A DNA stretch of 64,000 nucleotides, from positions 143,672-207,671 of the forward strand of contig JBGQGB010000001.1 of NCBI GenBank assembly GCA_041497195.1, written 5' to 3'. The DNA is from Candidatus Doudnabacteria bacterium. Lineage in GTDB: Bacteria > Patescibacteriota > Doudnabacteria > UBA920 > 2-01-FULL-46-14. The notes beneath the pieces were generated by a model, which ran no database searches, had not been told where the DNA came from, and saw nothing but the letters and a program-made list of their open reading frames with translations. Position 1 is the stretch's first letter. Each line of letters starts with the position of its first letter. A program made the position numbers and the translations under genes. Shown one piece after another: positions 1-64,000 of this stretch.

Positions 1-961
1 GCAAAGCCATCACCTCAGCCGCCAAAATCGGCAGACCGGAAGCCATCGCTTCCATGGTCACGATGCTTTGCAGTTCTGCAATTCCGGCAATCACAAAAAT
101 GTGCGCGAGCGTATACAGCTTTGGTAAATCGTCGTCAGGAACAAATCCGGTGAAAGTCACCCTATCGCGCACACCCAAGGCTTCCGCTCGAGATTCCAGT
201 GCTTGGCGCTGGGTGCCAGAGCCGGCCAAGACTAAATGGGCTGAAGTTTTTTGCAGAATTTTCTGCAACGAGTGGAGGATGACATCGATTCGTTTCTCTT
301 TGTCCAAGCGCCCGACATACAAGAGAATCTTGCCATCCGGGATGCCATATCGTTTTTTCAGCTCCGCTCCGTCGTTGGCGGGATGAAACCTAGTGAGATC
401 GATACCGCAAGAGATGGAAATGACTTGCTTTTTCAGGCCGGCCCTTTCGGTGTGCTTCGCGGCCGTTACGGTGGGAGCGGTCACTACAGGTAACCATTTG
501 TAGACCCGTAAAAATTGGTTCCAGCCGAAACGCTTCAGTTTTTCTTCCGCCACTTTCGGGAGGTGCAAATAATGCACCAGGTTTTCCGGCATGAAATGGT
601 TGGTCCCCAAGGTCGGGATGCCTAACTCTCGGGCCACATCTGCCACTGCTTTGGCAATCATGAAATGACTCTGGAGATGGATTATCTCCGGCTTGATCCG
701 TTTGACTATTTTTCTGACCGAGCGCTTCGCCAAAAAAGATGGCGACACGCGAAAATCCGGATACACCAAAATGCTGACAGAACGAACCGCATAGACTTTC
801 ACCCCATTGTGGACAAAAGCTTCATCTCGGAAACTTCGCCCTGGACAGATGACTGACACGTCATGACCGCGGCGGGCCAAAGTAGTTGCCAACCGATAGG
901 AAAAATAAGCAGCTCCGTTGACGTCCGGGTGATAAGTGACGCAGCCTAATAGTATTTTCAT
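1..961 (-). CDS. GT4-family glycosyltransferase, partial (C-terminus beyond window start); missed by the ORF track because no stop lies inside the window
   Basis: Manual minus-strand translation from ATG at 961..959 gives MKILLGCVTYHPDVNGAAYFSYRLATTLARRGHDVSVICP... LYVGRLDKEKRIDVIL ... ELQSIVTMEAMASGLPILAAE. This is a typical GT4 N-terminal GT-B domain plus the EX7E motif. The plus-strand ORFs 54..386, 251..493 and 665..856 are its antisense shadows. Confidence 0.75.
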   Translation of the reverse strand, partial: MKILLGCVTYHPDVNGAAYFSYRLATTLARRGHDVSVICPGRSFRDEAFVHNGVKVYAVRSVSILVYPDFRVSPSFLAKRSVRKIVKRIKPEIIHLQSHFMIAKAVADVARELGIPTLGTNHFMPENLVHYLHLPKVAEEKLKRFGWNQFLRVYKWLPVVTAPTVTAAKHTERAGLKKQVISISCGIDLTRFHPANDGAELKKRYGIPDGKILLYVGRLDKEKRIDVILHSLQKILQKTSAHLVLAGSGTQRQALESRAEALGVRDRVTFTGFVPDDDLPKLYTLAHIFVIAGIAELQSIVTMEAMASGLPILAAEVMAL

Positions 962-964
962 AAA

Positions 965-1648
965 TCAGCCAAGTTCTCCATCTTCGTATTTTTTTCCAAT
1001 TTTTCTAACGACAAGATAAAGTATGATCAACAGCACAACCACGGCCACGGTCACCAAGGCTGTGTAATCGAGATATCTATTAAGCTGGGCATAAGCCTGA
1101 CCAAAATAAAACCCAATCAGCATCAGGATCAGCGCTTTCGGCAGCGTCGCTAAAAAATTATACCAAATAAACTTCCAAAAAGGAACTTTGGCCATGCCGG
1201 CCGCCACCAGAATTACTCCGCCAACCGCATGAGTGAGTTTCCCAAAAAAAAGGCTCTTGCCCCCGTGCTTTTCAAAATATGCTTCCATGAGCGCCAACCG
1301 CTCGGCAGTAATGCCGACGTAGCGACCCCAGCGTTCAATAAATCGATTTCGTCCCCAGCGTCCTATCGAATAATATAAACTATCCCCGACCAAATCGCCA
1401 AACAGCAAAACGAGATAGGCCAGAAAAAAGTTGAGATAGCCGAGGGAGACGAGAAACCCTCCGATAATCGTCACAATCGGTCCCTCCACGACGACAATGG
1501 GAAACAGCAATAAATATTTGTAGTGGATGAGCCAAGTTATTATCGTAGGCAAATCAAAATGCATATCTCGTATTATACACTTTTGCCGCAAAAAAGTAAG
1601 TAAAAACCGTCTCAGGGCAAGGGACCCAAACGTAAAAAAACTAATCAA
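965..1648 (-). CDS. DedA/TVP38 (SNARE-associated) family membrane protein
   Basis: 227 aa and polytopic. It carries the DedA core motifs (GPIVTIIGGFLVSLGYLNFFLAY..FGDLVGDSLYYSIGRWGR, FFGKLTHAVGGVILVAAGMAKVPFWKFIWYN). Confidence 0.8.
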   Translation of the reverse strand: MISFFTFGSLALRRFLLTFLRQKCIIRDMHFDLPTIITWLIHYKYLLLFPIVVVEGPIVTIIGGFLVSLGYLNFFLAYLVLLFGDLVGDSLYYSIGRWGRNRFIERWGRYVGITAERLALMEAYFEKHGGKSLFFGKLTHAVGGVILVAAGMAKVPFWKFIWYNFLATLPKALILMLIGFYFGQAYAQLNRYLDYTALVTVAVVVLLIILYLVVRKIGKKYEDGELG

Positions 1649-1651
1649 AAA

Positions 1652-2155
1652 TTAAGCATTCATGTCGTCTGTGGATACAAGCTCCCTAGATTTTCGAATG
1701 TAATAGTGGATAATAAGTGCGCTCGCAAGGAGAACGGTGCTCGAAAAAAAATTAGGAAGTGCTGTCCAGGAGCTAAGGCCACAACTCTCGACAACTCCGC
1801 TATCACCAACGGCAATGGTGCAAGGTCGAGCAAGATTGAGCACCGATATAGCATAGGCTAGGATAGAAAGGGCTATAAATACCCACGACCAAATCTTTTG
1901 GATCTTTATCCGCAGTAATGCAACCAAGCTAAACGTGATGCCTAGAAACCCAATTAAATATACAACAAATGGCAAATAGGCATTATAGAATATCATAAAA
2001 ACTGGCACAGGCAAGCCTGTAATGCGAAGGATAAGTAATGCGAAAATCCCAAAAGGGACAATTAAAAAACCGACTGGATTCGCCACTATTAATATCATGT
2101 AAAACACTGTAGCAATCCACCAGACCTTAAGAGAAGTTTTGAATAATTGCTTCAT
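1652..2155 (-). CDS. hypothetical polytopic membrane protein
   Basis: 167-aa ORF with 4-5 hydrophobic helices and no recognisable motif. It is packed tightly (3-nt gap) against the dedA-like gene. Confidence 0.45.
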   Translation of the reverse strand: MKQLFKTSLKVWWIATVFYMILIVANPVGFLIVPFGIFALLILRITGLPVPVFMIFYNAYLPFVVYLIGFLGITFSLVALLRIKIQKIWSWVFIALSILAYAISVLNLARPCTIAVGDSGVVESCGLSSWTALPNFFSSTVLLASALIIHYYIRKSRELVSTDDMNA

Positions 2156-2245
2156 CTAGAAAACTTACTTCCGATTGAATCGCATCGCACTGTTACTTTA
2201 ATATTAACATCTTATTTATTCATTGAATAGTAGCCGCGTGATGCC

Positions 2246-2272
2246 ACGAAGAAAGCGACCATCTCGGTCGCT
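2246..2272 (-). terminator. rho-independent terminator downstream of tRNA-Leu
   Basis: On the minus strand: AGCGACC-gagat-GGTCGCT (7-bp perfect stem) followed by TTTCTTCG, immediately 3' of the tRNA CCA end. Confidence 0.5.
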
Positions 2273-2278
2273 TAATAC

Positions 2279-2365
2279 TGGTGCCCGAGGAGAGACTCGA
2301 ACTCTCATGGTCTTGCGACCGCAGGATTTTGAGTCCTGTGCGTCTGCCAGTTCCGCCACTCGGGC
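2279..2365 (-). tRNA. tRNA-Leu (anticodon CAA), 87 nt, type II with long variable arm
   Basis: The reverse complement reads GCCCGAGTGGCGGAACTGGCAGACGCACAGGACTCAAAATCCTGCGGTCGCAAGACCATGAGAGTTCGAGTCTCTCCTCGGGCACCA. It has a 7-bp acceptor stem, an anticodon stem-loop CAGGA-CTCAAAA-TCCTG (anticodon CAA), a long variable arm, a T-loop GTTCGAGTC and an encoded CCA. Confidence 0.9.
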
Positions 2366-2376
2366 TAGTCTCCCAA

Positions 2377-2385
2377 AGTATATCA
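2377..2385 (-). promoter_or_regulatory. putative extended -10 promoter (TGaTATACT) for tRNA-Leu
   Basis: The minus strand reads ttTGaTATACTttgggagactaGCCCGAG. A TGnTATACT element sits about 11 nt upstream of the tRNA 5' end. Confidence 0.35.
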
Positions 2386-2399
2386 AAATTTTGACTGCA

Positions 2400-2431
2400 A
2401 AAAAAGCGCCACAGAACGAGGCGCTTTTTTC
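2400..2431. terminator. bidirectional rho-independent terminator (ends the upstream surface-protein transcript)
   Basis: AGCGCC-acagaacgag-GGCGCT stem flanked by an A-run and a T-run, 17 nt downstream of the stop of ORF 2448..3761. Confidence 0.6.
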
Positions 2432-2447
2432 AAATTCGAACCAAAAA

Positions 2448-3761
2448 TCAGGGTTGGATGGTGAACGTATTATCGCTCTGATCGCTGACAGAGCCTCCGC
2501 CACCAGGCGAGCCCTGAGAAAGAACAACGATTTTGTAGTTCGTCGCCGCAGACACATTGTCAGGCACCCAAGTGTAGCTGCTATCCAAAATATTCGTGGT
2601 GATGCTCTGATTGATACCCGCCCGGCTGAAATAGATATCGACTTTACCCTGGGATTGATCTGGATACCAGTTTCGTTTCCAGGTAATCTTGATCGGCTGT
2701 AAATGCGCAAACGTTTCTTCACCATTTGGGGTCAACACAGTGACAGCCGGTCCGAAAGCCGACGTATCATTACCAACATTGACCTGATAAGTACTACTCG
2801 AAGTGCCGCCCTTTCCGTCGCTCACGCTTACTATGATGGAATATTGGCCCAAAAAGCTCCACGCATGACTGACAGTCGAGCTTGTTCCGGACGAAGCAAG
2901 TGTGGTGTATTTAGGCGTGGCATCCCCCCAGTCGACGATATAAGTGAGTCTGTCATTGTCCGGATCAGCTGCCGTGATTGTAAAATTTTGCGTGGTTGCG
3001 GGAAACGTGGCGATCACTCCGCTGATCACGGGTGCCGAGGGTGGCTGGTTGGATGATGTGCCAGTACCGTAGCCGGGTGTTGGAGAGGGCGTCGGAGTCG
3101 GAGCAGGTTGCGGAACCTGCACGGGTGGACTACTGGGCTGCCCTTCGATTGGCAAAGCCAGGTCTGCCGTGTTTGTGGCAACGATATTTTGCAGCTGGTA
3201 CCGAGCTGCATAAAAAGCCTCAAGCGACGGGATGCCCCGCCTGCCCGCATCTGTGATCAAATAAACCGTGCCGCTGTCATTTATGAGCGTGCCGGGCAGA
3301 TGCGCGGAACTTGCCGAGTCTATAGTCGCGGTCGGCAGAAGTCTCGAAAGAGTTGTCCCTGGCTCTCGCAGGACACTGGCAAAAGAATAACCCAAACCGA
3401 GAAAAACATCGGCCGAGGAAAACGGATGTTTCGTTCCATCAGAAATCAAGTATACAGTCGGGGTATGGTCTTTGACCAAAGCGCCGTCGCGGTAGGACAT
3501 CAGCGGCCCCTCCGGCAGAGCCAAGTCTGCGGTAGTCGCCGGCGTGGCGTCACCGAACAGGTACCCGTTGGAAAAATAAATAGTCCTCGATGGAAAGCCG
3601 CGACGCTGCCCGCCGCTAATCAAAAATATGGCCCCGTTTGGAGCGCGCACCACTGCCCCTTCGTTGCCTGTTCCTAGGGCAATCGCGGGAAGCGAAAACA
3701 ATGTACCAAGTAGAGCTCCGGCTAAAACAGCAGAATCAAAAAATTGAATTTTTTTTCTCAT
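2448..3761 (-). CDS. secreted cell-surface protein with three N-terminal repeats, a Pro/Thr linker and a PKD-like domain
   Basis: 437 aa with an N-terminal signal peptide (MRKKIQFFDSAVLAGALLGTLFSLPAIALG). Three similar roughly 60-aa repeats are present (AIFLISGGQRRGFP / VYLISDGTKHPF / VYLITDAGRRGIP). A PQPAPTPTPSPTP linker follows, then a PKD-like beta domain (TYIVDWGDATP...SHAWSFLGQYSIIVSVSDGKGGTSSSTYQVNV) and a Ser/Gly-rich C-terminus. Confidence 0.65.
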   Translation of the reverse strand: MRKKIQFFDSAVLAGALLGTLFSLPAIALGTGNEGAVVRAPNGAIFLISGGQRRGFPSRTIYFSNGYLFGDATPATTADLALPEGPLMSYRDGALVKDHTPTVYLISDGTKHPFSSADVFLGLGYSFASVLREPGTTLSRLLPTATIDSASSAHLPGTLINDSGTVYLITDAGRRGIPSLEAFYAARYQLQNIVATNTADLALPIEGQPSSPPVQVPQPAPTPTPSPTPGYGTGTSSNQPPSAPVISGVIATFPATTQNFTITAADPDNDRLTYIVDWGDATPKYTTLASSGTSSTVSHAWSFLGQYSIIVSVSDGKGGTSSSTYQVNVGNDTSAFGPAVTVLTPNGEETFAHLQPIKITWKRNWYPDQSQGKVDIYFSRAGINQSITTNILDSSYTWVPDNVSAATNYKIVVLSQGSPGGGGSVSDQSDNTFTIQP

Positions 3762-3796
3762 ATGTATTTTAGATTGAAGCTTGGATTCTTTCTATA

Positions 3797-3825
3797 TTTA
3801 TATCACCTCACGGCCGATAATGCAA
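3797..3825 (-). promoter_or_regulatory. sigma70-like promoter for the surface-protein gene
   Basis: The minus strand reads TTGCAT-17 nt-TATAAA, ending about 35 nt upstream of the ATG at 3761. Confidence 0.4.
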
Positions 3826-3831
3826 GATTTT

Positions 3832-6339
3832 TCAATTCACCAGCTGCGGATCAATTTCCACCACCTGACCCCGCTTGATTTCGCCAGAAATAAGTCCTTT
3901 GGCAATGTAATTTTCAATCCGATCCTGGATGTAACGACGCAAAGGCCGGGCCCCAAATTCGGCACTATACCCTCCTCTCGCCACTGTAGCCGCCAGCTCG
4001 GGAGTGATATTGATTTTTATGTCTTTTTGAGCCAAACGCACGTTCAGTTCTCGCAGCAAAAGCATGGCTACTTGCGTCAATTCCTCTTCCGTCAAGGGGC
4101 GGAAAATGATGACCGCATCAAAACGGTTCAAAAACTCGGGCCGGAATATTCCTTGCCGCTGGATGCTATCCAAAAGCTGATCGCGCGCCTCAGCCGGATT
4201 TTGGCCGCTCTTGACCATTTGCCGAATCTCCTCGGCTCCCGCGTTTGACGTGGCAATGATCATGGTATTGACGAAACTGACGCTGCGACCCAAAAAATCC
4301 GTCAAGCGGCCTTCATCCAAAACTTGCAAAAACAAATCCAAAACCTTGGAATGGGCTTTTTCCAATTCATCAAATAAGATCAAAGAGAAAGGGTTCTGCA
4401 GCACGGCTTCGGTCAGAAGGCCGCCCGCATTTGTATCAGCATCGCCAATCAAACGGTTGATGCTGTGGACCTCCTGAAACTCGGACATATCAAACCTGAT
4501 AATCCTTTGCTCGCTACCAAAATACACAGCGGCCAAGGCCTTGGTCGTTTCCGTCTTCCCGACCCCGGTCGGACCCATGAAAAGAAAACTACCAATCGGG
4601 TGTTTTTCCGAACGAATCCCCGACCTGGCGCGGCGAAGGGCATTGGCCAGCTGTTCAATCGCTTCCTGCTGCCCGACGATGCGCTCGTGCAGAATTGTCT
4701 CCAAATTCATGAGTGTATCTTTTTCTGCAGCAGCGACCTTTTCCACCGGAACCTTCGTCCTCTGGCTAACGACTTTTCTGACGTGCTCCGCAGAAACAAT
4801 CTTTTCGCCCAATTTGGTGACCACAAAGACAGCAGTTTCTTCCAAAATTTCCAGGGATTTTTCAGGATTAGGCAAAGTTTGAATGAGCTTTTCACTCAAT
4901 GCGACTATCTCATGCAACGATTCATGGGTAAACCACAAACCAAAACGCTTCTCCGCCGGTACGGCAGCGTCTTGTAAAATGAGCAAAGTTTCGGCCGCCG
5001 ACGGCTCGCTTAGTTCCAGCTTGCTCATCAAGCGTTCAAGTTGAGGGTTTTTCCCGATTGTCGCTTGGTAACCTTGAAACGTCGTGATACCCATGACCCT
5101 CAGGCCTGACTGCAAAAACGGAAGGAGGGCTTCAGCCGCGTTGACTCGCCCCGCCTCTGGATGCGGATCAAGGAAAGCATCAAAATTGTTGATTACCAGG
5201 ATCACATTTTCTGCCGAGAGCGCCTCGCTGAACAGAGCCCGAATATGTTCCAAAACTTCATTGAGTGACTTGGTCCCGCCAATCACAGCCGCCGAGTCAA
5301 TCTGCAATAACCGCTTGTAGCGAAGCGGACCCAAAACGTCTCCACGGTTGAGTTTCGCTGCAAAAGCGCGCAGCAAAGTGTGCCGGCCGACTCCCGGGGC
5401 CCCGACTAAAACGACATTTCCGAAACCCGCCGAGCGCACCAGCGCGCGTTGCAAAATCTCCACTTGATTATTGCGTCCGTAGAGATGTTCGGGTGGTTTG
5501 TGAATCCGAACCAGGGCGGTCAAATCCGTCGCCACTCTATCCAAATTTATGGTATACCCGGCTGCCCAGTCCTTGCCGATGCCTTTGGTATCCAATAAAT
5601 TTTCTCGGGTCCAAAACTCACCACGCTGCATTTTCGAAACATCCAATCGCCGGCGCCAGTCAGCGACTTCTCGCAAATCTTTTTCCTCGATCTCAAATTC
5701 AAACATCAGTTTCTGAAAAATTTTATCCAATTCGAAAACCGCCACCAGCAGGTCCGCTTCGGTAATCTGCAGGTTGTTACCGGCCAAGACCTTTTGCCAG
5801 GCCGTCAGCAAAACTTCGCGCAGAGACAAAGCGGCCGCTGGCGGGTATTGTTCCTTTACTTTTCTGCCCAATTCCTCTGGCGGGAGGTCGAGCCGGTGCC
5901 AAACCCATAGAAAACTTTCGTGTCGCAATAGGTAATCCCAAAACTGGGCTAACAAAAAATTTTCTCCGCGCGCTCCCACGTCTATCAAACGAGCGGCTGA
6001 AAAGCTCAAAATCCGGCCATACGACTCATGCTCCCAGGATTTTTGAAGTTCCTCGAAATTGGCCGGATGCTCATTTTGTAAAAAAACTAGAAAAAGCCAA
6101 TAAAGTCCCAGTAGCAGAAAAAACCCAAAGAAAACCTCGGCTGTGCCAAAGGCAAACCATAGAATCGAAGACTTGGTGTCCCCAAGCAAAATAGTTGTAA
6201 AAAAACCAGTTAGACTGATCACTCCGGCAAGCCACAGAAAAACTCCAGTCCGTGATCTGGACAAATGTCTTTCCAGGATCAGGGCCGACCTGTAACCGGA
6301 CTGTTCAATATAGATATCTTTTCCTGATAAAATTTTCAT
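3832..6339 (-). CDS. membrane-anchored Clp/Hsp100-family double AAA+ ATPase, ClpB-like, with degenerate D1 and canonical D2
   Basis: D2 is canonical: [15 protein letters not shown] (Walker A), LILFDELEKAH (Walker B) and GARPLRRYI (sensor 2). D1 reads GAPGVGRHTLL with ILVINNFDAF, so the Walker A Lys is Arg and the Walker B DE is NN. Two N-terminal TM helices are present (VFLWLAGVISLTGFFTTILL, FGFFLLLGLYWLFLVFL). The chosen start is the ATG at 6339, which overlaps the stop of the upstream ORF (ATGA); the longest ORF would extend to 6525. No ClpB middle domain and no ClpP-binding IG[FL] loop were seen. Confidence 0.8.
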   Translation of the reverse strand: MKILSGKDIYIEQSGYRSALILERHLSRSRTGVFLWLAGVISLTGFFTTILLGDTKSSILWFAFGTAEVFFGFFLLLGLYWLFLVFLQNEHPANFEELQKSWEHESYGRILSFSAARLIDVGARGENFLLAQFWDYLLRHESFLWVWHRLDLPPEELGRKVKEQYPPAAALSLREVLLTAWQKVLAGNNLQITEADLLVAVFELDKIFQKLMFEFEIEEKDLREVADWRRRLDVSKMQRGEFWTRENLLDTKGIGKDWAAGYTINLDRVATDLTALVRIHKPPEHLYGRNNQVEILQRALVRSAGFGNVVLVGAPGVGRHTLLRAFAAKLNRGDVLGPLRYKRLLQIDSAAVIGGTKSLNEVLEHIRALFSEALSAENVILVINNFDAFLDPHPEAGRVNAAEALLPFLQSGLRVMGITTFQGYQATIGKNPQLERLMSKLELSEPSAAETLLILQDAAVPAEKRFGLWFTHESLHEIVALSEKLIQTLPNPEKSLEILEETAVFVVTKLGEKIVSAEHVRKVVSQRTKVPVEKVAAAEKDTLMNLETILHERIVGQQEAIEQLANALRRARSGIRSEKHPIGSFLFMGPTGVGKTETTKALAAVYFGSEQRIIRFDMSEFQEVHSINRLIGDADTNAGGLLTEAVLQNPFSLILFDELEKAHSKVLDLFLQVLDEGRLTDFLGRSVSFVNTMIIATSNAGAEEIRQMVKSGQNPAEARDQLLDSIQRQGIFRPEFLNRFDAVIIFRPLTEEELTQVAMLLLRELNVRLAQKDIKINITPELAATVARGGYSAEFGARPLRRYIQDRIENYIAKGLISGEIKRGQVVEIDPQLVN

Positions 6340-6728
6340 ATTCTCAAAGTCGGCGTGATGAATCCGGCAAAAAACAGCCCCACAATCAAAATCGGCAAAA
6401 CGTACCACAAAATAAAAGCGGCTAATGTCAAAAGTGTGAAAAAAATAAAAACAACCAAGCCCGCCGCCATCACTACGAGCCGCAAGACGGCCCCGATGAA
6501 ACGCGAAATAAAATTCCAGCCCCACACGTGGAGAAACCGCGCTAGGTCAAATCCTCGACCATAAGAGCTGACGTCCTTGTGCCAGGGCGCAAACAAGCGA
6601 GGCACAAAATAGCCGATGGAAAAAAATCTCCAGGTCCAAGTCAAAAAATTCCGTCCCGTCCGCAAAACCTCCACCGGGGCTTGCCAGAAAAACCAACGGA
6701 TAAACAAAAGGAAAATACTGTCGGTCAT
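6336..6728 (-). CDS. small polytopic membrane protein, translationally coupled to the Clp-like ATPase
   Basis: The ORF runs 6336..6824. The likely start is the internal Met (MTDSIFLLF) at 6728, to avoid overlapping the PAP2 gene. It has 3-4 hydrophobic helices, and its stop TGA overlaps the ATG of the Clp-like gene. Confidence 0.45.
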   Translation of the reverse strand: MTDSIFLLFIRWFFWQAPVEVLRTGRNFLTWTWRFFSIGYFVPRLFAPWHKDVSSYGRGFDLARFLHVWGWNFISRFIGAVLRLVVMAAGLVVFIFFTLLTLAAFILWYVLPILIVGLFFAGFITPTLRI

Positions 6729-6762
6729 CGATGCAAAACTTTCAAAAAGTGAAAAGCCTTTT

Positions 6763-7281
6763 TTAACTTGTTTGTTTCTTCCGCGTCCACGCCAAACGCA
6801 CCAAAAAGACCGAAAACCAGGCAACTGCTATCCCCCCGACGATATCCACCGGATAATGTACGCCGGCGTAAACTCTGATGAAACCCTCGAGTAGAGCTCC
6901 TAGTATTAAGATAACACCGAACTTTTTATCGAACAAATACACGGCAAAAGCAATGGCAAACATGTAGGAAGCATGCCCGGAAGGAAAGGCTGACTCTGCT
7001 GCGCTCTGCGCCACCAGTTGGTGCACGTTTGGCAGAACGACGAATGGGCGCAAACGATGATATGAGTAATGAATAACTTCGGCAAAAACTCCGCGGGCCA
7101 GCAACGCAGAGAGGCCTGCTATCCAAAAAATCTTTCGATTTTTGAAAAAGTAATACAGTAAAATCCCTGTGTAAACAACCAGGGAGATTTTGTTGAGAGC
7201 AAAAAACAGGCCGTCCCAAAGATGGGAATGATGGGCAAGGCCATATATAGCATAAAACCATTTTGTATCTAGACTGGACAC
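6763..7281 (-). CDS. PAP2-family phosphatase (phosphatidic acid / undecaprenyl-diphosphate phosphatase type)
   Basis: It carries PAP2 signature motifs: YHRLRPF (KX6RP-like), PSGHAS (PSGH), and RVYAGVHYPVDIVGG (SRX5HX3D). Confidence 0.8.
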   Translation of the reverse strand: MSSLDTKWFYAIYGLAHHSHLWDGLFFALNKISLVVYTGILLYYFFKNRKIFWIAGLSALLARGVFAEVIHYSYHRLRPFVVLPNVHQLVAQSAAESAFPSGHASYMFAIAFAVYLFDKKFGVILILGALLEGFIRVYAGVHYPVDIVGGIAVAWFSVFLVRLAWTRKKQTS

Positions 7282-7821
7282 TTATTTTTGTTTCAAACTC
7301 ATCGTTTTTAAAATCTTGTAAACTTGACCTTGATCGTCTTTCAACCCTACTCCGATTGTTTCCAACTTAAAAGTTGTGCTCAAAGCGGATTGATTCCGCG
7401 ACATTTGTAGCGCAAATCCGGGCTCTTTGAATCTGGTTAAAGTGACATGAGGGCTATAAGGAAGCCTCGGGGGTCTGATTTTCTTGGCGTAACGTTTTGT
7501 TTCTGTCCCTAGGCGTTTACGAAATTTTTCTAATTCTCTTCTCGGTTTTATATTTAAGACGAGGAAGCCGCCTTTGTCGCTCGAATAACCGTCTGTACGG
7601 ACGGGAAAAGCTTTCACTCCTTCCAAAAAAACAGTCAGTTTGCTCAAAACGAAATTCAATTTATTCTTATTAACCGTTGCCCCAAACAAAGTTATGTGGG
7701 GGGAAAATTTCTTGCTATCAACAATAAACCGATGGGGATGAAGTCGCGCAACTCGCTGGGCATTCTTAGCCACCTTTGAATTTATGTCTGGCGGCAACAA
7801 AATAAAAAAATTTACTTCCAT
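7282..7821 (-). CDS. 2H phosphoesterase superfamily protein (RNA 2',3'-cyclic phosphodiesterase ThpR/LigT-like)
   Basis: Two H-x-T-L motifs are present (PHITLFG and PHVTLTRF), about 90 aa apart, as in LigT/ThpR. Confidence 0.7.
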   Translation of the reverse strand: MEVNFFILLPPDINSKVAKNAQRVARLHPHRFIVDSKKFSPHITLFGATVNKNKLNFVLSKLTVFLEGVKAFPVRTDGYSSDKGGFLVLNIKPRRELEKFRKRLGTETKRYAKKIRPPRLPYSPHVTLTRFKEPGFALQMSRNQSALSTTFKLETIGVGLKDDQGQVYKILKTMSLKQK

Positions 7822-7826
7822 AACAT

Positions 7827-9143
7827 CTAATCAATCCCCGGCACGGGGTATTTACTGGCAAAGGCTTTCACCTCACGTTGAATTTTTTGAACTAACGGGT
7901 GCGCGACCAACTTTTTCGCATAATCTTTCACTGCGGCTACCCGCTTTTCCTTTTCTTCAGGCAATGCGGTTTTGGCAAACTCTTTGATAATCTCAGCAAT
8001 CCATTTCCCGATTTTTTTCATTTCTTCTTCTTTCATCCCGCGCGAAGTGAGGGCAGGCGTACCTAATCGAATCCCGGACGGGTAATACGGCGGGGACGGA
8101 TCATTGGGAATCGGGTTTTTATTGACTGTAATGTTTGCTGCCTCCAGGGCTTTTTCTACAAAAATTCCTCTCCCCGTACCGAACGGGCGCAAGTCCACCA
8201 ACAACAAATGATTATCAGTCCCGTTGGAAATAAGCTTTATTCCCTCTTCCATCAAAGTTCCAGCCAGAGTTTTGGCGTTTTTGACTATTTGCTGAGCGTA
8301 AGTGCGGAACTCCGGAGTTCCCGCTTCCGCAAGCGCCACTGCAACTCCCGCAATCGTGTGCTCGTGCGGGCCCCCCTGCATCCCGGGAAATACAGCCTTG
8401 TCTACTCTTTCTTTGTATTCCTCGCGGCAAAAAATCATGGCAGCGCGCGGACCACGCAAAGTTTTGTGCGTCGTGGTAGTAATCACATCCATAAAAGGAA
8501 ACGGCGACGGGTGGACGCCGCCAATAATCAAACCAGAAATATGCGAAATGTCAGCCATGGATAGGGCCCCGACTTCTTGAGCTATTTCGCTCATTTTTTG
8601 GAAATCAATCAAGCGCGGATAAGCCGTGAAACCGGACACGATCAATTTTGGCTGTTCCTGTTTAGCAAGCTTAAGGATCGAGTCATAATCGAGCATCTCA
8701 GTATCAGGATCGACTTCATAGTGGACGAATTTAAAAGCCCGGCCGGACAAACTCACTGGATCTCCGTGCGTGAGGTGACCGCCGTGCGCCAGGCGTAGGG
8801 ACATGATCTTATCCCCCAATTCCAGGAGCCCCAGATACACGGCAATATTGGCCGGACTGCCCGAATACGGCTGCACGTTGACGTGATACTCGCTAGCGCC
8901 GAAAACTTCTTGAGCGCGCCTTTGCGTCAACCGTTCGATTTCGTCAATGTGAACATTGCCTCCGTAATAACGCCGCCCGGGATAACCCTCAGCGTACTTG
9001 TCATTGAGGATGCTGCCCATCGCTTCGAGGACTGCAGCGGATGCGTAATTCTCGGAAGGGATCATTTCCAAGCCTTCCTTTTGCCGGATTTTTTCTTGCT
9101 CAATGATTTTGTAGACTTCCGGATCCTGTTTTTGCAGATTCAT
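7827..9143 (-). CDS. glyA: serine hydroxymethyltransferase
   Basis: 438 aa, starting MNLQKQDPEVYKIIEQEKIRQKEGLEMIPSENYASAAVLEAMGS, which matches the SHMT N-terminus. The PLP-Lys region reads TTTTHKTLRGPR. Confidence 0.95.
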   Translation of the reverse strand: MNLQKQDPEVYKIIEQEKIRQKEGLEMIPSENYASAAVLEAMGSILNDKYAEGYPGRRYYGGNVHIDEIERLTQRRAQEVFGASEYHVNVQPYSGSPANIAVYLGLLELGDKIMSLRLAHGGHLTHGDPVSLSGRAFKFVHYEVDPDTEMLDYDSILKLAKQEQPKLIVSGFTAYPRLIDFQKMSEIAQEVGALSMADISHISGLIIGGVHPSPFPFMDVITTTTHKTLRGPRAAMIFCREEYKERVDKAVFPGMQGGPHEHTIAGVAVALAEAGTPEFRTYAQQIVKNAKTLAGTLMEEGIKLISNGTDNHLLLVDLRPFGTGRGIFVEKALEAANITVNKNPIPNDPSPPYYPSGIRLGTPALTSRGMKEEEMKKIGKWIAEIIKEFAKTALPEEKEKRVAAVKDYAKKLVAHPLVQKIQREVKAFASKYPVPGID

Positions 9144-9146
9144 AGC

Positions 9147-10304
9147 TTATTTCAAAAATGCGTAAAACAAAGTCATGATGCCAACAAGGCCGAAAACCCA
9201 AAAAATGCTGCCGCCGCTGGCCAAAATTGCAATGGCCGCTAGTGCGGTGACGACTTTTCCCACGGCCAGGCTGAATTCATAAAATACACTATAGGCAATC
9301 GCGTAATCCGCGCCCTTGCTGCTGCCACGCTCATAAGTGAGCGCCAGCATCGGTACGCTCACCACGTCTTTGCCCGCCTTCGTCAGGACATCAAAAGTCA
9401 GGACTGTCGACAGAGAGGTGGCCGCAAACCGCAATAACCAAGTCACTCCGTAAAAAATCGCGCTGGGAAAAATTATACTGCGCTTATCCTTGAAATCAGC
9501 AACGCGTCCTACGTACAACATTAACATAGTCCCGATTACAGTGGCAATCGTGCTGACCAAGCCGACATTCAGAACATCAGAGATAACAACGTACATGTAG
9601 ACCGGCCACAGACACATCACCATCAAATCCTCGGCATAGCCCCAGTAGCCAAAAAAATTACTCGGGTGTTTGCGGAAAACCTGCCACAGGTTGCGCAATC
9701 TAAATTCGTGGCGCGAATATACCTCGGGGCTGGTGAACAGCGGGTAAGCTGAAAAAAGCATAATAATCGACGCGCCAATGAACAAAAACAGAAACCCAAA
9801 TTGTTCGGAAATAAACCCGCCCAAAAACGGACCGAGAATAAACGCCAACTGCACGAGGGCTTCCAAAACGCCGATTTCTCGGCCCCTTTGCATCGCCCGC
9901 GAAGACAAAGACACTTCGGCATTGTAAGCCGGCCAAAACCACGATTTCTGAAGAGCGTAGAAAAAGGGCGCCGCAAAAATGAGCGCCGGATGAGCGCGAA
10001 CTGAAAACAAAATCAGCCAGTAAATAACGTAGAAAATATTCGCGACAAAGATCGAGTGTTTGTACCCGAAACGGCTGGCAAACTTGGCGCCCAAGGTGAC
10101 GAGCAAGGCGTATAGTACGTACACTTCCACGTAAAACCACATTATCCGGATCAAGCCATACCCGAGCGTATACAGATAAATCGGCTCGAAAATAAACACC
10201 AGAGAAATAGCGAGATTGTTCAAAAACGCGTTCCAATACACTTCTTCAACCTCGCGGTTCAAGTGCTTGGAAAAATAGTGGAATCGATATTTCATCTTAA
10301 GCAT
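9147..10304 (-). CDS. MFS-type transporter (predicted)
   Basis: 385 aa with about 12 TM segments and a two-halves MFS-like organisation. No substrate can be inferred. Confidence 0.55.
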   Translation of the reverse strand: MLKMKYRFHYFSKHLNREVEEVYWNAFLNNLAISLVFIFEPIYLYTLGYGLIRIMWFYVEVYVLYALLVTLGAKFASRFGYKHSIFVANIFYVIYWLILFSVRAHPALIFAAPFFYALQKSWFWPAYNAEVSLSSRAMQRGREIGVLEALVQLAFILGPFLGGFISEQFGFLFLFIGASIIMLFSAYPLFTSPEVYSRHEFRLRNLWQVFRKHPSNFFGYWGYAEDLMVMCLWPVYMYVVISDVLNVGLVSTIATVIGTMLMLYVGRVADFKDKRSIIFPSAIFYGVTWLLRFAATSLSTVLTFDVLTKAGKDVVSVPMLALTYERGSSKGADYAIAYSVFYEFSLAVGKVVTALAAIAILASGGSIFWVFGLVGIMTLFYAFLK

Positions 10305-10929
10305 TGTGCAAGGCTTTGAGTATGAGTTTTTTACTCAGCGGCCCTTTGCGCAAAATCCTGATCTTACCATGTCGAATCTCAACGAGCGTGGATGGGCGTC
10401 TTTTGGGCAACCGGCCGGCATCCAAGTACAAATCAGGCTGCCGAATTTTGGTTTGAAATTCCTTCAGCGTTTCTGCAATCGAGTAGGGAGTACGCCCACC
10501 CGCAAAGTTCGCGCTAGTGGCCGTAATCGGCCGACCCAGCTTCCTCACCAAACTCAGGGCGATTTTGTTCTTGGGCATCCGAATGCCGAGCCTACCTGAG
10601 CCTGCCGAGAGTTTGCGGACTGAGGCTGGAATTTTTGGCTTGAGGGGCAGCACCAAACTCAAGGGACCTGGCAAAAAGTGACGAAACAAAGCCGTGGACT
10701 GCTCATCAAAAAAAACGTATTGTTTGGCCATCTGCAGTGAGGTCACGACCACGTGCACCGGTTTGGCAAAATTTCTCCCTTTCAAACGATAAAGCCTGGC
10801 CACCGCCCGCGAATTCAAAGCGTCGACCCCGAGTCCGTAAGCCGTGTCAGTGGGATATACCATACTACCTCCGGTGCGGAGGCAGCGTACCGCTTTTTCT
10901 ATTGCTTTTTGGTTTGGTTTGAGTATCAA
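10297..10929 (-). CDS. tsaC: L-threonylcarbamoyladenylate synthase (YrdC/Sua5 family, tRNA t6A pathway)
   Basis: It carries YrdC-domain motifs: VYPTDTAYGLGVDALN, RLYRLKGRNFAKPVHVVV and ATSANFAGG. Confidence 0.85.
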   Translation of the reverse strand: MILKPNQKAIEKAVRCLRTGGSMVYPTDTAYGLGVDALNSRAVARLYRLKGRNFAKPVHVVVTSLQMAKQYVFFDEQSTALFRHFLPGPLSLVLPLKPKIPASVRKLSAGSGRLGIRMPKNKIALSLVRKLGRPITATSANFAGGRTPYSIAETLKEFQTKIRQPDLYLDAGRLPKRRPSTLVEIRHGKIRILRKGPLSKKLILKALHNA

Positions 10930-10944
10930 AACGGTGGAGTCTAA

Positions 10945-11637
10945 TTAGATACTGACTTGGGAATGATTGGTTAGATCATTCGGGGAGCCGACCTTGTGCC
11001 ACCACTGCGCTTTGACCACGCTGACTTTGGCTCCCTTTTTTACCATCTGCAAAAAAGTCTGCGGCAAACCATATTCAGTGGCCGGAATCCCAGCCGAGAC
11101 CAGCGGATAGTCAAAAAAAGTTTCGTCCAGAACGTATGCCCCAGTATTTACCATCACACCTCGCTGAGCCGGTTGCCTTTCCACAATATCGATGACCTGG
11201 CCGTAGTCATCGGTTTTGATCAGGCCGTTGCGGCCATCTTTGAGCGCGTCGTCGCGCATTTCCCATATCAAAATCGCCAGAGACTTTTTGACGAGCGCTT
11301 CCAAATCTTTTTTGTAATACAAATCATCACCCATGATGACCAAAAAACGGCCGTGCAATCTCCCTTTGCACATGGACAGCGCGTGCGCCGTGCCCTTGAG
11401 ATCTTTCTGTTGAACGTAAATAATTTTTTTACCCAAAAATTCATTTCCAATGAATGTTCGGATTTGCTCCTCCAAATAGCCAACTACCAAAACTACCTCA
11501 TCAATCTCATCCGGCATGGCTGTGAGGTTGTGCTCGAGAAGCGTACGATCTTGAATTTTCAAAAGCGGCTTTGGGGTATTTTTTGTCAGCTCCCCCATCC
11601 GGGTACCCAGACCTGCCGCTAGAATAACTGCTTGCAT
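10945..11637 (-). CDS. sugar-phosphate nucleotidyltransferase (NTP_transferase family)
   Basis: The N-terminus MQAVILAAGLGTRMGELTKNTPKPLL is the canonical nucleotidyltransferase GXGXR motif. Confidence 0.8.
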   Translation of the reverse strand: MQAVILAAGLGTRMGELTKNTPKPLLKIQDRTLLEHNLTAMPDEIDEVVLVVGYLEEQIRTFIGNEFLGKKIIYVQQKDLKGTAHALSMCKGRLHGRFLVIMGDDLYYKKDLEALVKKSLAILIWEMRDDALKDGRNGLIKTDDYGQVIDIVERQPAQRGVMVNTGAYVLDETFFDYPLVSAGIPATEYGLPQTFLQMVKKGAKVSVVKAQWWHKVGSPNDLTNHSQVSI

Positions 11638-11648
11638 AAGTCGAGGGG

Positions 11649-14600
11649 CTACGTACCAACCACAAAATTAATAATCTTGCCTGGGACATAGATTACCTTG
11701 CGTACCGTCTTGCCGTCAAGGTATTTGGCCACATTCTCTTCTTTCAAAGCTTGCAGCTTTGCAGCATCTTCCCCCGCATTCACTGGAAGCTCTATCGTAG
11801 CGCGATGCTTGCCGTTGACCTGGACTGCAACAGATACCTTTTCTTCTTTGATGAGCTCCGGGTCATACTTTGGCCATTGTTCGAGTTGAATGGATTTTTT
11901 ATGGCCAAGTTCAGCCCAAAGCTCTTCAGTCAGGTGAGGTGCAAAAGGAAAAAGCAGTTTTAAAAAAATTTTCCAATCATTCTTACTTATGTCGTGGTAC
12001 TGATAATATTCCATAAAAGCAGCAACAGCAGTATTAAACTTAAACGCCTGAATATCCATTGTAATCTTCTTTATGAGCTTATGAATTTTAGGAGAATCGG
12101 GATGGCTGTTCTCCTGTGTATAAAAATTAGATACTCGACTCAAAAATCTGAATACACCTTTTATCCCATCAATATTCCACGGCTTTGCGTCCTCCAGAGG
12201 CCCCATAAACATTTCATACATCCGCATTGAGTCCGCGCCAAATTCCTCAACAATATCGTCAGGATTGATGACATTACCGCGCGATTTGCTCATCTTCTGC
12301 CCGTCAGGACCTAGAACCAGCCCTTGATTTCGCAGTTTCAAAAATGGCTCGTCAAAGTTGAGATATCCCAAATCGCGCAAAACTTTGCAGAAAAACCGGG
12401 CATACATCAGATGCAGAACCGCGTGCTCTGCCCCGCCAACATACACATCCACCGGACACCATTTGGCGATTTCTTTGGCTGACGCAAACTCTTTTGCGTT
12501 GTTCGGATCAGTGTAGCGCAGCCAATACCAGGACGAATCAACAAAAGTGTCCATGGTATCAGTCTCCCGACGAGCTGCCTTGCCGCAATTTGGACACTTC
12601 ACCTTATTGAAAGATTTTGATCGTGCTAGTGGTGACTCTCCAGTCGGCTGAAAATCCACGTCTGTTGGAAGTGTGACAGGGAGGTCTTTTTCCGGCACTG
12701 CCTGCATGCCGCAATCGTGGCAATAAATGATGGGGATGGGAGCTCCCCAATACCGCTGCCGGCTGATCAACCAATCGCGAAGTTTGAATTGAACGGCTCT
12801 ACTACCGATTTCATTTTTTTCTAACCATTCAATAACTTTATTCTTCGCCTCACGGACTGTTAGGCCATTCAAAAAATCAGAATTTATTACCTTAGCCTCC
12901 CAGTCATCATGAACAAATGGGGTATGCTCTATATATTTAAAACCCCCGGCCTTTATCTCTTTAAAGACTTTTTTCTTTGCTTCCTCGGTATTAAATTCAA
13001 ATGCATGGAACCACCTATTAAAATAGCGTGTGGCACTATACCGCGGGTAATCCTCTATGCTAACCTTTTCCTTAGTAATTATTTCTTGCAATTTGATCAT
13101 CTTCGCCTGCTGCTCTGTGCTCCCAATAAGCTCAATACTAATTCCATCATTTACTTTTCTAATATTTATTCCTTGCTGGGTAGCAAACTCCCAATCTCTA
13201 AAATCATGTGCAGGCACGGCCATGATGGCGCCAGTGCCATAATTCATCAAAACATAATCAGCTATCCAGACTGGGATTTTTTCTTTGGTTGCTGGATTGA
13301 TCGCCCACACCCCTTTGAGCTCGACTCCGATTTTGTCTTTTTCCAGAGCTGTTCTTTGGAGTTCTGTTTTACTCTTTGCCTGCTCGATATATTTTTCGAC
13401 CTCTTGAAAATTGGAAATTGAAAATTGCAAATTCTTCACCTGCGGGTTCTCTGGAGCCAAAACCATATAGGTTGCTCCAAATATTGTATCGGGTCGAGTG
13501 GTAAAAACTTTGATGGAATTTTTGACCGCATTCAAAACTTCCAGCTCCTCTTTCCCCTTCACATGAGGCTTCGAGGCTCTGAATTTTACCAAACTGCCTC
13601 CTAGTTTTTCTTTCAAGGCCAAAGAAGCTGATTCTGGCACGATCTGATCGCTTTCATCCTGCAAAATGACGATTTGCTTCGCGTTCTTCTTTATGGCTTC
13701 AAAATCAAAATTCCAGTTCAGCTCCTTTTCAAACGACCGGGCCTTGTCCAAAAATTTTGGGGTTAGAAAACTCCCAACCAAGACTAGCTTGGAAATAGGC
13801 TGTTTCAATTTTTCCAGCATTTTGAGAGCCATCACGCCACCCAGACTGTGCCCGATCAAAACCGAACCTTCATCCAGGCGGGATTTCTGCAAAAGATCGG
13901 CGATTATTTCATTTTCCGGATATTTTTCCGTTCTTTTGTATACTATTGTTTGCGCTCTGGCTCCAGTGGATTGTAAACTTTTGGTTAACCAGGGATAAAA
14001 ATTATCTTGTTCGCTACTAGTCCAGCCCGGCAGGACAATATAGTTGGATTTTATGGCAAGCGGAAACTCAATCTCCGCTCCTTCGCTTCTTCCGATCCAA
14101 TTCCGTTGCATGGTCTTAATCGGCTCCGGCCAGTCTATCTTCTCTAAGCCGTCCAGCAACTCATCCGCATAGTCAGTAATTTTATAAAACCACTGCGATA
14201 GAAGCTTCTGCACAACCTGCGTGCCGCAACGCTCGCAGCGACCAGCGATGACTTGCTCATTCGCCAAAACTGTCTGGTCTTTGGGGCACCAGTTCACATA
14301 AGCTTCTTTGCGATACGCCAGACCCTTCTCGTAAAATTTCAGGAACAGCCACTGCGTCCATTTATAATATTCCGGATCCGAAGTATTTACTTCCCGGTCC
14401 CAGTCGTAGGACAGCCCCAGGGACTGAATCTGCTGTCTGAATCTTTTGATATTGGCCGCGGTTGATTTGGCCGGGTGAATTTTTTCTTTGATCGCATAAT
14501 TCTCGGCCGGCAACCCAAAAGCATCCCAACCCATCGGGTGCAGGACGTCATAGCCGTTCATGCGCAGATACCGTGAATAGATGTCAGTCGCGGTATAACC

Positions 14601-14762
14601 TTCGGGATGGCCGACGTGCAGCCCCGCGCCCGAGGGATAAGGAAACATATCCAGGATATATTTCTTTTTCTTCCCCGGATTTTTCGGCGTGGCGTAGAGC
14701 TTCTGCTCTGCCCATTTCTTCTGCCACTTTTTTTCAATTTTGCTGTGATTGTACTTGGTCAT
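11649..14762 (-). CDS. leuS: leucyl-tRNA synthetase with an extra inserted serine-hydrolase-like domain
   Basis: 1037 aa. It carries HMGH-like (PYPSGAGLHVGHPEGY) and KMSKS (QKMSKSRGNV) motifs, a CERCGTQV zinc region and TTRPDTIFGATY at the start of the editing domain. A roughly 170-aa insertion lies between the Zn-1 region and TTRPDT (see the separate feature). Confidence 0.95.
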   Translation of the reverse strand: MTKYNHSKIEKKWQKKWAEQKLYATPKNPGKKKKYILDMFPYPSGAGLHVGHPEGYTATDIYSRYLRMNGYDVLHPMGWDAFGLPAENYAIKEKIHPAKSTAANIKRFRQQIQSLGLSYDWDREVNTSDPEYYKWTQWLFLKFYEKGLAYRKEAYVNWCPKDQTVLANEQVIAGRCERCGTQVVQKLLSQWFYKITDYADELLDGLEKIDWPEPIKTMQRNWIGRSEGAEIEFPLAIKSNYIVLPGWTSSEQDNFYPWLTKSLQSTGARAQTIVYKRTEKYPENEIIADLLQKSRLDEGSVLIGHSLGGVMALKMLEKLKQPISKLVLVGSFLTPKFLDKARSFEKELNWNFDFEAIKKNAKQIVILQDESDQIVPESASLALKEKLGGSLVKFRASKPHVKGKEELEVLNAVKNSIKVFTTRPDTIFGATYMVLAPENPQVKNLQFSISNFQEVEKYIEQAKSKTELQRTALEKDKIGVELKGVWAINPATKEKIPVWIADYVLMNYGTGAIMAVPAHDFRDWEFATQQGINIRKVNDGISIELIGSTEQQAKMIKLQEIITKEKVSIEDYPRYSATRYFNRWFHAFEFNTEEAKKKVFKEIKAGGFKYIEHTPFVHDDWEAKVINSDFLNGLTVREAKNKVIEWLEKNEIGSRAVQFKLRDWLISRQRYWGAPIPIIYCHDCGMQAVPEKDLPVTLPTDVDFQPTGESPLARSKSFNKVKCPNCGKAARRETDTMDTFVDSSWYWLRYTDPNNAKEFASAKEIAKWCPVDVYVGGAEHAVLHLMYARFFCKVLRDLGYLNFDEPFLKLRNQGLVLGPDGQKMSKSRGNVINPDDIVEEFGADSMRMYEMFMGPLEDAKPWNIDGIKGVFRFLSRVSNFYTQENSHPDSPKIHKLIKKITMDIQAFKFNTAVAAFMEYYQYHDISKNDWKIFLKLLFPFAPHLTEELWAELGHKKSIQLEQWPKYDPELIKEEKVSVAVQVNGKHRATIELPVNAGEDAAKLQALKEENVAKYLDGKTVRKVIYVPGKIINFVVGT
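13535..14045 (-). other. RBBP9/YdeN-like (PF06821-type) alpha/beta serine-hydrolase domain inserted in-frame within leuS
   Basis: LeuS residues about 240-410 read YIVLPGWTSSEQDNFYPWLTKSLQ...VLIGHSLGGVMALKML...VILQDESDQIVP...RASKPH. They contain a GxSxG nucleophile elbow (GHSLGG) and candidate Asp and His triad residues. In E. coli LeuS only about 20 residues separate the equivalent flanks (NWIGRSEG ... TTRPDT). Confidence 0.6.
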
Positions 14763-15526
14763 CGCTTTTTCAAGCTAAGTTCTTTCATAATTTTCGAATG
14801 CAAAACCGGATTGGCGGCGAAGATCGACTCCGAATTCCATTTGTAAGATTTTCCAAATATATCGGTGACTTTAGCGCCTGCTTCTCCCGCAATAAGTGCG
14901 CCCGGTGCGTAATCCCAGATTTCACCAATAGTGTTAATATCGAAATCAATCCGGCCAGCCGCCACCCAGGCCAGGGTCAAACCGCCGGAAGCGAGCGAAT
15001 TATCCCAAATGTCGAAATCTAAAATCAGTCTTTGGAGCTTTTGAGACAGCGTCGGGGATGGCCGATCACGGCCCCAGACAATGGCTGCAAGCGAGGACTC
15101 TATCTTATCTACTGAATTCACCCTGATTCGCTGATTGTTCAAAAAAGCACCTCGGCCTTTTGTTGCAAAGAAATATTCGTCGTGGATCGGGTCATAAACC
15201 GCGCCGACTTCAATCCTCCCGTGCTTCACGAAAGCAAGCATGGTACAAAAGACGGGAATTCCCCTTGCAAAATTTCTCGTCCCGTCCAAAGGATCAACTA
15301 TCCAGAATTGATTTTTATCTCCCTTGAATCCCGTTTCTTCTCCCAGTATTCCGTGGCCAGGAAAACGCTTGTGGAGCTTATCCGCCACAAATTTTTCAGC
15401 AGCCAGATCATACTGCGTGGTAATATCCCAAAATCCATTTTTTTCCTTAATTCGGAGTTTCTTGCCGAACCCCTCCCGCAAAATCGCTCCGGCGCCTTTG
15501 GCTAAATTTTTGATGAAAGTTTCCAT
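14759..15526 (-). CDS. inositol monophosphatase family protein (paralog 1)
   Basis: It carries IMPase motifs WIVDPLDGTRNFARGIPVF and a C-terminal WDYAPG. The start ATG overlaps the stop of paralog 2 (TAATG), and the stop overlaps the leuS ATG (ATGA). Confidence 0.85.
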   Translation of the reverse strand: METFIKNLAKGAGAILREGFGKKLRIKEKNGFWDITTQYDLAAEKFVADKLHKRFPGHGILGEETGFKGDKNQFWIVDPLDGTRNFARGIPVFCTMLAFVKHGRIEVGAVYDPIHDEYFFATKGRGAFLNNQRIRVNSVDKIESSLAAIVWGRDRPSPTLSQKLQRLILDFDIWDNSLASGGLTLAWVAAGRIDFDINTIGEIWDYAPGALIAGEAGAKVTDIFGKSYKWNSESIFAANPVLHSKIMKELSLKKR

Positions 15527-16281
15527 TATTTTAGCTCCCGCATTATTTTACGATGCAAAAGCGGACTTGCCGCTACGATACTTCGTGAACTCCAATCATA
15601 TTTCTCGCCATTCAACTGAGAAATTTGGCCACCTGCCGCTTTGACCATCAAACTACCTGCCACATAATCCCACGGGCTGGCGCCGCTAAAAATTGCTAAA
15701 TCGAAACGTCCGCTCGCCACGTAAGCAAGAGACAATGCAGCCGTGGAAATATAAGCATTCCACAATTTCGTCCGCAAAACAAAAGCCTGGAGCCGAGCCT
15801 GCAGTCTGCTTGTCATCACATCGGGACTTTGCTCTACAGAACCTAGCGCCGATTGCAAATGCCTTTGCTTGCTCACAAAAATCTTTTTTCCGTTCAAAAA
15901 AGCGCCGCCGTTTTTCTTGGCAAAAAAAAGCTCTTGTGCCATTGGATTATAGATTGCGGCGTATATCGGGATATTTTCTTCCAAAAAACAAATCGCAACG
16001 CAAAATATCGGTATTCCGCGGGAAAAATTGAGCGTTCCATCGAGAGGATCAATAACCCACATATACCTCCCTACTGTGCGATGCGTTTTTTCTTCTGAAT
16101 AGATGGAATGACCTGGAAATTTTTTGCGAATTGTGTCAATCAAAAACTTTTCTGACGCCAAATCATATTTAGTAACGACATCACGCGCACCTTTTTTTTG
16201 ACCGATATTAATTTTCTTGCCAAGCCCGCCCCGCAAAATGGCTCCAGCGCCTTTGGCTAAATTTTTGATGAAAGTTTCCAT
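15526..16281 (-). CDS. inositol monophosphatase family protein (paralog 2, tandem duplicate)
   Basis: It carries WVIDPLDGTLNFSRGIPIF. The first 17 aa (METFIKNLAKGAGAILR) and about 40 nt of the 5' coding sequence are identical to paralog 1; the rest is diverged. Confidence 0.85.
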   Translation of the reverse strand: METFIKNLAKGAGAILRGGLGKKINIGQKKGARDVVTKYDLASEKFLIDTIRKKFPGHSIYSEEKTHRTVGRYMWVIDPLDGTLNFSRGIPIFCVAICFLEENIPIYAAIYNPMAQELFFAKKNGGAFLNGKKIFVSKQRHLQSALGSVEQSPDVMTSRLQARLQAFVLRTKLWNAYISTAALSLAYVASGRFDLAIFSGASPWDYVAGSLMVKAAGGQISQLNGEKYDWSSRSIVAASPLLHRKIMRELK

Positions 16282-17106
16282 CTAGATTTGAAATAATTCT
16301 CTGGCATTCTTGGTCGTCGCTTCCTCTACTTCCGCGACTTCAACTTTTTTCCATTCCGCGATTTTTTGCGCCACGTATTTTACATAGGCCGGCTCATTGC
16401 GCTTGCCGCGAAACGGCACTGGCGTCAGGTAGGGTGCGTCTGTTTCCACCAAAATCCGCTCGAGCGGACAATTTTTGACCACCTCTTCGCTTCGGCCGGT
16501 CTTATCAAAAGTGATAATGCCATTGAGAGCGATGTACAATCCCAAATCAGTAAACTTTTTCGCTTGCGCCCAGGTGCCAGTAAAACTGTGGACCTCTCCC
16601 GGTCCGTCATAATGAGTTTGTAAAATCTCAAACAAATCGTCATACGCATCGCGGCAGTGGATCATCACAGGCTTGCCCGTCTCCTTGGCCAGCAACAAAT
16701 GCTGCTTCACGACTTCTTCCTGGATTTTGCGAACTGTGGCCGGATCCTCGTTTGGCGGCATCCGGTAATAGTCCAGGCCAAACTCCCCTATGGCTACGAC
16801 CTTGATACTCCGGCTGACCAAATCCTTGTAGCTATCAGCGTTGAACTCCTCCCCTCGGGTGCGAAAACTGGTTTCCTCCTCATCCACGTGATGCTCAAAC
16901 AGGTGGATGGGGTGCAAGCCCACGGCCGCATAGACTCCGTCAGAATATCCCTCAGCCATCTCGACCGCTCGGCGGCTGGTCTCAAATTGGGTACCCACGT
17001 TCACGAGCCAAATATCCTCAGCAAGGCTTCGTTCCACTGCCGCATCCGCATCTCCGCGAAACGCCTGGAAATTAACATGTGTATGAGTGTCAATCAGTCG
17101 CGGCAT
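16282..17106 (-). CDS. tatD: TatD-family metal-dependent hydrolase/DNase
   Basis: The N-terminus MPRLIDTHTHVNF and the GLHP and EIGLDY-like (GEFGLDY) motifs are typical of TatD. Confidence 0.85.
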   Translation of the reverse strand: MPRLIDTHTHVNFQAFRGDADAAVERSLAEDIWLVNVGTQFETSRRAVEMAEGYSDGVYAAVGLHPIHLFEHHVDEEETSFRTRGEEFNADSYKDLVSRSIKVVAIGEFGLDYYRMPPNEDPATVRKIQEEVVKQHLLLAKETGKPVMIHCRDAYDDLFEILQTHYDGPGEVHSFTGTWAQAKKFTDLGLYIALNGIITFDKTGRSEEVVKNCPLERILVETDAPYLTPVPFRGKRNEPAYVKYVAQKIAEWKKVEVAEVEEATTKNARELFQI

Positions 17107-17108
17107 AA

Positions 17109-18554
17109 TTATTTCTCCAAACGCGGAAACAGCGGCTCGGCTTTCGCCACTCTTTCCGCGGACAAACCGCTCCGGATCGCTTCCGCAGTTTCGGGCATGT
17201 AGGGCGCTAATTTTTTGGCAACCTCATAAAGCAGCGCCACTAGATTGGAAATGACTTCCTCAAAAAGTTTGGGATTTTTTTTCGCGCTCTCCCACGGCTT
17301 CGTCTCGTCTATGTATTTATTGGCCCAGGCCACCTCTTCCCAAATCCGCGCCAGTGCTTCGTGGAAGCGAAACTCCTGCAACATTTCATCGACTTCATCA
17401 AACGATCGCGGACTATGGACCATGTCAGGCAAATGCCCGTCCAAATTATTCGCAATCAAGGTGGTCAACCGGCTGAACAAATTCCCGAGCCCGTTGGCCA
17501 GATCCCCTTCGTAACGAGCTGCGAGTTTCTCCAGAGAAAAATCGCCATCTTGCCCAAACGGGATCTCGCGCAACAGAAAATATCGAACAGTATCGGCCCC
17601 GTATTTTGCCACCAAATCATTGGGATCAATGACATTGCCCAGAGATTTGCTGATTTTCTGACCGTTGATGGTGAAAAAACCGTGCGCAAAGACTTTTTTC
17701 GGCCAGGGTATGCCGGCAGCTTCCAAAAGCGCAGGCCAAATGATGCAATGAAAACGGGTAATGTCTTTTCCGACAATATGAACGTCGGCGGGCCAAAACT
17801 GCTTGTATTTTTCACCCTCTGGAAAGCCGAGAACGGAAATATAGTTGAACAGCGCGTCCACCCAGACATAAACAGTCTGCGACTGGTCCCACGGGACCTT
17901 AATACCCCACTTTACGTTCGGCCGGCTGATCGCCACGTCTTCCAACCCTTGTTCAATAAAAGCGATGATTTCGTTGCGACGCGACTCCGGTTCTATGATA
18001 AATTCACCAACCCTGATCCGCTCTTCCAAAATTTGCCCGTAGTCCGAAAGCTTGAAAAACCAATTTTTTTCTTTGAGCAACTCGGGTTTGGTTTTGTGGT
18101 CAGGACAGAGGCCATTCGCGTCCAAATCCCCCTCTCTGAGGAAGGCTTCGTGTCCCACGCAATACAATCCCTGATATTCGCCCTCGTAGACTTTTCCGGA
18201 CTTTTTCAAAAGTTCGAGGAACTGTATCACCGCCCGCTCGTGCCGCTTCTCAGTCGTGCGGATGAAATCGTCCGGCGCTATGCCTAGGCTATTCCAGGCG
18301 AAAGAAAATTTGGCTGACATTTCATGAGTGAACTCCTCCGGGGTTTTGCCGGCGGCTTTTGCCGCTCGCTCGATTTTCGAGCCGTGCTCGTCAGTGCCAG
18401 TCAAAAAGAAAGTCGGCGTCCCGGAAAAACGATAAAACCGCGCCAACACGTCAGCGGCAATGGTCGTGTAAGCCGTGCCAATATGCGGCTTGTCGTTGAC
18501 ATAGTATATAGGCGTGGTGATGTAGAATTTTTCTGGTTTGGTGATTTCAGGCAT
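17109..18554 (-). CDS. metG: methionyl-tRNA synthetase
   Basis: It carries YITTPIYYVNDKPHIGTAYTTIAADV (HIGH region) and KISKSLGNVIDP (KMSKS). Confidence 0.95.
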   Translation of the reverse strand: MPEITKPEKFYITTPIYYVNDKPHIGTAYTTIAADVLARFYRFSGTPTFFLTGTDEHGSKIERAAKAAGKTPEEFTHEMSAKFSFAWNSLGIAPDDFIRTTEKRHERAVIQFLELLKKSGKVYEGEYQGLYCVGHEAFLREGDLDANGLCPDHKTKPELLKEKNWFFKLSDYGQILEERIRVGEFIIEPESRRNEIIAFIEQGLEDVAISRPNVKWGIKVPWDQSQTVYVWVDALFNYISVLGFPEGEKYKQFWPADVHIVGKDITRFHCIIWPALLEAAGIPWPKKVFAHGFFTINGQKISKSLGNVIDPNDLVAKYGADTVRYFLLREIPFGQDGDFSLEKLAARYEGDLANGLGNLFSRLTTLIANNLDGHLPDMVHSPRSFDEVDEMLQEFRFHEALARIWEEVAWANKYIDETKPWESAKKNPKLFEEVISNLVALLYEVAKKLAPYMPETAEAIRSGLSAERVAKAEPLFPRLEK

Positions 18555-18556
18555 AG

Positions 18557-18667
18557 CTAATCCGACTCCTGCCCTCCGGAGCTCCGCCCCAGCGAAACGA
18601 AGGATGGGTCGTTGACATAATAGATGGGTGTGGTGATATAAAACTTTTTTGGTAATTCTTCTGACAT
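18557..18667 (-). pseudogene. 36-codon ORF that is a tandem duplicate of the metG 5' end; a gene remnant or possibly a leader peptide
   Basis: The minus-strand ORF encodes MSEELPKKFYITTPIYYVNDPSFVSLGRSSGGQESD, ending with TAG. Its first 20 aa and the 5'-UTR (gaatcgaattagcaATG versus gtcggattagctATG) are about 75-80% nucleotide-identical to the metG start region. The TAG lies 2 nt before the metG ATG. Confidence 0.5.
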
Positions 18668-18841
18668 TGCTAATTCGATTCTCGCCTCGCCCGGACCCGA
18701 GACACGGGGCTGGGGAGGGCTTTATTTATATAGATAAGGTCATCGCAATGAAAAATTTGTGAAACATTCATCCATAAAACAAAAAGGTCCTGACAGACCC
18801 CTTTATTATGCCAAAATTGGCAGTATTTCGCAATTTTTGAT

Positions 18842-19876
18842 TTATGCCGTTTGGTGATCCCGACTTTCCAAAAAGTCCGTCAAAAAAACTTGAAACGACG
18901 AGACGATCGGAACCGCCAAAAACATTCCCAAAATTCCCGCTAGTTTGAAGCCGACCAAAACCGCCACCATAATGACCACGGGATTGGCTCCGACAGTGCG
19001 CCCCATAATCTTTGGCACCAGAATGTAATTCTCAATCTGCTGGATGAGGATGTACATTGCGATTGTAAACAAGGCCAGAGGGGGCGACTGCACAAAAGCC
19101 AAAAATACGCCCGGCACAGCCGAGAGGATTGGCCCCAAATAAGGCACAATCTCGAGGAGTCCGGCCAACAGGGCAAGTGCCAGCGCAAATTTGACATGCA
19201 AGATCATCAGCCCAATGTAGGCTAGGATGAACAGGCAAGCCGAGAGAATCAGTTGTCCCAAAAGCCAACGACCGATTTTATTCTGAATCCGATCCGTCAG
19301 CGCCGCTGCATAAGCTTGGTGCTTGAAAGGGACCAAGGATTTGATAAAATTTTTCAGTCCGTTTTCTGAGGAGATGAGATAAAACGAGATGGCCAACACA
19401 GAAATGACTTGGATAAAACCGCTGAATACGCCGAGAGTCGTTTGGAAAAAATTACTGGTGAATTTGCTGAAACTAGCACCCAGAGAAGAAAACCCGTTGG
19501 TGATCCCCAGCTGATCCAAGACTTTCGCCACTGTCGCGTGCTGGGAGAGTTCGCTGCGAAAAGTCTCAAACCGGCCGGCGAGCTGATTGAATTGCCCGAC
19601 CATCGGTGGGATCAAAAAATAAAAAACCAAACCGAAAAAACTGACAAACACCAGATAAACTAAAATTACCGACAAGCCGCGCGGAAATTTGGCTTTGCGG
19701 TACATCCAGTCGACCAAAGGATCCATGGCAGAAGCTAAAACAATCGAAACAACCAAAATTAAAATGATGTCCTTCACCGTATACAGGGCGAAAAGCAACA
19801 AAGCAAAAACTACGATCTTGACTAGCGAGGCCGTAGAAATGTCGTATGAAACTTTTTGGACTTTTTCTTCAGTCAT
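18842..19876 (-). CDS. AI-2E family transporter (UPF0118/PerM-like permease)
   Basis: 344 aa with 7-8 TM segments. The N-terminal organisation is characteristic (IVVFALLLFALYTVKDIILILVVSIVLASAMDPLVDWM), and a conserved C-terminal region reads LVPYLGPILSAVP. Confidence 0.75.
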   Translation of the reverse strand: MTEEKVQKVSYDISTASLVKIVVFALLLFALYTVKDIILILVVSIVLASAMDPLVDWMYRKAKFPRGLSVILVYLVFVSFFGLVFYFLIPPMVGQFNQLAGRFETFRSELSQHATVAKVLDQLGITNGFSSLGASFSKFTSNFFQTTLGVFSGFIQVISVLAISFYLISSENGLKNFIKSLVPFKHQAYAAALTDRIQNKIGRWLLGQLILSACLFILAYIGLMILHVKFALALALLAGLLEIVPYLGPILSAVPGVFLAFVQSPPLALFTIAMYILIQQIENYILVPKIMGRTVGANPVVIMVAVLVGFKLAGILGMFLAVPIVSSFQVFLTDFLESRDHQTA

Positions 19877-19925
19877 GCGTTTAGAGTATATACCAGCTAC
19901 ATTAGTCTGTGAAGCTGGCTGGCCG

Positions 19926-21200
19926 CTACACCACCAACAACTTTTTGATTTCCTGCGTGTATTTTTCAGGCCCGACCACAGCCAAATTTAATTTGCCTGC
20001 TCGGAAAATATCACGCGCCACGCGTCTGACGTCCCCGGCCGTGACTTTGTCAATCAAACGAAACGCGTCCTCCGGTTCCAAAGTTTTTTTGCGAAATGCG
20101 ACCTGGTCTAAATACCAACCCAACAGGCTTTCACTCTCTTCTAGGGCCAGCGTCAAAGTCCCTTTGAGGTATTCTTTGGCTTTATTCAATTCGGAACTGC
20201 CGACCGGCACGGTTTTGATTTTTTTCAATTCGGCGACTATTGTTTTTACCACTTGCGGCAACGCATCCTGCCGCACGCCCGCCTGGATGACGAAATTTCC
20301 CGTATCCTGATAGTTCGAAGGCGTAGCCCGAACGTAATATGCCCAGCCTTTTCTCTCCCTTATTTCCGTAAAGAGGCGCGAGCTCATGCCGCCGCCGAGG
20401 ATAGTGGCCAAAACAATCTGCACGATGTCATCAGGATGATTGTGATCGTAAGAACGAAATCCCATGGCCAAATGATATTGTTCGGTTTTTTTCGGTTCCA
20501 GTTTGAACATGGAGTTTTTTTGCCGCTCTTTGGCGCGCTGCCAACCGGGAAACTTCTTCCGCGCGACTGCTGCCCAAAATTTTTCGACAAGCTGGTTGAG
20601 TACGGCACTGTCATAAGCGCCCACCACGGCCAAAATCATATTTTGCGGCTGGTAAAAAGTACCGACATAATCGAGGATATTTTGTCTAGTGATTTTCTGA
20701 ATGACCGGCTTGGTCCCTGCGATATTGCGGCCCAGTGGCTGCTCCGGCCACATCACCTCCTCCAGGACATCCTCGACGTGACGCATGGGCGTATCCTCGT
20801 ACATATTGATTTCCTCAATGATGACGCCTTTTTCCCGCTCGATTTCTTCGGCGGCAAAAACAGGATGTTGCAGCATGTCGGTCAGCACTTCAAAAATAAA
20901 TCTCAGGTGTTTTTTGGCAGCCTTGATGTAAAACTGCGTATGCTCTTTGCCGGTGTTGGCATTGTACTCCGCCCCGATGGCATCAAGGGCGTGGCTGAGG
21001 GCGTGCGCGGTCGGGTATTTCTGCGAACCTTTGAAAAAAAGATGTTCCAGAAAATGGGAGATGCCGTTGATGTTTTTCGTCTCCTGCCGCGAACCGGTTT
21101 TGATGAACATATCCACCAGCACGGATTTGGCTGACTTGATCGGCACAGCCAAAACAGTCAAACCATTTTTTAAAACTTTTTTCGTATACATATCGAGCAA
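19926..21200 (-). CDS. M16-family zinc peptidase (insulinase-like)
   Basis: It carries the inverted zinc-binding motif HFLEHLFFKG (HxxEH) with a downstream glutamate region. 424 aa. Confidence 0.8.
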   Translation of the reverse strand: MLDMYTKKVLKNGLTVLAVPIKSAKSVLVDMFIKTGSRQETKNINGISHFLEHLFFKGSQKYPTAHALSHALDAIGAEYNANTGKEHTQFYIKAAKKHLRFIFEVLTDMLQHPVFAAEEIEREKGVIIEEINMYEDTPMRHVEDVLEEVMWPEQPLGRNIAGTKPVIQKITRQNILDYVGTFYQPQNMILAVVGAYDSAVLNQLVEKFWAAVARKKFPGWQRAKERQKNSMFKLEPKKTEQYHLAMGFRSYDHNHPDDIVQIVLATILGGGMSSRLFTEIRERKGWAYYVRATPSNYQDTGNFVIQAGVRQDALPQVVKTIVAELKKIKTVPVGSSELNKAKEYLKGTLTLALEESESLLGWYLDQVAFRKKTLEPEDAFRLIDKVTAGDVRRVARDIFRAGKLNLAVVGPEKYTQEIKKLLVV

Positions 21201-21267
21201 TCTACAATTTTGTAATTTTCAATTTTTAATCAATTACTCAATGAAAATTCACTGGGAATTGAAAATT

Positions 21268-22308
21268 TTAATTAATAATCATCGTTTTCAAATCTCTCGG
21301 AATCTTTGAGGGAACCTTGCCGCTGCGATTGTCGACTATTACCATATCCTCGATCCTCACCCCTCCCCACTTTTCAATATATATCCCCGGCTCTACTGTG
21401 ACAACCATATTGGCTTGCAAAACGTCTTCTGATTCAGTGGAAAAATTCGGCAATTCGTGAATCTCCAAGCCGACTCCGTGTCCCGAATTGTGCGTGAAAT
21501 ATTGTCCGAATCCTTGTGAGGCGATGTAGTCGCGGGCTACAGCATCTACTCCGGATGCCTTGGCTCCCGGTCGGACCTTGCTAATTGCAAACTGCTGGGC
21601 TTCCTGCACTATCTGGTATACTCGCTCTTGCTTTTTATTGGGCTTGCCGAGAAATAGAGTCCGGGTGAAGTCAGAATGATAGCCATCCACTAAAACCCCA
21701 AAGTCTAAGAGCAAAAAATTATTTTTGCCGATTTTTGTGCTGCCGGAAAGATGATGAGGGGCCGCCGCATTTGCGCCAAACGCGACGATTGAATCAAACG
21801 CCATGCCGTCAGCGCCAAGTTTCTTGGCTATCTGAGTCATTTCCAGGGATACAGCTGCTTCAGTCATGCCCAATTTCACAAATTTTTTTATATGTTGAAA
21901 AATTTTATCCACCACGAGCTGGCCCTGACTGATGGCCGCAAGCTCTTGGGCAGTTTTGACCGCGCGCATGTTTTCCACGACATCCCTCGTCACCTGGTGC
22001 CGCCCGCCAAATTTCTTGAGCCATTTCAGCTCGCGCAAACTAATCCGGTCTTCAATGCCGATCTTGCCGGATTGTTTCAAAGCGCTCCCCAGGGATTTTA
22101 GATTTTTGACCGGCAAGCTTGACTCGCGGCGCGCCCGAATCAAGTACCGGTCATCCACAAAAAGCTCTGCCCGTTTTTTGCTCACCAGCACTGCCCCGGC
22201 CGAACCGGTAAATCCGGAAATATATTGACGATTGATCTTGGTCAATACCAAAAAAGCTCCCAGCTTTTCTGATTGCAAATATTGCCTCAAACGCGAAATC
22301 CTATTCAA
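21268..22308 (-). CDS. M24-family Xaa-Pro aminopeptidase
   Basis: It has the creatinase/prolidase N-terminal domain plus an M24 catalytic domain with HGVGLEIHE and metal-ligand residues. Confidence 0.85.
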   Translation of the reverse strand: MNRISRLRQYLQSEKLGAFLVLTKINRQYISGFTGSAGAVLVSKKRAELFVDDRYLIRARRESSLPVKNLKSLGSALKQSGKIGIEDRISLRELKWLKKFGGRHQVTRDVVENMRAVKTAQELAAISQGQLVVDKIFQHIKKFVKLGMTEAAVSLEMTQIAKKLGADGMAFDSIVAFGANAAAPHHLSGSTKIGKNNFLLLDFGVLVDGYHSDFTRTLFLGKPNKKQERVYQIVQEAQQFAISKVRPGAKASGVDAVARDYIASQGFGQYFTHNSGHGVGLEIHELPNFSTESEDVLQANMVVTVEPGIYIEKWGGVRIEDMVIVDNRSGKVPSKIPRDLKTMIIN

Positions 22309-23698
22309 GCTGTTTTTGTAAATATTCTGCCAATTCTTTGATGGCGACTCGCTCCTGCTTCATCGAGTCACGGTCCCGGACCGTAACTTTTTTGTCTTCC
22401 ACACTCTCAAAATCGACAGTCACGCAGAAAGGCGTGCCGATTTCATCCTGCCGGCGATACCTTTTCCCGATTGACGCGGTCTCGTCATACTGGCACATGA
22501 ACTTTTTCTGTAAATCATGATAAATCTCTTTCGCCGGTTTCGACAGCTCTTCTTTCCGCGAGAGAGGCAAAACGGCAACCTTGATCGGAGCCAATGCCTT
22601 TGGCAAACGCAGAACCACTTCTTCTTCTTTCACGCTCTCAGTGGTAGTGCTGCGCCCGCCTTTGATTTCTTCATAGCAAGAAAGGAGCACTGCCAGCACA
22701 GTACGCTCAACCCCGAGTGACGGCTCAATCACGTGGGGAATAAATTTTTCTCCTGTTTCGGGGTCACGGTATTCCAAATCTTTGCCAGAGAGTTTTTGGT
22801 GCGCACTCAAATCAAAATTTGTCCGATAAGCGAGGCCGTAAAGCTCTTTTTGCCCGAAAGGAGATTCAAATTCGACATCAACAGTCCGCTTGCTGTAATG
22901 GGCCCGCTCCCCGTCGGATATGTTTACATACTTTACCAGTTTCTCATCAATTCCTACGGCCTTGATCCATTTTTTCATTTCAGAAAGCCATTTTTCAAAC
23001 TGCTCTTTCCAACCCCTTTCCTTAATAAAATACTCGATTTCCATTTGCTCAAATTCTCTGGTGCGAAAAATGAAATTGCCCGGCGTGATTTCGTTTCGAA
23101 AAGCTTTACCAATCTGCGCCACGCCAAAGGGAATCTTCATTCTCGTGGTTTCTAGAATCTGCTTGAAATCTACAAATATAGCTTGCGCTGTTTCTGGACG
23201 GAGATAAACTATATTCTCTTGGGCTTCAAGTGGTCCCAAGTTAGTCTTAAACATCAAATTAAACTGTCTTTGATCACTCAGCTGGTTTTTACTTCCACAT
23301 ACCGAGCACTCTTTAGAAAATTTTTCTGCAATTTCCTCATACCTTCCTGTCGATGCGATTTTATATTTTACTGTCCAAAATGACATTAGATCTTCTCTTC
23401 GATGTCGGGTATGGCATTTCTTACACTCGATTAATGTATCATTGAAATTTTCCAAGTGCCCACTGGCTTCCCAAACTTTGGAATTCATAATAATATTCGC
23501 GTCCAGCCCGACCACATCTTCCCGCTCTTGCACGAACATCTTCCACCAAAGCTTTTTGATGTTGTTCTTTAGCTCTACTCCTAAAGGGCCAAAATCATAA
23601 GAGTTCGCCAGACCGCCATAAATTTCCGAACCTGGAAAAATGAAACCCCGGCGCTTGCTCAGGCTGATGATTTTCTCCATCAAATCGTTTTTTTGCAT
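22301..23698 (-). CDS. glyQS: glycyl-tRNA synthetase (dimeric class II, GlyQS type)
   Basis: The N-terminus GFIFPGSEIYGGLANSYDFGPLGVELKNNIKKLWWKMFV is diagnostic of eukaryote/archaeal-type GlyRS, as found in many bacteria. The motif 2/3 regions are present. Confidence 0.9.
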   Translation of the reverse strand: MQKNDLMEKIISLSKRRGFIFPGSEIYGGLANSYDFGPLGVELKNNIKKLWWKMFVQEREDVVGLDANIIMNSKVWEASGHLENFNDTLIECKKCHTRHRREDLMSFWTVKYKIASTGRYEEIAEKFSKECSVCGSKNQLSDQRQFNLMFKTNLGPLEAQENIVYLRPETAQAIFVDFKQILETTRMKIPFGVAQIGKAFRNEITPGNFIFRTREFEQMEIEYFIKERGWKEQFEKWLSEMKKWIKAVGIDEKLVKYVNISDGERAHYSKRTVDVEFESPFGQKELYGLAYRTNFDLSAHQKLSGKDLEYRDPETGEKFIPHVIEPSLGVERTVLAVLLSCYEEIKGGRSTTTESVKEEEVVLRLPKALAPIKVAVLPLSRKEELSKPAKEIYHDLQKKFMCQYDETASIGKRYRRQDEIGTPFCVTVDFESVEDKKVTVRDRDSMKQERVAIKELAEYLQKQLE

Positions 23699-23779
23699 AA
23701 ACCAAGTATACCAAATGCTTCGTGGTTTGATAAATAAATTAGGGGTAGCCGGTTTTTGACTTCGACTACCCCTGACCTC

Positions 23780-24898
23780 CTAATGCGTTCGTCTGAATAC
23801 TGCTTCCACTGCCTCAGCCAGGCGCTTGACGCCTTCGTCAATCTCCTCTGGTGTCAACGCGCAGAACGGCAAGCGCAGAAAATCTTCGCCCTGGCTCGGA
23901 TCTGCGAAAAAATCCCGTCCATCTGTGAGATTCAATTGCCTGTTTTTTGCCTCAGCCTGCACAGCATTACCAGAAACTCCTATCGGCAAACGCAGCGAGA
24001 CAAAAAACCCGCCAGTAGGATGCGTCGACTTTGCATCAGGTAAATACTTGTGCAGGGCTCCAAGGCAGGCCTCCAAGCGTGGCCGGTACAAGGTTCGCTG
24101 TTTTTCCTCCAAGTCAGCGAGCCAGGGGTCCGAATAAATTTCGCAGACCATGGCTTGCGCAAGCTGATCTGGAGCCACGTAGTAGTTGGCCGCAACTTTG
24201 GCCATGCGCTCCACAAGCTTGCCTGGGCCGATAAAATATCCCACACGTGGAGTCGGCGAAATGAGCTTGGAAAACGATCCGGTTTGCACCACGTGGCCGT
24301 TGCGCGGACACAGCTCGCGCAAGGGCGGCCATGGAGTCGAAAAACTGGAATAATAGTGAAGATGCCGATACGGGCTGTCCTCGAAAATGACCAGTCCGTG
24401 TTTTTCTGCAAGCCGGATAACCTCGTGGCGTTTTGCCTTCGAATATCGCGCGCCGCTGGGGTTTTGAAAATCCGGCTGGGTATAGAACAGTTTGAACGGA
24501 TACTCAACCAACCGCTGTTCGAGAATGTCCAGGTCTGGCCCGTCGGCGAGCATTGGCACGCCGCAAATATGCGGCTTATGACGCTCGAAAATCCGCAACG
24601 CCCGATCGTATGTCGGTTCGTCGACCAGAATGCTATCCCCTTGCAACTGATCTTGACAAAACAGCTCAATGGCCATAAGCGAACCAGGTGTAATCAGGAC
24701 TTCTTCCACCGACACGCCAAACTTCGCTGCCAGCACCTCTCGCAGCCCGCGCAGTCCGACTGCTTCGCCGTAGCCGAAAAGTTTGTCTCCATACTTCTCC
24801 AGGACCTGAGGCATTAAAGCACTGACCAGGGCCAGGGGATGTGTTTCTGGAGCCGGCACTCCGCGCATAAAATTGATCGGTTTGATTTCCGACAACAT
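23780..24898 (-). CDS. PLP-dependent aminotransferase, class I/II fold
   Basis: 372 aa. It carries the SFSKLISPTPRVGYFIGP motif (PLP lysine in SxSK) and an aminotransferase-like N-terminal region. Confidence 0.7.
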   Translation of the reverse strand: MLSEIKPINFMRGVPAPETHPLALVSALMPQVLEKYGDKLFGYGEAVGLRGLREVLAAKFGVSVEEVLITPGSLMAIELFCQDQLQGDSILVDEPTYDRALRIFERHKPHICGVPMLADGPDLDILEQRLVEYPFKLFYTQPDFQNPSGARYSKAKRHEVIRLAEKHGLVIFEDSPYRHLHYYSSFSTPWPPLRELCPRNGHVVQTGSFSKLISPTPRVGYFIGPGKLVERMAKVAANYYVAPDQLAQAMVCEIYSDPWLADLEEKQRTLYRPRLEACLGALHKYLPDAKSTHPTGGFFVSLRLPIGVSGNAVQAEAKNRQLNLTDGRDFFADPSQGEDFLRLPFCALTPEEIDEGVKRLAEAVEAVFRRTH

Positions 24899-24934
24899 GA
24901 TGTCCTCCTTATTTATTTCCGAAACTTCAGTCTA

Positions 24935-26122
24935 TCACTTGGCCTGATAAGTTTCAAGCAGTTCCCCGAAGCTTCCAAACTCTATGGCCCGCCGAACTTT
25001 GTCCATCAGATCCAGATAAAACCGCAGATTGTGCATGGTCGCCAGCCTCACCCCAAGTGGCTCTTTGGCCGCAAACAGGTGCCTGATATAAGCTCGATTG
25101 TGGTGGGTGCAGCCATAGCAGCTGCAGGTATTATCCACTGGCGTGAAATCCTCCGCATACTCTTTCCTGGCGATTTTGAGGATTTCGTATCCACCGCCTT
25201 TTTTGTTGATGAAAAATTGCCCGTGCCGGCCGTTTCTGGTCGGGATGACGCAATCAAAGGTATCAATACCCAGGCTCACGGCTTTCAAAATTTGTTCTGG
25301 AAAACCAACCCCGAGGAGGTGTCGCGGTTTTGCCGCCTCCAAATGCGGGATTGTGAATCCCAAAACTTTGTACATGGTCTCGGCATCCTCGCCAACTGCC
25401 AAGCCGCCGATGCCGTAACCGTCAAAACCGATCTTCTGCAATTCTTTTACGGATTGTTTTCGCAGATCTTCAAAATCCCCGCCCTGAACTATTCCATAAA
25501 GCCGCTGCCCCGGATTGAGACTGCTTTTGAGGATTTTTTCAAAATGCAGTTTTGCCCGCGCAGCCCATTTGCTCGTCAGCTCCAGGGATTTTTTGATTCG
25601 CTCTTTTGACGCTGGCAGACCTGGCACGTCATCGAGCACCAAAGCAATATCAGAGGCCAAATTGGACTGGATCTGTACCGATGTCTCAGGAGTCAGCAGA
25701 TGGCTGAGGCCGTCGAGTTCATTTTGAAACTCGACACCACTCTCGGAAATTTTTTTGAGAATCGGCATCGGTTCTTGACTGTCTGTCGCTTCTCGATCGT
25801 TATTTTGTCTCTTCTCCCCGAGACTGAAAACCTGAAACCCGCCCGAGTCTGTAAAAATCGGCCCGTCCCAGCCCATAAATTTATGCAAACCGCCGGCTTT
25901 GTGAATCAGCGCATCACCAGGCCGAAGCCAGAGATGATAAGTGTTGGCCAAAACCATTTCCGCGCCCCAGAATTTGAGCTCCTCCGCCGTGACGGACCGG
26001 ACGCTACCTTTGGTACCTATCGGTAAATACGCAGGGGTATGGACCTGCCCGTGCGGCGTGTAGATGACCCCTGTTCTGGCCTGGCTTTTGGGGTCCGTTT
26101 TTATAATTTGAAAAAAATCCAT
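24935..26122 (-). CDS. tgt: queuine tRNA-ribosyltransferase
   Basis: It carries LANTYHLWLRPG, FTDSGGFQVFSLG and the C-terminal zinc site CSCYGCTHHNRAYIRHL. Confidence 0.9.
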   Translation of the reverse strand: MDFFQIIKTDPKSQARTGVIYTPHGQVHTPAYLPIGTKGSVRSVTAEELKFWGAEMVLANTYHLWLRPGDALIHKAGGLHKFMGWDGPIFTDSGGFQVFSLGEKRQNNDREATDSQEPMPILKKISESGVEFQNELDGLSHLLTPETSVQIQSNLASDIALVLDDVPGLPASKERIKKSLELTSKWAARAKLHFEKILKSSLNPGQRLYGIVQGGDFEDLRKQSVKELQKIGFDGYGIGGLAVGEDAETMYKVLGFTIPHLEAAKPRHLLGVGFPEQILKAVSLGIDTFDCVIPTRNGRHGQFFINKKGGGYEILKIARKEYAEDFTPVDNTCSCYGCTHHNRAYIRHLFAAKEPLGVRLATMHNLRFYLDLMDKVRRAIEFGSFGELLETYQAK

Positions 26123-26489
26123 ATGAAAAATTGCTAAATAAAGCCGCTATCAGTATATACGCTGCATTACCGCGGTGTCTAAAAGCTTGACAAATGTAAG
26201 ATAAAGGAATAAGCTAAGGGTGCTTAAGCAATACGCCTGTAGGCTCCGCCAGACACAAAAGTACGGAGTTACGCTACATAGGAGGGCAGAAACGCAAAAG
26301 CTCTTTCACAAATACCCGAGATTAAGTTTTATAGTCTTCTCAAGGCAAAACCGCGAGCATGCAATATTCGATAGTCCTGCTGACAAGCCAGCAGAGCCAA
26401 AACCAATCGCGGGTCATACGAGAACGAACCGCCAAGCTCAAGCCTGGCAATAGAGACCACATTTTAGTAATTAAAAATACCACAGTGCA

Positions 26490-26545
26490 CAAGGAGTAAA
26501 AACCCCGACACTATGATCCCAGGGATCAATCGTGCCGGGGTTTTG
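26490..26545 (-). terminator. rho-independent terminator of pnp
   Basis: The minus strand reads CCCCGGCAC-N20 (with an inner GATCC/GGATC hairpin)-GUGUCGGGG followed by UUUUU. It starts 20 nt after the pnp stop. Confidence 0.55.
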
Positions 26546-26564
26546 TTATGCCAGCAAATACTTT

Positions 26565-28790
26565 CTAGTGGCTGAAGCGGCGGGGTGGCCGTCCAGACCC
26601 GTGATGTGGGCGATCACCGCCGTGAGGCCGCGACGGCTGATAAGGAGGCCTTTCGACATCTCCCCCTGGCAGTAGTGCTTTCATCGACAAATTGATCCGA
26701 CCCAAGTCATCAATATTCACAACTTTTACCGGAACGACATCACCCACTTTGACCACGTCCGAGACTTTTTCCACCCGATGCGGAGCCATCTCTGAAATAT
26801 GAATGAGTCCTTCCTGCCCGGGTAAAACCTCGGCAAAGGCGCCGAAATCCATGAGTCTGGTGATGCGCCCCTGAAATTCCTCGCCGACTTTGACCTCTCT
26901 GGTCAAATTGTTGATCCACTCCACGGCTTTCTTTGAAGCGTCTTGGTTGACCGAGGTCACCATGACCGTGCCGTCATCCTCAATGTCAATCTTCACGCCT
27001 GTTTCGGCGATGATAGCGTTGATGACTTTGCCGCCCGGACCGATGACCTCGCGAATCTTTTCGGGATTGATCTTGAAAGAAACGATTCTGGGCGCGAAAG
27101 GAGACATCTCTGCGCGCGCTTTCGGAATCGCCTGCAAAATCTTGTCCATGATGGTCATCCGCCCTGCTTTGGCCGTGTGCAAAGCGTCAGTGAGAATCTC
27201 GAGAGTCAGGCCTTTGACTTTGATGTCCATCTGTAGTGCGGTAATCCCTTCTTTGGTACCGGCAACTTTGAAATCCATGTGCCCGTTGCCGTCCTCGATG
27301 CCTTGGATATCAGTCAAAATTTTGTATTGTCCGCTGGAAGTATCCATGACCAAGCCCATGGCAATTCCCGCGACCGGAGATTTGATCGGCACTCCCGCGT
27401 CCATCAGAGCCAGAGTCGAACCGCAAGTCGATCCCATTGACGTTGAGCCATTGCTTGATAAAACCTCGGACACCAGACGCAGTGTATAGGGAAATGTTTC
27501 CTTCGGCGGAATCATCGGTTCCAGCGCCCGCTCCGCCAAGGCGCCATGTCCTATCTCTCTCCTGCCGGGAGAGCGCATCGGGGCGACTTCACCCACGGAA
27601 AAACCGGGCATGTTGTAGTGATGCATGTAGCGTTTCTTGCGCTCTTCTTCGGTTTCGATATCTTCCAAAATCTGCTCGTCGCCAGGACCGCCGAGCGTCA
27701 CGGTTGTCAAGACCTGGGTCTCGCCGCGCTGGAAAAGTCCGCTGCCGTGCACGCGCGGCAACAGTCCAACTTCGCAACTGATGGGTCTGATTTGATCAAG
27801 ACTTCTGCCGTCCACCCGTTTTTCCTGTTTCAGAATTGCTCTTTGAATCAACTTTTTCATGAGCTCATCAAACAAATAATTCGCCTCAACCTCGAGCTTT
27901 TCATCTTCTCCGGCCACTTCACTCACCACTTGCTCGCGCAAGACATTGAGCGCTTCATCCCGCCCAGCCTTCTCCGGCTGAAACAACGCCTCTTGAAACT
28001 TACTCTCATAAGTGGCGACCTTTGTTCTGATTTGTTCGCTCGGGGCAAACAGAGTCAATCTTCGTTTACTTGGCGAGACTTGACCGGATAAATCTTTAAT
28101 TCCTGCCAGGACATCTTTGATAGCGGCCTGCGCAAACTCAATCGCCTTGAGCATGTCGTCCTCGGTGACTTCTTTGGCGCCGGCTTCCACCATGATGATA
28201 TGGTCGGCAGTACCGGAGACGATGAGGTCTAGGTCGCTTTCATTCTCCGTTTGGGTAAAGGAAGGATTGAGCACCCACTGGTCGTCAATTTTGCCGACCC
28301 GCACACCGGCAATCGGTCCATCCCAGGGCACATTTGAAATTTCAATGGCAGCGGCCGCAGCATTGAGCCCGATGATGTCCGGATCATTCTCCCCGTCCAC
28401 TGACAAAACCGTCGCCACCACCTGGATGTCGTTTCGAATCTTGCTGTCAAACATCGGCCGCAAACTACGGTCAATGATTCGGCCAGAAAGTATCGCCTCG
28501 TCCGAAGGGCGTCCTTCCCGCTTCACCCAGCGGCTGCCTTTGATTTTACCGGCCGCGTAGAGTTTTTCCTCATAATCCACCAGAAGCGGCAGATAATCGA
28601 TGCCATCCCTGACCTTGTCGCTCATCACGACCGTGGCCATCACTACCGTATCGCCCACGCGCACCAAAACTGACCCCGAGGCTTGGGGGGCGAGTTTACC
28701 AGTGGAAAACGTCCAGGTTTTACCACCGATTTCCGCATGAGCGGAATATTCCTTTTTTTCCATGACTTGTTTTTTGTCTCGATCTGGCAA
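26565..28790 (-). CDS. pnp: polyribonucleotide nucleotidyltransferase (PNPase)
   Basis: 741 aa with two RNase PH domains, then KH and S1 domains, and an Arg/Pro/Gly/His-rich C-terminal tail. The N-terminus matches PNPase ([32 protein letters not shown]). Confidence 0.95.
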
Positions 28791-28817
28791 GGACGTTCCT
28801 GAGAAAACTTTGTCTAG

Positions 28818-28872
28818 CTTGTAGTAAGAGCTTTTAGCTTTTTAGAAAACTCTAAGAAGCTAACACTACAAC
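28818..28872 (-). promoter_or_regulatory. long imperfect stem-loop in the rpsO-pnp intergenic region (candidate RNase III / autoregulatory hairpin or rpsO attenuator)
   Basis: An outer stem CUUGUAGU pairs with ACUACAA, enclosing an internal imperfect inverted repeat (AGCUUUUAGC...CUAAGAAGCU). Its position between rpsO and pnp resembles the E. coli pnp leader. Confidence 0.3.
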
Positions 28873-28924
28873 CTACCCAGAATCCTCTCAACAACGAATC
28901 TTTCCAGGCGACAATTCACTAAAT

Positions 28925-29191
28925 TTACTTTTTAATCTTCAATTTTTCAACAATTTTTTCGTGACGTTTTTTATCTTCTTCCCGCAAATACCGCAAGAGT
29001 CGGCGACGATTGCCGACCATTTTCAGCAGTCCGCGGCGGGAGTGGTTGTCTTTCTTATGCAGTTTCAAATGCTCGGACACTTGCTCGATTTCTTCGGAAA
29101 GAATGGCAATCTGGACTTCTGGACTGCCAGTGTCGCCTTTGTGCGTCTGGAACTTCTTGATGATATTGTCTTTGTCCTTTTTATCCAACAT
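28925..29191 (-). CDS. rpsO: 30S ribosomal protein S15
   Basis: 88 aa ending [20 protein letters not shown], the conserved S15 core. It sits immediately upstream of pnp, the classic rpsO-pnp arrangement. Confidence 0.9.
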
Positions 29192-29197
29192 GAGGGA

Positions 29198-29226
29198 ATT
29201 ATAATATAAACTTTAAAATCTTGCAA
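29198..29226 (-). promoter_or_regulatory. sigma70-like promoter of rpsO; predicts a leaderless mRNA
   Basis: The minus strand reads TTGCAA-17 nt-TATAAT, and the -10 ends 6 nt before the rpsO ATG. No room is left for a Shine-Dalgarno sequence. Confidence 0.45.
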
Positions 29227-29242
29227 GTTAGAAAATGAACTA

Positions 29243-29271
29243 TTGACACCAAAAAATAATTGTGCTATTAT
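29243..29271 (+). promoter_or_regulatory. sigma70-like promoter (divergent from rpsO) for the gene at 29317
   Basis: TTGACA-17 nt-TATTAT, followed by AGGAGG 7 nt upstream of the ATG at 29317. Confidence 0.5.
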
Positions 29272-29316
29272 GATGAGCTAGTAATTCCCTGGACAAAACC
29301 AAATAGGAGGATACAG

Positions 29317-29877
29317 ATGAAACGGATTCTAGAACATCCAATTCGCACAACAACGTTTGTTCTACTGACAGCGGCCCTAAGCTTTATCTCCTACTACACC
29401 TGGCCGACCCCCGGCTCATTGCCTGAGGAAAAACAATACCCTCTTCAGCTACCGCCAAACGCTGACATACGGCCGGCCTCAGACGTGGAACCCGGCACTT
29501 TCAAGATTCATGTTTCCCTCGATGAGCTGCTGACCAAAAGCCGCTCTGGGCAATTCGGTAACCCTATCGTTGCTTACGGGAAAAACGAGCATGATGGATT
29601 CCACAGATTCCACATTCAATACTGGCTCCCGCGAAACGACGGAACTTTCTACTACGCTGATGTGCAAAAGGGGGATGAGAACTGGGGCCATGCCTGGATC
29701 AGCACCTCATGGCAAATCAAAAACGCGACATTGATCGCAACCCCGGTCGCAGCCCCGCGAGACCTCTATACAGCAAGTTTCATTTTTGCCGGCATTGCTC
29801 TCCTCACGCTCTACCTGGAGGTATCAAGCGAGCTTCCGAGGGTAAGACACAAGAGGCTATACCCATTTAAGTGCTGA
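29317..29877 (+). CDS. hypothetical membrane-anchored protein
   Basis: The start was chosen at MKRILEHP, which is preceded by AGGAGG; the longer ORF from 29260 lacks an RBS. One N-terminal TM helix (TTFVLLTAALSFISYYTW) and one C-terminal TM helix are present. No known motif was found. Confidence 0.5.
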   Translation: MKRILEHPIRTTTFVLLTAALSFISYYTWPTPGSLPEEKQYPLQLPPNADIRPASDVEPGTFKIHVSLDELLTKSRSGQFGNPIVAYGKNEHDGFHRFHIQYWLPRNDGTFYYADVQKGDENWGHAWISTSWQIKNATLIATPVAAPRDLYTASFIFAGIALLTLYLEVSSELPRVRHKRLYPFKC

Positions 29878-29899
29878 ATCTCAATCGACGCTTTGCGTG

Positions 29900-29941
29900 A
29901 AAAACCGGGCTGGTCCACCAGACAGCCCGGTGTATTTTTTT
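29900..29941 (+). terminator. rho-independent terminator
   Basis: CCGGGCTG-gtccaccaga-CAGCCCGG (8-bp perfect stem) followed by TGTATTTTTTT. Confidence 0.65.
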
Positions 29942-30010
29942 GCGGAAAAAAGTTATAATAACATTGTGCGACCCTGCTCCGCCAAGGCTGCGCAGGGCTG
30001 GTGCGAACAT

Positions 30011-30970
30011 ATGAAACCAAAAATCGAATCGGAAAAGAAAACCAAGACAGAGCTCGATGAGCTCAAGACCCAGTTTCTGGAGCATTTGGAAATCGAGAAA
30101 AACCGCTCCCGACTGACTATCCGTAATTACGACTCTTACCTGTCCCGTTTCTTGGAATTTGCCAAAACCAAAGGAGTAAAAAGCCCGGCAGACGTGGACC
30201 TCGATCTGGTCCGGAACTTTCGCCTCTGGCTCAATCGTATTAAAGACAGACAAGGCCGCGAGCTCAAGCTCATCACCCAGAACTATTACATCATCGCTTT
30301 GCGGTCGTTTCTCAAATACCTCGCGAAACGTGACATCCGCTCAATTGCCGCGGAGAAGCTGGAACTGCCGAAAACCCCGTCCCGCCAGGTCGTATTTTTG
30401 GAAATGGATGACCTGGAAAAACTCCTCGCTGCCCCACAAAAAGAAAAAAATGACACAATCCGCTTGAGAGATCAGGCGATCCTGGAACTCCTGTTCTCCA
30501 CGGGTTTGCGGGTCGCGGAACTCTCCAATCTCAAACGCGACCAAGTCAATCTCAAAAAAGACGAATTCCAAGTCAGGGGCAAGGGTGACAAAATCCGCCT
30601 CGTCTTTCTGTCTGAACGGGCCAAAGCGGCTTTGCAAAAATACCTGGCCACCAGACATGACAATTCCCCGGCTCTGTTTGTCCGGCACAACCACGAACTG
30701 TCCCTTCAAGACGACGCTCCTTTGACCGCCCGTTCTATCCAGCGCCTCATCAAAAAATACGCCAAACTCGCCGGCGTTTCCCATGCCATCACCCCCCATA
30801 CCCTGCGGCACACCATGGCCACGGACCTGCTGGCTTCTGGCGCGGACTTGCGCTCGGTCCAGGAAATCTTGGGCCATTCCTCAATAACCACGACGCAAAT
30901 CTACACCCACATTACCAATCAGCGCCTCAAGGAAACCTACAAAAAATACCACGCCCGCAACCGGAAATAA
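30011..30970 (+). CDS. tyrosine site-specific recombinase, XerC/XerD family
   Basis: It has an N-terminal SAM-like core-binding domain (LEHLEIEKNRSRLTIRNYDSYLSRFLEF). The catalytic motifs are RVAEL, HTLRHTMATDLL (HxxR), and LGHSSITTTQIYTHI (tyrosine nucleophile). The start is set at 30011, because the longer ORF from 29897 would span the terminator. Confidence 0.85.
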   Translation: MKPKIESEKKTKTELDELKTQFLEHLEIEKNRSRLTIRNYDSYLSRFLEFAKTKGVKSPADVDLDLVRNFRLWLNRIKDRQGRELKLITQNYYIIALRSFLKYLAKRDIRSIAAEKLELPKTPSRQVVFLEMDDLEKLLAAPQKEKNDTIRLRDQAILELLFSTGLRVAELSNLKRDQVNLKKDEFQVRGKGDKIRLVFLSERAKAALQKYLATRHDNSPALFVRHNHELSLQDDAPLTARSIQRLIKKYAKLAGVSHAITPHTLRHTMATDLLASGADLRSVQEILGHSSITTTQIYTHITNQRLKETYKKYHARNRK

Positions 30971-31113
30971 TTAGCACGCCAGGTAGTGAAAGTGTGCTTG
31001 GCCGTGTGAAAGGGCCTTCCGATACCTGCCAAACTAAACGACGTGTCGAACAGCTGACATAAGGATGACTTTTCGAATTAAAGCAACCAAACTAGCAAAC
31101 TTCTACTACCTGG

Positions 31114-31143
31114 TTGACAAATTAGCACTTAGGATGCTAGAGT
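31114..31143 (+). promoter_or_regulatory. putative clpB promoter (TTGACA -35; weak -10 TAGAGT inside CIRCE)
   Basis: TTGACA lies at 31114-31119, and the best -10 at 18-nt spacing is TAGAGT (31138-31143). A stronger TATACT at 31153 is too far from the -35. Confidence 0.35.
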
Positions 31144-31148
31144 GCTAA
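31122..31148 (+). promoter_or_regulatory. CIRCE operator (HrcA binding site) upstream of clpB
   Basis: TTAGCACTT-AGGATGCTA-GAGTGCTAA has 9-9-9 architecture with one mismatch to the consensus TTAGCACTC-N9-GAGTGCTAA. It lies about 45 nt upstream of the clpB ATG. Confidence 0.8.
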
Positions 31149-31191
31149 TATATATACTACAAGCTATTATCTAATTCCTAAAAGCTAAACC

Positions 31192-33846
31192 ATGATTCCT
31201 CTCGATAAATTCACCCAAAAAGCTCAGGAGGCCATCGCGGCTTCCCAGACGATTGCGTCCGAGCACGAGCATCAGCAAGTCGACACCATCCACCTTCTCT
31301 ACGCCCTCATCCAGCAAGAAGGTGGCGTCGTGGGGTCGCTTTTGGAAAAAATGAAAATTGATTCGCGGCTCCTGGAAATGCAGATCGAAAAAATCCTGCA
31401 GGCGCTGCCGCAGACATCCGTTTTTCCCTCAGGCTTGGGGCAAATTTACGTCACCCGTAATCTCAATGAAGTGCTCTCACAATCAATGAAAGAAGCGGTA
31501 AAGCTGAAGGACGAGTACGTTTCCACTGAGCATTTGTTTCTCGCGATCCTGGAACGGGGCGGACAGACCAAGCGCCTCCTCGAACAATTCGGGCTCGGTA
31601 CGGTTGACGTGCTGGAGAGCCTCAAGGATATCCGCGGCTCCGAAAGGGTCACCAACCCTGAGCCGGAACAAACATATCAAGCTCTGGAGAAATATACTCT
31701 CAACCTCACTGATCTGGCGCGCAAAAACAAACTTGACCCAGTGATCGGCAGGGACCAGGAAATCCGACGCGTCATGCAAGTCCTCTCCCGCCGCACCAAG
31801 AACAACCCCGTGCTCATAGGCGAACCAGGCGTGGGCAAAACCGCGATCGCTGAAGGACTGGCCCAGCGGATAGTGGCGGGCGACGTGCCGGAGAGTCTCA
31901 AAAATAAAGTCCTGCTGGCCCTGGATTTGGGTTCGCTATTGGCTGGCGCAAAATTTAGAGGCGAATTTGAGCAGCGCATGAAAAGCGTTTTGCGGGAAAT
32001 CGAGCGATCGAGCGGCAAAATCATTTTATTTGTCGACGAACTTCATACCGTGGTCGGCGCAGGTGCGGCCGAAGGGGGCCTGGATGCGTCCAACATGCTC
32101 AAACCAATGCTGGCGCGAGGCCAACTGCATGCCATCGGGGCCACGACCCTGAAAGAGTATCAAAAATATATTGAAAAAGACGCGGCTCTCGAGCGGCGCT
32201 TCCAGCCGGTCATGGTCACCGAGCCGACAATCGAAGACACTATCGCGATTTTGCGTGGGATCAAAGAAAAATACGAGGTCCATCACGGCGTCAAAATCAC
32301 GGATGAGGCCATAGTGTCCGCGGCTGAACTATCCGCCCGCTATATCACTGACCGATTTTTACCCGACAAAGCCATTGACCTCATCGATGAAGCGGGTTCC
32401 AATTTGCGTCTGGAGATTGACAGTATGCCTGAGGATCTTGATCTTTTGAACCGGCGCATCCGCAAACTGGAAATTGAAAAACAAGCGCTGAAACAGGACG
32501 ACTCCGAGCGAGCTTCGGAAAACCTTCCCAAAATTGAAAAAGAACTGGCCGAGTCCCAGGAACAAGCTCGCACGCTGCGCCTGCATTGGGAAGCGGAAAA
32601 AGACATCATTACCAAAATCCGGGAGAACAAAAGCCGCATTGATGAGCTGAAGATGCAGGCCGAATCCGCGGAACGGGAAGGAGACCTCAACAAAGTTGCG
32701 GAAATCCGCTACGGCGAATTGCCGCGCCTGACCAAAGAAATTGCCGAAAAAGAACAGCGCCTGATCAAAATCCAGAGCAAGCACAAAATCCTGCGCGAAA
32801 AAGTCACCGAGGAAGACATCGCTCAGGTCGTGGCGCGCTGGACCGGCGTACCGGTGTTTAAAATGCTCGAGTCGGAATCACAAAAATTGAGCCACATGGA
32901 AACAGAACTCAAGAAACGCATCGTCGGCCAGGACGAAGCCATCACGGCCATCAGCAACGCCATCCGCCGCTCCCGCGCGGGGATTGCCGAAGAGCGCCGT
33001 CCAATCGGGTCTTTCATTTTCCTGGGCCCGACAGGCGTCGGTAAAACGGAAACAGCCAAAGCTTTGGCCGAGTTTCTGTTCAACGACGAAAAGGCACTGG
33101 TGCAGATGGACATGTCCGAATACAGCGAGCGCCATTCGATTGCCAAATTCATCGGCTCCCCGCCCGGCTATGTCGGCTACGAAGAGGGTGGCCAACTGAC
33201 GGAAATCATCAGGCGGCGCCCCTACAGCGTCGTGCTGTTTGACGAGATTGAAAAAGCGCATCCGGAAATATTCAATATTCTCTTGCAAATCCTCGACGAA
33301 GGTCAGCTCACGGACTCAAAAGGACGAACAGTAAATTTCAAAAACGCGATCATCATCATGACTTCGAACTTGGGCTCCGAGATGATCCGCAGCCAAGCCA
33401 TCGGTTTTGAGGCCGAACAAAAAAATCAAAAAACCGAAGTATCCGAAAACGAAATGCGGGACCACGTGCTAGAGATTTTGAACAAGCACTTCCGGCCGGA
33501 GTTCCTCAACCGCGTCGATGAAATTATTATTTTCCACCCTTTGGCCAAAAGACAGCTGGAAAAAATCGTAGAACTGCAGCTGGAGCTAATTCAAAAGCGA
33601 GTGGCAGAACGAGGAGTGGTACTCAAATTCAAACCCGCCGCCAAAAAACTTCTCGCTGACAAAGGGTTTGATCCCGTATACGGCGCCCGGCCCCTCAAAC
33701 GCGCTCTGCAAAGAGAAATCCTGGACAAGCTAGCACTGCTGATGATCAAAGGCGAAATTGAAAAAGGCCAGAGTCTGGAAATCGATACGAAAAAAGATGA
33801 AATAGTTCTGCATCCTGTCCACGAGGCAGAACCGGCGAAAAAGTAA
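31192..33846 (+). CDS. clpB: ATP-dependent chaperone ClpB (canonical)
   Basis: 884 aa with Clp_N repeats. D1 reads [18 protein letters not shown] and [10 protein letters not shown] long coiled-coil middle domain is present. D2 reads [26 protein letters not shown] and GARPLKR. Confidence 0.95.
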
Positions 33847-33852
33847 ACTTTC

Positions 33853-33883
33853 AAAAAAACCGCCCCATTGGGGTGGTTTTTTT
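33853..33883. terminator. bidirectional rho-independent terminator shared by clpB (+) and hup (-)
   Basis: AAAAAAA-CCGCCC-cattg-GGGTGG-TTTTTTT. Confidence 0.6.
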
Positions 33884-33909
33884 GCAACCAACTCTTAAGC
33901 CAACCTTCC

Positions 33910-34182
33910 CTAGAGAATGGCCTCTTTGGCAGCTTTTGCCACGCGAAACTTCAAAACCGTCTTGGCAGGGATCTTGATTTGCTGCCCGGTAGCAGGGTTG
34001 CGGCCCATTCGGGCGAGACGGTCTTTTTTGACCAGCTTCCCCACTCCTGCCAAAGCGAATTCTCCAGACCGCTTGGTCTCCTCGTAGATGAGTGCGACCA
34101 GCACATCCAGGAACTCACTGACTTCTTTGCGAGTCTTGCCGGTTTTTTCCGCCAAGGCATTGAGCATTTCGGACTTTGTCAC
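33910..34182 (-). CDS. hup: DNA-binding protein HU
   Basis: 90 aa reading MTKSEMLNALAEKTGKTRKEVSEFLDVL...GRNPATGQQIKIPAKTVLKFRVAKAAKEAI. It apparently uses a GTG start. Confidence 0.9.
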   Translation of the reverse strand: MTKSEMLNALAEKTGKTRKEVSEFLDVLVALIYEETKRSGEFALAGVGKLVKKDRLARMGRNPATGQQIKIPAKTVLKFRVAKAAKEAIL

Positions 34183-34347
34183 GGAATTTTTTGATTAATA
34201 ATAAGGTTGCCACTATTATAGCAGCTTTTGAAAAAAAGGGAAATAGTTCTACTTCCCGTCCCCGGGACACCACCGGGAAACAAACAAGTCCGCAAAGCAA
34301 AAATCCCCCTCCTCAAAAACGGGACTTGTGAATTGGAGTTACCCGAA

Positions 34348-34653
34348 TCAATCCGTTTTTTTCATGAAGCTTCGCAACATCTCATACTCGCGTGCCACAG
34401 CTGCCTCAATCTCTTGTGCTAGTCCCGGCACGCCTGCGGCTATTTCGGCCACAAACTCTTCCAGGCCCGGATCGTCAGCATCAAATTTTTCCTGCAGCTC
34501 TGAAAGTTTCTCTTCCGGTACCCGGCGCAACAGCACTTCCAAAATGACACTGCTGAACTGCCCCTCGAGGCGCTCCACCAGGGCTGGCTCCGGATTGGCA
34601 ATGCCCAATTCGGCCATTAATTTTTGCGTCATCTTCTCTGTATCTGCTGACAT
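34348..34653 (-). CDS. hypothetical small acidic alpha-helical protein, last gene of the uncharacterised four-gene cluster
   Basis: 101-aa ORF. It has no TM segment, no signal peptide and no recognisable motif. Confidence 0.4.
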   Translation of the reverse strand: MSADTEKMTQKLMAELGIANPEPALVERLEGQFSSVILEVLLRRVPEEKLSELQEKFDADDPGLEEFVAEIAAGVPGLAQEIEAAVAREYEMLRSFMKKTD

Positions 34654-34665
34654 AAACTGTCTTTC

Positions 34666-36354
34666 CTACTTATGTTCTGATAAATATTTCTCAACAAGCT
34701 CATGCATCTCCATAGGCTTGGCATTGAACTGTATCGCTAACGTCCCTTCTGGTACTATTTCCCCAGGCTCGATAAACCACAACTCCTTGTCTCCTAATTG
34801 TTTCTTTATTTCCTCAGACAAATCTCCTAACGATTCTTCAAAAGACTGTAGGCCTTGAAACAGTTTATGGCCATGCAAAGTGCTCTTTACTTCTATGCCC
34901 TTCTTCTCAAACTCATTGACCAGATGTCTAGCTTTCAAATCGATTTCTCTGGTTTCTGCAGCCTCCAGCAGTCCGTTCTCGAGATATTTGACCAGGTCTT
35001 TTTCAGATTGGCCTCGGTCGACAACAATCGTTCCGTCTTCCCTGACTCCATTCTCCGCACCCAATCTAAACGAATGCCCTTGCAACTGATATTGATCAGG
35101 AGGTAACTTTGCCAAAGCGCTTTTTAACTTACTTAATGACTCATAGTCACTGTCCGGATCAGAATCCGAAGCAGGATTAAGCTCAATAACGATAAGATTC
35201 TCTTCCCGAAGTTGCCCTTCCAATTCATCAACCTGGTCCTTGGTCTTGGGTTCAGCTTTGAGCTCTTCTTTAGCGATTGTTTCTTCGGTTTTCTTTTCTT
35301 GTAAAACTGTCTTCAGCCTGTCTCTGGCAGAACTATACCAGCTGGAAATTGATTTGCCATATTTACGCTCGAGAACCGCGCCTGTCCCCACACCTACCCC
35401 CAAAATTCCGTAGATAATGGATCGCGTCGCGGCTTCAGACTTTGCATTCACACTAATCTCATGAACGGCTCCTTCGAGGGCTTTTCTCACCCCTTCCTTT
35501 ACCACGGTCGCAGCTGGTGCAGGTACGTGATCCAAATTCTTGACTGCGTGTAAAGCCTCCTCATGGACCGTTTCGGCGAAATTGTTTTCCGGATTGATGC
35601 TATGGCTATAATCGAGCATTTTTTGCCAAGTTTTTTCCACAATCTTACCAACCCATTTCTCCTTGAGGTTGGCGCTCTGTCCGGAGCCCAAAAGCTTCGC
35701 TTTTTCCAGAGCGTCTTGAATGGCCGCTCCCTTGACTTGATAGATGTCACCCGGCTGAATGTGATCCTCCAGATGGCGACGCAAAAAATCTTCCGCATAC
35801 ACCAGTTGTTCCCGAGTCCAATGCACCCCCTGGTCTTGCAAGAGTTGATGCTGCTGTGCCAAATAATCGTGGATGAAATCCCGCGCCACATTGGTCAATC
35901 CCTCGCCAGCCTGGGCGTGGATTTTGAAAACTTGCCCGGGTATCTTCCCCAAGCCTTGCTTGAGCACTTTTTCCATGGCCCGCTTTTTGGCCTCGACCAA
36001 TTGTTCTTGAGTCATTTGCGCAACCTTCTCTGCTGTTTTTCCATCCCCACCCGCAGCATGATCCCACCCGAAATAACTATTAATATGCTCCCCAGCCCAT
36101 TCGCCAAGCGCGCCCGCTCCCGCGCCGATCGTGGCTCCGATGATAGCTCCTCTGGCGACTTTCCAGCCGACTTTTTTTCGCCTGCTACTGAGCATGGATT
36201 TATAAAGTTTCTCCCTCTCCCCAGTCAAATCCGTGACTCCTGCTTGAACTCTTTCTCTGACTCCCAAAATCTCGTTCAATTGCCTGGCAGGTTGTTCAAT
36301 GGCGACTGAAACGCCCGAAACATAAAGTTTGGTCTCAATGTCGCGCAGTTTCAT
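34666..36354 (-). CDS. hypothetical protein with two glycine-zipper hydrophobic segments
   Basis: 562 aa. It carries GAIIGATIGAGAGALGEWAG and IIYGILGVGVGTGAVL segments and an Asp/Ser-rich acidic stretch (NPASDSDPDSDYESL). It overlaps the upstream gene by 4 nt. Confidence 0.45.
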   Translation of the reverse strand: MKLRDIETKLYVSGVSVAIEQPARQLNEILGVRERVQAGVTDLTGEREKLYKSMLSSRRKKVGWKVARGAIIGATIGAGAGALGEWAGEHINSYFGWDHAAGGDGKTAEKVAQMTQEQLVEAKKRAMEKVLKQGLGKIPGQVFKIHAQAGEGLTNVARDFIHDYLAQQHQLLQDQGVHWTREQLVYAEDFLRRHLEDHIQPGDIYQVKGAAIQDALEKAKLLGSGQSANLKEKWVGKIVEKTWQKMLDYSHSINPENNFAETVHEEALHAVKNLDHVPAPAATVVKEGVRKALEGAVHEISVNAKSEAATRSIIYGILGVGVGTGAVLERKYGKSISSWYSSARDRLKTVLQEKKTEETIAKEELKAEPKTKDQVDELEGQLREENLIVIELNPASDSDPDSDYESLSKLKSALAKLPPDQYQLQGHSFRLGAENGVREDGTIVVDRGQSEKDLVKYLENGLLEAAETREIDLKARHLVNEFEKKGIEVKSTLHGHKLFQGLQSFEESLGDLSEEIKKQLGDKELWFIEPGEIVPEGTLAIQFNAKPMEMHELVEKYLSEHK

Positions 36355-37643
36355 GACCAGAGCAAGGGCTTCTTCTTTTTGGCCTCTTTAATCGCCAGGG
36401 TCAGGGCCTGGTGAGCCTTCGCCAGCTCCAGCCCATCCTTGCCCTCTAGTTCCTTGGCCCAGCTGGTGGCAGAGTATTGTTCCTTGACTCCCTGCCGCCA
36501 TTCCCGCAGCCCCCGAAACGTCCCGCCAATGACAGCGCCCATTTGCCAACCACTCAGACTCAAAACGCTTTTGATGGACTGGCGCATGGCCATGCGCGCA
36601 GCGGAAGTGCCCAAAAACGATACAGCAAAATCCAAAGGCACGCCCCAGAGTTTTTGTCCCTGAAGCTTTTGCAGGGCAAATTCTCCTGCTTTGTCTAGGA
36701 AATTTCTATTGTTCACGATCGCGTCGAACTGAGCCCGTTTCTCGGAAGACAATTCCGCCAGCTGTTCTTCCAGAGTCTTTTTGACCTCTTCTGCCACGGC
36801 TGCCTTCACATCATCCGGAGTCGCTCCATGAGATTCTACCGGTTGTTCGTCTTTAGCCCCGTAGCGCTCACTATCTCGAAGTTTGGCCTCATGACGCGCT
36901 TTCGCTACCATCAATCGCTCTGGCGTCGGAAGCTCCAAATGATTTTCTGATACAGGATTCGGTTCTCCCTCCAAAAAATACTTCCGCAAATCTCCTTCTT
37001 TATCTATTCTGGTAATCAAGACTGGCTCACGCAATTCTAAATCCCCATTATCATCCACCAGCATGACAAAATCACCCACCTTATAGCCTCCGACGTCAAC
37101 TCTCTCAACCTCCGCCATATCTCCGACCGGCTCTGCGGCCGCTGGTGTTGGCTGCACTGGTTCCGGTTCTTTTGACTCTTGGGATTTTTGATACCTAGAT
37201 CGTAAAGCGACTTGAAGTTGCTCCCGCGTTGGACTGGATAATTCTAAATTTTCTTCGGGAATGGGCCCGCCAAAACCCTCAAGTAAATACTCAAAAGTAG
37301 CGCCATTTGTTTGCACATCCAAAATCACCACCGGGCGTCCCGTAACAAAATCGCCACCTCTTTTACCAACCACATTTACCATTTGCCCAGCTTGAAATAG
37401 AGGTTTTTTCTCGCCTCTAGCTTCCAAAGCATCACTAACAAGAGTTTCCCTGGGCGGTAGTGCCTCCTGCTCTGTCGCCTGATCAGGTGCGGCTTGCGTT
37501 TCCGCCAGCGCTGCTGAATCAGCTGCACCGGATTGGGGCACGCCAGAATCAGCGGGCTTCGCAGTCGCTTCAAATTCGGCCCGGGGCTTACGCGGGCGGA
37601 AATTGTTAAATATGTTGGGGTTGGCTTTGCCAAAATCGACCAT
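36351..37643 (-). CDS. hypothetical protein with two tandem roughly 60-aa beta-rich repeats
   Basis: 430 aa. The repeats GQMVNVVGKRGGDFVTGRPVVILDVQTNGATFEYLLEGFGGPIPEENLELSSPTREQL and GDFVMLVDDNGDLELREPVLITRIDKEGDLRKYFLEGEPNPVSENHLELPTPERL share an xLEG..P..EnLEL..PtRE.L signature. The N-terminus is low-complexity. The start overlaps the upstream stop. Confidence 0.45.
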   Translation of the reverse strand: MVDFGKANPNIFNNFRPRKPRAEFEATAKPADSGVPQSGAADSAALAETQAAPDQATEQEALPPRETLVSDALEARGEKKPLFQAGQMVNVVGKRGGDFVTGRPVVILDVQTNGATFEYLLEGFGGPIPEENLELSSPTREQLQVALRSRYQKSQESKEPEPVQPTPAAAEPVGDMAEVERVDVGGYKVGDFVMLVDDNGDLELREPVLITRIDKEGDLRKYFLEGEPNPVSENHLELPTPERLMVAKARHEAKLRDSERYGAKDEQPVESHGATPDDVKAAVAEEVKKTLEEQLAELSSEKRAQFDAIVNNRNFLDKAGEFALQKLQGQKLWGVPLDFAVSFLGTSAARMAMRQSIKSVLSLSGWQMGAVIGGTFRGLREWRQGVKEQYSATSWAKELEGKDGLELAKAHQALTLAIKEAKKKKPLLWS

Positions 37644-40540
37644 CAGCTTTTTCCTTTCTGTGCGGGCAGTTTGCGCCTCAGCCCCAAAGTATAATATGCT
37701 TGCCCCAGAACCTCTTTCAATTTTTCTTCAGGAAATTTCTCCAGTAACATTCGTTTCAAATGGGGAACAACGTTGTTGCTGATAATTTCTCTGCGAACCA
37801 CTTCATTGCCCTTCTTGATTTTTTTATCGCCCTCATTTTCCAAGCTCTGGATGTATCCGTCAACATTTCCGGAAATAAGCATATAGAAACGATCCCCGAC
37901 TCCGCGGCGCAGCATGTCTTCATCTAACTCATACGCCCGCAAGAGCCACTCTTTGAAACTAGCCAGATAGTCTTTGGCGATTTGCTCCAAAATCTTCCTC
38001 TCTCCGGAAAATTCCTGATTGATCTCCATTGTAAATTTGCCTTCGGCTTCGAGCTCCAGGACTTCCTCAATTTTTCCCTTCGGCCGGAAACCGCGCTCAT
38101 CGGTAATAGCAGTGAGGATGTCGCGAAGCTTGATGCCGTCCTTGCGGGCTGGGTCATCATTGATAAAAATCGCCCCGCGCACAAACACGCCTTGGTGGAA
38201 TTTTTTCTCCAGAGCGCGCAATTCCGGAATTTTACTCAGATCCACGTCCCGTTTGAGTGTATTGATCATAAAAAAACCTTCAGCCGTATAAATAAGATAC
38301 CCGGACAACCGGCCTTCGCCATAGGCTTGCACCGCCTCGTGATTGACAGACTGTTTTTCCCGGCCAATCAAATCGACAAAATAAGTTCCCAAGTTCTTCG
38401 TGTAGATTGCCTTACCCTCGGCCACCAATTCTGCCAGAGGTCTGGTCAAGATTTCTTTCGCTTTACCAACTCTATATTTGATTTTTTCCTGTGGGGAATA
38501 GGTTTGACCTTGCTCCGGTTTGTCCAAACCATACGCAGTCACCTCCTGAGGAGTCAAATTACGATAGAGCGCGCGCTCGTAGGCTTCGTATGATTTGCCT
38601 CCCTGGCCATTGATTCGAAAGTACTCATATAGTTGTTCAGCGCTCATTTGTCGGCCCAACCCTCGCACAGTCTGGTAGCTGTTTTCAAAATCCGCCACCC
38701 GGCCCGCTTTGGTGATTGGAAAAGATGAATTGTCCTCATCAACCGTATATTGAATCATGTGTTCGATCCCTCGTTTTTTCTCTGCTCCGAGTTCAGTGAA
38801 AAACTCGGCATGCTTCAAAAGCTCGTAAACAATTTTGGCACTGGAAGTTTCAAATTCCCTCGCCCGCGCGTGATTGTCAATGATGACCGAGAGTTTTCCT
38901 TCCAAGGTTTTTTTTGCCACAATTCCCGATTCGCCGCCGATGTCAATGGAAAACGTCCGCTCTCTTTGATCTCGATGACGGACCCCTGCCGCGGTCCGGG
39001 CGCCTCGAATTCCAGCCTTGCCCAACAGCCACATCGAAACTTTGGCATCACTGTCAGTCCGGCCACTGGCCTTTCGCTCAAACACAAAATCCCGCCAGGT
39101 TTCGCGTACCACCTCTTTGAATCTTGTCTCTGATTCTTCGAGCGAACCAGCATTAAGCTTCCGTAGGTCATCAACCAATTCTATGGTAATCTCACCGGCA
39201 ATTCGCCCGAGCGGATCATATCCAGCCGCGATATCAGCCTCAAATTGCGACAAAGCTTTTCGCAAATTATCTCTGTTAATCGCTTCCGGGACGTACGCCG
39301 GGGGATTTTGCTCGTTCAATAGCGCTCTCGCGTCAGACAAGGTCATGCCCAACAACGACTTCCGCTCCAAAAATTTATAAGCCGGAGAACGTCTGAGTGC
39401 CTCGGCCGCTTGCTCTGTTTTTGCCGGCTGCTTTGGATTTCTGTCTGGCTTTTGAGCAGATGCTTGTACGGGCTCCTTTTCCTTAGTTTTGCGCCTTAGG
39501 ATTTTCGGAATTACTGATAATGCTTCCTTGCCTTCATTCGGACCATTTCCTTGGCCAGCCACAACTTTAAATTCAGGTTTGTTTTTCGGTTCACGCTGCT
39601 GTCCTAAAGCTAGTTTTTCTTGCGGGGCTGAAACTGGAGGAGGGATTTTGCTCTCAGGTTCTTCCGGACGAGCGACAACGACTGGGGCTTTCGCACTGAC
39701 TGGAACTGAGGAAACCCCAACAGGATTCTGTTCCGAGCTCTTCTGAGCCTTGTCACCCAAAGCTTTCCGTAAAGCCGTTTCCATTGTCGTAGGGGCCCTT
39801 GTTACTGCGCTTCCACCGTTTGGTTTAGCTAAGGGCGGGTCCTTTGACTGAGTAGAAACGATTGAAGTTGCCTCACTTACATCAGGCGCCAAACCTGCAG
39901 CAATTAGTTCCTCTGAGTTTGATTGTCCATTCCCTTTTCTAGGCTTTGGGGTGATAGCAGCAATTCTCTCAGTCTCAGCCTGGACGAGGGCATTAGCCTG
40001 CTGCTCTTGGGGTTTTTCGTCAGTTTTTTCTTTTTCAGGCCCTGCAAAAGTTGCGCCGGCAGATTCAGGATGCACAGGCTCTTGAGGTTTTTTTACTTGT
40101 TCCGTCTCTGCCTTCGGCTGAAGGGCTTCTTTTGGAAAAGAAGGCGCGATATCCTCAAGCTTCGGCAAGTTCAAATCCGGAGCCAGACCCAGGTTTTTAT
40201 ATACTTCTTCCAGGCGAGCGGTAAAGTCTTTTGAAAACTCCTCAATTTGATTCCATACATCCATTCCTTCATTGTCAACGGTCAGTTCTGTATTTTTTGC
40301 CTTATCGTCCTGAACAATAGCCTGCTCGACAGTCCCAAAGAGGTGCTGGGCTTCTTGGAAAACCTGTGCGGCCTTCTGCTTCGCTATATCCAGGCTTTCT
40401 TTAGTTTTTGCCAGCCGGACAATATGAATGAGGCCGTAGAGTCTTTTTTCAAGATTGTTTTTAAAAACTTCACGTGCCTTCGGGACGCCCTCAACTAGCT
40501 TTTCGAAATTTTGTTTCGGTTCTTCTCGAACTTTTGGCAT
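37643..40540 (-). CDS. large hypothetical protein (965 aa); low-complexity Lys/Glu/Pro-rich N-terminal half and a globular C-terminal half
   Basis: It has no signal peptide and no canonical Walker A. The central segment RTFSIDIGGESGIVAKKTLEGKLSVIIDNH resembles the phosphate-1 motif of ASKHA/actin-fold ATPases and Ppx/GppA (hhhDhGsxs); this is weak evidence. It is the first gene after a strong promoter. Confidence 0.45.
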   Translation of the reverse strand: MPKVREEPKQNFEKLVEGVPKAREVFKNNLEKRLYGLIHIVRLAKTKESLDIAKQKAAQVFQEAQHLFGTVEQAIVQDDKAKNTELTVDNEGMDVWNQIEEFSKDFTARLEEVYKNLGLAPDLNLPKLEDIAPSFPKEALQPKAETEQVKKPQEPVHPESAGATFAGPEKEKTDEKPQEQQANALVQAETERIAAITPKPRKGNGQSNSEELIAAGLAPDVSEATSIVSTQSKDPPLAKPNGGSAVTRAPTTMETALRKALGDKAQKSSEQNPVGVSSVPVSAKAPVVVARPEEPESKIPPPVSAPQEKLALGQQREPKNKPEFKVVAGQGNGPNEGKEALSVIPKILRRKTKEKEPVQASAQKPDRNPKQPAKTEQAAEALRRSPAYKFLERKSLLGMTLSDARALLNEQNPPAYVPEAINRDNLRKALSQFEADIAAGYDPLGRIAGEITIELVDDLRKLNAGSLEESETRFKEVVRETWRDFVFERKASGRTDSDAKVSMWLLGKAGIRGARTAAGVRHRDQRERTFSIDIGGESGIVAKKTLEGKLSVIIDNHARAREFETSSAKIVYELLKHAEFFTELGAEKKRGIEHMIQYTVDEDNSSFPITKAGRVADFENSYQTVRGLGRQMSAEQLYEYFRINGQGGKSYEAYERALYRNLTPQEVTAYGLDKPEQGQTYSPQEKIKYRVGKAKEILTRPLAELVAEGKAIYTKNLGTYFVDLIGREKQSVNHEAVQAYGEGRLSGYLIYTAEGFFMINTLKRDVDLSKIPELRALEKKFHQGVFVRGAIFINDDPARKDGIKLRDILTAITDERGFRPKGKIEEVLELEAEGKFTMEINQEFSGERKILEQIAKDYLASFKEWLLRAYELDEDMLRRGVGDRFYMLISGNVDGYIQSLENEGDKKIKKGNEVVRREIISNNVVPHLKRMLLEKFPEEKLKEVLGQAYYTLGLRRKLPAQKGKS

Positions 40541-40562
40541 AATTTATTCTAAATTCACATTA

Positions 40563-40591
40563 ATTATATCATTTTTTAGCCGATTTGTAAA
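40563..40591 (-). promoter_or_regulatory. strong sigma70-like promoter driving the four-gene hypothetical cluster
   Basis: The minus strand reads TTTACA-17 nt-TATAAT, about 20 nt upstream of the ATG at 40540. It is preceded by an imperfect hairpin plus U-run (40600-40640) that could terminate the ABC-transporter operon. Confidence 0.5.
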
Positions 40592-40644
40592 GCAAAAATC
40601 CGAGCGTTTGCCCCGATTTTATAGGCCTGCCAGTGTAAAAAGGT

Positions 40645-41901
40645 TCACTCGTAGCGCATGGCCTCAACAGGATCGAGTTTCGAAGCGCTGCGGGCTGGTA
40701 ATACGCCAAATAAAATACCAATGGTCGCTGACACACCAAATCCCAATCCAACAGCATACAGTGGTACGCTAAAAGCCCAAACAAGACCTAATACGCCCGC
40801 TATGATTGATACCAACCAGCCTAAAAACCCCCCCACCAAAATGCCAAGAATTCCACCCAAGACAGTCACTAAAATTGACTCAATAAGAAATTCGCCCAAG
40901 ATGTCAGAATTTTTCGCACCCAAGGCTTTTTTCAGTCCGATCTCTGCAGTCCGCTCTGTCACGGCTACGTACATAATATTCATAATCCCAACTCCCCCAA
41001 CAATGAGTGATATGGCAGCAATAGCGACCAACAAATAAGTGATTCCGTTGAAAATCACATTTATCGTACCGAGTACGTCTGCTTGCGTCGCCACAGTAAA
41101 ATCATCTCTGGCCAGATCATGGATACCGTGATTTTCTCGCAAAACGACACGGATGTCTTCGGCGGTAGCGTCCGCCTGATTGATATCTTGCAGTGCCACT
41201 ACAGCACGAGCCATATAGTCGATACCAAGCATTTTTTTCTGAACTGTCTGCAGAGGAATGAAGATGGCATCGTCACTGCCAGGTCCCAGCCCACCGCGCT
41301 CATTGTAAACTCCGATGATCTGAAAGTTCAAGTTGCCGATTCGAATGTACTTGCCCACTGCAGAGTCAGTGCCAAAAAAATTATTGGCAGTGGCCGAACC
41401 CAGTATCGCGACCTGAGCTTCCCCATTGTCCTCGCCCTCGGTATAAAAACGTCCTTCGCGCAAAGTTCCGTGATCTATGTCAAAGCGCTCCGCTCCCGCG
41501 CCAATGTACATCTCGCTCTTTTTCGTATCGAGATAACTAACCGTCCCTTGCCCAACAGCGATACCATAAGCGCCAGAAACGTTGGGCAATCGCTTGATAT
41601 CATCGAGGTCTCGCTTTTTAAAAGACGTGACAGCTACGGTAGTGTTAAGGTTGTCGAGACCGGGTCCTGCCGCAGCTGACGCCGCCCGGTTTTTGGTGGT
41701 AGGAGGTACCTTCGTTGCGATGACTAGTGTATTGGTACCGAGTGAGGCGATTTGCGAATTGACTAATCCGCGAAACCCCGCGCCGGCAGCAAGGACCAAA
41801 ATAACGGTAGAAATACCGATTACAATTCCAAGCGTTGTCAGCATAGTCCGCCCGGGATTGGCTCTTAGTGACTTTATAGATTGGCGAAACGCAGTAAACA
41901 T
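40645..41901 (-). CDS. ABC transporter permease, MacB/FtsX family (paralog B)
   Basis: 418 aa with one N-terminal TM helix, a roughly 230-aa extracytoplasmic MacB_PCD-like domain and a C-terminal 3-TM FtsX domain (LGAKNSDILGEFLIESILVTVLGGILGI). Confidence 0.8.
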   Translation of the reverse strand: MFTAFRQSIKSLRANPGRTMLTTLGIVIGISTVILVLAAGAGFRGLVNSQIASLGTNTLVIATKVPPTTKNRAASAAAGPGLDNLNTTVAVTSFKKRDLDDIKRLPNVSGAYGIAVGQGTVSYLDTKKSEMYIGAGAERFDIDHGTLREGRFYTEGEDNGEAQVAILGSATANNFFGTDSAVGKYIRIGNLNFQIIGVYNERGGLGPGSDDAIFIPLQTVQKKMLGIDYMARAVVALQDINQADATAEDIRVVLRENHGIHDLARDDFTVATQADVLGTINVIFNGITYLLVAIAAISLIVGGVGIMNIMYVAVTERTAEIGLKKALGAKNSDILGEFLIESILVTVLGGILGILVGGFLGWLVSIIAGVLGLVWAFSVPLYAVGLGFGVSATIGILFGVLPARSASKLDPVEAMRYE

Positions 41902-41911
41902 AGTGTAAAAA

Positions 41912-43183
41912 TTATTCGTAGCGGAGGGCGTCGATGGGACTCAACTTTGCCGCTTTCAAGGCCGGGTACAGGCCAAATATGACACCGGTCAAAATCGAAA
42001 CGCCAACTGAGAGCACTATTGATAGTGGTGAAATAACAAAAGCCCAATCATAGCCGAGTTTGCGCATCAATAAGGCAGCCAAAAATGATACGACCACACC
42101 GCCGACTATACCGAGCAATCCCCCAAGCAAAGTCAGGGTACCGGCCTCAAACAAAAATTGATTGCGAATCGCGGCATTACTCGCTCCGACAGCTTTACGT
42201 AATCCGATCTCACGGGTCCGCTCCGCAACCGTGACCAGCATAATATTCAAAATTCCAACGCCAGCCACAATGAGGGCGATGCCCGCCATGGACACCAAAA
42301 ACAATTTTAGCGCGTTGGTGACCGTGCTCAAAATATTAACGGCATCTGCTTGATTGCGAACCACAAAATCGAGGTCAACCTTTTCTGCGATGTGGTGGCG
42401 CTCTTTCAGCACTTGCGTGATATCTGCCGCGGTTGACGAAACATTATCGGCTGCATCCACTTTGATGCCAATACCTTGCAAATACCGAATGCCCAAAAGT
42501 TCTTTTTGTCCTATGTCGAGGGGCATAAATACCATATCGTCCTGGTCCTGAAAAAAGGAACTGCCTCTTGACGCAATCACCCCTTCCACCCGTAAGGGTA
42601 TCCCACCCGATTTTGCTTGCGAGGCTGTCTTCACTTTCACCACCTGGCCTACTGGGTCCACACCAGTACCGCTAAATAATTCGTCAGCGACTGTACTGCC
42701 GAGTACGATGACGCCAGCCCCACCCTGGTCCTCTTGTTCTGAAAAAAATTGCCCGTCCTGCATCGTAAAATTGATGCCCTTAGGATAATTGAAGTCTGTG
42801 CCGGTGAAATTGGTGTCAATACTTTGGGTTCCCCATGATACGGTCACAATACCCTCTACAGAGGGATTGACTGCCAGGGCGTGAGGAACGCGTCCAGTAT
42901 CGCGCAAAGCAGCAGCATCTTCATTGGTGAGCGTGGTTATGACCACCCCAAACACGGTGGATGGCGGCCCATTCTCATTCCCAACCCATGGCTGTATGTA
43001 GAGCAAATTCGAACCAAATTTTGTGACTTGAGCTAAAATCAAACTCTGAGCGCCTGCCCCAAGGGCGATGATGATGATCACACCAGAAACCCCGATAACT
43101 ATGCCCAGAATCGTCAAAAACGATCGCCCTTTCCGAGCGCGTAAAGTGCCAAATACCAATTTGAAACTGCCGAAAAAATTCAC
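41912..43183 (-). CDS. ABC transporter permease, MacB/FtsX family (paralog A)
   Basis: 423 aa with the same architecture, reading VGASNAAIRNQFLFEAGTLTLLGGLLGI. The two permeases are about 40% identical to each other, which suggests a heterodimeric LolC/LolE-like pair. Confidence 0.8.
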   Translation of the reverse strand: MNFFGSFKLVFGTLRARKGRSFLTILGIVIGVSGVIIIIALGAGAQSLILAQVTKFGSNLLYIQPWVGNENGPPSTVFGVVITTLTNEDAAALRDTGRVPHALAVNPSVEGIVTVSWGTQSIDTNFTGTDFNYPKGINFTMQDGQFFSEQEDQGGAGVIVLGSTVADELFSGTGVDPVGQVVKVKTASQAKSGGIPLRVEGVIASRGSSFFQDQDDMVFMPLDIGQKELLGIRYLQGIGIKVDAADNVSSTAADITQVLKERHHIAEKVDLDFVVRNQADAVNILSTVTNALKLFLVSMAGIALIVAGVGILNIMLVTVAERTREIGLRKAVGASNAAIRNQFLFEAGTLTLLGGLLGIVGGVVVSFLAALLMRKLGYDWAFVISPLSIVLSVGVSILTGVIFGLYPALKAAKLSPIDALRYE

Positions 43184-43202
43184 AAAATTGCCAAAACCAA
43201 TT

Positions 43203-43919
43203 TTACTTCAAAAGGTCCTTGTCAACAGCCGCGATGGTTCGATGCGTGACCCGGGCGTCCTCCACAATTTTTCCATCCTTGATTTTGATAATCCTCTTTG
43301 CGTGATTTGCTGTGTCAGTTTCATGCGTCACCAGAATGATCGTATGACCCTGCTCATTCAGGTTCTGCAAAATATACATAATGCTATTGCCAGATTTTGA
43401 GTCGAGGTTACCTGTCGGCTCATCGGCAAAAATGACCGCCGGATCACACACCAACGCTCGAGCAATCGCTACCCGCTGTTTTTCTCCTCCAGAAATTTGA
43501 TTCGTGTAATAGTCCAACCTGTGCGACAGCCCAACTGACTCCAAGGCCTTTTTCGCAAGCGAATCGTGATTCTTTTTACTGCTATAAATGAGGGGCAGTT
43601 TGACGTTGTCTAGGACCGTGGTCCGCGGAAGCAAATTAAAAGACTGAAAAACAAAGCCAACTCTGTCATTCCTGAGTGTCGCCAAATATTCGTCAGAAAA
43701 AACACTCGTGTCTTTGCCCTCAAATTCATAAAGACCGCTCGTGGGACGGTCCAGAAAACTGAGAATATGCATCAGCGTGGATTTGCCGCTTCCCGACGGG
43801 CCCATAATTGCCACGAACTCCCCGGCCTCGACCGACAAAGTGATACCTTGCAAAACTTTGGTGACCACGTCCTCGTTAATGTAGTCCTTTATTAGATTTT
43901 CGGCCCGGATTATGCTCAT
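43203..43919 (-). CDS. ABC transporter ATP-binding protein (MacB/LolD-type NBD)
   Basis: It carries GPSGSGKST (Walker A), [15 protein letters not shown] (signature), [12 protein letters not shown] (Walker B) and an H-loop. Confidence 0.9.
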
Positions 43920-43926
43920 GATTTTC

Positions 43927-45492
43927 TTAGCTCTTCAAAAAAGTCACGATTTCCTGGCCCTCTCGAAGCCCAGAAGTAACCTCTACCAATCCCCCATCGG
44001 CATTGAGCCCCGTCTGAATTTGAACTTGGTGGTAGATTTTTTTCTGGGGATCATCAATCACACGCACAAAATGTTCGCTATCCCGATTGACCACCGCACG
44101 CTGGGGAACGGCCAAAACGCCCCGTTTTTCTGCAGCCAAAATTGTCATATTTGCGGTCATGCCGGGTTTGATCTGTGAGGCATCCTCAAGACTGGCTTTG
44201 ATTTTGTAATTCACAACACCAGAGATCACTGTCGATGCGGGATCCACAGTCTGGACTGCGGCTTTGAAATGTTCATCCGGGCCTAAGGCATCAAAAGTGA
44301 CATCCACACTTTGTCCTGATTTGATGATGGCGATATTTGCTTCACTCACATTTGCCTCAAGATACAAATTGTCGACATCCTGCAAAATTACCGCCTCTTT
44401 GAGCGCGGTTGCCAACTCTCCAACCTTGATATCTACACTTGTAATAGTGCCAGATGCTGGGGCTCGAATAACAGTATTCTCAAAATTCGATTGTGCAGTT
44501 TGAACCTGGCCTTGGGCAGAAAGTACCTGGGCTTGCGCGACGGCTACATCCGCCGGTCGGGCCTGAGCTTTTTTGAGATTGAGCTGCGCGACCGCTTGAT
44601 CGAGACTCGCTTGCGCTGTGGCGATTTGTGCCTGCGCTGTGGTAATCGCGACGTTTTGAGTTTGTAACGCGGCTAAATAAGCATTGTTGTTGGTCGTGTA
44701 AGCTGAGGAGTTCGTATTCGGAATAGAAACTGCCCAGGTGTCGTTGTTGACTTGAATATAACTAGTAGGAAATTGAATCGACAAACCCCGGCTGCCCAAA
44801 CTCACGGGAGATATCGCGCTAATATAGAACGGGCCGCCCACCTCCAGACCGTCGAAACTGAATTGATTTCCGGTTTGTCGAATCGAATACGCCCCCTGCT
44901 GCGTACCAACATAGGCTCCGGAAATGGTCGGATTGCTCGTATTCAGGTTGCTGGTCGCGGGAATCGCGGCCAAGCCCGAATTCAACAGAGTCCGGAGCGC
45001 ATTGTTGACCAAGACCTGCTGCTGCGCTACCGTGTCATTCAAATTTTTCTTGGCATTATCCAAAGCGACTTGTGCCGCGTCCACTGCGGATTGGGCCACG
45101 GAAACTTCCTCGGTACTCGCCCCAGACAGAACTTTCTGATAGTTAGCCTGGGCTTGGGCCAGGGACCCTTGTGCAGTAGTCAGACCAGCGACGGCATCTT
45201 TTTGATCAAGAGTAGCCAGGACATCTCCTACGTTGACTTTGTCACCAACCGCGACATTGACTCTGGTGACGATGCCGCTGGTTCTAAAACTCAAATCCAA
45301 ATCTGTGCCACTCGTGACTTGACCGGTGGCCAGAACTGTCTGTTTCAAATCCTGTCTTTTCACGATATCTGTCAAAGTGCCACTTGTGGAATTGCCGGGT
45401 TTGATGATCCGGTAGACGATACCTCCGACGACGACCACGATGACGATCGTCCAAATGATGACTTTTTTGCGGAAAAAAGATTTGATTGTCAT
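43927..45492 (-). CDS. HlyD/MacA-family membrane-fusion (periplasmic adaptor) protein with an insertion at the coiled-coil hairpin tip
   Basis: 521 aa. It has an N-terminal TM anchor, a lipoyl/beta-barrel signature (TGQVTSGTDLDLSFRTSGIVTRVNVAVGDKVNVGDVLATLD ... VIRAPASGTITSVDIKVGE) and long Ala/Gln-rich coiled coils. An extra roughly 105-aa Ser/Thr/Asn-rich segment (residues about 170-275) interrupts them. Confidence 0.75.
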   Translation of the reverse strand: MTIKSFFRKKVIIWTIVIVVVVGGIVYRIIKPGNSTSGTLTDIVKRQDLKQTVLATGQVTSGTDLDLSFRTSGIVTRVNVAVGDKVNVGDVLATLDQKDAVAGLTTAQGSLAQAQANYQKVLSGASTEEVSVAQSAVDAAQVALDNAKKNLNDTVAQQQVLVNNALRTLLNSGLAAIPATSNLNTSNPTISGAYVGTQQGAYSIRQTGNQFSFDGLEVGGPFYISAISPVSLGSRGLSIQFPTSYIQVNNDTWAVSIPNTNSSAYTTNNNAYLAALQTQNVAITTAQAQIATAQASLDQAVAQLNLKKAQARPADVAVAQAQVLSAQGQVQTAQSNFENTVIRAPASGTITSVDIKVGELATALKEAVILQDVDNLYLEANVSEANIAIIKSGQSVDVTFDALGPDEHFKAAVQTVDPASTVISGVVNYKIKASLEDASQIKPGMTANMTILAAEKRGVLAVPQRAVVNRDSEHFVRVIDDPQKKIYHQVQIQTGLNADGGLVEVTSGLREGQEIVTFLKS

Positions 45493-45496
45493 GGAA

Positions 45497-45799
45497 TTAC
45501 TTCTTAGTGACTGAGCTTAAAATCTCTGACGCGTATTTCTTGAATTTTCTTTTGAGCGCAGCATTACCGAAATTTTCCACATTTTTCATGATCAATTCGA
45601 CGAGATCGCTGAGGGCCTCAGCCTTGATCAGTCCCAGAGCACGGCCCATTTTCCCCACCACGACCAAGGAATCGCCAGGGATAATTTTGAGATCTTTGCG
45701 TGCTTGAACCGGAATCACCACCTGGCCTTTGGCGCCAACCACAGTAGTGCCGTACATTTTGTCCTGTTTAAATAGTTTCTCATGAAATAACTGTTTCAT
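45497..45799 (-). CDS. AbrB/MazE/SpoVT-type (swapped-hairpin) DNA-binding protein, first gene of the transporter operon
   Basis: 100 aa. The N-terminal motif TTVVGAKGQVVIPVQARKDLKIIPGDSLVVV is typical of SpoVT_AbrB domains. Confidence 0.6.
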   Translation of the reverse strand: MKQLFHEKLFKQDKMYGTTVVGAKGQVVIPVQARKDLKIIPGDSLVVVGKMGRALGLIKAEALSDLVELIMKNVENFGNAALKRKFKKYASEILSSVTKK

Positions 45800-45834
45800 A
45801 TATTAAAATCCTTTAAGTATAACAATTCCTACTA

Positions 45835-45863
45835 ATCATACTGCTGTTTTGAAACACTGTCAA
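45835..45863 (-). promoter_or_regulatory. sigma70-like promoter for the abrB-like/adaptor/ABC operon
   Basis: The minus strand reads TTGACA-17 nt-TATGAT, about 35 nt upstream of the ATG at 45799. Confidence 0.5.
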
Positions 45864-45865
45864 TG

Positions 45866-45894
45866 GGAAATAAAAACGGGCCGTTGACCCGTTC
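45866..45894 (-). terminator. rho-independent terminator of the membrane-protein gene 45899..46378
   Basis: The minus strand reads AACGGG-ucaacgg-CCCGUU followed by UUUUAUUU. Confidence 0.5.
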
Positions 45895-45898
45895 TCCT

Positions 45899-46378
45899 CT
45901 AAAAATCAGGTGGTTGGTTTTGTTCCGCTTCCTCTCGCTTGTGTTTTTGCTTGGCGTAGAGAACCCACAACATGATCATGGTCACCACAACAACCGCGCT
46001 GAAATTGATGGTATTGAACACCTGCAAGGGGTCTGCTGAGAGATAGCGGATCGCCCCTGACCACAGGGCGAATTCATCAATGACCAAGCCCAAACCGATC
46101 CCATAGATGAAAGCGCCGAGACGGCGCGGAATGTTCTTCCCCAAGACGATTTGGAGAAAACCCATAATCAGAATAATAAAATTCCCGTACACAAAATGGT
46201 GGAGCCGGAAGCCGTCAATACTGATGAAAAGGCTGCGCGGGAGCTCGTCAGTTTTGATCACGAAAAAAGCGATCAAGCGGGCAATCAAGACGACTGTCAA
46301 AAAAGTGAACAAAGTAATCGCCAGGGGTTCCTGGAGACTGAAAAGTCTGATATTTTTTTTTGCGACTGTCTCAGACAC
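45899..46378 (-). CDS. hypothetical membrane protein (4 TM)
   Basis: 159 aa and hydrophobic. It is transcribed divergently from the multi-HTH gene. No motif was recognised. Confidence 0.45.
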   Translation of the reverse strand: MSETVAKKNIRLFSLQEPLAITLFTFLTVVLIARLIAFFVIKTDELPRSLFISIDGFRLHHFVYGNFIILIMGFLQIVLGKNIPRRLGAFIYGIGLGLVIDEFALWSGAIRYLSADPLQVFNTINFSAVVVVTMIMLWVLYAKQKHKREEAEQNQPPDF

Positions 46379-46527
46379 AGCGATTATCTCTTGTGTTTGG
46401 AAAATACCTCTGGCAGAGCAACCTTAGCACAAATTACGCTTTTGAAAAAGCCCTGGGCCTGGCTTATTTACAAAACCGAAGGAGTAATGATAGACTGACC
46501 AGTCAGATCAAAGGAGGAAAATTCACT

Positions 46528-47547
46528 ATGCGCTTAGGGACTGAACTGAGAAATATCAGACAGGGGCAGGGATGGAGTCTGAGAGCTGCGGCAGACAAAA
46601 TCCGCAGGGTCGGCTGGACAGGAATCACCCCTCAATATCTCGGCCATATCGAGCGCGGCGACACGTTGCGTCCGGCTTTGGAAAAATTGGCCTGGCTCGC
46701 TCGGGCCTATGGCTTACGGCGTCAACTTCTGGAAAGTTGGCTACCACCAGAACCGCCGCTTGCGATAAAACCGAGGACAGAACTTGGCCAAGCACTGCTG
46801 GCCGAACTCGCTACAAGAAATCTTTCGGTTGCCAACTTCGCCAAGCTGCTGGACGAAACCACCAAGTATCTCCGAGAGTTGCTCCGCGGCGACTTCAAAA
46901 GCCTATCTGCCCACCGCGCGCCAAAATTTGTCAAAGTTCTGAAATGGCCTCCACAGAAAGTCTTCCGCTTTGCCCAGCGGATCCAAAACGAAGCGTGCGA
47001 CACAGCCATCGGCCAGTGGGCCTTGAAGCGAAGAATTGAGCTGGGCAAAACCCAAAAACAAATCGGGCTAGAGGCAGGGGGAGTGCACCAGCGCGTCATC
47101 AGCGCTCTGGAACGAGGCAGAATCAATCTCCGCAGGCTCGCTTGGGCCAAACATGCTCTATGGGCTGCAGCCTATGCGGTGACAACTCAGGAGTTTAGAC
47201 AGCGGATTCTAGGACTGTCACATGTAGCAGTAGCCGAACGGCAGCCACCCAAACCCACGCGCGCTCTTCCCCGGCAGTTACCACCGCTAGCAAAGCCGAA
47301 ACCTAACGTCGAGAAAAAGGTCAAGTTGCCAGAGACTCCTCTCAAAAAACCTCAGCCAACACTGGAAACCTCACCCAAACCTCTGCCGAGCCCGCAGCAA
47401 GCATCTCCGGCAGTTCTGCCCAAATACGTTATACCCAGAGCAGCAGTTCGGACCGGACTCCCGCTCTCGCGCGAAACTCTGCACGAATGGTTGGAAAAAA
47501 GAGTAGCGCTGGAAACAACTCTCCACAGACAAGCCCGCGGATCGTAA
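46528..47547 (+). CDS. multi-HTH (XRE/Cro-C1-type) DNA-binding protein with Pro-rich C-terminal tail
   Basis: The start was chosen at the ATG preceded by AGGAGG (46528); the longer ORF from 46360 lacks an RBS. Three XRE-like helix-turn-helix units are present (LRNIRQGQGWSLRAAADKI...YLGHIERGD, LSVANFAKLLDETTKYL, KRRIELGKTQKQIGLEAGGVHQRVISALERGR). The tail reads PPKPTRALPRQLPPLAKPKPN. GC is noticeably higher than in neighbouring genes. Confidence 0.6.
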   Translation: MRLGTELRNIRQGQGWSLRAAADKIRRVGWTGITPQYLGHIERGDTLRPALEKLAWLARAYGLRRQLLESWLPPEPPLAIKPRTELGQALLAELATRNLSVANFAKLLDETTKYLRELLRGDFKSLSAHRAPKFVKVLKWPPQKVFRFAQRIQNEACDTAIGQWALKRRIELGKTQKQIGLEAGGVHQRVISALERGRINLRRLAWAKHALWAAAYAVTTQEFRQRILGLSHVAVAERQPPKPTRALPRQLPPLAKPKPNVEKKVKLPETPLKKPQPTLETSPKPLPSPQQASPAVLPKYVIPRAAVRTGLPLSRETLHEWLEKRVALETTLHRQARGS

Positions 47548-47577
47548 GATCAGATCCGCGAGCAATTTTTTTCCATG
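47534..47577 (+). terminator. rho-independent terminator of the multi-HTH gene
   Basis: CGCGGATC-gtaagatca-GATCCGCG (8-bp stem) followed by agcaaTTTTTTT. A second hairpin plus T-run lies at about 47655-47690. Confidence 0.5.
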
Positions 47578-47689
47578 AAGTTGAGATAAAATCCTTACGT
47601 CAAATTTTCATGTAAAAAATGGGGGTATGCTTTTAATCTCCCTCTCTTGACCGCAGTTTCAACTAGACGCGACTAGCTCGTCTTTTTAT

Positions 47690-48190
47690 TTAGCTCACGT
47701 TTTGTTTGTATTGTTTCATCAAGCCGTACTCATGCCAGGTCAGAGCCACGATGACTGCATCGAACACCGTCAGCAGAACCAAGCTGATGGCATGAGTAAA
47801 AGTGTAGCGGTAGACTTGATAGAAAATGAAAGCGGTAAGAACCGCAATGGAGGCCGGATAGGCCCAAAGTTTATTCCGCAATAATCCCCAGACCAAAAAA
47901 AATTTTATCAAACCGTGCGAAATCAAATATAGCTCGGGAAATAATCTAGCCCCGGCTATAAAATGCGCAAAAAAACTCACGACATGAGTGGCGAGTAAGT
48001 CTTGCGGGTCTTCGGACAGCTCGTGCTGCGTGAGCAACACGACCAGACTGTTTAGTCTGGCAGTACTAATAAAAAATAGGAGCACACCGCCGATCGTCTC
48101 CAAGGCTCCATCTAGACCTTTGATGATAACTCCGATTTCGAAAATTCTTCTGAGGTACCGCTCTGGCAATGAAAATTTGGCTGCGATCAT
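47690..48190 (-). CDS. hypothetical membrane protein
   Basis: 166 aa with 4 predicted TM helices. No diagnostic motif was found. Confidence 0.4.
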   Translation of the reverse strand: MIAAKFSLPERYLRRIFEIGVIIKGLDGALETIGGVLLFFISTARLNSLVVLLTQHELSEDPQDLLATHVVSFFAHFIAGARLFPELYLISHGLIKFFLVWGLLRNKLWAYPASIAVLTAFIFYQVYRYTFTHAISLVLLTVFDAVIVALTWHEYGLMKQYKQNVS

Positions 48191-48288
48191 ATTGTAAAAA
48201 ACCTAAAGGTGAAGGTCCTGTCGCTGTTCTGCCATCGCTTTGGCAAAAAACAGGCTCCTTGGGCCAGGCTGCGCCTGGAAGCGTGCAG

Positions 48289-48648
48289 TCATTTGTAGGT
48301 GGAAAAATGATGCCAAACAGTTAGCAGCCCGATCACCAACGCGCCCGAAGAACCGACCAATACGGCCGCAGCCATCATGTCCTTGATCTTTCCCACCAAG
48401 TTGTCCTGACCGGGTTTTAGGGCATCGAGAATTTTCTCGACAATGGTATTGACAGTTTCAAGCACAAGCACCAAAATAATCGCCAAAATAATCGCGGCGT
48501 CTTCGACGTACGAAAAATTGAGCACCAAAAGTGCAAAAATAAGGACGAGTGCAACCAGCGCTTGAATTCGAAAACTCTGCTCTGTTTGCCAAATGTACCG
48601 CAACCCGCGAAGCGCGTAACGGAAACTATTTTTGAGCCGCTGGAACAT
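48289..48648 (-). CDS. dgkA: diacylglycerol kinase / undecaprenol kinase family protein
   Basis: 119 aa. It reads ...LVLETVNTIVEKILDALKPGQDNLVGKIKDMMAAAVLVGSSGALVIGLLTVW, matching the prokaryotic DgkA core. Confidence 0.85.
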   Translation of the reverse strand: MFQRLKNSFRYALRGLRYIWQTEQSFRIQALVALVLIFALLVLNFSYVEDAAIILAIILVLVLETVNTIVEKILDALKPGQDNLVGKIKDMMAAAVLVGSSGALVIGLLTVWHHFSTYK

Positions 48649-48718
48649 GTCTCAATTATACCATCAAGCTGAAAAACAGCCTATGGACCACACGTCGGCT
48701 CTTTTTATTGCACAAATT

Positions 48719-49711
48719 TTAAGCGAATGATTGGGATTTTTCCAGTTTCATCATGAGGGGCGTCAACAAACCTTCAGCTTCATCGGCATTTTTGACGAGC
48801 ATCAGATTTGCGCGCAGTTCCCGCGCCCCGGGAAAATCGGAAATATAAGCTTTGTAATGCTTCTTCATGACATCGAAACTTTTGCGCCCGGCAAAGAGTT
48901 TCTCAAAAAGCCGCGTGTGCTCCTGCATCACCCGAAACCGCTGCTGCAAGGAAACTCCCTCTGGCGAAGGGTTACGATCGAAAAACCATGGGTTACCGAA
49001 AATTCCCCTACCGACCATGATGCCCGCGGCACCGCTCTCGGTGACTTTCTGCAAGGCCTCCGGGATGCTGCTGAGGTCGCCGTTTCCCAGAATCAAAGTC
49101 TCGGATTGCGACTCCCTGGCAATCTGGACGGCCTCGCGGACCGCGTCCCAATGCGCGGGTACGGCGGACATTTCTTTTCTGGTGCGGGCATGAATCGTAA
49201 TCGCAGCCGGCTCGGATTCCAGAAGATACTTGATCCACTCAGACAGGGTGTTTTGATTGTAACCGATCCTGGTCTTGACCGAGACGGGCAGGTTCCCGGC
49301 CCCTCTTTTGGTGGCGGCAATGATCTCCTGGGCCAGTCTGGGGGTCTTCACCAGGGCGGCTCCCGCTCCCTGCTTTTCGACAGCCCGGTCCGGACAGCCC
49401 ATATTGATGTCGATCCCGTCAAAACCGAGCTGCTGCAAAAGCCGGGCCACCTCATAAAAATGTTCGGGTTTGCTGCCAAAAATTTGGCCCACAATCGGCC
49501 GCTGCAACTCGCTGTATTGCAAATCCAAAAGCAGGTGCTCTCGACCCGGTGAGAGCAATCCATCACAGGAGACAAACTCAGTCCACATCACGTCTGGCTT
49601 GCCGTATTTGGCGATGATCTCGCGAAAAGCCGCGTCCGTCACATTCGCCATCGGAGCCAGGGCCAGGATTGGTCTATTTAACTTTTCCCAAAAGCCCTTT
49701 ATCATGGTCAT
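48719..49711 (-). CDS. dus: tRNA-dihydrouridine synthase
   Basis: It carries LAPMANVTDAAFREI, IDINMGCP and a conserved Cys/Lys region, giving a Dus-family TIM barrel. Confidence 0.9.
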   Translation of the reverse strand: MTMIKGFWEKLNRPILALAPMANVTDAAFREIIAKYGKPDVMWTEFVSCDGLLSPGREHLLLDLQYSELQRPIVGQIFGSKPEHFYEVARLLQQLGFDGIDINMGCPDRAVEKQGAGAALVKTPRLAQEIIAATKRGAGNLPVSVKTRIGYNQNTLSEWIKYLLESEPAAITIHARTRKEMSAVPAHWDAVREAVQIARESQSETLILGNGDLSSIPEALQKVTESGAAGIMVGRGIFGNPWFFDRNPSPEGVSLQQRFRVMQEHTRLFEKLFAGRKSFDVMKKHYKAYISDFPGARELRANLMLVKNADEAEGLLTPLMMKLEKSQSFA

Positions 49712-49737
49712 AGAGTCATTAGTATATCATTTTCCTT

Positions 49738-50454
49738 ATGGCTGAACTCACCTATCCAGTCCGCATCAACCACTACCTGGCCCTGGAAAAAATCTGCTCG
49801 CGCCGCATGGCTGATATTTTGATTGGTCAGGGCAAGGTCAAAATCAACGGGCGTCCCGCTGTCCTCGGCCAAAAAGTCGAAAGAGGTGACAGTGTCACGG
49901 TTGATCGCGAAATCCAAGACAATCTCCGACAAAACCGCGTGTTTCTGGCCTACAACAAACCAGTTGGAGTCATCACCCACGGGCCGCAACACAATGAAAA
50001 AAGCATTGCTGACGTTTTAGCGTTCAAAAGCAAGCTCTTCCCCATCGGGCGACTCGACAAAGACTCCCATGGACTCATCATCCTCACCAATGATGGCCGT
50101 ATCACAGACCGCCTGCTTAATCCGAAATATGAACACGACAAGGAATATGTGGTCAAAGTCAACAAAACAGTCCGTCCCGGATTTCTGCGGCACTTGCAAG
50201 AAGGAATTACTCTCGAGAATTATCAGACCAAACCAGCTGCAGCGGAAAAATTGAGCGATACTTCGTTTCGCATCGTCCTGACCGAGGGCAAAAACCGGCA
50301 AATACGCAAAATGTGCGCGGCTTTCAATTATCAGGTCCTCGACCTCAAACGCGTGCGCATCATGAACATCCGCTTGGATAATCTAAAACAAAACCAATAT
50401 CGTACCCTCAAAGGCCAGGAGCTGCAAAAATTTTTGACAAGCCTTGGTCTCTGA
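49738..50454 (+). CDS. pseudouridine synthase, RsuA/RluB family
   Basis: An N-terminal S4 domain (VRINHYLALEKICSRRMADILIGQGKVKINGR) precedes the catalytic motif GRLDKDSHGLIILTNDG. Confidence 0.85.
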   Translation: MAELTYPVRINHYLALEKICSRRMADILIGQGKVKINGRPAVLGQKVERGDSVTVDREIQDNLRQNRVFLAYNKPVGVITHGPQHNEKSIADVLAFKSKLFPIGRLDKDSHGLIILTNDGRITDRLLNPKYEHDKEYVVKVNKTVRPGFLRHLQEGITLENYQTKPAAAEKLSDTSFRIVLTEGKNRQIRKMCAAFNYQVLDLKRVRIMNIRLDNLKQNQYRTLKGQELQKFLTSLGL

Positions 50455-50594
50455 AAAAAGACCGGATATGAACTCTACGCTAAAGGCTGCGACCCCCGCT
50501 CCAAAACCGCGTAAGATTTGCCCCTAGGCTTAGTCAAATATAGGGTAGAAAAAGCCTAGAAAACAATTAATAAACAAGAGAAAGGGCAAATTTT

Positions 50595-51224
50595 ATGAAC
50601 AAATTCACTCGTTTGGCGCCCGCACTTGGGTTGCTTTTTATCCTGGTTCCAGCCGCAGCTCTGGCCAAGGGTGATGGGAATGACCGGGACGGGGGGCACG
50701 GGATCAGAGGGTTCTTCAACCTCGGCGGCAAAATCCATTGGGATTTCAAAAACCGCTTCCATACCGGAACAGTGACAGCTGTCGGCACAAGTAGCTTTGA
50801 CATAAAGACCTCTGACGGCACCATTTTGACAGTGAATACCGGGACGGCGAAATTGCAGCATCCTTTCGGAGCGACTATCCAATTGTCTGACATAAAAGTG
50901 AACGACAAGGTCCAAGTCAAAGGTACCACCAATGGCAATCAGATTGACGCGGCCATCGTCGTTGATTCTCCCGAGAATACGCACCCTGCCAAGGCGCACG
51001 GCACAGTCACTGCAGTCAATGGGAATAGCTTCACCCTGCAAAGCAACCATCAAGGAGTCGTCTTTACCGTCAATGTGAATACGAACAGCACCACGACCTT
51101 CAAAAGCTCTAGCACCTCGACAACCACGATTGCTAACGTCCAGGTCGGCAGCAAAGTCACAGTCAAAGGCTTGTGGGACGAAATCCTCAATATCCTAAAC
51201 GCCATTAAAGTGCACATCAGGTAA
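50595..51224 (+). CDS. secreted protein with two internal roughly 70-aa repeats (DUF5666-like)
   Basis: It has a signal peptide (MNKFTRLAPALGLLFILVPAAALA). The repeats are TGTVTAVGTSSFDIKTSDGTILTVNTGTAKLQ...VQVKGT and HGTVTAVNGNSFTLQSNHQGVVFTVNVNTNSTTTFK...VTVKG. Confidence 0.5.
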   Translation: MNKFTRLAPALGLLFILVPAAALAKGDGNDRDGGHGIRGFFNLGGKIHWDFKNRFHTGTVTAVGTSSFDIKTSDGTILTVNTGTAKLQHPFGATIQLSDIKVNDKVQVKGTTNGNQIDAAIVVDSPENTHPAKAHGTVTAVNGNSFTLQSNHQGVVFTVNVNTNSTTTFKSSSTSTTTIANVQVGSKVTVKGLWDEILNILNAIKVHIR

Positions 51225-51247
51225 CCAAACCAAAAAACTTCCACCAA

Positions 51248-51280
51248 CAAAAAAATACGGCTTGAGGCCGTATTTTTTGT
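51248..51280. terminator. bidirectional rho-independent terminator
   Basis: AAAAAAA-ATACGGC-ttgag-GCCGTAT-TTTTTTG, positioned between convergent genes. Confidence 0.65.
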
Positions 51281-51332
51281 GTGAATCGAGTGTTTTTTTT
51301 ACTCCACGTTGAAGGATCTTAAGAACCAAAAA

Positions 51333-51965
51333 TCAGGCTAGTTTTTGGAGATTCGGCCCGCTGGTCGGTATTCTAAAAACGATGAATTTATAGCCCAAAA
51401 AATCTACCAAAAAACCTATCAGAGTAGCCAAAGCTTTCCCTATATTCAGCCAGGCCACGTTGCTCAATCCCAATGCTGGGTGCAGATAACTGGTAAACAG
51501 CACGATAATCAGGCTGTTGACTATGAGCCCGAAGAACGTGACTATGGCAAATTTTGGAATATCGTTGAAAAAACCTTTGTTGTCTATTTTTTTAAAGACC
51601 CATTGTTTGTTCCAAATATAACTATTGGAGGCAGCCAGGAGCGTTCCCGGAATATTGAAGCCACCCACTGCCAGGCCAGCTGTAACCCCAGTGGCCAGAC
51701 TGGCCAGGTTTAAAAAACCAAAATTAATCGCTGTATTCAAAACGCCGACCTCGGCGAACTTGCTCAACTGAAGCATGACAGGGATCATTCTCGATAAAGC
51801 CTGACCTACCCAAAAACCGACCGCCCAGAGCAAGGCCAAAGCAAACGGCAAGACAATGAGGGTTAATGTGTTTTGGTAATGAAGGTTCAACAGCGTGGGG
51901 ATCGCGCACAATCCTGTCAAAAATCCTGCCAGCGCTGCCACTGAGTAGTCCTTGGATAGTTTCAT
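51333..51965 (-). CDS. GtrA-like family membrane protein (polysaccharide/lipid-linked sugar flippase-associated)
   Basis: 210 aa with 4-5 TM helices. It carries the GtrA-like motifs AEVGVLNTAINFGFLNL and YIWNKQWVF. Confidence 0.5.
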   Translation of the reverse strand: MKLSKDYSVAALAGFLTGLCAIPTLLNLHYQNTLTLIVLPFALALLWAVGFWVGQALSRMIPVMLQLSKFAEVGVLNTAINFGFLNLASLATGVTAGLAVGGFNIPGTLLAASNSYIWNKQWVFKKIDNKGFFNDIPKFAIVTFFGLIVNSLIIVLFTSYLHPALGLSNVAWLNIGKALATLIGFLVDFLGYKFIVFRIPTSGPNLQKLA

Positions 51966-52038
51966 TTTTGTTTCTGCTTAGTTATTTATTTCATCTAAAG
52001 GATATCATGAAATCTGCAACTAATCAATCCGCGAGGGG

Positions 52039-52617
52039 TCACTCCACCGGATTAGTCTGCTCGCGCCCGCTCTTGAGCTTGCTCACTGAACACTGACCAT
52101 CCCACAATCCCAATTGATTGGTCCGCGCATAAGTTTCGGTATCGTGAAACTCTTGCGTCTTGGAAATATCCGGAGGATACCGATAAGCAAAGGCATAGCC
52201 CTGCTTCACCAGTTCCAAATTGACAAAAGTCCCGTCCTCGAGATACACAAACCCGAGCCAGCGGCCGTATTGGTCCTTCTCGCTCACGTCTTTGTAAAAC
52301 TTGATGGTTTTCCCCTCGACCAGTTCTTTATTCTTTTCCGCTGCCTCGCGGGCAAAACATTGCACTGGCTTGCGCTTGTCCACCTCTTCGGGCGTATCAA
52401 TACCAATGTATCTGAGGCGCTCACCATTGGCCAAGGTGATGGTATCTCCGTCGACCACCTCTGCGACCTTGATCGGTTGGCCGTATCCGACTTTGATGGT
52501 CCGGTCATAGGTGACCCCGGCCACGCGCGGCTCCGAGCCAACGATATGGTCTTGGTAATAAATCCCAAAAACCACTATCGCAAGCCCCGCCGCCAAAACT
52601 ACAAATTTAGTTTTCAT
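52039..52617 (-). CDS. membrane-anchored thermonuclease (staphylococcal nuclease-like, SNase domain)
   Basis: It carries VVDGDTITLANGERLRYIGIDTPE and the Ca-binding/catalytic motifs of SNase, with an N-terminal TM anchor. Confidence 0.8.
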   Translation of the reverse strand: MKTKFVVLAAGLAIVVFGIYYQDHIVGSEPRVAGVTYDRTIKVGYGQPIKVAEVVDGDTITLANGERLRYIGIDTPEEVDKRKPVQCFAREAAEKNKELVEGKTIKFYKDVSEKDQYGRWLGFVYLEDGTFVNLELVKQGYAFAYRYPPDISKTQEFHDTETYARTNQLGLWDGQCSVSKLKSGREQTNPVE

Positions 52618-52668
52618 GTTTTGAAACAGGAAAGGTGACCTGGCCCTGGCGCGACCGAAAGGTTGAAG

Positions 52669-53067
52669 CTAGGATTCTGACGTGTGACCAGCAAAGTGCT
52701 CATCATCAGCCTGGGCCTGGTCTTTCGTTTCGTGGGTGACGCCGTCGCGATGATGCGGCGGGCAATAAAGAGTATACAATTTTAGGGAGTCGGTTGCCGA
52801 GGAATTGATGACATTGTGCTTCGCCCCAGCCGGAACGATCACGGCGGATCCGGCTGAGATGTCATGTTTGACTTTGTCGATCACCACAATCCCCTTTCCC
52901 TTTTCAAAACGAAAAAACTGATCCACATCGTGAACTTCTTCGCCAATCTCTTCCTGGGGCCGCAAGCTCATCAGAACCAATTGGCTGAATTTCGCCGTGT
53001 ACAAGACTCTGCGAAAATAGGTATTCTCCAAGGTTAATTTTTCAATATTGTCTGTGTATCCTTGCAT
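52669..53067 (-). CDS. cupin-domain protein
   Basis: 132 aa. Its two cupin motifs are suggested by EEVHDVDQFFRFEKGKGIVVI and AGSAVIVPAGAKHNVIN. Confidence 0.65.
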   Translation of the reverse strand: MQGYTDNIEKLTLENTYFRRVLYTAKFSQLVLMSLRPQEEIGEEVHDVDQFFRFEKGKGIVVIDKVKHDISAGSAVIVPAGAKHNVINSSATDSLKLYTLYCPPHHRDGVTHETKDQAQADDEHFAGHTSES

Positions 53068-53088
53068 AAATTTTATTATATTAAGTAT

Positions 53089-53511
53089 TTATTTTAGCAA
53101 AACCGTTACCAAGACGCCGGCCGTCACCAACATTCCGCCCAGAACATTGCCGAACGTGGGCTGCTCGCCCAAAAAGATAAACGCCAGAATGATAGTCAGA
53201 GCCACGCTCAACTTGTCCACTGGCGCGACTCTGGCCGCCTCGCCCAACTGCAAGGCTTTGTAATAAAACAGCCAGGACAAACCAGTCGCAATTGCCGAGA
53301 GAATAATAAAAAAATAGGAGTATCTGGAAATTTTGAAAAGCTCACTGGCGTTGCCCTGCAGCCACACTATACTCCAGGCAAAAACCACGATGATCACGGT
53401 CCTGATGGCCACTGCCAGATTGCTGTCCACCCCTCTGATGCCGATTTTTCCAAAAATGGCCACCAGAGAAGCAAAAAAAGCCGAGAGGATCGCATAAAAT
53501 ATCCAGTTCAT
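53089..53511 (-). CDS. EamA-like/DMT-superfamily small membrane transporter (4 TM)
   Basis: 140 aa, reading ILSAFFASLVAIFGKIG ... LGEQPTFGNVLGGMLVTAGVLV, typical of a single EamA domain. Confidence 0.6.
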   Translation of the reverse strand: MNWIFYAILSAFFASLVAIFGKIGIRGVDSNLAVAIRTVIIVVFAWSIVWLQGNASELFKISRYSYFFIILSAIATGLSWLFYYKALQLGEAARVAPVDKLSVALTIILAFIFLGEQPTFGNVLGGMLVTAGVLVTVLLK

Positions 53512-53604
53512 ATGAGCAAGGATGCCCTTTCTTCTCCATCATAGCAAAAAACCGCACTTGAGGCGATTTTTTTGCGGATCGGATTCGATTTGGTGCGGAG
53601 AAAA

Positions 53605-54054
53605 TTAAAAAACTTTTCGCCCAGACTCCATCCACCTCTTGTACAAATAGCCAGCAGAGGCGAGATAGAGCAGGCCCACGATTATCAAAACGAAGCGGTT
53701 CGAAGAAATCGACATCCCGATATTGGTTCTGAGGATGCCTGCGAGCCCCAGATTGAGACCAGAGATCGCCAGCACAAAAAAAGCCACAGTGTCCATGGTC
53801 TCTTTTTTGCCAAAGAGCATTTTTTGTCCATACCATCGATACAGCAAGTAGCCTGACGCCACACCTGATATTACCCAAGCTAAGGTCAAAAGTAGGCTGA
53901 TGAGTCCGTACAGCGAGGGGACGCGGAAAAGGAACAATACCGGCGGGATACCCCCGAGAAAGAGAGCTATCGCGGCAATGAGCAACCGCACTTCTGACCA
54001 GAAAAAACTATATCTCTCAAGCTGACCTGGTTGGGTATGTTCTTGTAGATTCAT
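53605..54054 (-). CDS. hypothetical membrane protein
   Basis: 149 aa with 4 hydrophobic helices and no motif. Confidence 0.4.
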   Translation of the reverse strand: MNLQEHTQPGQLERYSFFWSEVRLLIAAIALFLGGIPPVLFLFRVPSLYGLISLLLTLAWVISGVASGYLLYRWYGQKMLFGKKETMDTVAFFVLAISGLNLGLAGILRTNIGMSISSNRFVLIIVGLLYLASAGYLYKRWMESGRKVF

Positions 54055-54202
54055 ATGCTTATTTTTTTGCTTATTCCTTTATTAATATTTCCTGACCGCA
54101 GTATAGCACGTATGGGATGACTCGTCTGCCGTGACCTATCTGGAAAGTGTAATTTTACTTTTGAACTAACCATGGTAAAATAAAAGCATCCGTGTAAAAA
54201 AG

Positions 54203-54808
54203 GTGGCCAACTATAAAGAACAACGGGGTCATTTGATAAAATCAAACAAGGTTATCTGGTTTATTGTTTTATTACTAGTTATTGTTGCGGGCGTAATTAT
54301 TCTGGCAAACAGAAATCGTGCGGGTAGCAAGGGCGCCCCAAACAGCGACATACCGATACATATGGATCTCACCAGTTCGGCATTTCAATTCAATCAGCCA
54401 ATCCCATTAAAATATAGTTGCGAGGGGCAAGGCATTAACCCACCCTTGGATATTTCGGGCACGCCGCGTTTCGCAAAATCTCTGGCTTTGATAGTGCATG
54501 ATCCGGACGCCCCGGCGAAAGGCGGATTTACGCATTGGGTGATATTCAATATTGCTCCGACGACGACTTACGTTGCAGAAAATTCTGTCCCACAGGGAGC
54601 GATCCAAGGAATGAATGACGCTGGGAAAAACATTTATATTGGTCCGTGCCCGCCGAGCGGTACGCATCATTATCATTTCATGCTCTACGCTCTTGATACC
54701 GTCTTGGGTTTGACCCCCAGCACTGCAAAAGACACTTTGATCCATGCAATGCAGGGCCATATTATCGGCCAAACTGATTTGATCGGGACCTACCAAAAAT
54801 CCAAATAA
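54203..54808 (+). CDS. YbhB/YbcL-family phosphatidylethanolamine-binding protein (PEBP), membrane-anchored
   Basis: The PEBP signature reads LALIVHDPDAPAKGGFTHWVIFNI...GPCPPSGTHHYHFMLYALD. An N-terminal TM helix is present. Confidence 0.85.
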   Translation: MANYKEQRGHLIKSNKVIWFIVLLLVIVAGVIILANRNRAGSKGAPNSDIPIHMDLTSSAFQFNQPIPLKYSCEGQGINPPLDISGTPRFAKSLALIVHDPDAPAKGGFTHWVIFNIAPTTTYVAENSVPQGAIQGMNDAGKNIYIGPCPPSGTHHYHFMLYALDTVLGLTPSTAKDTLIHAMQGHIIGQTDLIGTYQKSK

Positions 54809-54867
54809 TTTTTCGGCTGAAATAAAACAATCGCAAAAAATCGCCTCGGGAGCGATTTTTTTAGGTG

Positions 54868-55236
54868 CTATTTTTCTTTTCTCATCCGATAGAAATAATA
54901 CAAAGCCAGAGGCGCTCCCCAATTAGCGGAGCGCTCGATAAAATCCAGCCAGCCCACGCCAACTATCGGTCTCAGTAAGGCTGTCCAAAATCCCCAGAAA
55001 GTGGCCCAGAGCAACACCCAGTTTAGCGGTTTGATAAGTACGATCGCCGCGACGATCAAATCGCTGATGCCTATCAAAAGCAGCAGGGTATGGGCGGTTG
55101 GATTGCCAACGTGAATTAGCTTCACGATCCAGCTAATCCAGTCTGCTTTACCCCCAATACCCAAAAAGCCGTGGCCAATAAATTCACCGGCGACACCTAT
55201 TCGCAAGGCCCATTCCATTTTTTGTGTAGTTGTCAT
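54868..55236 (-). CDS. DoxX-family membrane protein
   Basis: 122 aa with 4 TM helices and a DoxX-like arrangement (LRIGVAGEFIGHGFLGI...). Confidence 0.5.
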   Translation of the reverse strand: MTTTQKMEWALRIGVAGEFIGHGFLGIGGKADWISWIVKLIHVGNPTAHTLLLLIGISDLIVAAIVLIKPLNWVLLWATFWGFWTALLRPIVGVGWLDFIERSANWGAPLALYYFYRMRKEK

Positions 55237-55356
55237 ATTTTTGTTTCTTAAGGATTGCTACGGGAATTAGCATACACCCGGCCAATTTAACTGTAAACCC
55301 ATACCACAAAAACCATCTCTTTAGCTGACTTCACTCCTGGTACGGAGCCGCGAGAT

Positions 55357-57336
55357 TTAATTTAGTAATTTCAGATTTCTTAATAATTGGGCGTTCAATG
55401 CCACGATAATAGTACTGACAGACATCAGCAAGGCCCCAATTGCTGCAGGCAAGATGATCCCAAACAAACCCGCGGCCAGAGGAATAGCAACAACATTATA
55501 TCCGGTGGCCCAGACAAGATTTTGCACCATCTTTGCGTAAGTGGCTTTTGAAAGTTTGATAATTTTTACAATATCCCGCGGATCACTTTTAGCTAGAATG
55601 ATCCCCGCGCTTTCAATGGCTACGTCTGTACCAGCGCCCATAGCAATGCCAATATCTGCTTGGGCCAAGGCTGGCGCGTCATTTACGCCATCGCCAACCA
55701 TGGCAACCTGACTCCTATCTGTTTGCAGCTCTTTGACCTTATCGGCTTTGTGTTCAGGCAAAACTTGGGCAAAATATTCAGTGATCCCAAGTTCCCTCGC
55801 TACATATTTGGCTACAGCCTCACTGTCTCCCGTGAGCATTGCCACTCTGACTCCGGACTTCTTAAGTTCATCAATAGCCTGTTTTGATTGTTCACGGATC
55901 AAATCAGCCGTCGTTATTACCCCTATGAGTTTATTTTGCTCCAACAAATAAACTACTGTTTTGCCTTCATTGCCAGCCTGTTCAACTTTTTGGGATAAAC
56001 CGTCAAGAGTGATATTCTTTTCTTCTAGTAATTTCGGGCTGCCGACAAAAAATTCTTTCCCGTCAACCATCGCCTTCGCTCCTTGACCTGGAATTGCCAA
56101 AAAATTTTGCCCTGGCGAAAAATCGACACCAAGCTCTTGGGCTTTCTTTACAATAGCCCGGGCAATCGAGTGTTCGGAACTAGCTTCCACTGCGGCCGCC
56201 GTTTTTAAGACATAGTCCCTGCTTGACCCCTCGCTTGGCCAAATATCTACTACCCCATGTTCGCCTTTGGTAAGAGTTCCGGTTTTATCAAACAATACCA
56301 CGTCAATATTACGGGCTGATTCCAAAGCAATCCTTTTCTTTATGAGTAACCCGTTTTTTGCCGCCAAACTTGTGGAGATCGAAGTCACCAAAGGTATTGC
56401 CAGACCCAGGGCGTGCGGGCAAGCAATTACCAGGACAGTGACCATTCTTTCAAAGGCAAAAGTGGCACCTTTGTCGAGAATGAGCCAAGCAACCAAAGTC
56501 AAAATACCTGAAACGGTCGCCACAATGGTCAGATAAAACGCCGCCCGGTCCGCCAGGACCTGAGCCTTGGAACGAGACGCCTGTGCTTCGGCGACTAATC
56601 TCATTATCCCGGCTAGCGCCGTGTCTTCACCAGTCTTTGTGACTTTGATTTTCAGCGACCCATCGCCGTTGACGGTCCCTGCGATTACCTGACTGCCTTT
56701 TGTCTTTCGGACTGGCTCACTTTCTCCGGTAATCATTGCTTCATTTACAGAGGATGATCCTTCTACAATTACTCCATCAGCCGGGACTTTTGCCCCGGGC
56801 CGAGCTAATACCACATCCCCAACTTTCAATTGGGAAGTCGGGACTTTTTGACCATTTTCAAGCTCGGCTGTGTCAGGTAATAACTTGGCCAATTCCTGCA
56901 AAGCTCTCTGCGCGTTCGTCACCGATCGCATCTCCATCCAATGGCCAAAGATCATGATGGTAATCAGGGTCGCAAGCTCCCAAAAAAATTCTGCTCCTGT
57001 ATGCGAAAAAATAGAGAATAAACTGTACGCAAAAGCAACCAATATGGCCTGACTTATCAGCGTCATCATGCCAGGCTGTCTGGACCTGAGTTCTGCGATT
57101 GCACCTTTGATAAATACTGTGCCTGAATAGAAAAACAAGATCGTGCCAAAGATTGCGGGAATATATTCCGAGCCAAAAAACTTCGGCATCGAGAAATGCA
57201 GCCAATTCTGGATCGAATCGGAATATACCAGAACGGGCAGAGTCAAAATCAAACTCCACCAAAACTTGTCCCGGAACATTGCCGGCGAATGGCCTTCATG
57301 TTTGTCGTGAGTATGTTGAGAGTGATGATCGTGCAT
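55357..57336 (-). CDS. copB: copper-transporting P1B-type ATPase, CopB-like (CPH motif, His-rich N-terminus)
   Basis: The His-rich N-terminus reads MHDHHSQHTHDKHEGH. A TM CPH motif (IACPHALGLAIP), DKTGTLT phosphorylation site, TGDSEAVA, and GDGVNDAPAL are present. It lacks HMA domains, as is typical for CopB/P1B-3. Confidence 0.9.
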   Translation of the reverse strand: MHDHHSQHTHDKHEGHSPAMFRDKFWWSLILTLPVLVYSDSIQNWLHFSMPKFFGSEYIPAIFGTILFFYSGTVFIKGAIAELRSRQPGMMTLISQAILVAFAYSLFSIFSHTGAEFFWELATLITIMIFGHWMEMRSVTNAQRALQELAKLLPDTAELENGQKVPTSQLKVGDVVLARPGAKVPADGVIVEGSSSVNEAMITGESEPVRKTKGSQVIAGTVNGDGSLKIKVTKTGEDTALAGIMRLVAEAQASRSKAQVLADRAAFYLTIVATVSGILTLVAWLILDKGATFAFERMVTVLVIACPHALGLAIPLVTSISTSLAAKNGLLIKKRIALESARNIDVVLFDKTGTLTKGEHGVVDIWPSEGSSRDYVLKTAAAVEASSEHSIARAIVKKAQELGVDFSPGQNFLAIPGQGAKAMVDGKEFFVGSPKLLEEKNITLDGLSQKVEQAGNEGKTVVYLLEQNKLIGVITTADLIREQSKQAIDELKKSGVRVAMLTGDSEAVAKYVARELGITEYFAQVLPEHKADKVKELQTDRSQVAMVGDGVNDAPALAQADIGIAMGAGTDVAIESAGIILAKSDPRDIVKIIKLSKATYAKMVQNLVWATGYNVVAIPLAAGLFGIILPAAIGALLMSVSTIIVALNAQLLRNLKLLN

Positions 57337-57532
57337 GCGTGAAGCATAACAAAAAACCGCCTCAAGGGCGACTTTCGTATGGGTCCCTAGCCGAACAAAT
57401 GCTCGGACAGTTTTACGATCAGTTAGCTAGATTTATTCCTTGGGTCCTAGCCAAGTCATAAAAACTATTTTTATTTTAGCCAGATCAAAATTTTTCTAAC
57501 TTTTAAAAACATCCCGCATGAGAGATGTTTTT

Positions 57533-57787
57533 TTATTTATTGATGCTTATGGCCAACCTACGCCGAGCCCCCACAAACTCCAATGCGACCACTGCCAGAT
57601 AGATTAGGCCTGTGATACACGTTTGCGTAATATGGGCTGGAATAGTCCAAGCTAAATAAAATCCGCTCGCCAAGGTCACCGCAACTAAACCGTAAGCTAT
57701 CTGTAATCTGGGCTTGGAAGGAAAAAACAAGACAAAGCCCGAGTAAATCAGGCTGAAAGATGCGACAATTACGTGAAAGATTATCAT
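57533..57787 (-). CDS. small hypothetical membrane protein (2-3 TM) between copB and cyoE
   Basis: 84-aa hydrophobic ORF with no motif. Confidence 0.35.
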   Translation of the reverse strand: MIIFHVIVASFSLIYSGFVLFFPSKPRLQIAYGLVAVTLASGFYLAWTIPAHITQTCITGLIYLAVVALEFVGARRRLAISINK

Positions 57788-57794
57788 AAATCTA

Positions 57795-58661
57795 TTATAC
57801 TTTATTTCTTATCAGGGAATCAATGACAATGGCCACGCTCAGCATCGTGATCACGATCAACGAAAACTGGAACATCTGCCGCGCCCAGAGTTTGTCGTTG
57901 ATATTCTTCCTAAATCCTTGGAGGCACAAACCCACCCAAACACAGCCAAACACAAGAGCGACTACGAAATATATCAGCCCAGCGAACTTAAACGTGAACA
58001 GCAACGTCGTCGCAATGATAAAACCGAGAAGATATCCAAGCATGTTAACTTTGGTCAGCCAAATCCCCGACTTTGCGGGCAACACCGGAATCCCAGCGGT
58101 CCGATAATCATCGAGTCGGCGAATTGCAATGGCATAGAAGTGGGGCATTTGCCAAAACACCAGGATCAGAAATAGTAATAAAGCTCTGAGGTCGAACTGA
58201 TTGGTCACGGCCGTGTAGCCGACCACAGGCGGAACCGCGCCGGAAATCGCACCTACCAGCGTGCCATGAGGCGAGCGACGCTTGAGAAACGTGTAGATGG
58301 GCACATAAAAAATAAACCCGCCGAGCGCGGTCGTGAGAGCCAAGAGGTTGGTCCAAAAACCCAAAACCGCACAGCCAACCAGTAGCAGAACGGCTCCAAA
58401 AATTACCGCACTGTGAGGCGAAACTGCGCCTCGGGTGAGGGCGCGGTTTTTGGTTCGGTCCATTTTGCCGTCAATATCGCGATCCATCAAATTATTAAAC
58501 ACGCACGCGGATGCGATGACGAACGAGATGCCCAGTAACGTAGCCATAAGCGACAACCAGTTGATGTGACCCTGGGCTGCCAAGAAAAAACCGGCAACCG
58601 TGGTTACGGCATTACCGTAAATGATTCCCGGCTTGGTAAGTTGGTAATAAATTTTCATCAT
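57795..58661 (-). CDS. cyoE: protoheme IX farnesyltransferase (heme O synthase)
   Basis: It carries the UbiA-family motifs NNLMDRDIDGKMDRTKNR and a second Asp-rich motif. It is adjacent to the cyoD stop. Confidence 0.9.
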   Translation of the reverse strand: MMKIYYQLTKPGIIYGNAVTTVAGFFLAAQGHINWLSLMATLLGISFVIASACVFNNLMDRDIDGKMDRTKNRALTRGAVSPHSAVIFGAVLLLVGCAVLGFWTNLLALTTALGGFIFYVPIYTFLKRRSPHGTLVGAISGAVPPVVGYTAVTNQFDLRALLLFLILVFWQMPHFYAIAIRRLDDYRTAGIPVLPAKSGIWLTKVNMLGYLLGFIIATTLLFTFKFAGLIYFVVALVFGCVWVGLCLQGFRKNINDKLWARQMFQFSLIVITMLSVAIVIDSLIRNKV

Positions 58662-59006
58662 TTAAAAGCCGCCGTTCTGCTCCATTAGGTAGTTGTTCAC
58701 GTCCTGCGGGGTCATGTTGTAATTCAGATTACTCATAATCCAGAGTGAGCCGCCGACTACGACCGCAATGGCTAACACAGTGAAGAGAAAAACCCAAAGC
58801 TTCGATTTGGCCCCAAGACCTTGCCCCAAATGCAAGAAGAAAATCAACTGAACATACAACTGGATTATGGCCATTGTCACGATAGTGAAAATCAAACCCG
58901 AACCCACGAGCAAATGTTTGACCGCGAACAGATACGCGGCAATGGTCAGCAGCAGGGACAAAATAAATCCAACCACGTATGAAATGAGGGCCTTGAAATT
59001 TTTCAT
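58662..59006 (-). CDS. cyoD: quinol oxidase subunit IV
   Basis: The start was chosen at MKNFKALISY (115 aa), which overlaps the cyoC stop (ATGA). The C-terminal motif SLWIMSNLNYNM matches E. coli CyoD SIWIMWNLNYNM. The 164-aa ORF-track version overlaps cyoC and was rejected. Confidence 0.8.
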   Translation of the reverse strand: MKNFKALISYVVGFILSLLLTIAAYLFAVKHLLVGSGLIFTIVTMAIIQLYVQLIFFLHLGQGLGAKSKLWVFLFTVLAIAVVVGGSLWIMSNLNYNMTPQDVNNYLMEQNGGF

Positions 59007-59564
59007 CTTGCCGCTCCTAGCAGATACACAATAGTAAAGATAAAAATCCATACAATATCCAAAAAGTGCCAAAATAAACTCAAACTGGTCAGTTTCCGAA
59101 TATTCCCCGGCGTCAAACCTCGACTGTTCACCCGAATTAGCAAAATAATCATCCACACCAGGCCGAACACGATATGCAAACCGTGCGTGCCAACCAGAGT
59201 AAAGAATGAGGAAAGAAAGGCGCTGCGCTGAAAACTATTGCCCTCTACTATCAGATGCCAAAACTCGCTGATTTCCAAGACGAGGAATGATAAACCCAAG
59301 ATAAAGGTCGTGCCAAACCACATGACCACTTTATTTTTGTCCTGGCGCGCGAGCGCTAGCATGCCTAAGCCCGTCGTAAAACTGCTGGTGAGCAAAATAA
59401 TGGTTTCCGCCAAAACCAGGAGTCCGTTAAAGATATCGCGCTGAGCCGGACCGCCGAACGTGTTGCTCCGCAACACCGCGTACGTGGCGAAAAGCGCGGC
59501 AAACATTAACAGGTCAGTCATCAGATAGACCCAAAATCCGAAAATAGTTTTCTCGTTCGAATCG
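59003..59564 (-). CDS. cyoC: quinol oxidase subunit III
   Basis: TIFGFWVYLMTDLLMFAALFATYAVL matches the CyoC N-terminal region. The proposed start is the GTG at 59564, preceded by AGGAG and lying just after the cyoB stop at 59568; the ATG-start ORF would overlap cyoB by 59-89 nt. Confidence 0.75.
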
Positions 59565-59567
59565 TGC

Positions 59568-61538
59568 TTATCCACGGTGATTTCTCCTGGCTTCAATTTT
59601 GGCAACTTCCGCCGCCGGTATGACATATTCGGTATCTTCATCAAATGACCTGACAATCAGGCAGACGACGGCGCCGATAATACTCGCCAGAATCAGCCAG
59701 AGGATGTGCCAGACCATGGCAAACCCAAACAGAAGGGCAAACCCCGACAGATATATTCCCGCGGCCGTATTTTTGGGCATCACAATATCTTCGTATTTGG
59801 CCGCGGGTTGCTCCTGGGATTGTTTCATCTCCCAAAACGCATCGCGCGAGGTAATTTTTGGGATCACGGCGAAATTATAAACGGGTGGCGGTGATGAGAT
59901 TGACCATTCCAGCGTCCGGCCGTTCCACGGATCCCCGGTCGCGTCCACATTTTCTTTGCGCTGCTTGATACTGACAATAATTTGCAATATTTGGAGAGCC
60001 GCGCCGAAGCCAATAATGACGATGCCGCATGCCGCCACTATAAACAAACCTTGCCAGCCCGTAGACGCATCATAGTGGTCCAGGCGGCGGGTAGCACCCA
60101 TAAATCCCAAAATATAGAGTGGCAAGAAAGAGACAAAAAATCCGATAATCCAGGACCAAAACGCGTATTTACCCAAGCGTTCATTGAGCCGAAACCCCGT
60201 TACCTTCGGAAACCAATAAGTGATACCCGCAAAAATCCCGAAGAGTGCGCCTCCGATGACCATTGTGTGAAAATGCGCGACCAAAAACAACGTGTTATGC
60301 ACCTCAAAATCGACTCCCGGAATTCCCATTAATACTCCCGCCATGCCGCCCAAGGTAAAGGTAAAAACAAAGCCGATGAACCAATGCATGACTGATCCGA
60401 ATATGATTCGTCCCCGATACATGGTCGCCAGCCAATTGAAGACCTGGACACCAGTGGGGATCGCGATCACCATGGTCATAATCCCGAAAAAGGCATTGAC
60501 GTCCGCCCCGGCGCCCATCGTGAAGAAATGGTGAAGCCACACCAAACCGGACAGCAACGTGATGCCAACTGCCGCGCCTATCATGGATTTATAGCCAAAC
60601 AATCGCTTCTGGCTGAACGTCGCAACGATTTCTGAATAGATCCCAAATGACGGGAGCATGAGAATGTATACCTCCGGATGGCCCCACGTCCAGATGAGAC
60701 TGACATAGAGCATGGGGTTCCCGCCGCCGCCGGCGGTAAAGAAATGCATGCCGAACATCCGGTCCAAAGACAAGAGCAAAAGGGCGATAGCGAGAATGGG
60801 GAAAGCGGAGAGTACGAGGACCATGCTGCACAGGGATGTCCACACGAACATAGGCATTTTCATCAGAGTCATTCCCGGTGCGCGCATCTTCAAAATGGTC
60901 ACCAGAAAATTAATACCCGAGAGCAAACTCCCGAGCCCTGAGATCTGCAAACTCCATATCCAATAATCCACTCCCACGCCCGGACTGTAGGCGAGCTCTG
61001 AAAGGGGCGGGATGGCCAACCAGCCGGTCGCGGCAAATTGCCCGCCAAATACAAAAAATAAATTAATGAGCGCGGCACCGGCCACATAGAGCCAGAAACT
61101 CAAAGTGTTCAAGAGCGGAAAGGCCACGTCGCGTGCTCCAATTTGGATCGGCATTATATAATTCATCAGCCCAAACAAAAACCCCATAGTCACGAAAAAA
61201 ATCATGATGGAGCCGTGAGCCGTAAAAATCTGCTGAAAATGATTGGGGCTCAAATACCCGTGGGAGTTTCCGACTGAAAGAGACTGTTGCAGCCAGATCA
61301 TGAGGGCATCGAGCCCGCCGCGGAAGAGCATCAGCGAAGCGACGACTATGTACATTATCCCGATTTTTTTCGGGTCAGTTGAAGTCAGCCAATCCCGCCA
61401 AAGCCAGCGCCAGCGTTTGTAGTAAGTAACCAATGCGACCGCGGACAAACCGCCCAGAAACAACGCAGCGGTTCCTGCGATTGTGAACCACTCGTGTGGC
61501 AGCGCGTCCAAAGTTAGTTTTCCAAAAAACCAGCTCAT
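59568..61538 (-). CDS. cyoB: heme-copper quinol oxidase subunit I
   Basis: 656 aa. It carries [35 protein letters not shown], His ligands in helices II, VI, VII and X, and an extra C-terminal TM region, as in CyoB/QoxB. Confidence 0.95.
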
Positions 61539-62425
61539 GGCGTTCCTCCCATTTCCATATCGGGCACCATAAATTTCATCATAACTGAACGATACAAACC
61601 GAATTGCGCTGAAGAATAGTACGCAACCGGGTTGTCAGTACTCGGGGCGGCAAGCATCTCGTATTGAGCCATATCTAGTGTGGCTGGTGTTTGTTTGACC
61701 GTAGAAACCCAATGCTCAAAATCAGCTTGGGTCGAAGCGACAGCCATAAACTTCATCCCGGAAAATCCCAGGCCGTTTATCTCCGCGGCCGAGCCGTTGA
61801 ATTCCCCGGGGGCGTTAGCCTCGAGGTGAAGCCGTGTCGACATCCCGGGCATTGCATACATCTGGCCACCGAGTTGGGGTATCCAAAATGAATTCATCGG
61901 GGCATCAGCCGTTAATTGAAAATTGACGGGCGTGCCGCTCGGGAACTGGACAAAGTTAACAGTCGCGATATTTTGTTCCGGGTAAATAAACAACCATTTC
62001 CACCGCAGTGCCACAACTTGAATCGTGATCGGTTTGACGCTGGAATTAAGTGGTTTCAACGGGTCTAATTCGTGAGTACTTTTCCAATTGATTATTGCCA
62101 GCACGAAAATTAGGGACATCAGGATTCCCCAAAACGTAAGTTGGGTTCCAATATTATCATCCAAGTTGGGTGTATACCTGGCTTTTTTGTTGCTGGCTCG
62201 ATACTTCCAGGCTATATAAACCAACGAGGCAAATACTGGTACGACCACTAGGAGCATCAAAAGAGTTGCCGTCACGAGTAGGTTGCGTTCAGACCCCGAA
62301 ATCGGGCCCTTCGGGTTAAGGACCGCGAAATTGTGCCCGCGCACGAGGAGAAACAGCAAGAAAGCCAAACCGGCCAAGACCAGAAAAATTACTAGGAATT
62401 TGTACTTTTGGTATCTGGAACTCAT
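61535..62425 (-). CDS. cyoA: quinol oxidase subunit II (no CuA ligands)
   Basis: The start was chosen at [10 protein letters not shown], directly downstream of the promoter. Two TM helices are followed by a cupredoxin-like domain ([19 protein letters not shown]) lacking the CuA Cys/His ligands, which marks a quinol- rather than cytochrome c-oxidising enzyme. The stop overlaps the cyoB ATG (ATGA). Confidence 0.8.
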
Positions 62426-62443
62426 CTGATTTATCTCTGATAA

Positions 62444-62452
62444 ATTATACCA
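62444..62452 (-). promoter_or_regulatory. extended -10 promoter (TGgTATAAT) of the cyo operon
   Basis: The minus strand reads aaTGgTATAATttatcagagataaatcagATG, with the -10 19 nt before the cyoA ATG. This implies a very short leader and a weak or absent SD. Confidence 0.4.
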
Positions 62453-62686
62453 TTTTCTCAATTTTTTTGATATTAAAAAATCGTAGTCATCATATTTGAA
62501 AAATTTAGCCGCGCCAGGTCGCATACGCAGAGTTGGCAGTCAATCATCGCAAAAAAAACACCTCTTAGACAATTTCCTTGTTTGGGTCACCTGGGAACGG
62601 TGTTTGGACCTTTTTACAATCAGCTGACTAAATTTGCTGCTCCAGGGTCCAATTGTGAAGGTTGTCGGAAAAATGTTTAGCTTAAT

Positions 62687-63949
62687 CTAAAGGATTGGCT
62701 CAGGCGGTTTGGAAAGTTCCAAATGGTTCAAATTTTGATTACTGCTTTGTAAACCCCCTGACACAAACTGGCCTTCTAAAATATATTTTTGGCTATATTG
62801 AACGCTGTCAATTCCGCTACCAATGACTGGCAAATCATAGCTAGTTATGATTCCTGAGGATTCATCAGAAAAAATTGCGTAGCCGTTCACTCTTTTTAAC
62901 ATGTAGCCCTGTACCTTAACAGTCTGATTAAGAAAATTACTAGGGTGATGCGTCACGCTGCCGATTGTATTAAGAGGTAATGTTGCCGCACTCGTATCAC
63001 TAGTAGATTGTAAACGCTTGATAATATCCAATCCATCCGGAATGTTCAGCTGGCCAAGACTGTTACCAGGCTTCCCAGTCACTCCATACTGCCAGACAAT
63101 CTGTTTAGTTTGTTTATCAATTACAATCACGCGATGATTAAAGTCATCGTTGGCAAGAATGTTGCCGTTGGGAAGTTCGATGGCCAGAGAGGGCTTATTG
63201 AGTTTTACAGTATCCCCTCCATCATACTGCCAGACAATCTGGCCTAGTTTTGAAACTTCTACCACTTGACCGGGTTTACTGTAATCAGAAATCAAAATAT
63301 TTCCGGCCTTCGTCGGCTGTGGATCTGAAGGATACGCAACCGGCAGAGTCATAGAAAATACGGGCCTCCAATGCTCATCGAGTTCAATCAGATTGCGGCT
63401 GACAATGTTGCTGACATAAATATGTCCATTTGAAAGCGGGGTGTCGCCGTTGGGTTTATTTAAATCACCTAGCTTATCGTCGCAAACCTTGGTGTGCCCA
63501 TATTGGCGCACGATTTGTTTCTCTGGAGAAATTTCTATGACTCGGCAGTTTTTGATGTCCGCCACTATGATATCACCATTTGATAACTGATAAGCGTCAT
63601 CCGGCGTATTCAAAAATCCCGCTAGGTGTCCAGGCTTACCAGGAGTACCATAGCTCCATTTCACTTTTTTTGTTTGATAATCAATTAGTTCTATAATATG
63701 ATATTCTTCAAGATTAACGGTTACAGTCTGACCATTGTCAGTAAAAAAAGCATCGTCCGCGCCAAATCCTAGTTTAGGCAAATGAAAATCATACTCCCAA
63801 ACTATTTGTTTACCTGGCGTTACTTCTATGAGTCTGTTATTACCTCGGTCGGCAATCAGGACATTATAGCCACCCAAGGCTGAAAGATCCTTAGGCTGCA
63901 AATTTATTTCTTGGGGCGTTACCTTCACTGCTTGTGGTGGAGCGGACAT
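62687..63949 (-). CDS. beta-propeller repeat protein (NHL/arylsulfotransferase-like repeats)
   Basis: 420 aa with at least 5 repeats of the pattern N.R(V/L)IE(I/V)...KQIVWQYG..G (e.g. NHRVIVIDKQTKQIVWQYGVTGKPG, NCRVIEISPEKQIVRQYG). No signal peptide was found from this start. Confidence 0.5.
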   Translation of the reverse strand: MSAPPQAVKVTPQEINLQPKDLSALGGYNVLIADRGNNRLIEVTPGKQIVWEYDFHLPKLGFGADDAFFTDNGQTVTVNLEEYHIIELIDYQTKKVKWSYGTPGKPGHLAGFLNTPDDAYQLSNGDIIVADIKNCRVIEISPEKQIVRQYGHTKVCDDKLGDLNKPNGDTPLSNGHIYVSNIVSRNLIELDEHWRPVFSMTLPVAYPSDPQPTKAGNILISDYSKPGQVVEVSKLGQIVWQYDGGDTVKLNKPSLAIELPNGNILANDDFNHRVIVIDKQTKQIVWQYGVTGKPGNSLGQLNIPDGLDIIKRLQSTSDTSAATLPLNTIGSVTHHPSNFLNQTVKVQGYMLKRVNGYAIFSDESSGIITSYDLPVIGSGIDSVQYSQKYILEGQFVSGGLQSSNQNLNHLELSKPPEPIL

Positions 63950-64000
63950 TTCGTCAGTATCTGGGGAGGTATCAATATCTTCGGATTTATTATACAGAAT

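Follow-up and report, generated by a model that had tools for sequence, protein, structure and literature searches.

We analysed a 64-kb stretch of DNA (the window) from the genome of a member of the Patescibacteria (CPR), in which five minus-strand ORFs, confirmed at the coordinates given earlier, follow each other with gaps of only 4-19 nt. The first gene (45497..45799) encodes an AbrB/SpoVT-type DNA-binding protein of 100 aa and the second (43927..45492) a membrane-anchored periplasmic adaptor of the MacA/YknX type (MFP) with 521 aa and five domains. These are followed by the gene for an ABC ATPase of the MacB-NBD/LolD/Spr0694 type, a polypeptide of its own (238 aa, 43203..43919). Two permease genes of the FtsX/MacB type come last: permease A (PermA, 423 aa, 41912..43183), with 4 TM helices and a MacB_PCD extracytoplasmic domain, and permease B (PermB, 418 aa, 40645..41901). 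An earlier note on this DNA had read the same gene order from the letters, and both the ORFs and their domain matches bear it out. The note had also proposed that the operon is driven by its own promoter. The sigma-70-type sequence TTGACA-17-TATGAT (45835..45863, minus strand) indeed matches the consensus at 11 of 12 positions, and many orthologous loci have this -35/-10 layout ahead of their AbrB gene.

The operon boundaries can be read from the sequence. On the minus strand, a hairpin resembling a terminator (AACGGG-TCAACGG-CCCGTT, then a run of T; 45868..45893) closes the upstream gene for a 159-aa membrane protein (ORF 45899..46378) and, by this reading, insulates the operon from it. A weak terminator-like stem-loop (40600..40616, minus strand) lies 3' of the PermB gene, and beyond it the next gene has a separate promoter-like site (40591..40563, minus strand). 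The genes beyond (965, 430, 562 and 101 aa; 34348..40540), among which the earlier note had advised looking for substrates, gave no Pfam or PADLOC matches, and none of their homologues adjoins the pump in any of 80 other loci. Since this ORFan cluster has its own promoter-like site and no synteny with the pump elsewhere, we rejected it as a cargo locus.

The assignment of the first gene rests on TIGR01439, which matches residues 18-53 (E=1.7e-7; 30.8 bits, cut-off 28.3) and places the protein among the swapped-hairpin beta-barrels of the AbrB/MazE/SpoVT type. Pfam PF04014 (MazE_antitoxin) stayed below its cut-off (19.6 versus 24.7 bits), and a structure search found no close solved relative. 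The gene is located directly upstream of the adaptor gene and co-oriented with it in 25 of 80 related loci; most Paceibacteria-type loci lack it, so this regulation appears to be lineage-specific. In 22 of the 25 AbrB-bearing loci, the -10 box directly adjoins a palindrome of 18 bp (AGTATG-N6-CATACT). It was found at the promoter only together with the AbrB gene (3 loose matches elsewhere in 1.04 Mb). The copy in the window is degenerate (AGTAGG-N6-TATACT, 45816..45833, minus strand; two mismatches to the family consensus) and not significant by itself, and it starts 1 nt after the -10 box, the same position as in those 22 loci. Conservation of a palindrome at the -10 box points to autorepression: the AbrB-like protein most likely represses its own operon by binding there. 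An RNA hairpin is disfavoured, since the variants of the palindrome are not compensatory, which favours a protein-binding site. That is, the regulator suggested earlier is plausible and now has comparative support from a conserved operator-like element.

The adaptor and its hairpin-tip domain

In profile searches the adaptor matched HlyD_D23, HlyD_3 and Biotin_lipoyl_2, all above their cut-offs, as well as TIGR01730 (RND_mfp; E=3.5e-43, 147.8 bits, cut-off 94.9). Precomputed Pfam matches include the YknX-type barrel and C-terminal domains PF25990 and PF25989. Together with the AlphaFold topology, these profiles reveal an MFP architecture of membrane-proximal, beta-barrel and lipoyl domains plus an alpha-helical hairpin. 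Residues 9-30 (45403..45468, minus strand), a hydrophobic stretch and an AlphaFold helix, form an N-terminal TM anchor in which a lipobox cysteine is absent. The best solved structural matches are MacA proteins (9qgy_G, 5nik_D and 4dk0; Foldseek E about 1e-19 to 1e-20). MacA can be aligned with residues 39-121 and 271-516 of the adaptor but with nothing in between, hence the inserted segment is real.

The AlphaFold model resolves this middle part into three elements on the minus strand. Hairpin helix 1 (44983..45201; residues 98-170, about 73 aa) is kinked at 124-125 and hairpin helix 2 (44479..44706; residues 263-338) at 311-312. Between them lies a beta domain of 92 residues (44707..44982; residues 171-262) with pLDDT above 90, which the prediction places with high confidence at the tip of the alpha-hairpin. 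This position had been proposed from the sequence, and both the structure prediction and the gap in the MacA alignment agree with it. The range given at the time (nt 44667..44985, residues 170-276) was too wide, as it overshoots the beta domain by ~14 residues into helix 2.

The tip domain is rich in Ser, Thr, Asn and Gly, contains only 5 charged residues and has a recognizable signature (GTYTG..G.Y, GLE, PLG..GL.IQF, W..(I/V)PN). Conserved across the adaptor family, it is nearly confined to these adaptors of roughly 500 aa. A Pfam search yielded no family that spans it; a weak match to DUF4097 (E=0.005) was disregarded. One further protein that scored highly in the tip-domain search (P0123, 2389 aa) is a tandem-repeat protein in which only the short GT.xG.Y motif was matched, 22 times, and was judged spurious. 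The fold loosely resembles the D2 domains of the flagellar junction proteins FlgK and FlgL (identity 14-16%, Foldseek E about 0.05), which belong to unrelated machinery and show no detectable sequence relationship to it. The likeness probably reflects a common way of putting a beta domain into a hairpin, and homology is not demonstrated. Our literature search turned up no account of this CPR system or of a domain at a hairpin tip. Some members of the adaptor family have no adjoining ABC genes or only a single permease, so the adaptor is not bound to one transporter type.

In MacAB-TolC (E. coli, Aggregatibacter), whose MacA and MacB are the top solved relatives and whose MacA shares the N-terminal TM anchor, the hairpin tip docks TolC via the RLS motif (R-x3-L-x6-S). 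In contrast, the CPR adaptor, with its longer helices and tip domain, lacks this motif, as do 56 of 60 homologues (4 of 60 carry incidental matches), and the organism has no outer membrane. No OEP/TolC domain was detected in the scanned ORFs of the window, in agreement with the earlier note, nor in the called genes around the operon. The note had further suggested a monoderm or channel-less envelope, and the host is in fact a monoderm-type CPR bacterium (PMC7906910). Ultra-small cells of the CPR type possess a surface layer and no outer membrane according to cryo-TEM (PMC7906910).

The ATPase and the two permeases

The ATPase matches ABC_tran (E=1.1e-33, Pfam), contains the signature LSGGE, the Walker B motif FADEPT and a further Walker motif, and has Spr0694 (5xu1_A, E=7e-66) as its closest solved relative. 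Both permeases match PF02687 (FtsX) and PF12704 (MacB_PCD) well above the cut-offs. They combine a C-terminal FtsX 4-TM module with a MacB-type periplasmic core between TM1 and TM2, as expected for permeases of the MacB/type VII ABC class. Among solved structures, MacB and Spr0695 come closest to them, ahead of LolC/E/F. Over the permease part, the MacB model NF007826 scored 210.6 and 205.9 bits; its equivalog cut-off of 966 bits was not reached, and the ATPase gene is separate, unlike the NBD-permease fusion of proteobacterial MacB. This split arrangement is the one found in monoderm systems such as Spr0694/0695.

PermA and PermB share 36% identity. In our tree, 58 PermA and 54 PermB orthologues formed reciprocally monophyletic clades, each under purifying selection and with clade-specific fixed residues. 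With the gene order fixed as well, these data indicate that the two permeases are old paralogues and not recent duplicates, as the earlier note's idea of a Lol-like heterodimer required. Of 80 related loci, about 54 show the synteny adaptor-ATPase-PermA-PermB and 58 have a complete PermA; this synteny spans Doudnabacteria, Paceibacterota, Staskawicz-, Nomura-, Zambryski-, Kerfeld- and Veblenbacteria and others. Judged from these comparisons, the pump with its tip-domain adaptor is a family trait across Patescibacteria rather than a peculiarity of the source genome, and the locus is a CPR-wide variant of the monoderm MacAB-like pumps.

Three known monoderm or MacB-type arrangements differ from it in their permeases. 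Spr0693-Spr0694-Spr0695 of Streptococcus pneumoniae (PDB 5XU0/5XU1), a monoderm MacAB-like pump, is alike in its separate ATPase, in its MacB-type permease with a large extracytoplasmic domain (Spr0695 matches both CPR permeases) and in a TM-anchored adaptor without outer-membrane partner. It differs in its single, homodimeric permease and in a much shorter four-domain adaptor with a plain hairpin, of which 231-273 residues have been solved. Full-length Spr0693 has about 400 aa, and we know of no AbrB-type first gene for this system. YknWXYZ of Bacillus is likewise a monoderm MacAB-like pump, and the YknX-type Pfam domains are those also found on the CPR adaptor; however, it has a single permease, the extra four-TM protein YknW and no tip domain on YknX. 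In MacAB-TolC, NBD and permease are parts of one polypeptide and MacB forms a homodimer, whereas the CPR pump has a separate NBD and two different permeases.

Since MacB, Spr0695, YknZ and LolF all act as homodimers (PMC5985334), the operon might encode two alternative pumps, in which either homodimer (PermA2 or PermB2) works with the one ATPase and adaptor, so that a single operon provides two substrate specificities. Both permeases retain all common family motifs (76 positions are at least 90% conserved in both clades), and CPR also have paralogous systems in which this adaptor type goes with a single permease (L028, L063 and L070). However, neither permease has been lost from any complete canonical operon, the order A then B is fixed, and residues in TM1 and TM2 are fixed and differ between the clades (for example A:L41|B:A39 and A:A291|B:G286), as expected for complementary interfaces. 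We regard two homodimeric pumps as unlikely.

A second alternative starts from LolCDE, with which the locus shares one ATPase gene and two diverged FtsX-type permease genes, presumably an asymmetric TMD pair. Heterodimeric permeases might accordingly draw lipoproteins or host-derived lipids from the membrane and pass them to the wall or surface layer. The LolD score of the ATPase, which almost reaches that on the MacB NBD, fits this idea, as does the lack of fatty-acid synthesis in CPR bacteria, which must handle foreign lipids (PMC7906910). But the permeases scored only 43.0 and 44.8 bits on TIGR02212 (lolCE; cut-off 362) and 17-28 bits on the LolC and LolE exception models (cut-offs 439-540), and they match LolE and LolF structures at E=1e-4 to 1e-7 only, compared with 1e-50 to 1e-57 for MacB structures. 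In addition, Lol is a diderm system without a membrane-fusion adaptor that hands its cargo to LolA, and no LolA/LolB-like gene was seen in the operon. Of the 'Lol-like' character assigned earlier, the architectural analogy of two diverged permeases with one ATPase gene holds at the level of gene content; membership does not, as the permeases are of the MacB type and not LolC/E orthologues. A Lol-like extractor is improbable. Least probable of the three alternatives is a non-transporting machine like FtsEX, a type VII ABC system acting through coiled-coil partners (PMC5985334), in which extracytoplasmic movements would regulate an extracellular enzyme or wall remodelling: the very long coiled coil of the adaptor does end in a globular domain, but this partner is a complete four-domain MFP (lipoyl, beta-barrel, membrane-proximal) like the channel-forming MacA, the permeases bear a full MacB_PCD instead of the small FtsX extracellular domain and score weakly on FtsX models, and the tip domain has no hydrolase signature.

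A proposed model for export without an outer membrane

The reading that we prefer, with moderate confidence, is that the locus encodes a MacAB-like exporter (type VII ABC, mechanotransmission) adapted to the envelope of Patescibacteria, which lacks an outer membrane. The model builds on structure predictions of monomers. By analogy with LolCD2E, two copies of the ATPase would power a PermA-PermB heterodimer. ATP-driven movement of the large extracytoplasmic domains would then push substrates, taken up in the outer leaflet or near the wall, into the adaptor tube. In monoderm MacAB-like pumps the adaptors assemble into hexameric channels, and YknX, itself hexameric, binds peptidoglycan (PMC5985334). 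The CPR tube would correspondingly be hexameric by analogy with MacA, YknX and Spr0693, and its modelled helix lengths suggest that it may reach roughly 20 nm above the membrane. A crown of six tip domains would form its rim in place of the TolC contact and probably either touches the wall or the surface layer or gives the exit its shape. That the pump is strongly conserved from one CPR class to another speaks for a housekeeping role in the envelope or in detoxification (amphipathic peptides, lipids or glycolipids) over strain-specific cargo.

The efflux field still asks why bacteria that lack an outer membrane have long-hairpin adaptors at all (PMC5985334; PMC4446572). In the case described here, an entire radiation of host-dependent monoderms has kept the hairpin, lengthened it and swapped the TolC-docking tip for a dedicated, conserved domain, in a pump that also has two fixed, different MacB-type permeases. 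This offers a testable handle on the role of the adaptor tip without TolC, on obligate heterodimers among MacB-type pumps outside the Lol system and on the route across the envelope of CPR bacteria, which is poorly understood. In addition, for genetic work on Patescibacteria the conserved promoter-operator pair provides a defined regulatory element, which is a rarity in this group.

A bolder version, which we consider doubtful, is that the crown docks the pump to the surface layer or wall of the CPR cell, or to the host envelope at contact sites, and thereby forms a TolC-independent trans-envelope conduit. An obligate PermA-PermB heterodimer would use it for essential housekeeping in Patescibacteria, for example by moving host-derived lipids, glycolipids or lipoproteins to the surface or away from it. 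If true, the system would represent a new 'tripartite' class of pumps, with a built-in adaptor domain in place of the outer-membrane factor; should it turn out simply to expel peptides or drugs, its tip being decorative, it would amount to a modest structural variant.

Clustering of the flanking genes revealed lineage-level synteny only (including pilin-like, NDH-2-like and topoisomerase genes), and we set these genes aside as a functional clue. Tandem FtsX permeases occur in other phyla. In a sample from outside CPR, too small to show that two-permease MacAB-like operons are missing there, three plasmid-borne relatives (Bacteroides, with TolC, Bacillus and Azospirillum) each have a single permease.

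Operon layout and adaptor architecture

Five co-oriented ORFs on the minus strand, separated by gaps of 4, 7, 19 and 10 nt in order, make up the operon. They encode an AbrB/SpoVT-type DNA-binding domain protein (45799..45497, 100 aa; TIGR01439 30.8 bits, cut-off 28.3), an efflux adaptor of the membrane fusion protein type (45492..43927, 521 aa; TIGR01730 E=3.5e-43, with HlyD_D23, HlyD_3 and Biotin_lipoyl_2 matches), an ABC ATPase detected by profile search (43919..43203, 238 aa) and two permeases, PermA (43183..41912, 423 aa) and PermB (41901..40645, 418 aa), both with MacB_PCD and FtsX domains. A TTGACA-17-TATGAT promoter (45863..45835) follows a hairpin with a T-run, read from the sequence, at the end of the upstream gene (45893..45868). 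3' of PermB we found a stem that weakly resembles a terminator (40616..40600), followed by a new promoter-like site serving the next gene (40591..40563). ORFs, domain matches, promoter and boundary elements therefore confirmed every part of the five-gene operon described in the earlier note. A divergently placed gene (46360..47547, plus strand) encodes a 395-aa protein that combines two HTH domains of the XRE type with a C-terminal tail rich in Pro and Lys.

In a sequence comparison with solved MacA, residues 39-121 and 271-516 of the adaptor aligned, while its middle was left unmatched. We then analysed an AlphaFold model with 60 homologues as input (mean pLDDT 86.6). It comprises an N-terminal transmembrane helix (residues 9-30), membrane-proximal, beta-barrel and lipoyl strands of the usual type, two helices (98-170 and 263-338) that form a very long hairpin and, between them, a compact domain of beta strands only (residues 171-262, pLDDT >90). 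The insertion is therefore placed at the hairpin tip, as had been suggested; the range first assigned to it covers the beta domain and runs about 14 residues too far, into helix 2. At ~1.5 Å per residue, helices of ~73 residues correspond to a hairpin of ~11 nm, and the adaptor including its other domains would reach a height of roughly 20 nm. The MacA hairpin is clearly shorter than ~11 nm. MacA chains were the best solved matches to the whole model (Foldseek E ~1e-19 to 1e-20), and none of the matched structures was long enough to hold an extra domain. The R-x3-L-x6-S motif, which docks adaptors to TolC-type channels (PMC4446572), was absent from the window adaptor in a sequence scan and occurred, incidentally only, in 4 of the 60 homologues.

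The tip domain is rich in Ser, Thr, Asn and Gly, with charged residues at 5 of 92 positions and invariant Gly, Tyr, Trp, Pro and Asn positions throughout the family. No Pfam family covered it in our profile search. When 1.84 billion cluster representatives were searched with a tip-domain profile, 573 proteins were found. Nearly all of these are ~470-590 aa long and carry the domain at about residues 150-280, which identifies them as adaptors of the same family, here called crowned after this domain. The sole long outlier, a repeat protein with a short motif match only, was set aside. The reviews consulted (2015, 2018, 2021 and 2026) describe adaptors as four-domain proteins and discuss those of monoderms with plain hairpins; an adaptor tip domain is mentioned in none of them.

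Some crowned adaptors lie outside such operons. Close homologues with up to 60% identity occur without adjacent ABC genes (L004 4768..12667, L016, L018, L020, L025, L027, L034 and L059, all related loci), and the neighbours of the L004 adaptor are two Wzy_C (O-antigen-ligase-like) plus TPR proteins and a subtilase. In a paralogous arrangement (L028 8543..10677, L033, L036, L037, L064, L067 and L063), a crowned adaptor is combined with a single divergent FtsX permease, in which no MacB_PCD domain could be recognised, and an ATPase only ~42% identical to that of the window. The crowned adaptor therefore serves in more than one context.

Two permeases of MacB type

PermA and PermB share 36% identity. 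On the MacB model they reach about 206-211 bits, against no more than about 43-45 bits for lolCE (cut-off 362). The solved structures most closely related to them are those of MacB (E=1e-50 to 1e-57) and of Spr0695 from S. pneumoniae; LolE and LolF matched at E=1e-4 to 1e-7 only. The term 'Lol-like', used previously for this pair, thus holds as an architectural analogy but not as family membership. For the ATPase, the best solved relative was Spr0694 (E=7e-66).

We compared 80 related loci taken from genomes that represent their species; ~54 have the full order adaptor-ATPase-PermA-PermB, and 58 have a complete PermA. The first permease always matched window PermA best and the second window PermB. 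In a neighbour-joining tree, 112 full-length permeases formed two clean, well conserved clades (58 PermA and 54 PermB), between which 11 positions are fixed yet different, including several within TM1 and TM2. Across CPR classes, the ATPase is about 75-80% and the permeases are about 60-70% identical. Identity, synteny, clean clades and fixed differences therefore show an old duplication of which both copies were kept, a pattern that favours a PermA-PermB pair acting as an obligate heteromer. The two proteins may alternatively form two homodimers, each pairing with itself. That they are recent duplicates is refuted by their old divergence with both copies maintained, and the earlier description of two different permeases stands. 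The three non-CPR relatives that we inspected, in Bacteroides (with TolC), Bacillus and Azospirillum, have one permease each, a sample too small for a general statement.

An operator-like palindrome at the AbrB promoter

Of the 80 loci, 25 have an AbrB-like gene directly 5' of the adaptor and co-oriented with it; they are of Doudnabacteria-like, Kerfeld- and Veblenbacteria type and not of Paceibacteria type. Aligned upstream regions of the AbrB-bearing loci revealed an 18-bp palindrome, AGTATG-N6-CATACT (consensus AGTATGAAATATCATACT), that starts 1 or 2 bases past the TATGAT-type -10 box. A loose version of the pattern was found in 22 of these 25 loci, always at the AbrB promoter, versus only 3 other matches in 1.04 Mb of locus DNA. 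Palindrome variants (loci L071, L073, L008 and L021) carry single half-site changes without compensation, which speaks for a putative protein-bound operator and against an RNA stem. In the window, the copy is degenerate (AGTAGG-N6-TATACT, 45833..45816), with two mismatches and not significant alone, and occupies exactly the homologous position to the family site. Autorepression by the AbrB-like protein would be the simplest reading. The putative palindrome-based regulation of the crowned-pump operon is new in the present analysis. Several Kerfeld- and Veblenbacteria-type loci (L072, L075, L082, L073 and L065) contain extra tandem CATACTT half-sites in the operator region, for example TCATACTTAAGTATGATATTTCATACTTTTCATA, which suggests multimeric binding there.

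Host, proposed mechanism and neighbourhood

The identical adaptor sequence was found in GCA_041492065.1 and in a 364-kb JGI metagenome contig (Ga0534155_0000004). Relatives at 40-65% identity all belong to Patescibacteria (CPR), including Doudnabacteria, Paceibacterota, Staskawicz-, Nomura-, Zambryski-, Kerfeld- and Veblenbacteria and bins labelled Saccharibacteria. The crowned, two-permease pump is a family trait spread across Patescibacteria rather than a single-genome curiosity. By cryo-TEM, ultra-small CPR-type cells show a surface layer and lack an outer membrane (PMC7906910). The absence of a TolC-like gene from the window, noted before, was borne out, as no OEP/TolC domain was detected among the scanned ORFs of these 64 kb of the genome.

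The pump is a novel form of the MacAB-like exporters of monoderms, with a five-domain adaptor and a fixed permease pair, to which some lineages appear to add an AbrB-type autoregulatory module. By homology, the ATPase dimer would drive mechanotransmission in the permease dimer, and substrates drawn from the outer leaflet or wall zone would be expelled via the adaptor tube. This tube is expected to be hexameric, like those formed by the adaptors MacA, YknX and Spr0693 (PMC5985334). More speculatively, the six tip domains might assemble into a crown in place of the TolC contact, either contacting the wall or surface layer or giving the exit its shape, and the high conservation across CPR classes might reflect a housekeeping envelope role. 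The structural proposals of the earlier note were, overall, largely right.

No linked cargo gene accompanies the operon. The four-gene downstream ORFan cluster (34348..40540, minus strand; 965, 430, 562 and 101 aa), previously considered as a source of substrates, has its own promoter-like site (40591..40563), and its genes were found beside the pump in none of the other loci compared. They gave no Pfam or PADLOC matches; the proteins are charged and of low complexity, with Gly-rich hydrophobic segments. Recurrent flanking families of the pump loci reflect lineage-level synteny only. In Doudnabacteria-like genomes, a gene for a pilin-like protein with an N-terminal methylation motif and one for a 487-aa uncharacterised protein are repeatedly found just 5' of the AbrB-adaptor operon (L005 3546..5507 and 17-18 similar loci).

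Elsewhere in the window, a tyrosine recombinase/phage-integrase-family gene (29897..30970, plus strand), ~4 kb from the ORFan cluster, may be XerC/D-like or a mobile-element marker. A COX1-type haem-copper oxidase subunit I (59568..61538, minus strand; E=7e-141) is encoded in this genome of the Patescibacteria, which are usually regarded as fermenters. The window also contains two genes for ClpB-like AAA+ chaperones (3832..6525, minus strand, and 31192..33846, plus strand), the former without Clp_N and AAA_lid_9 matches. Finally, the leucyl-tRNA synthetase ORF (11649..14762, minus strand; 1037 aa) has Abhydrolase_1 and Ser_hydrolase matches at residues 242-396, which look like an alpha/beta-hydrolase-like insert between catalytic core and editing domain.
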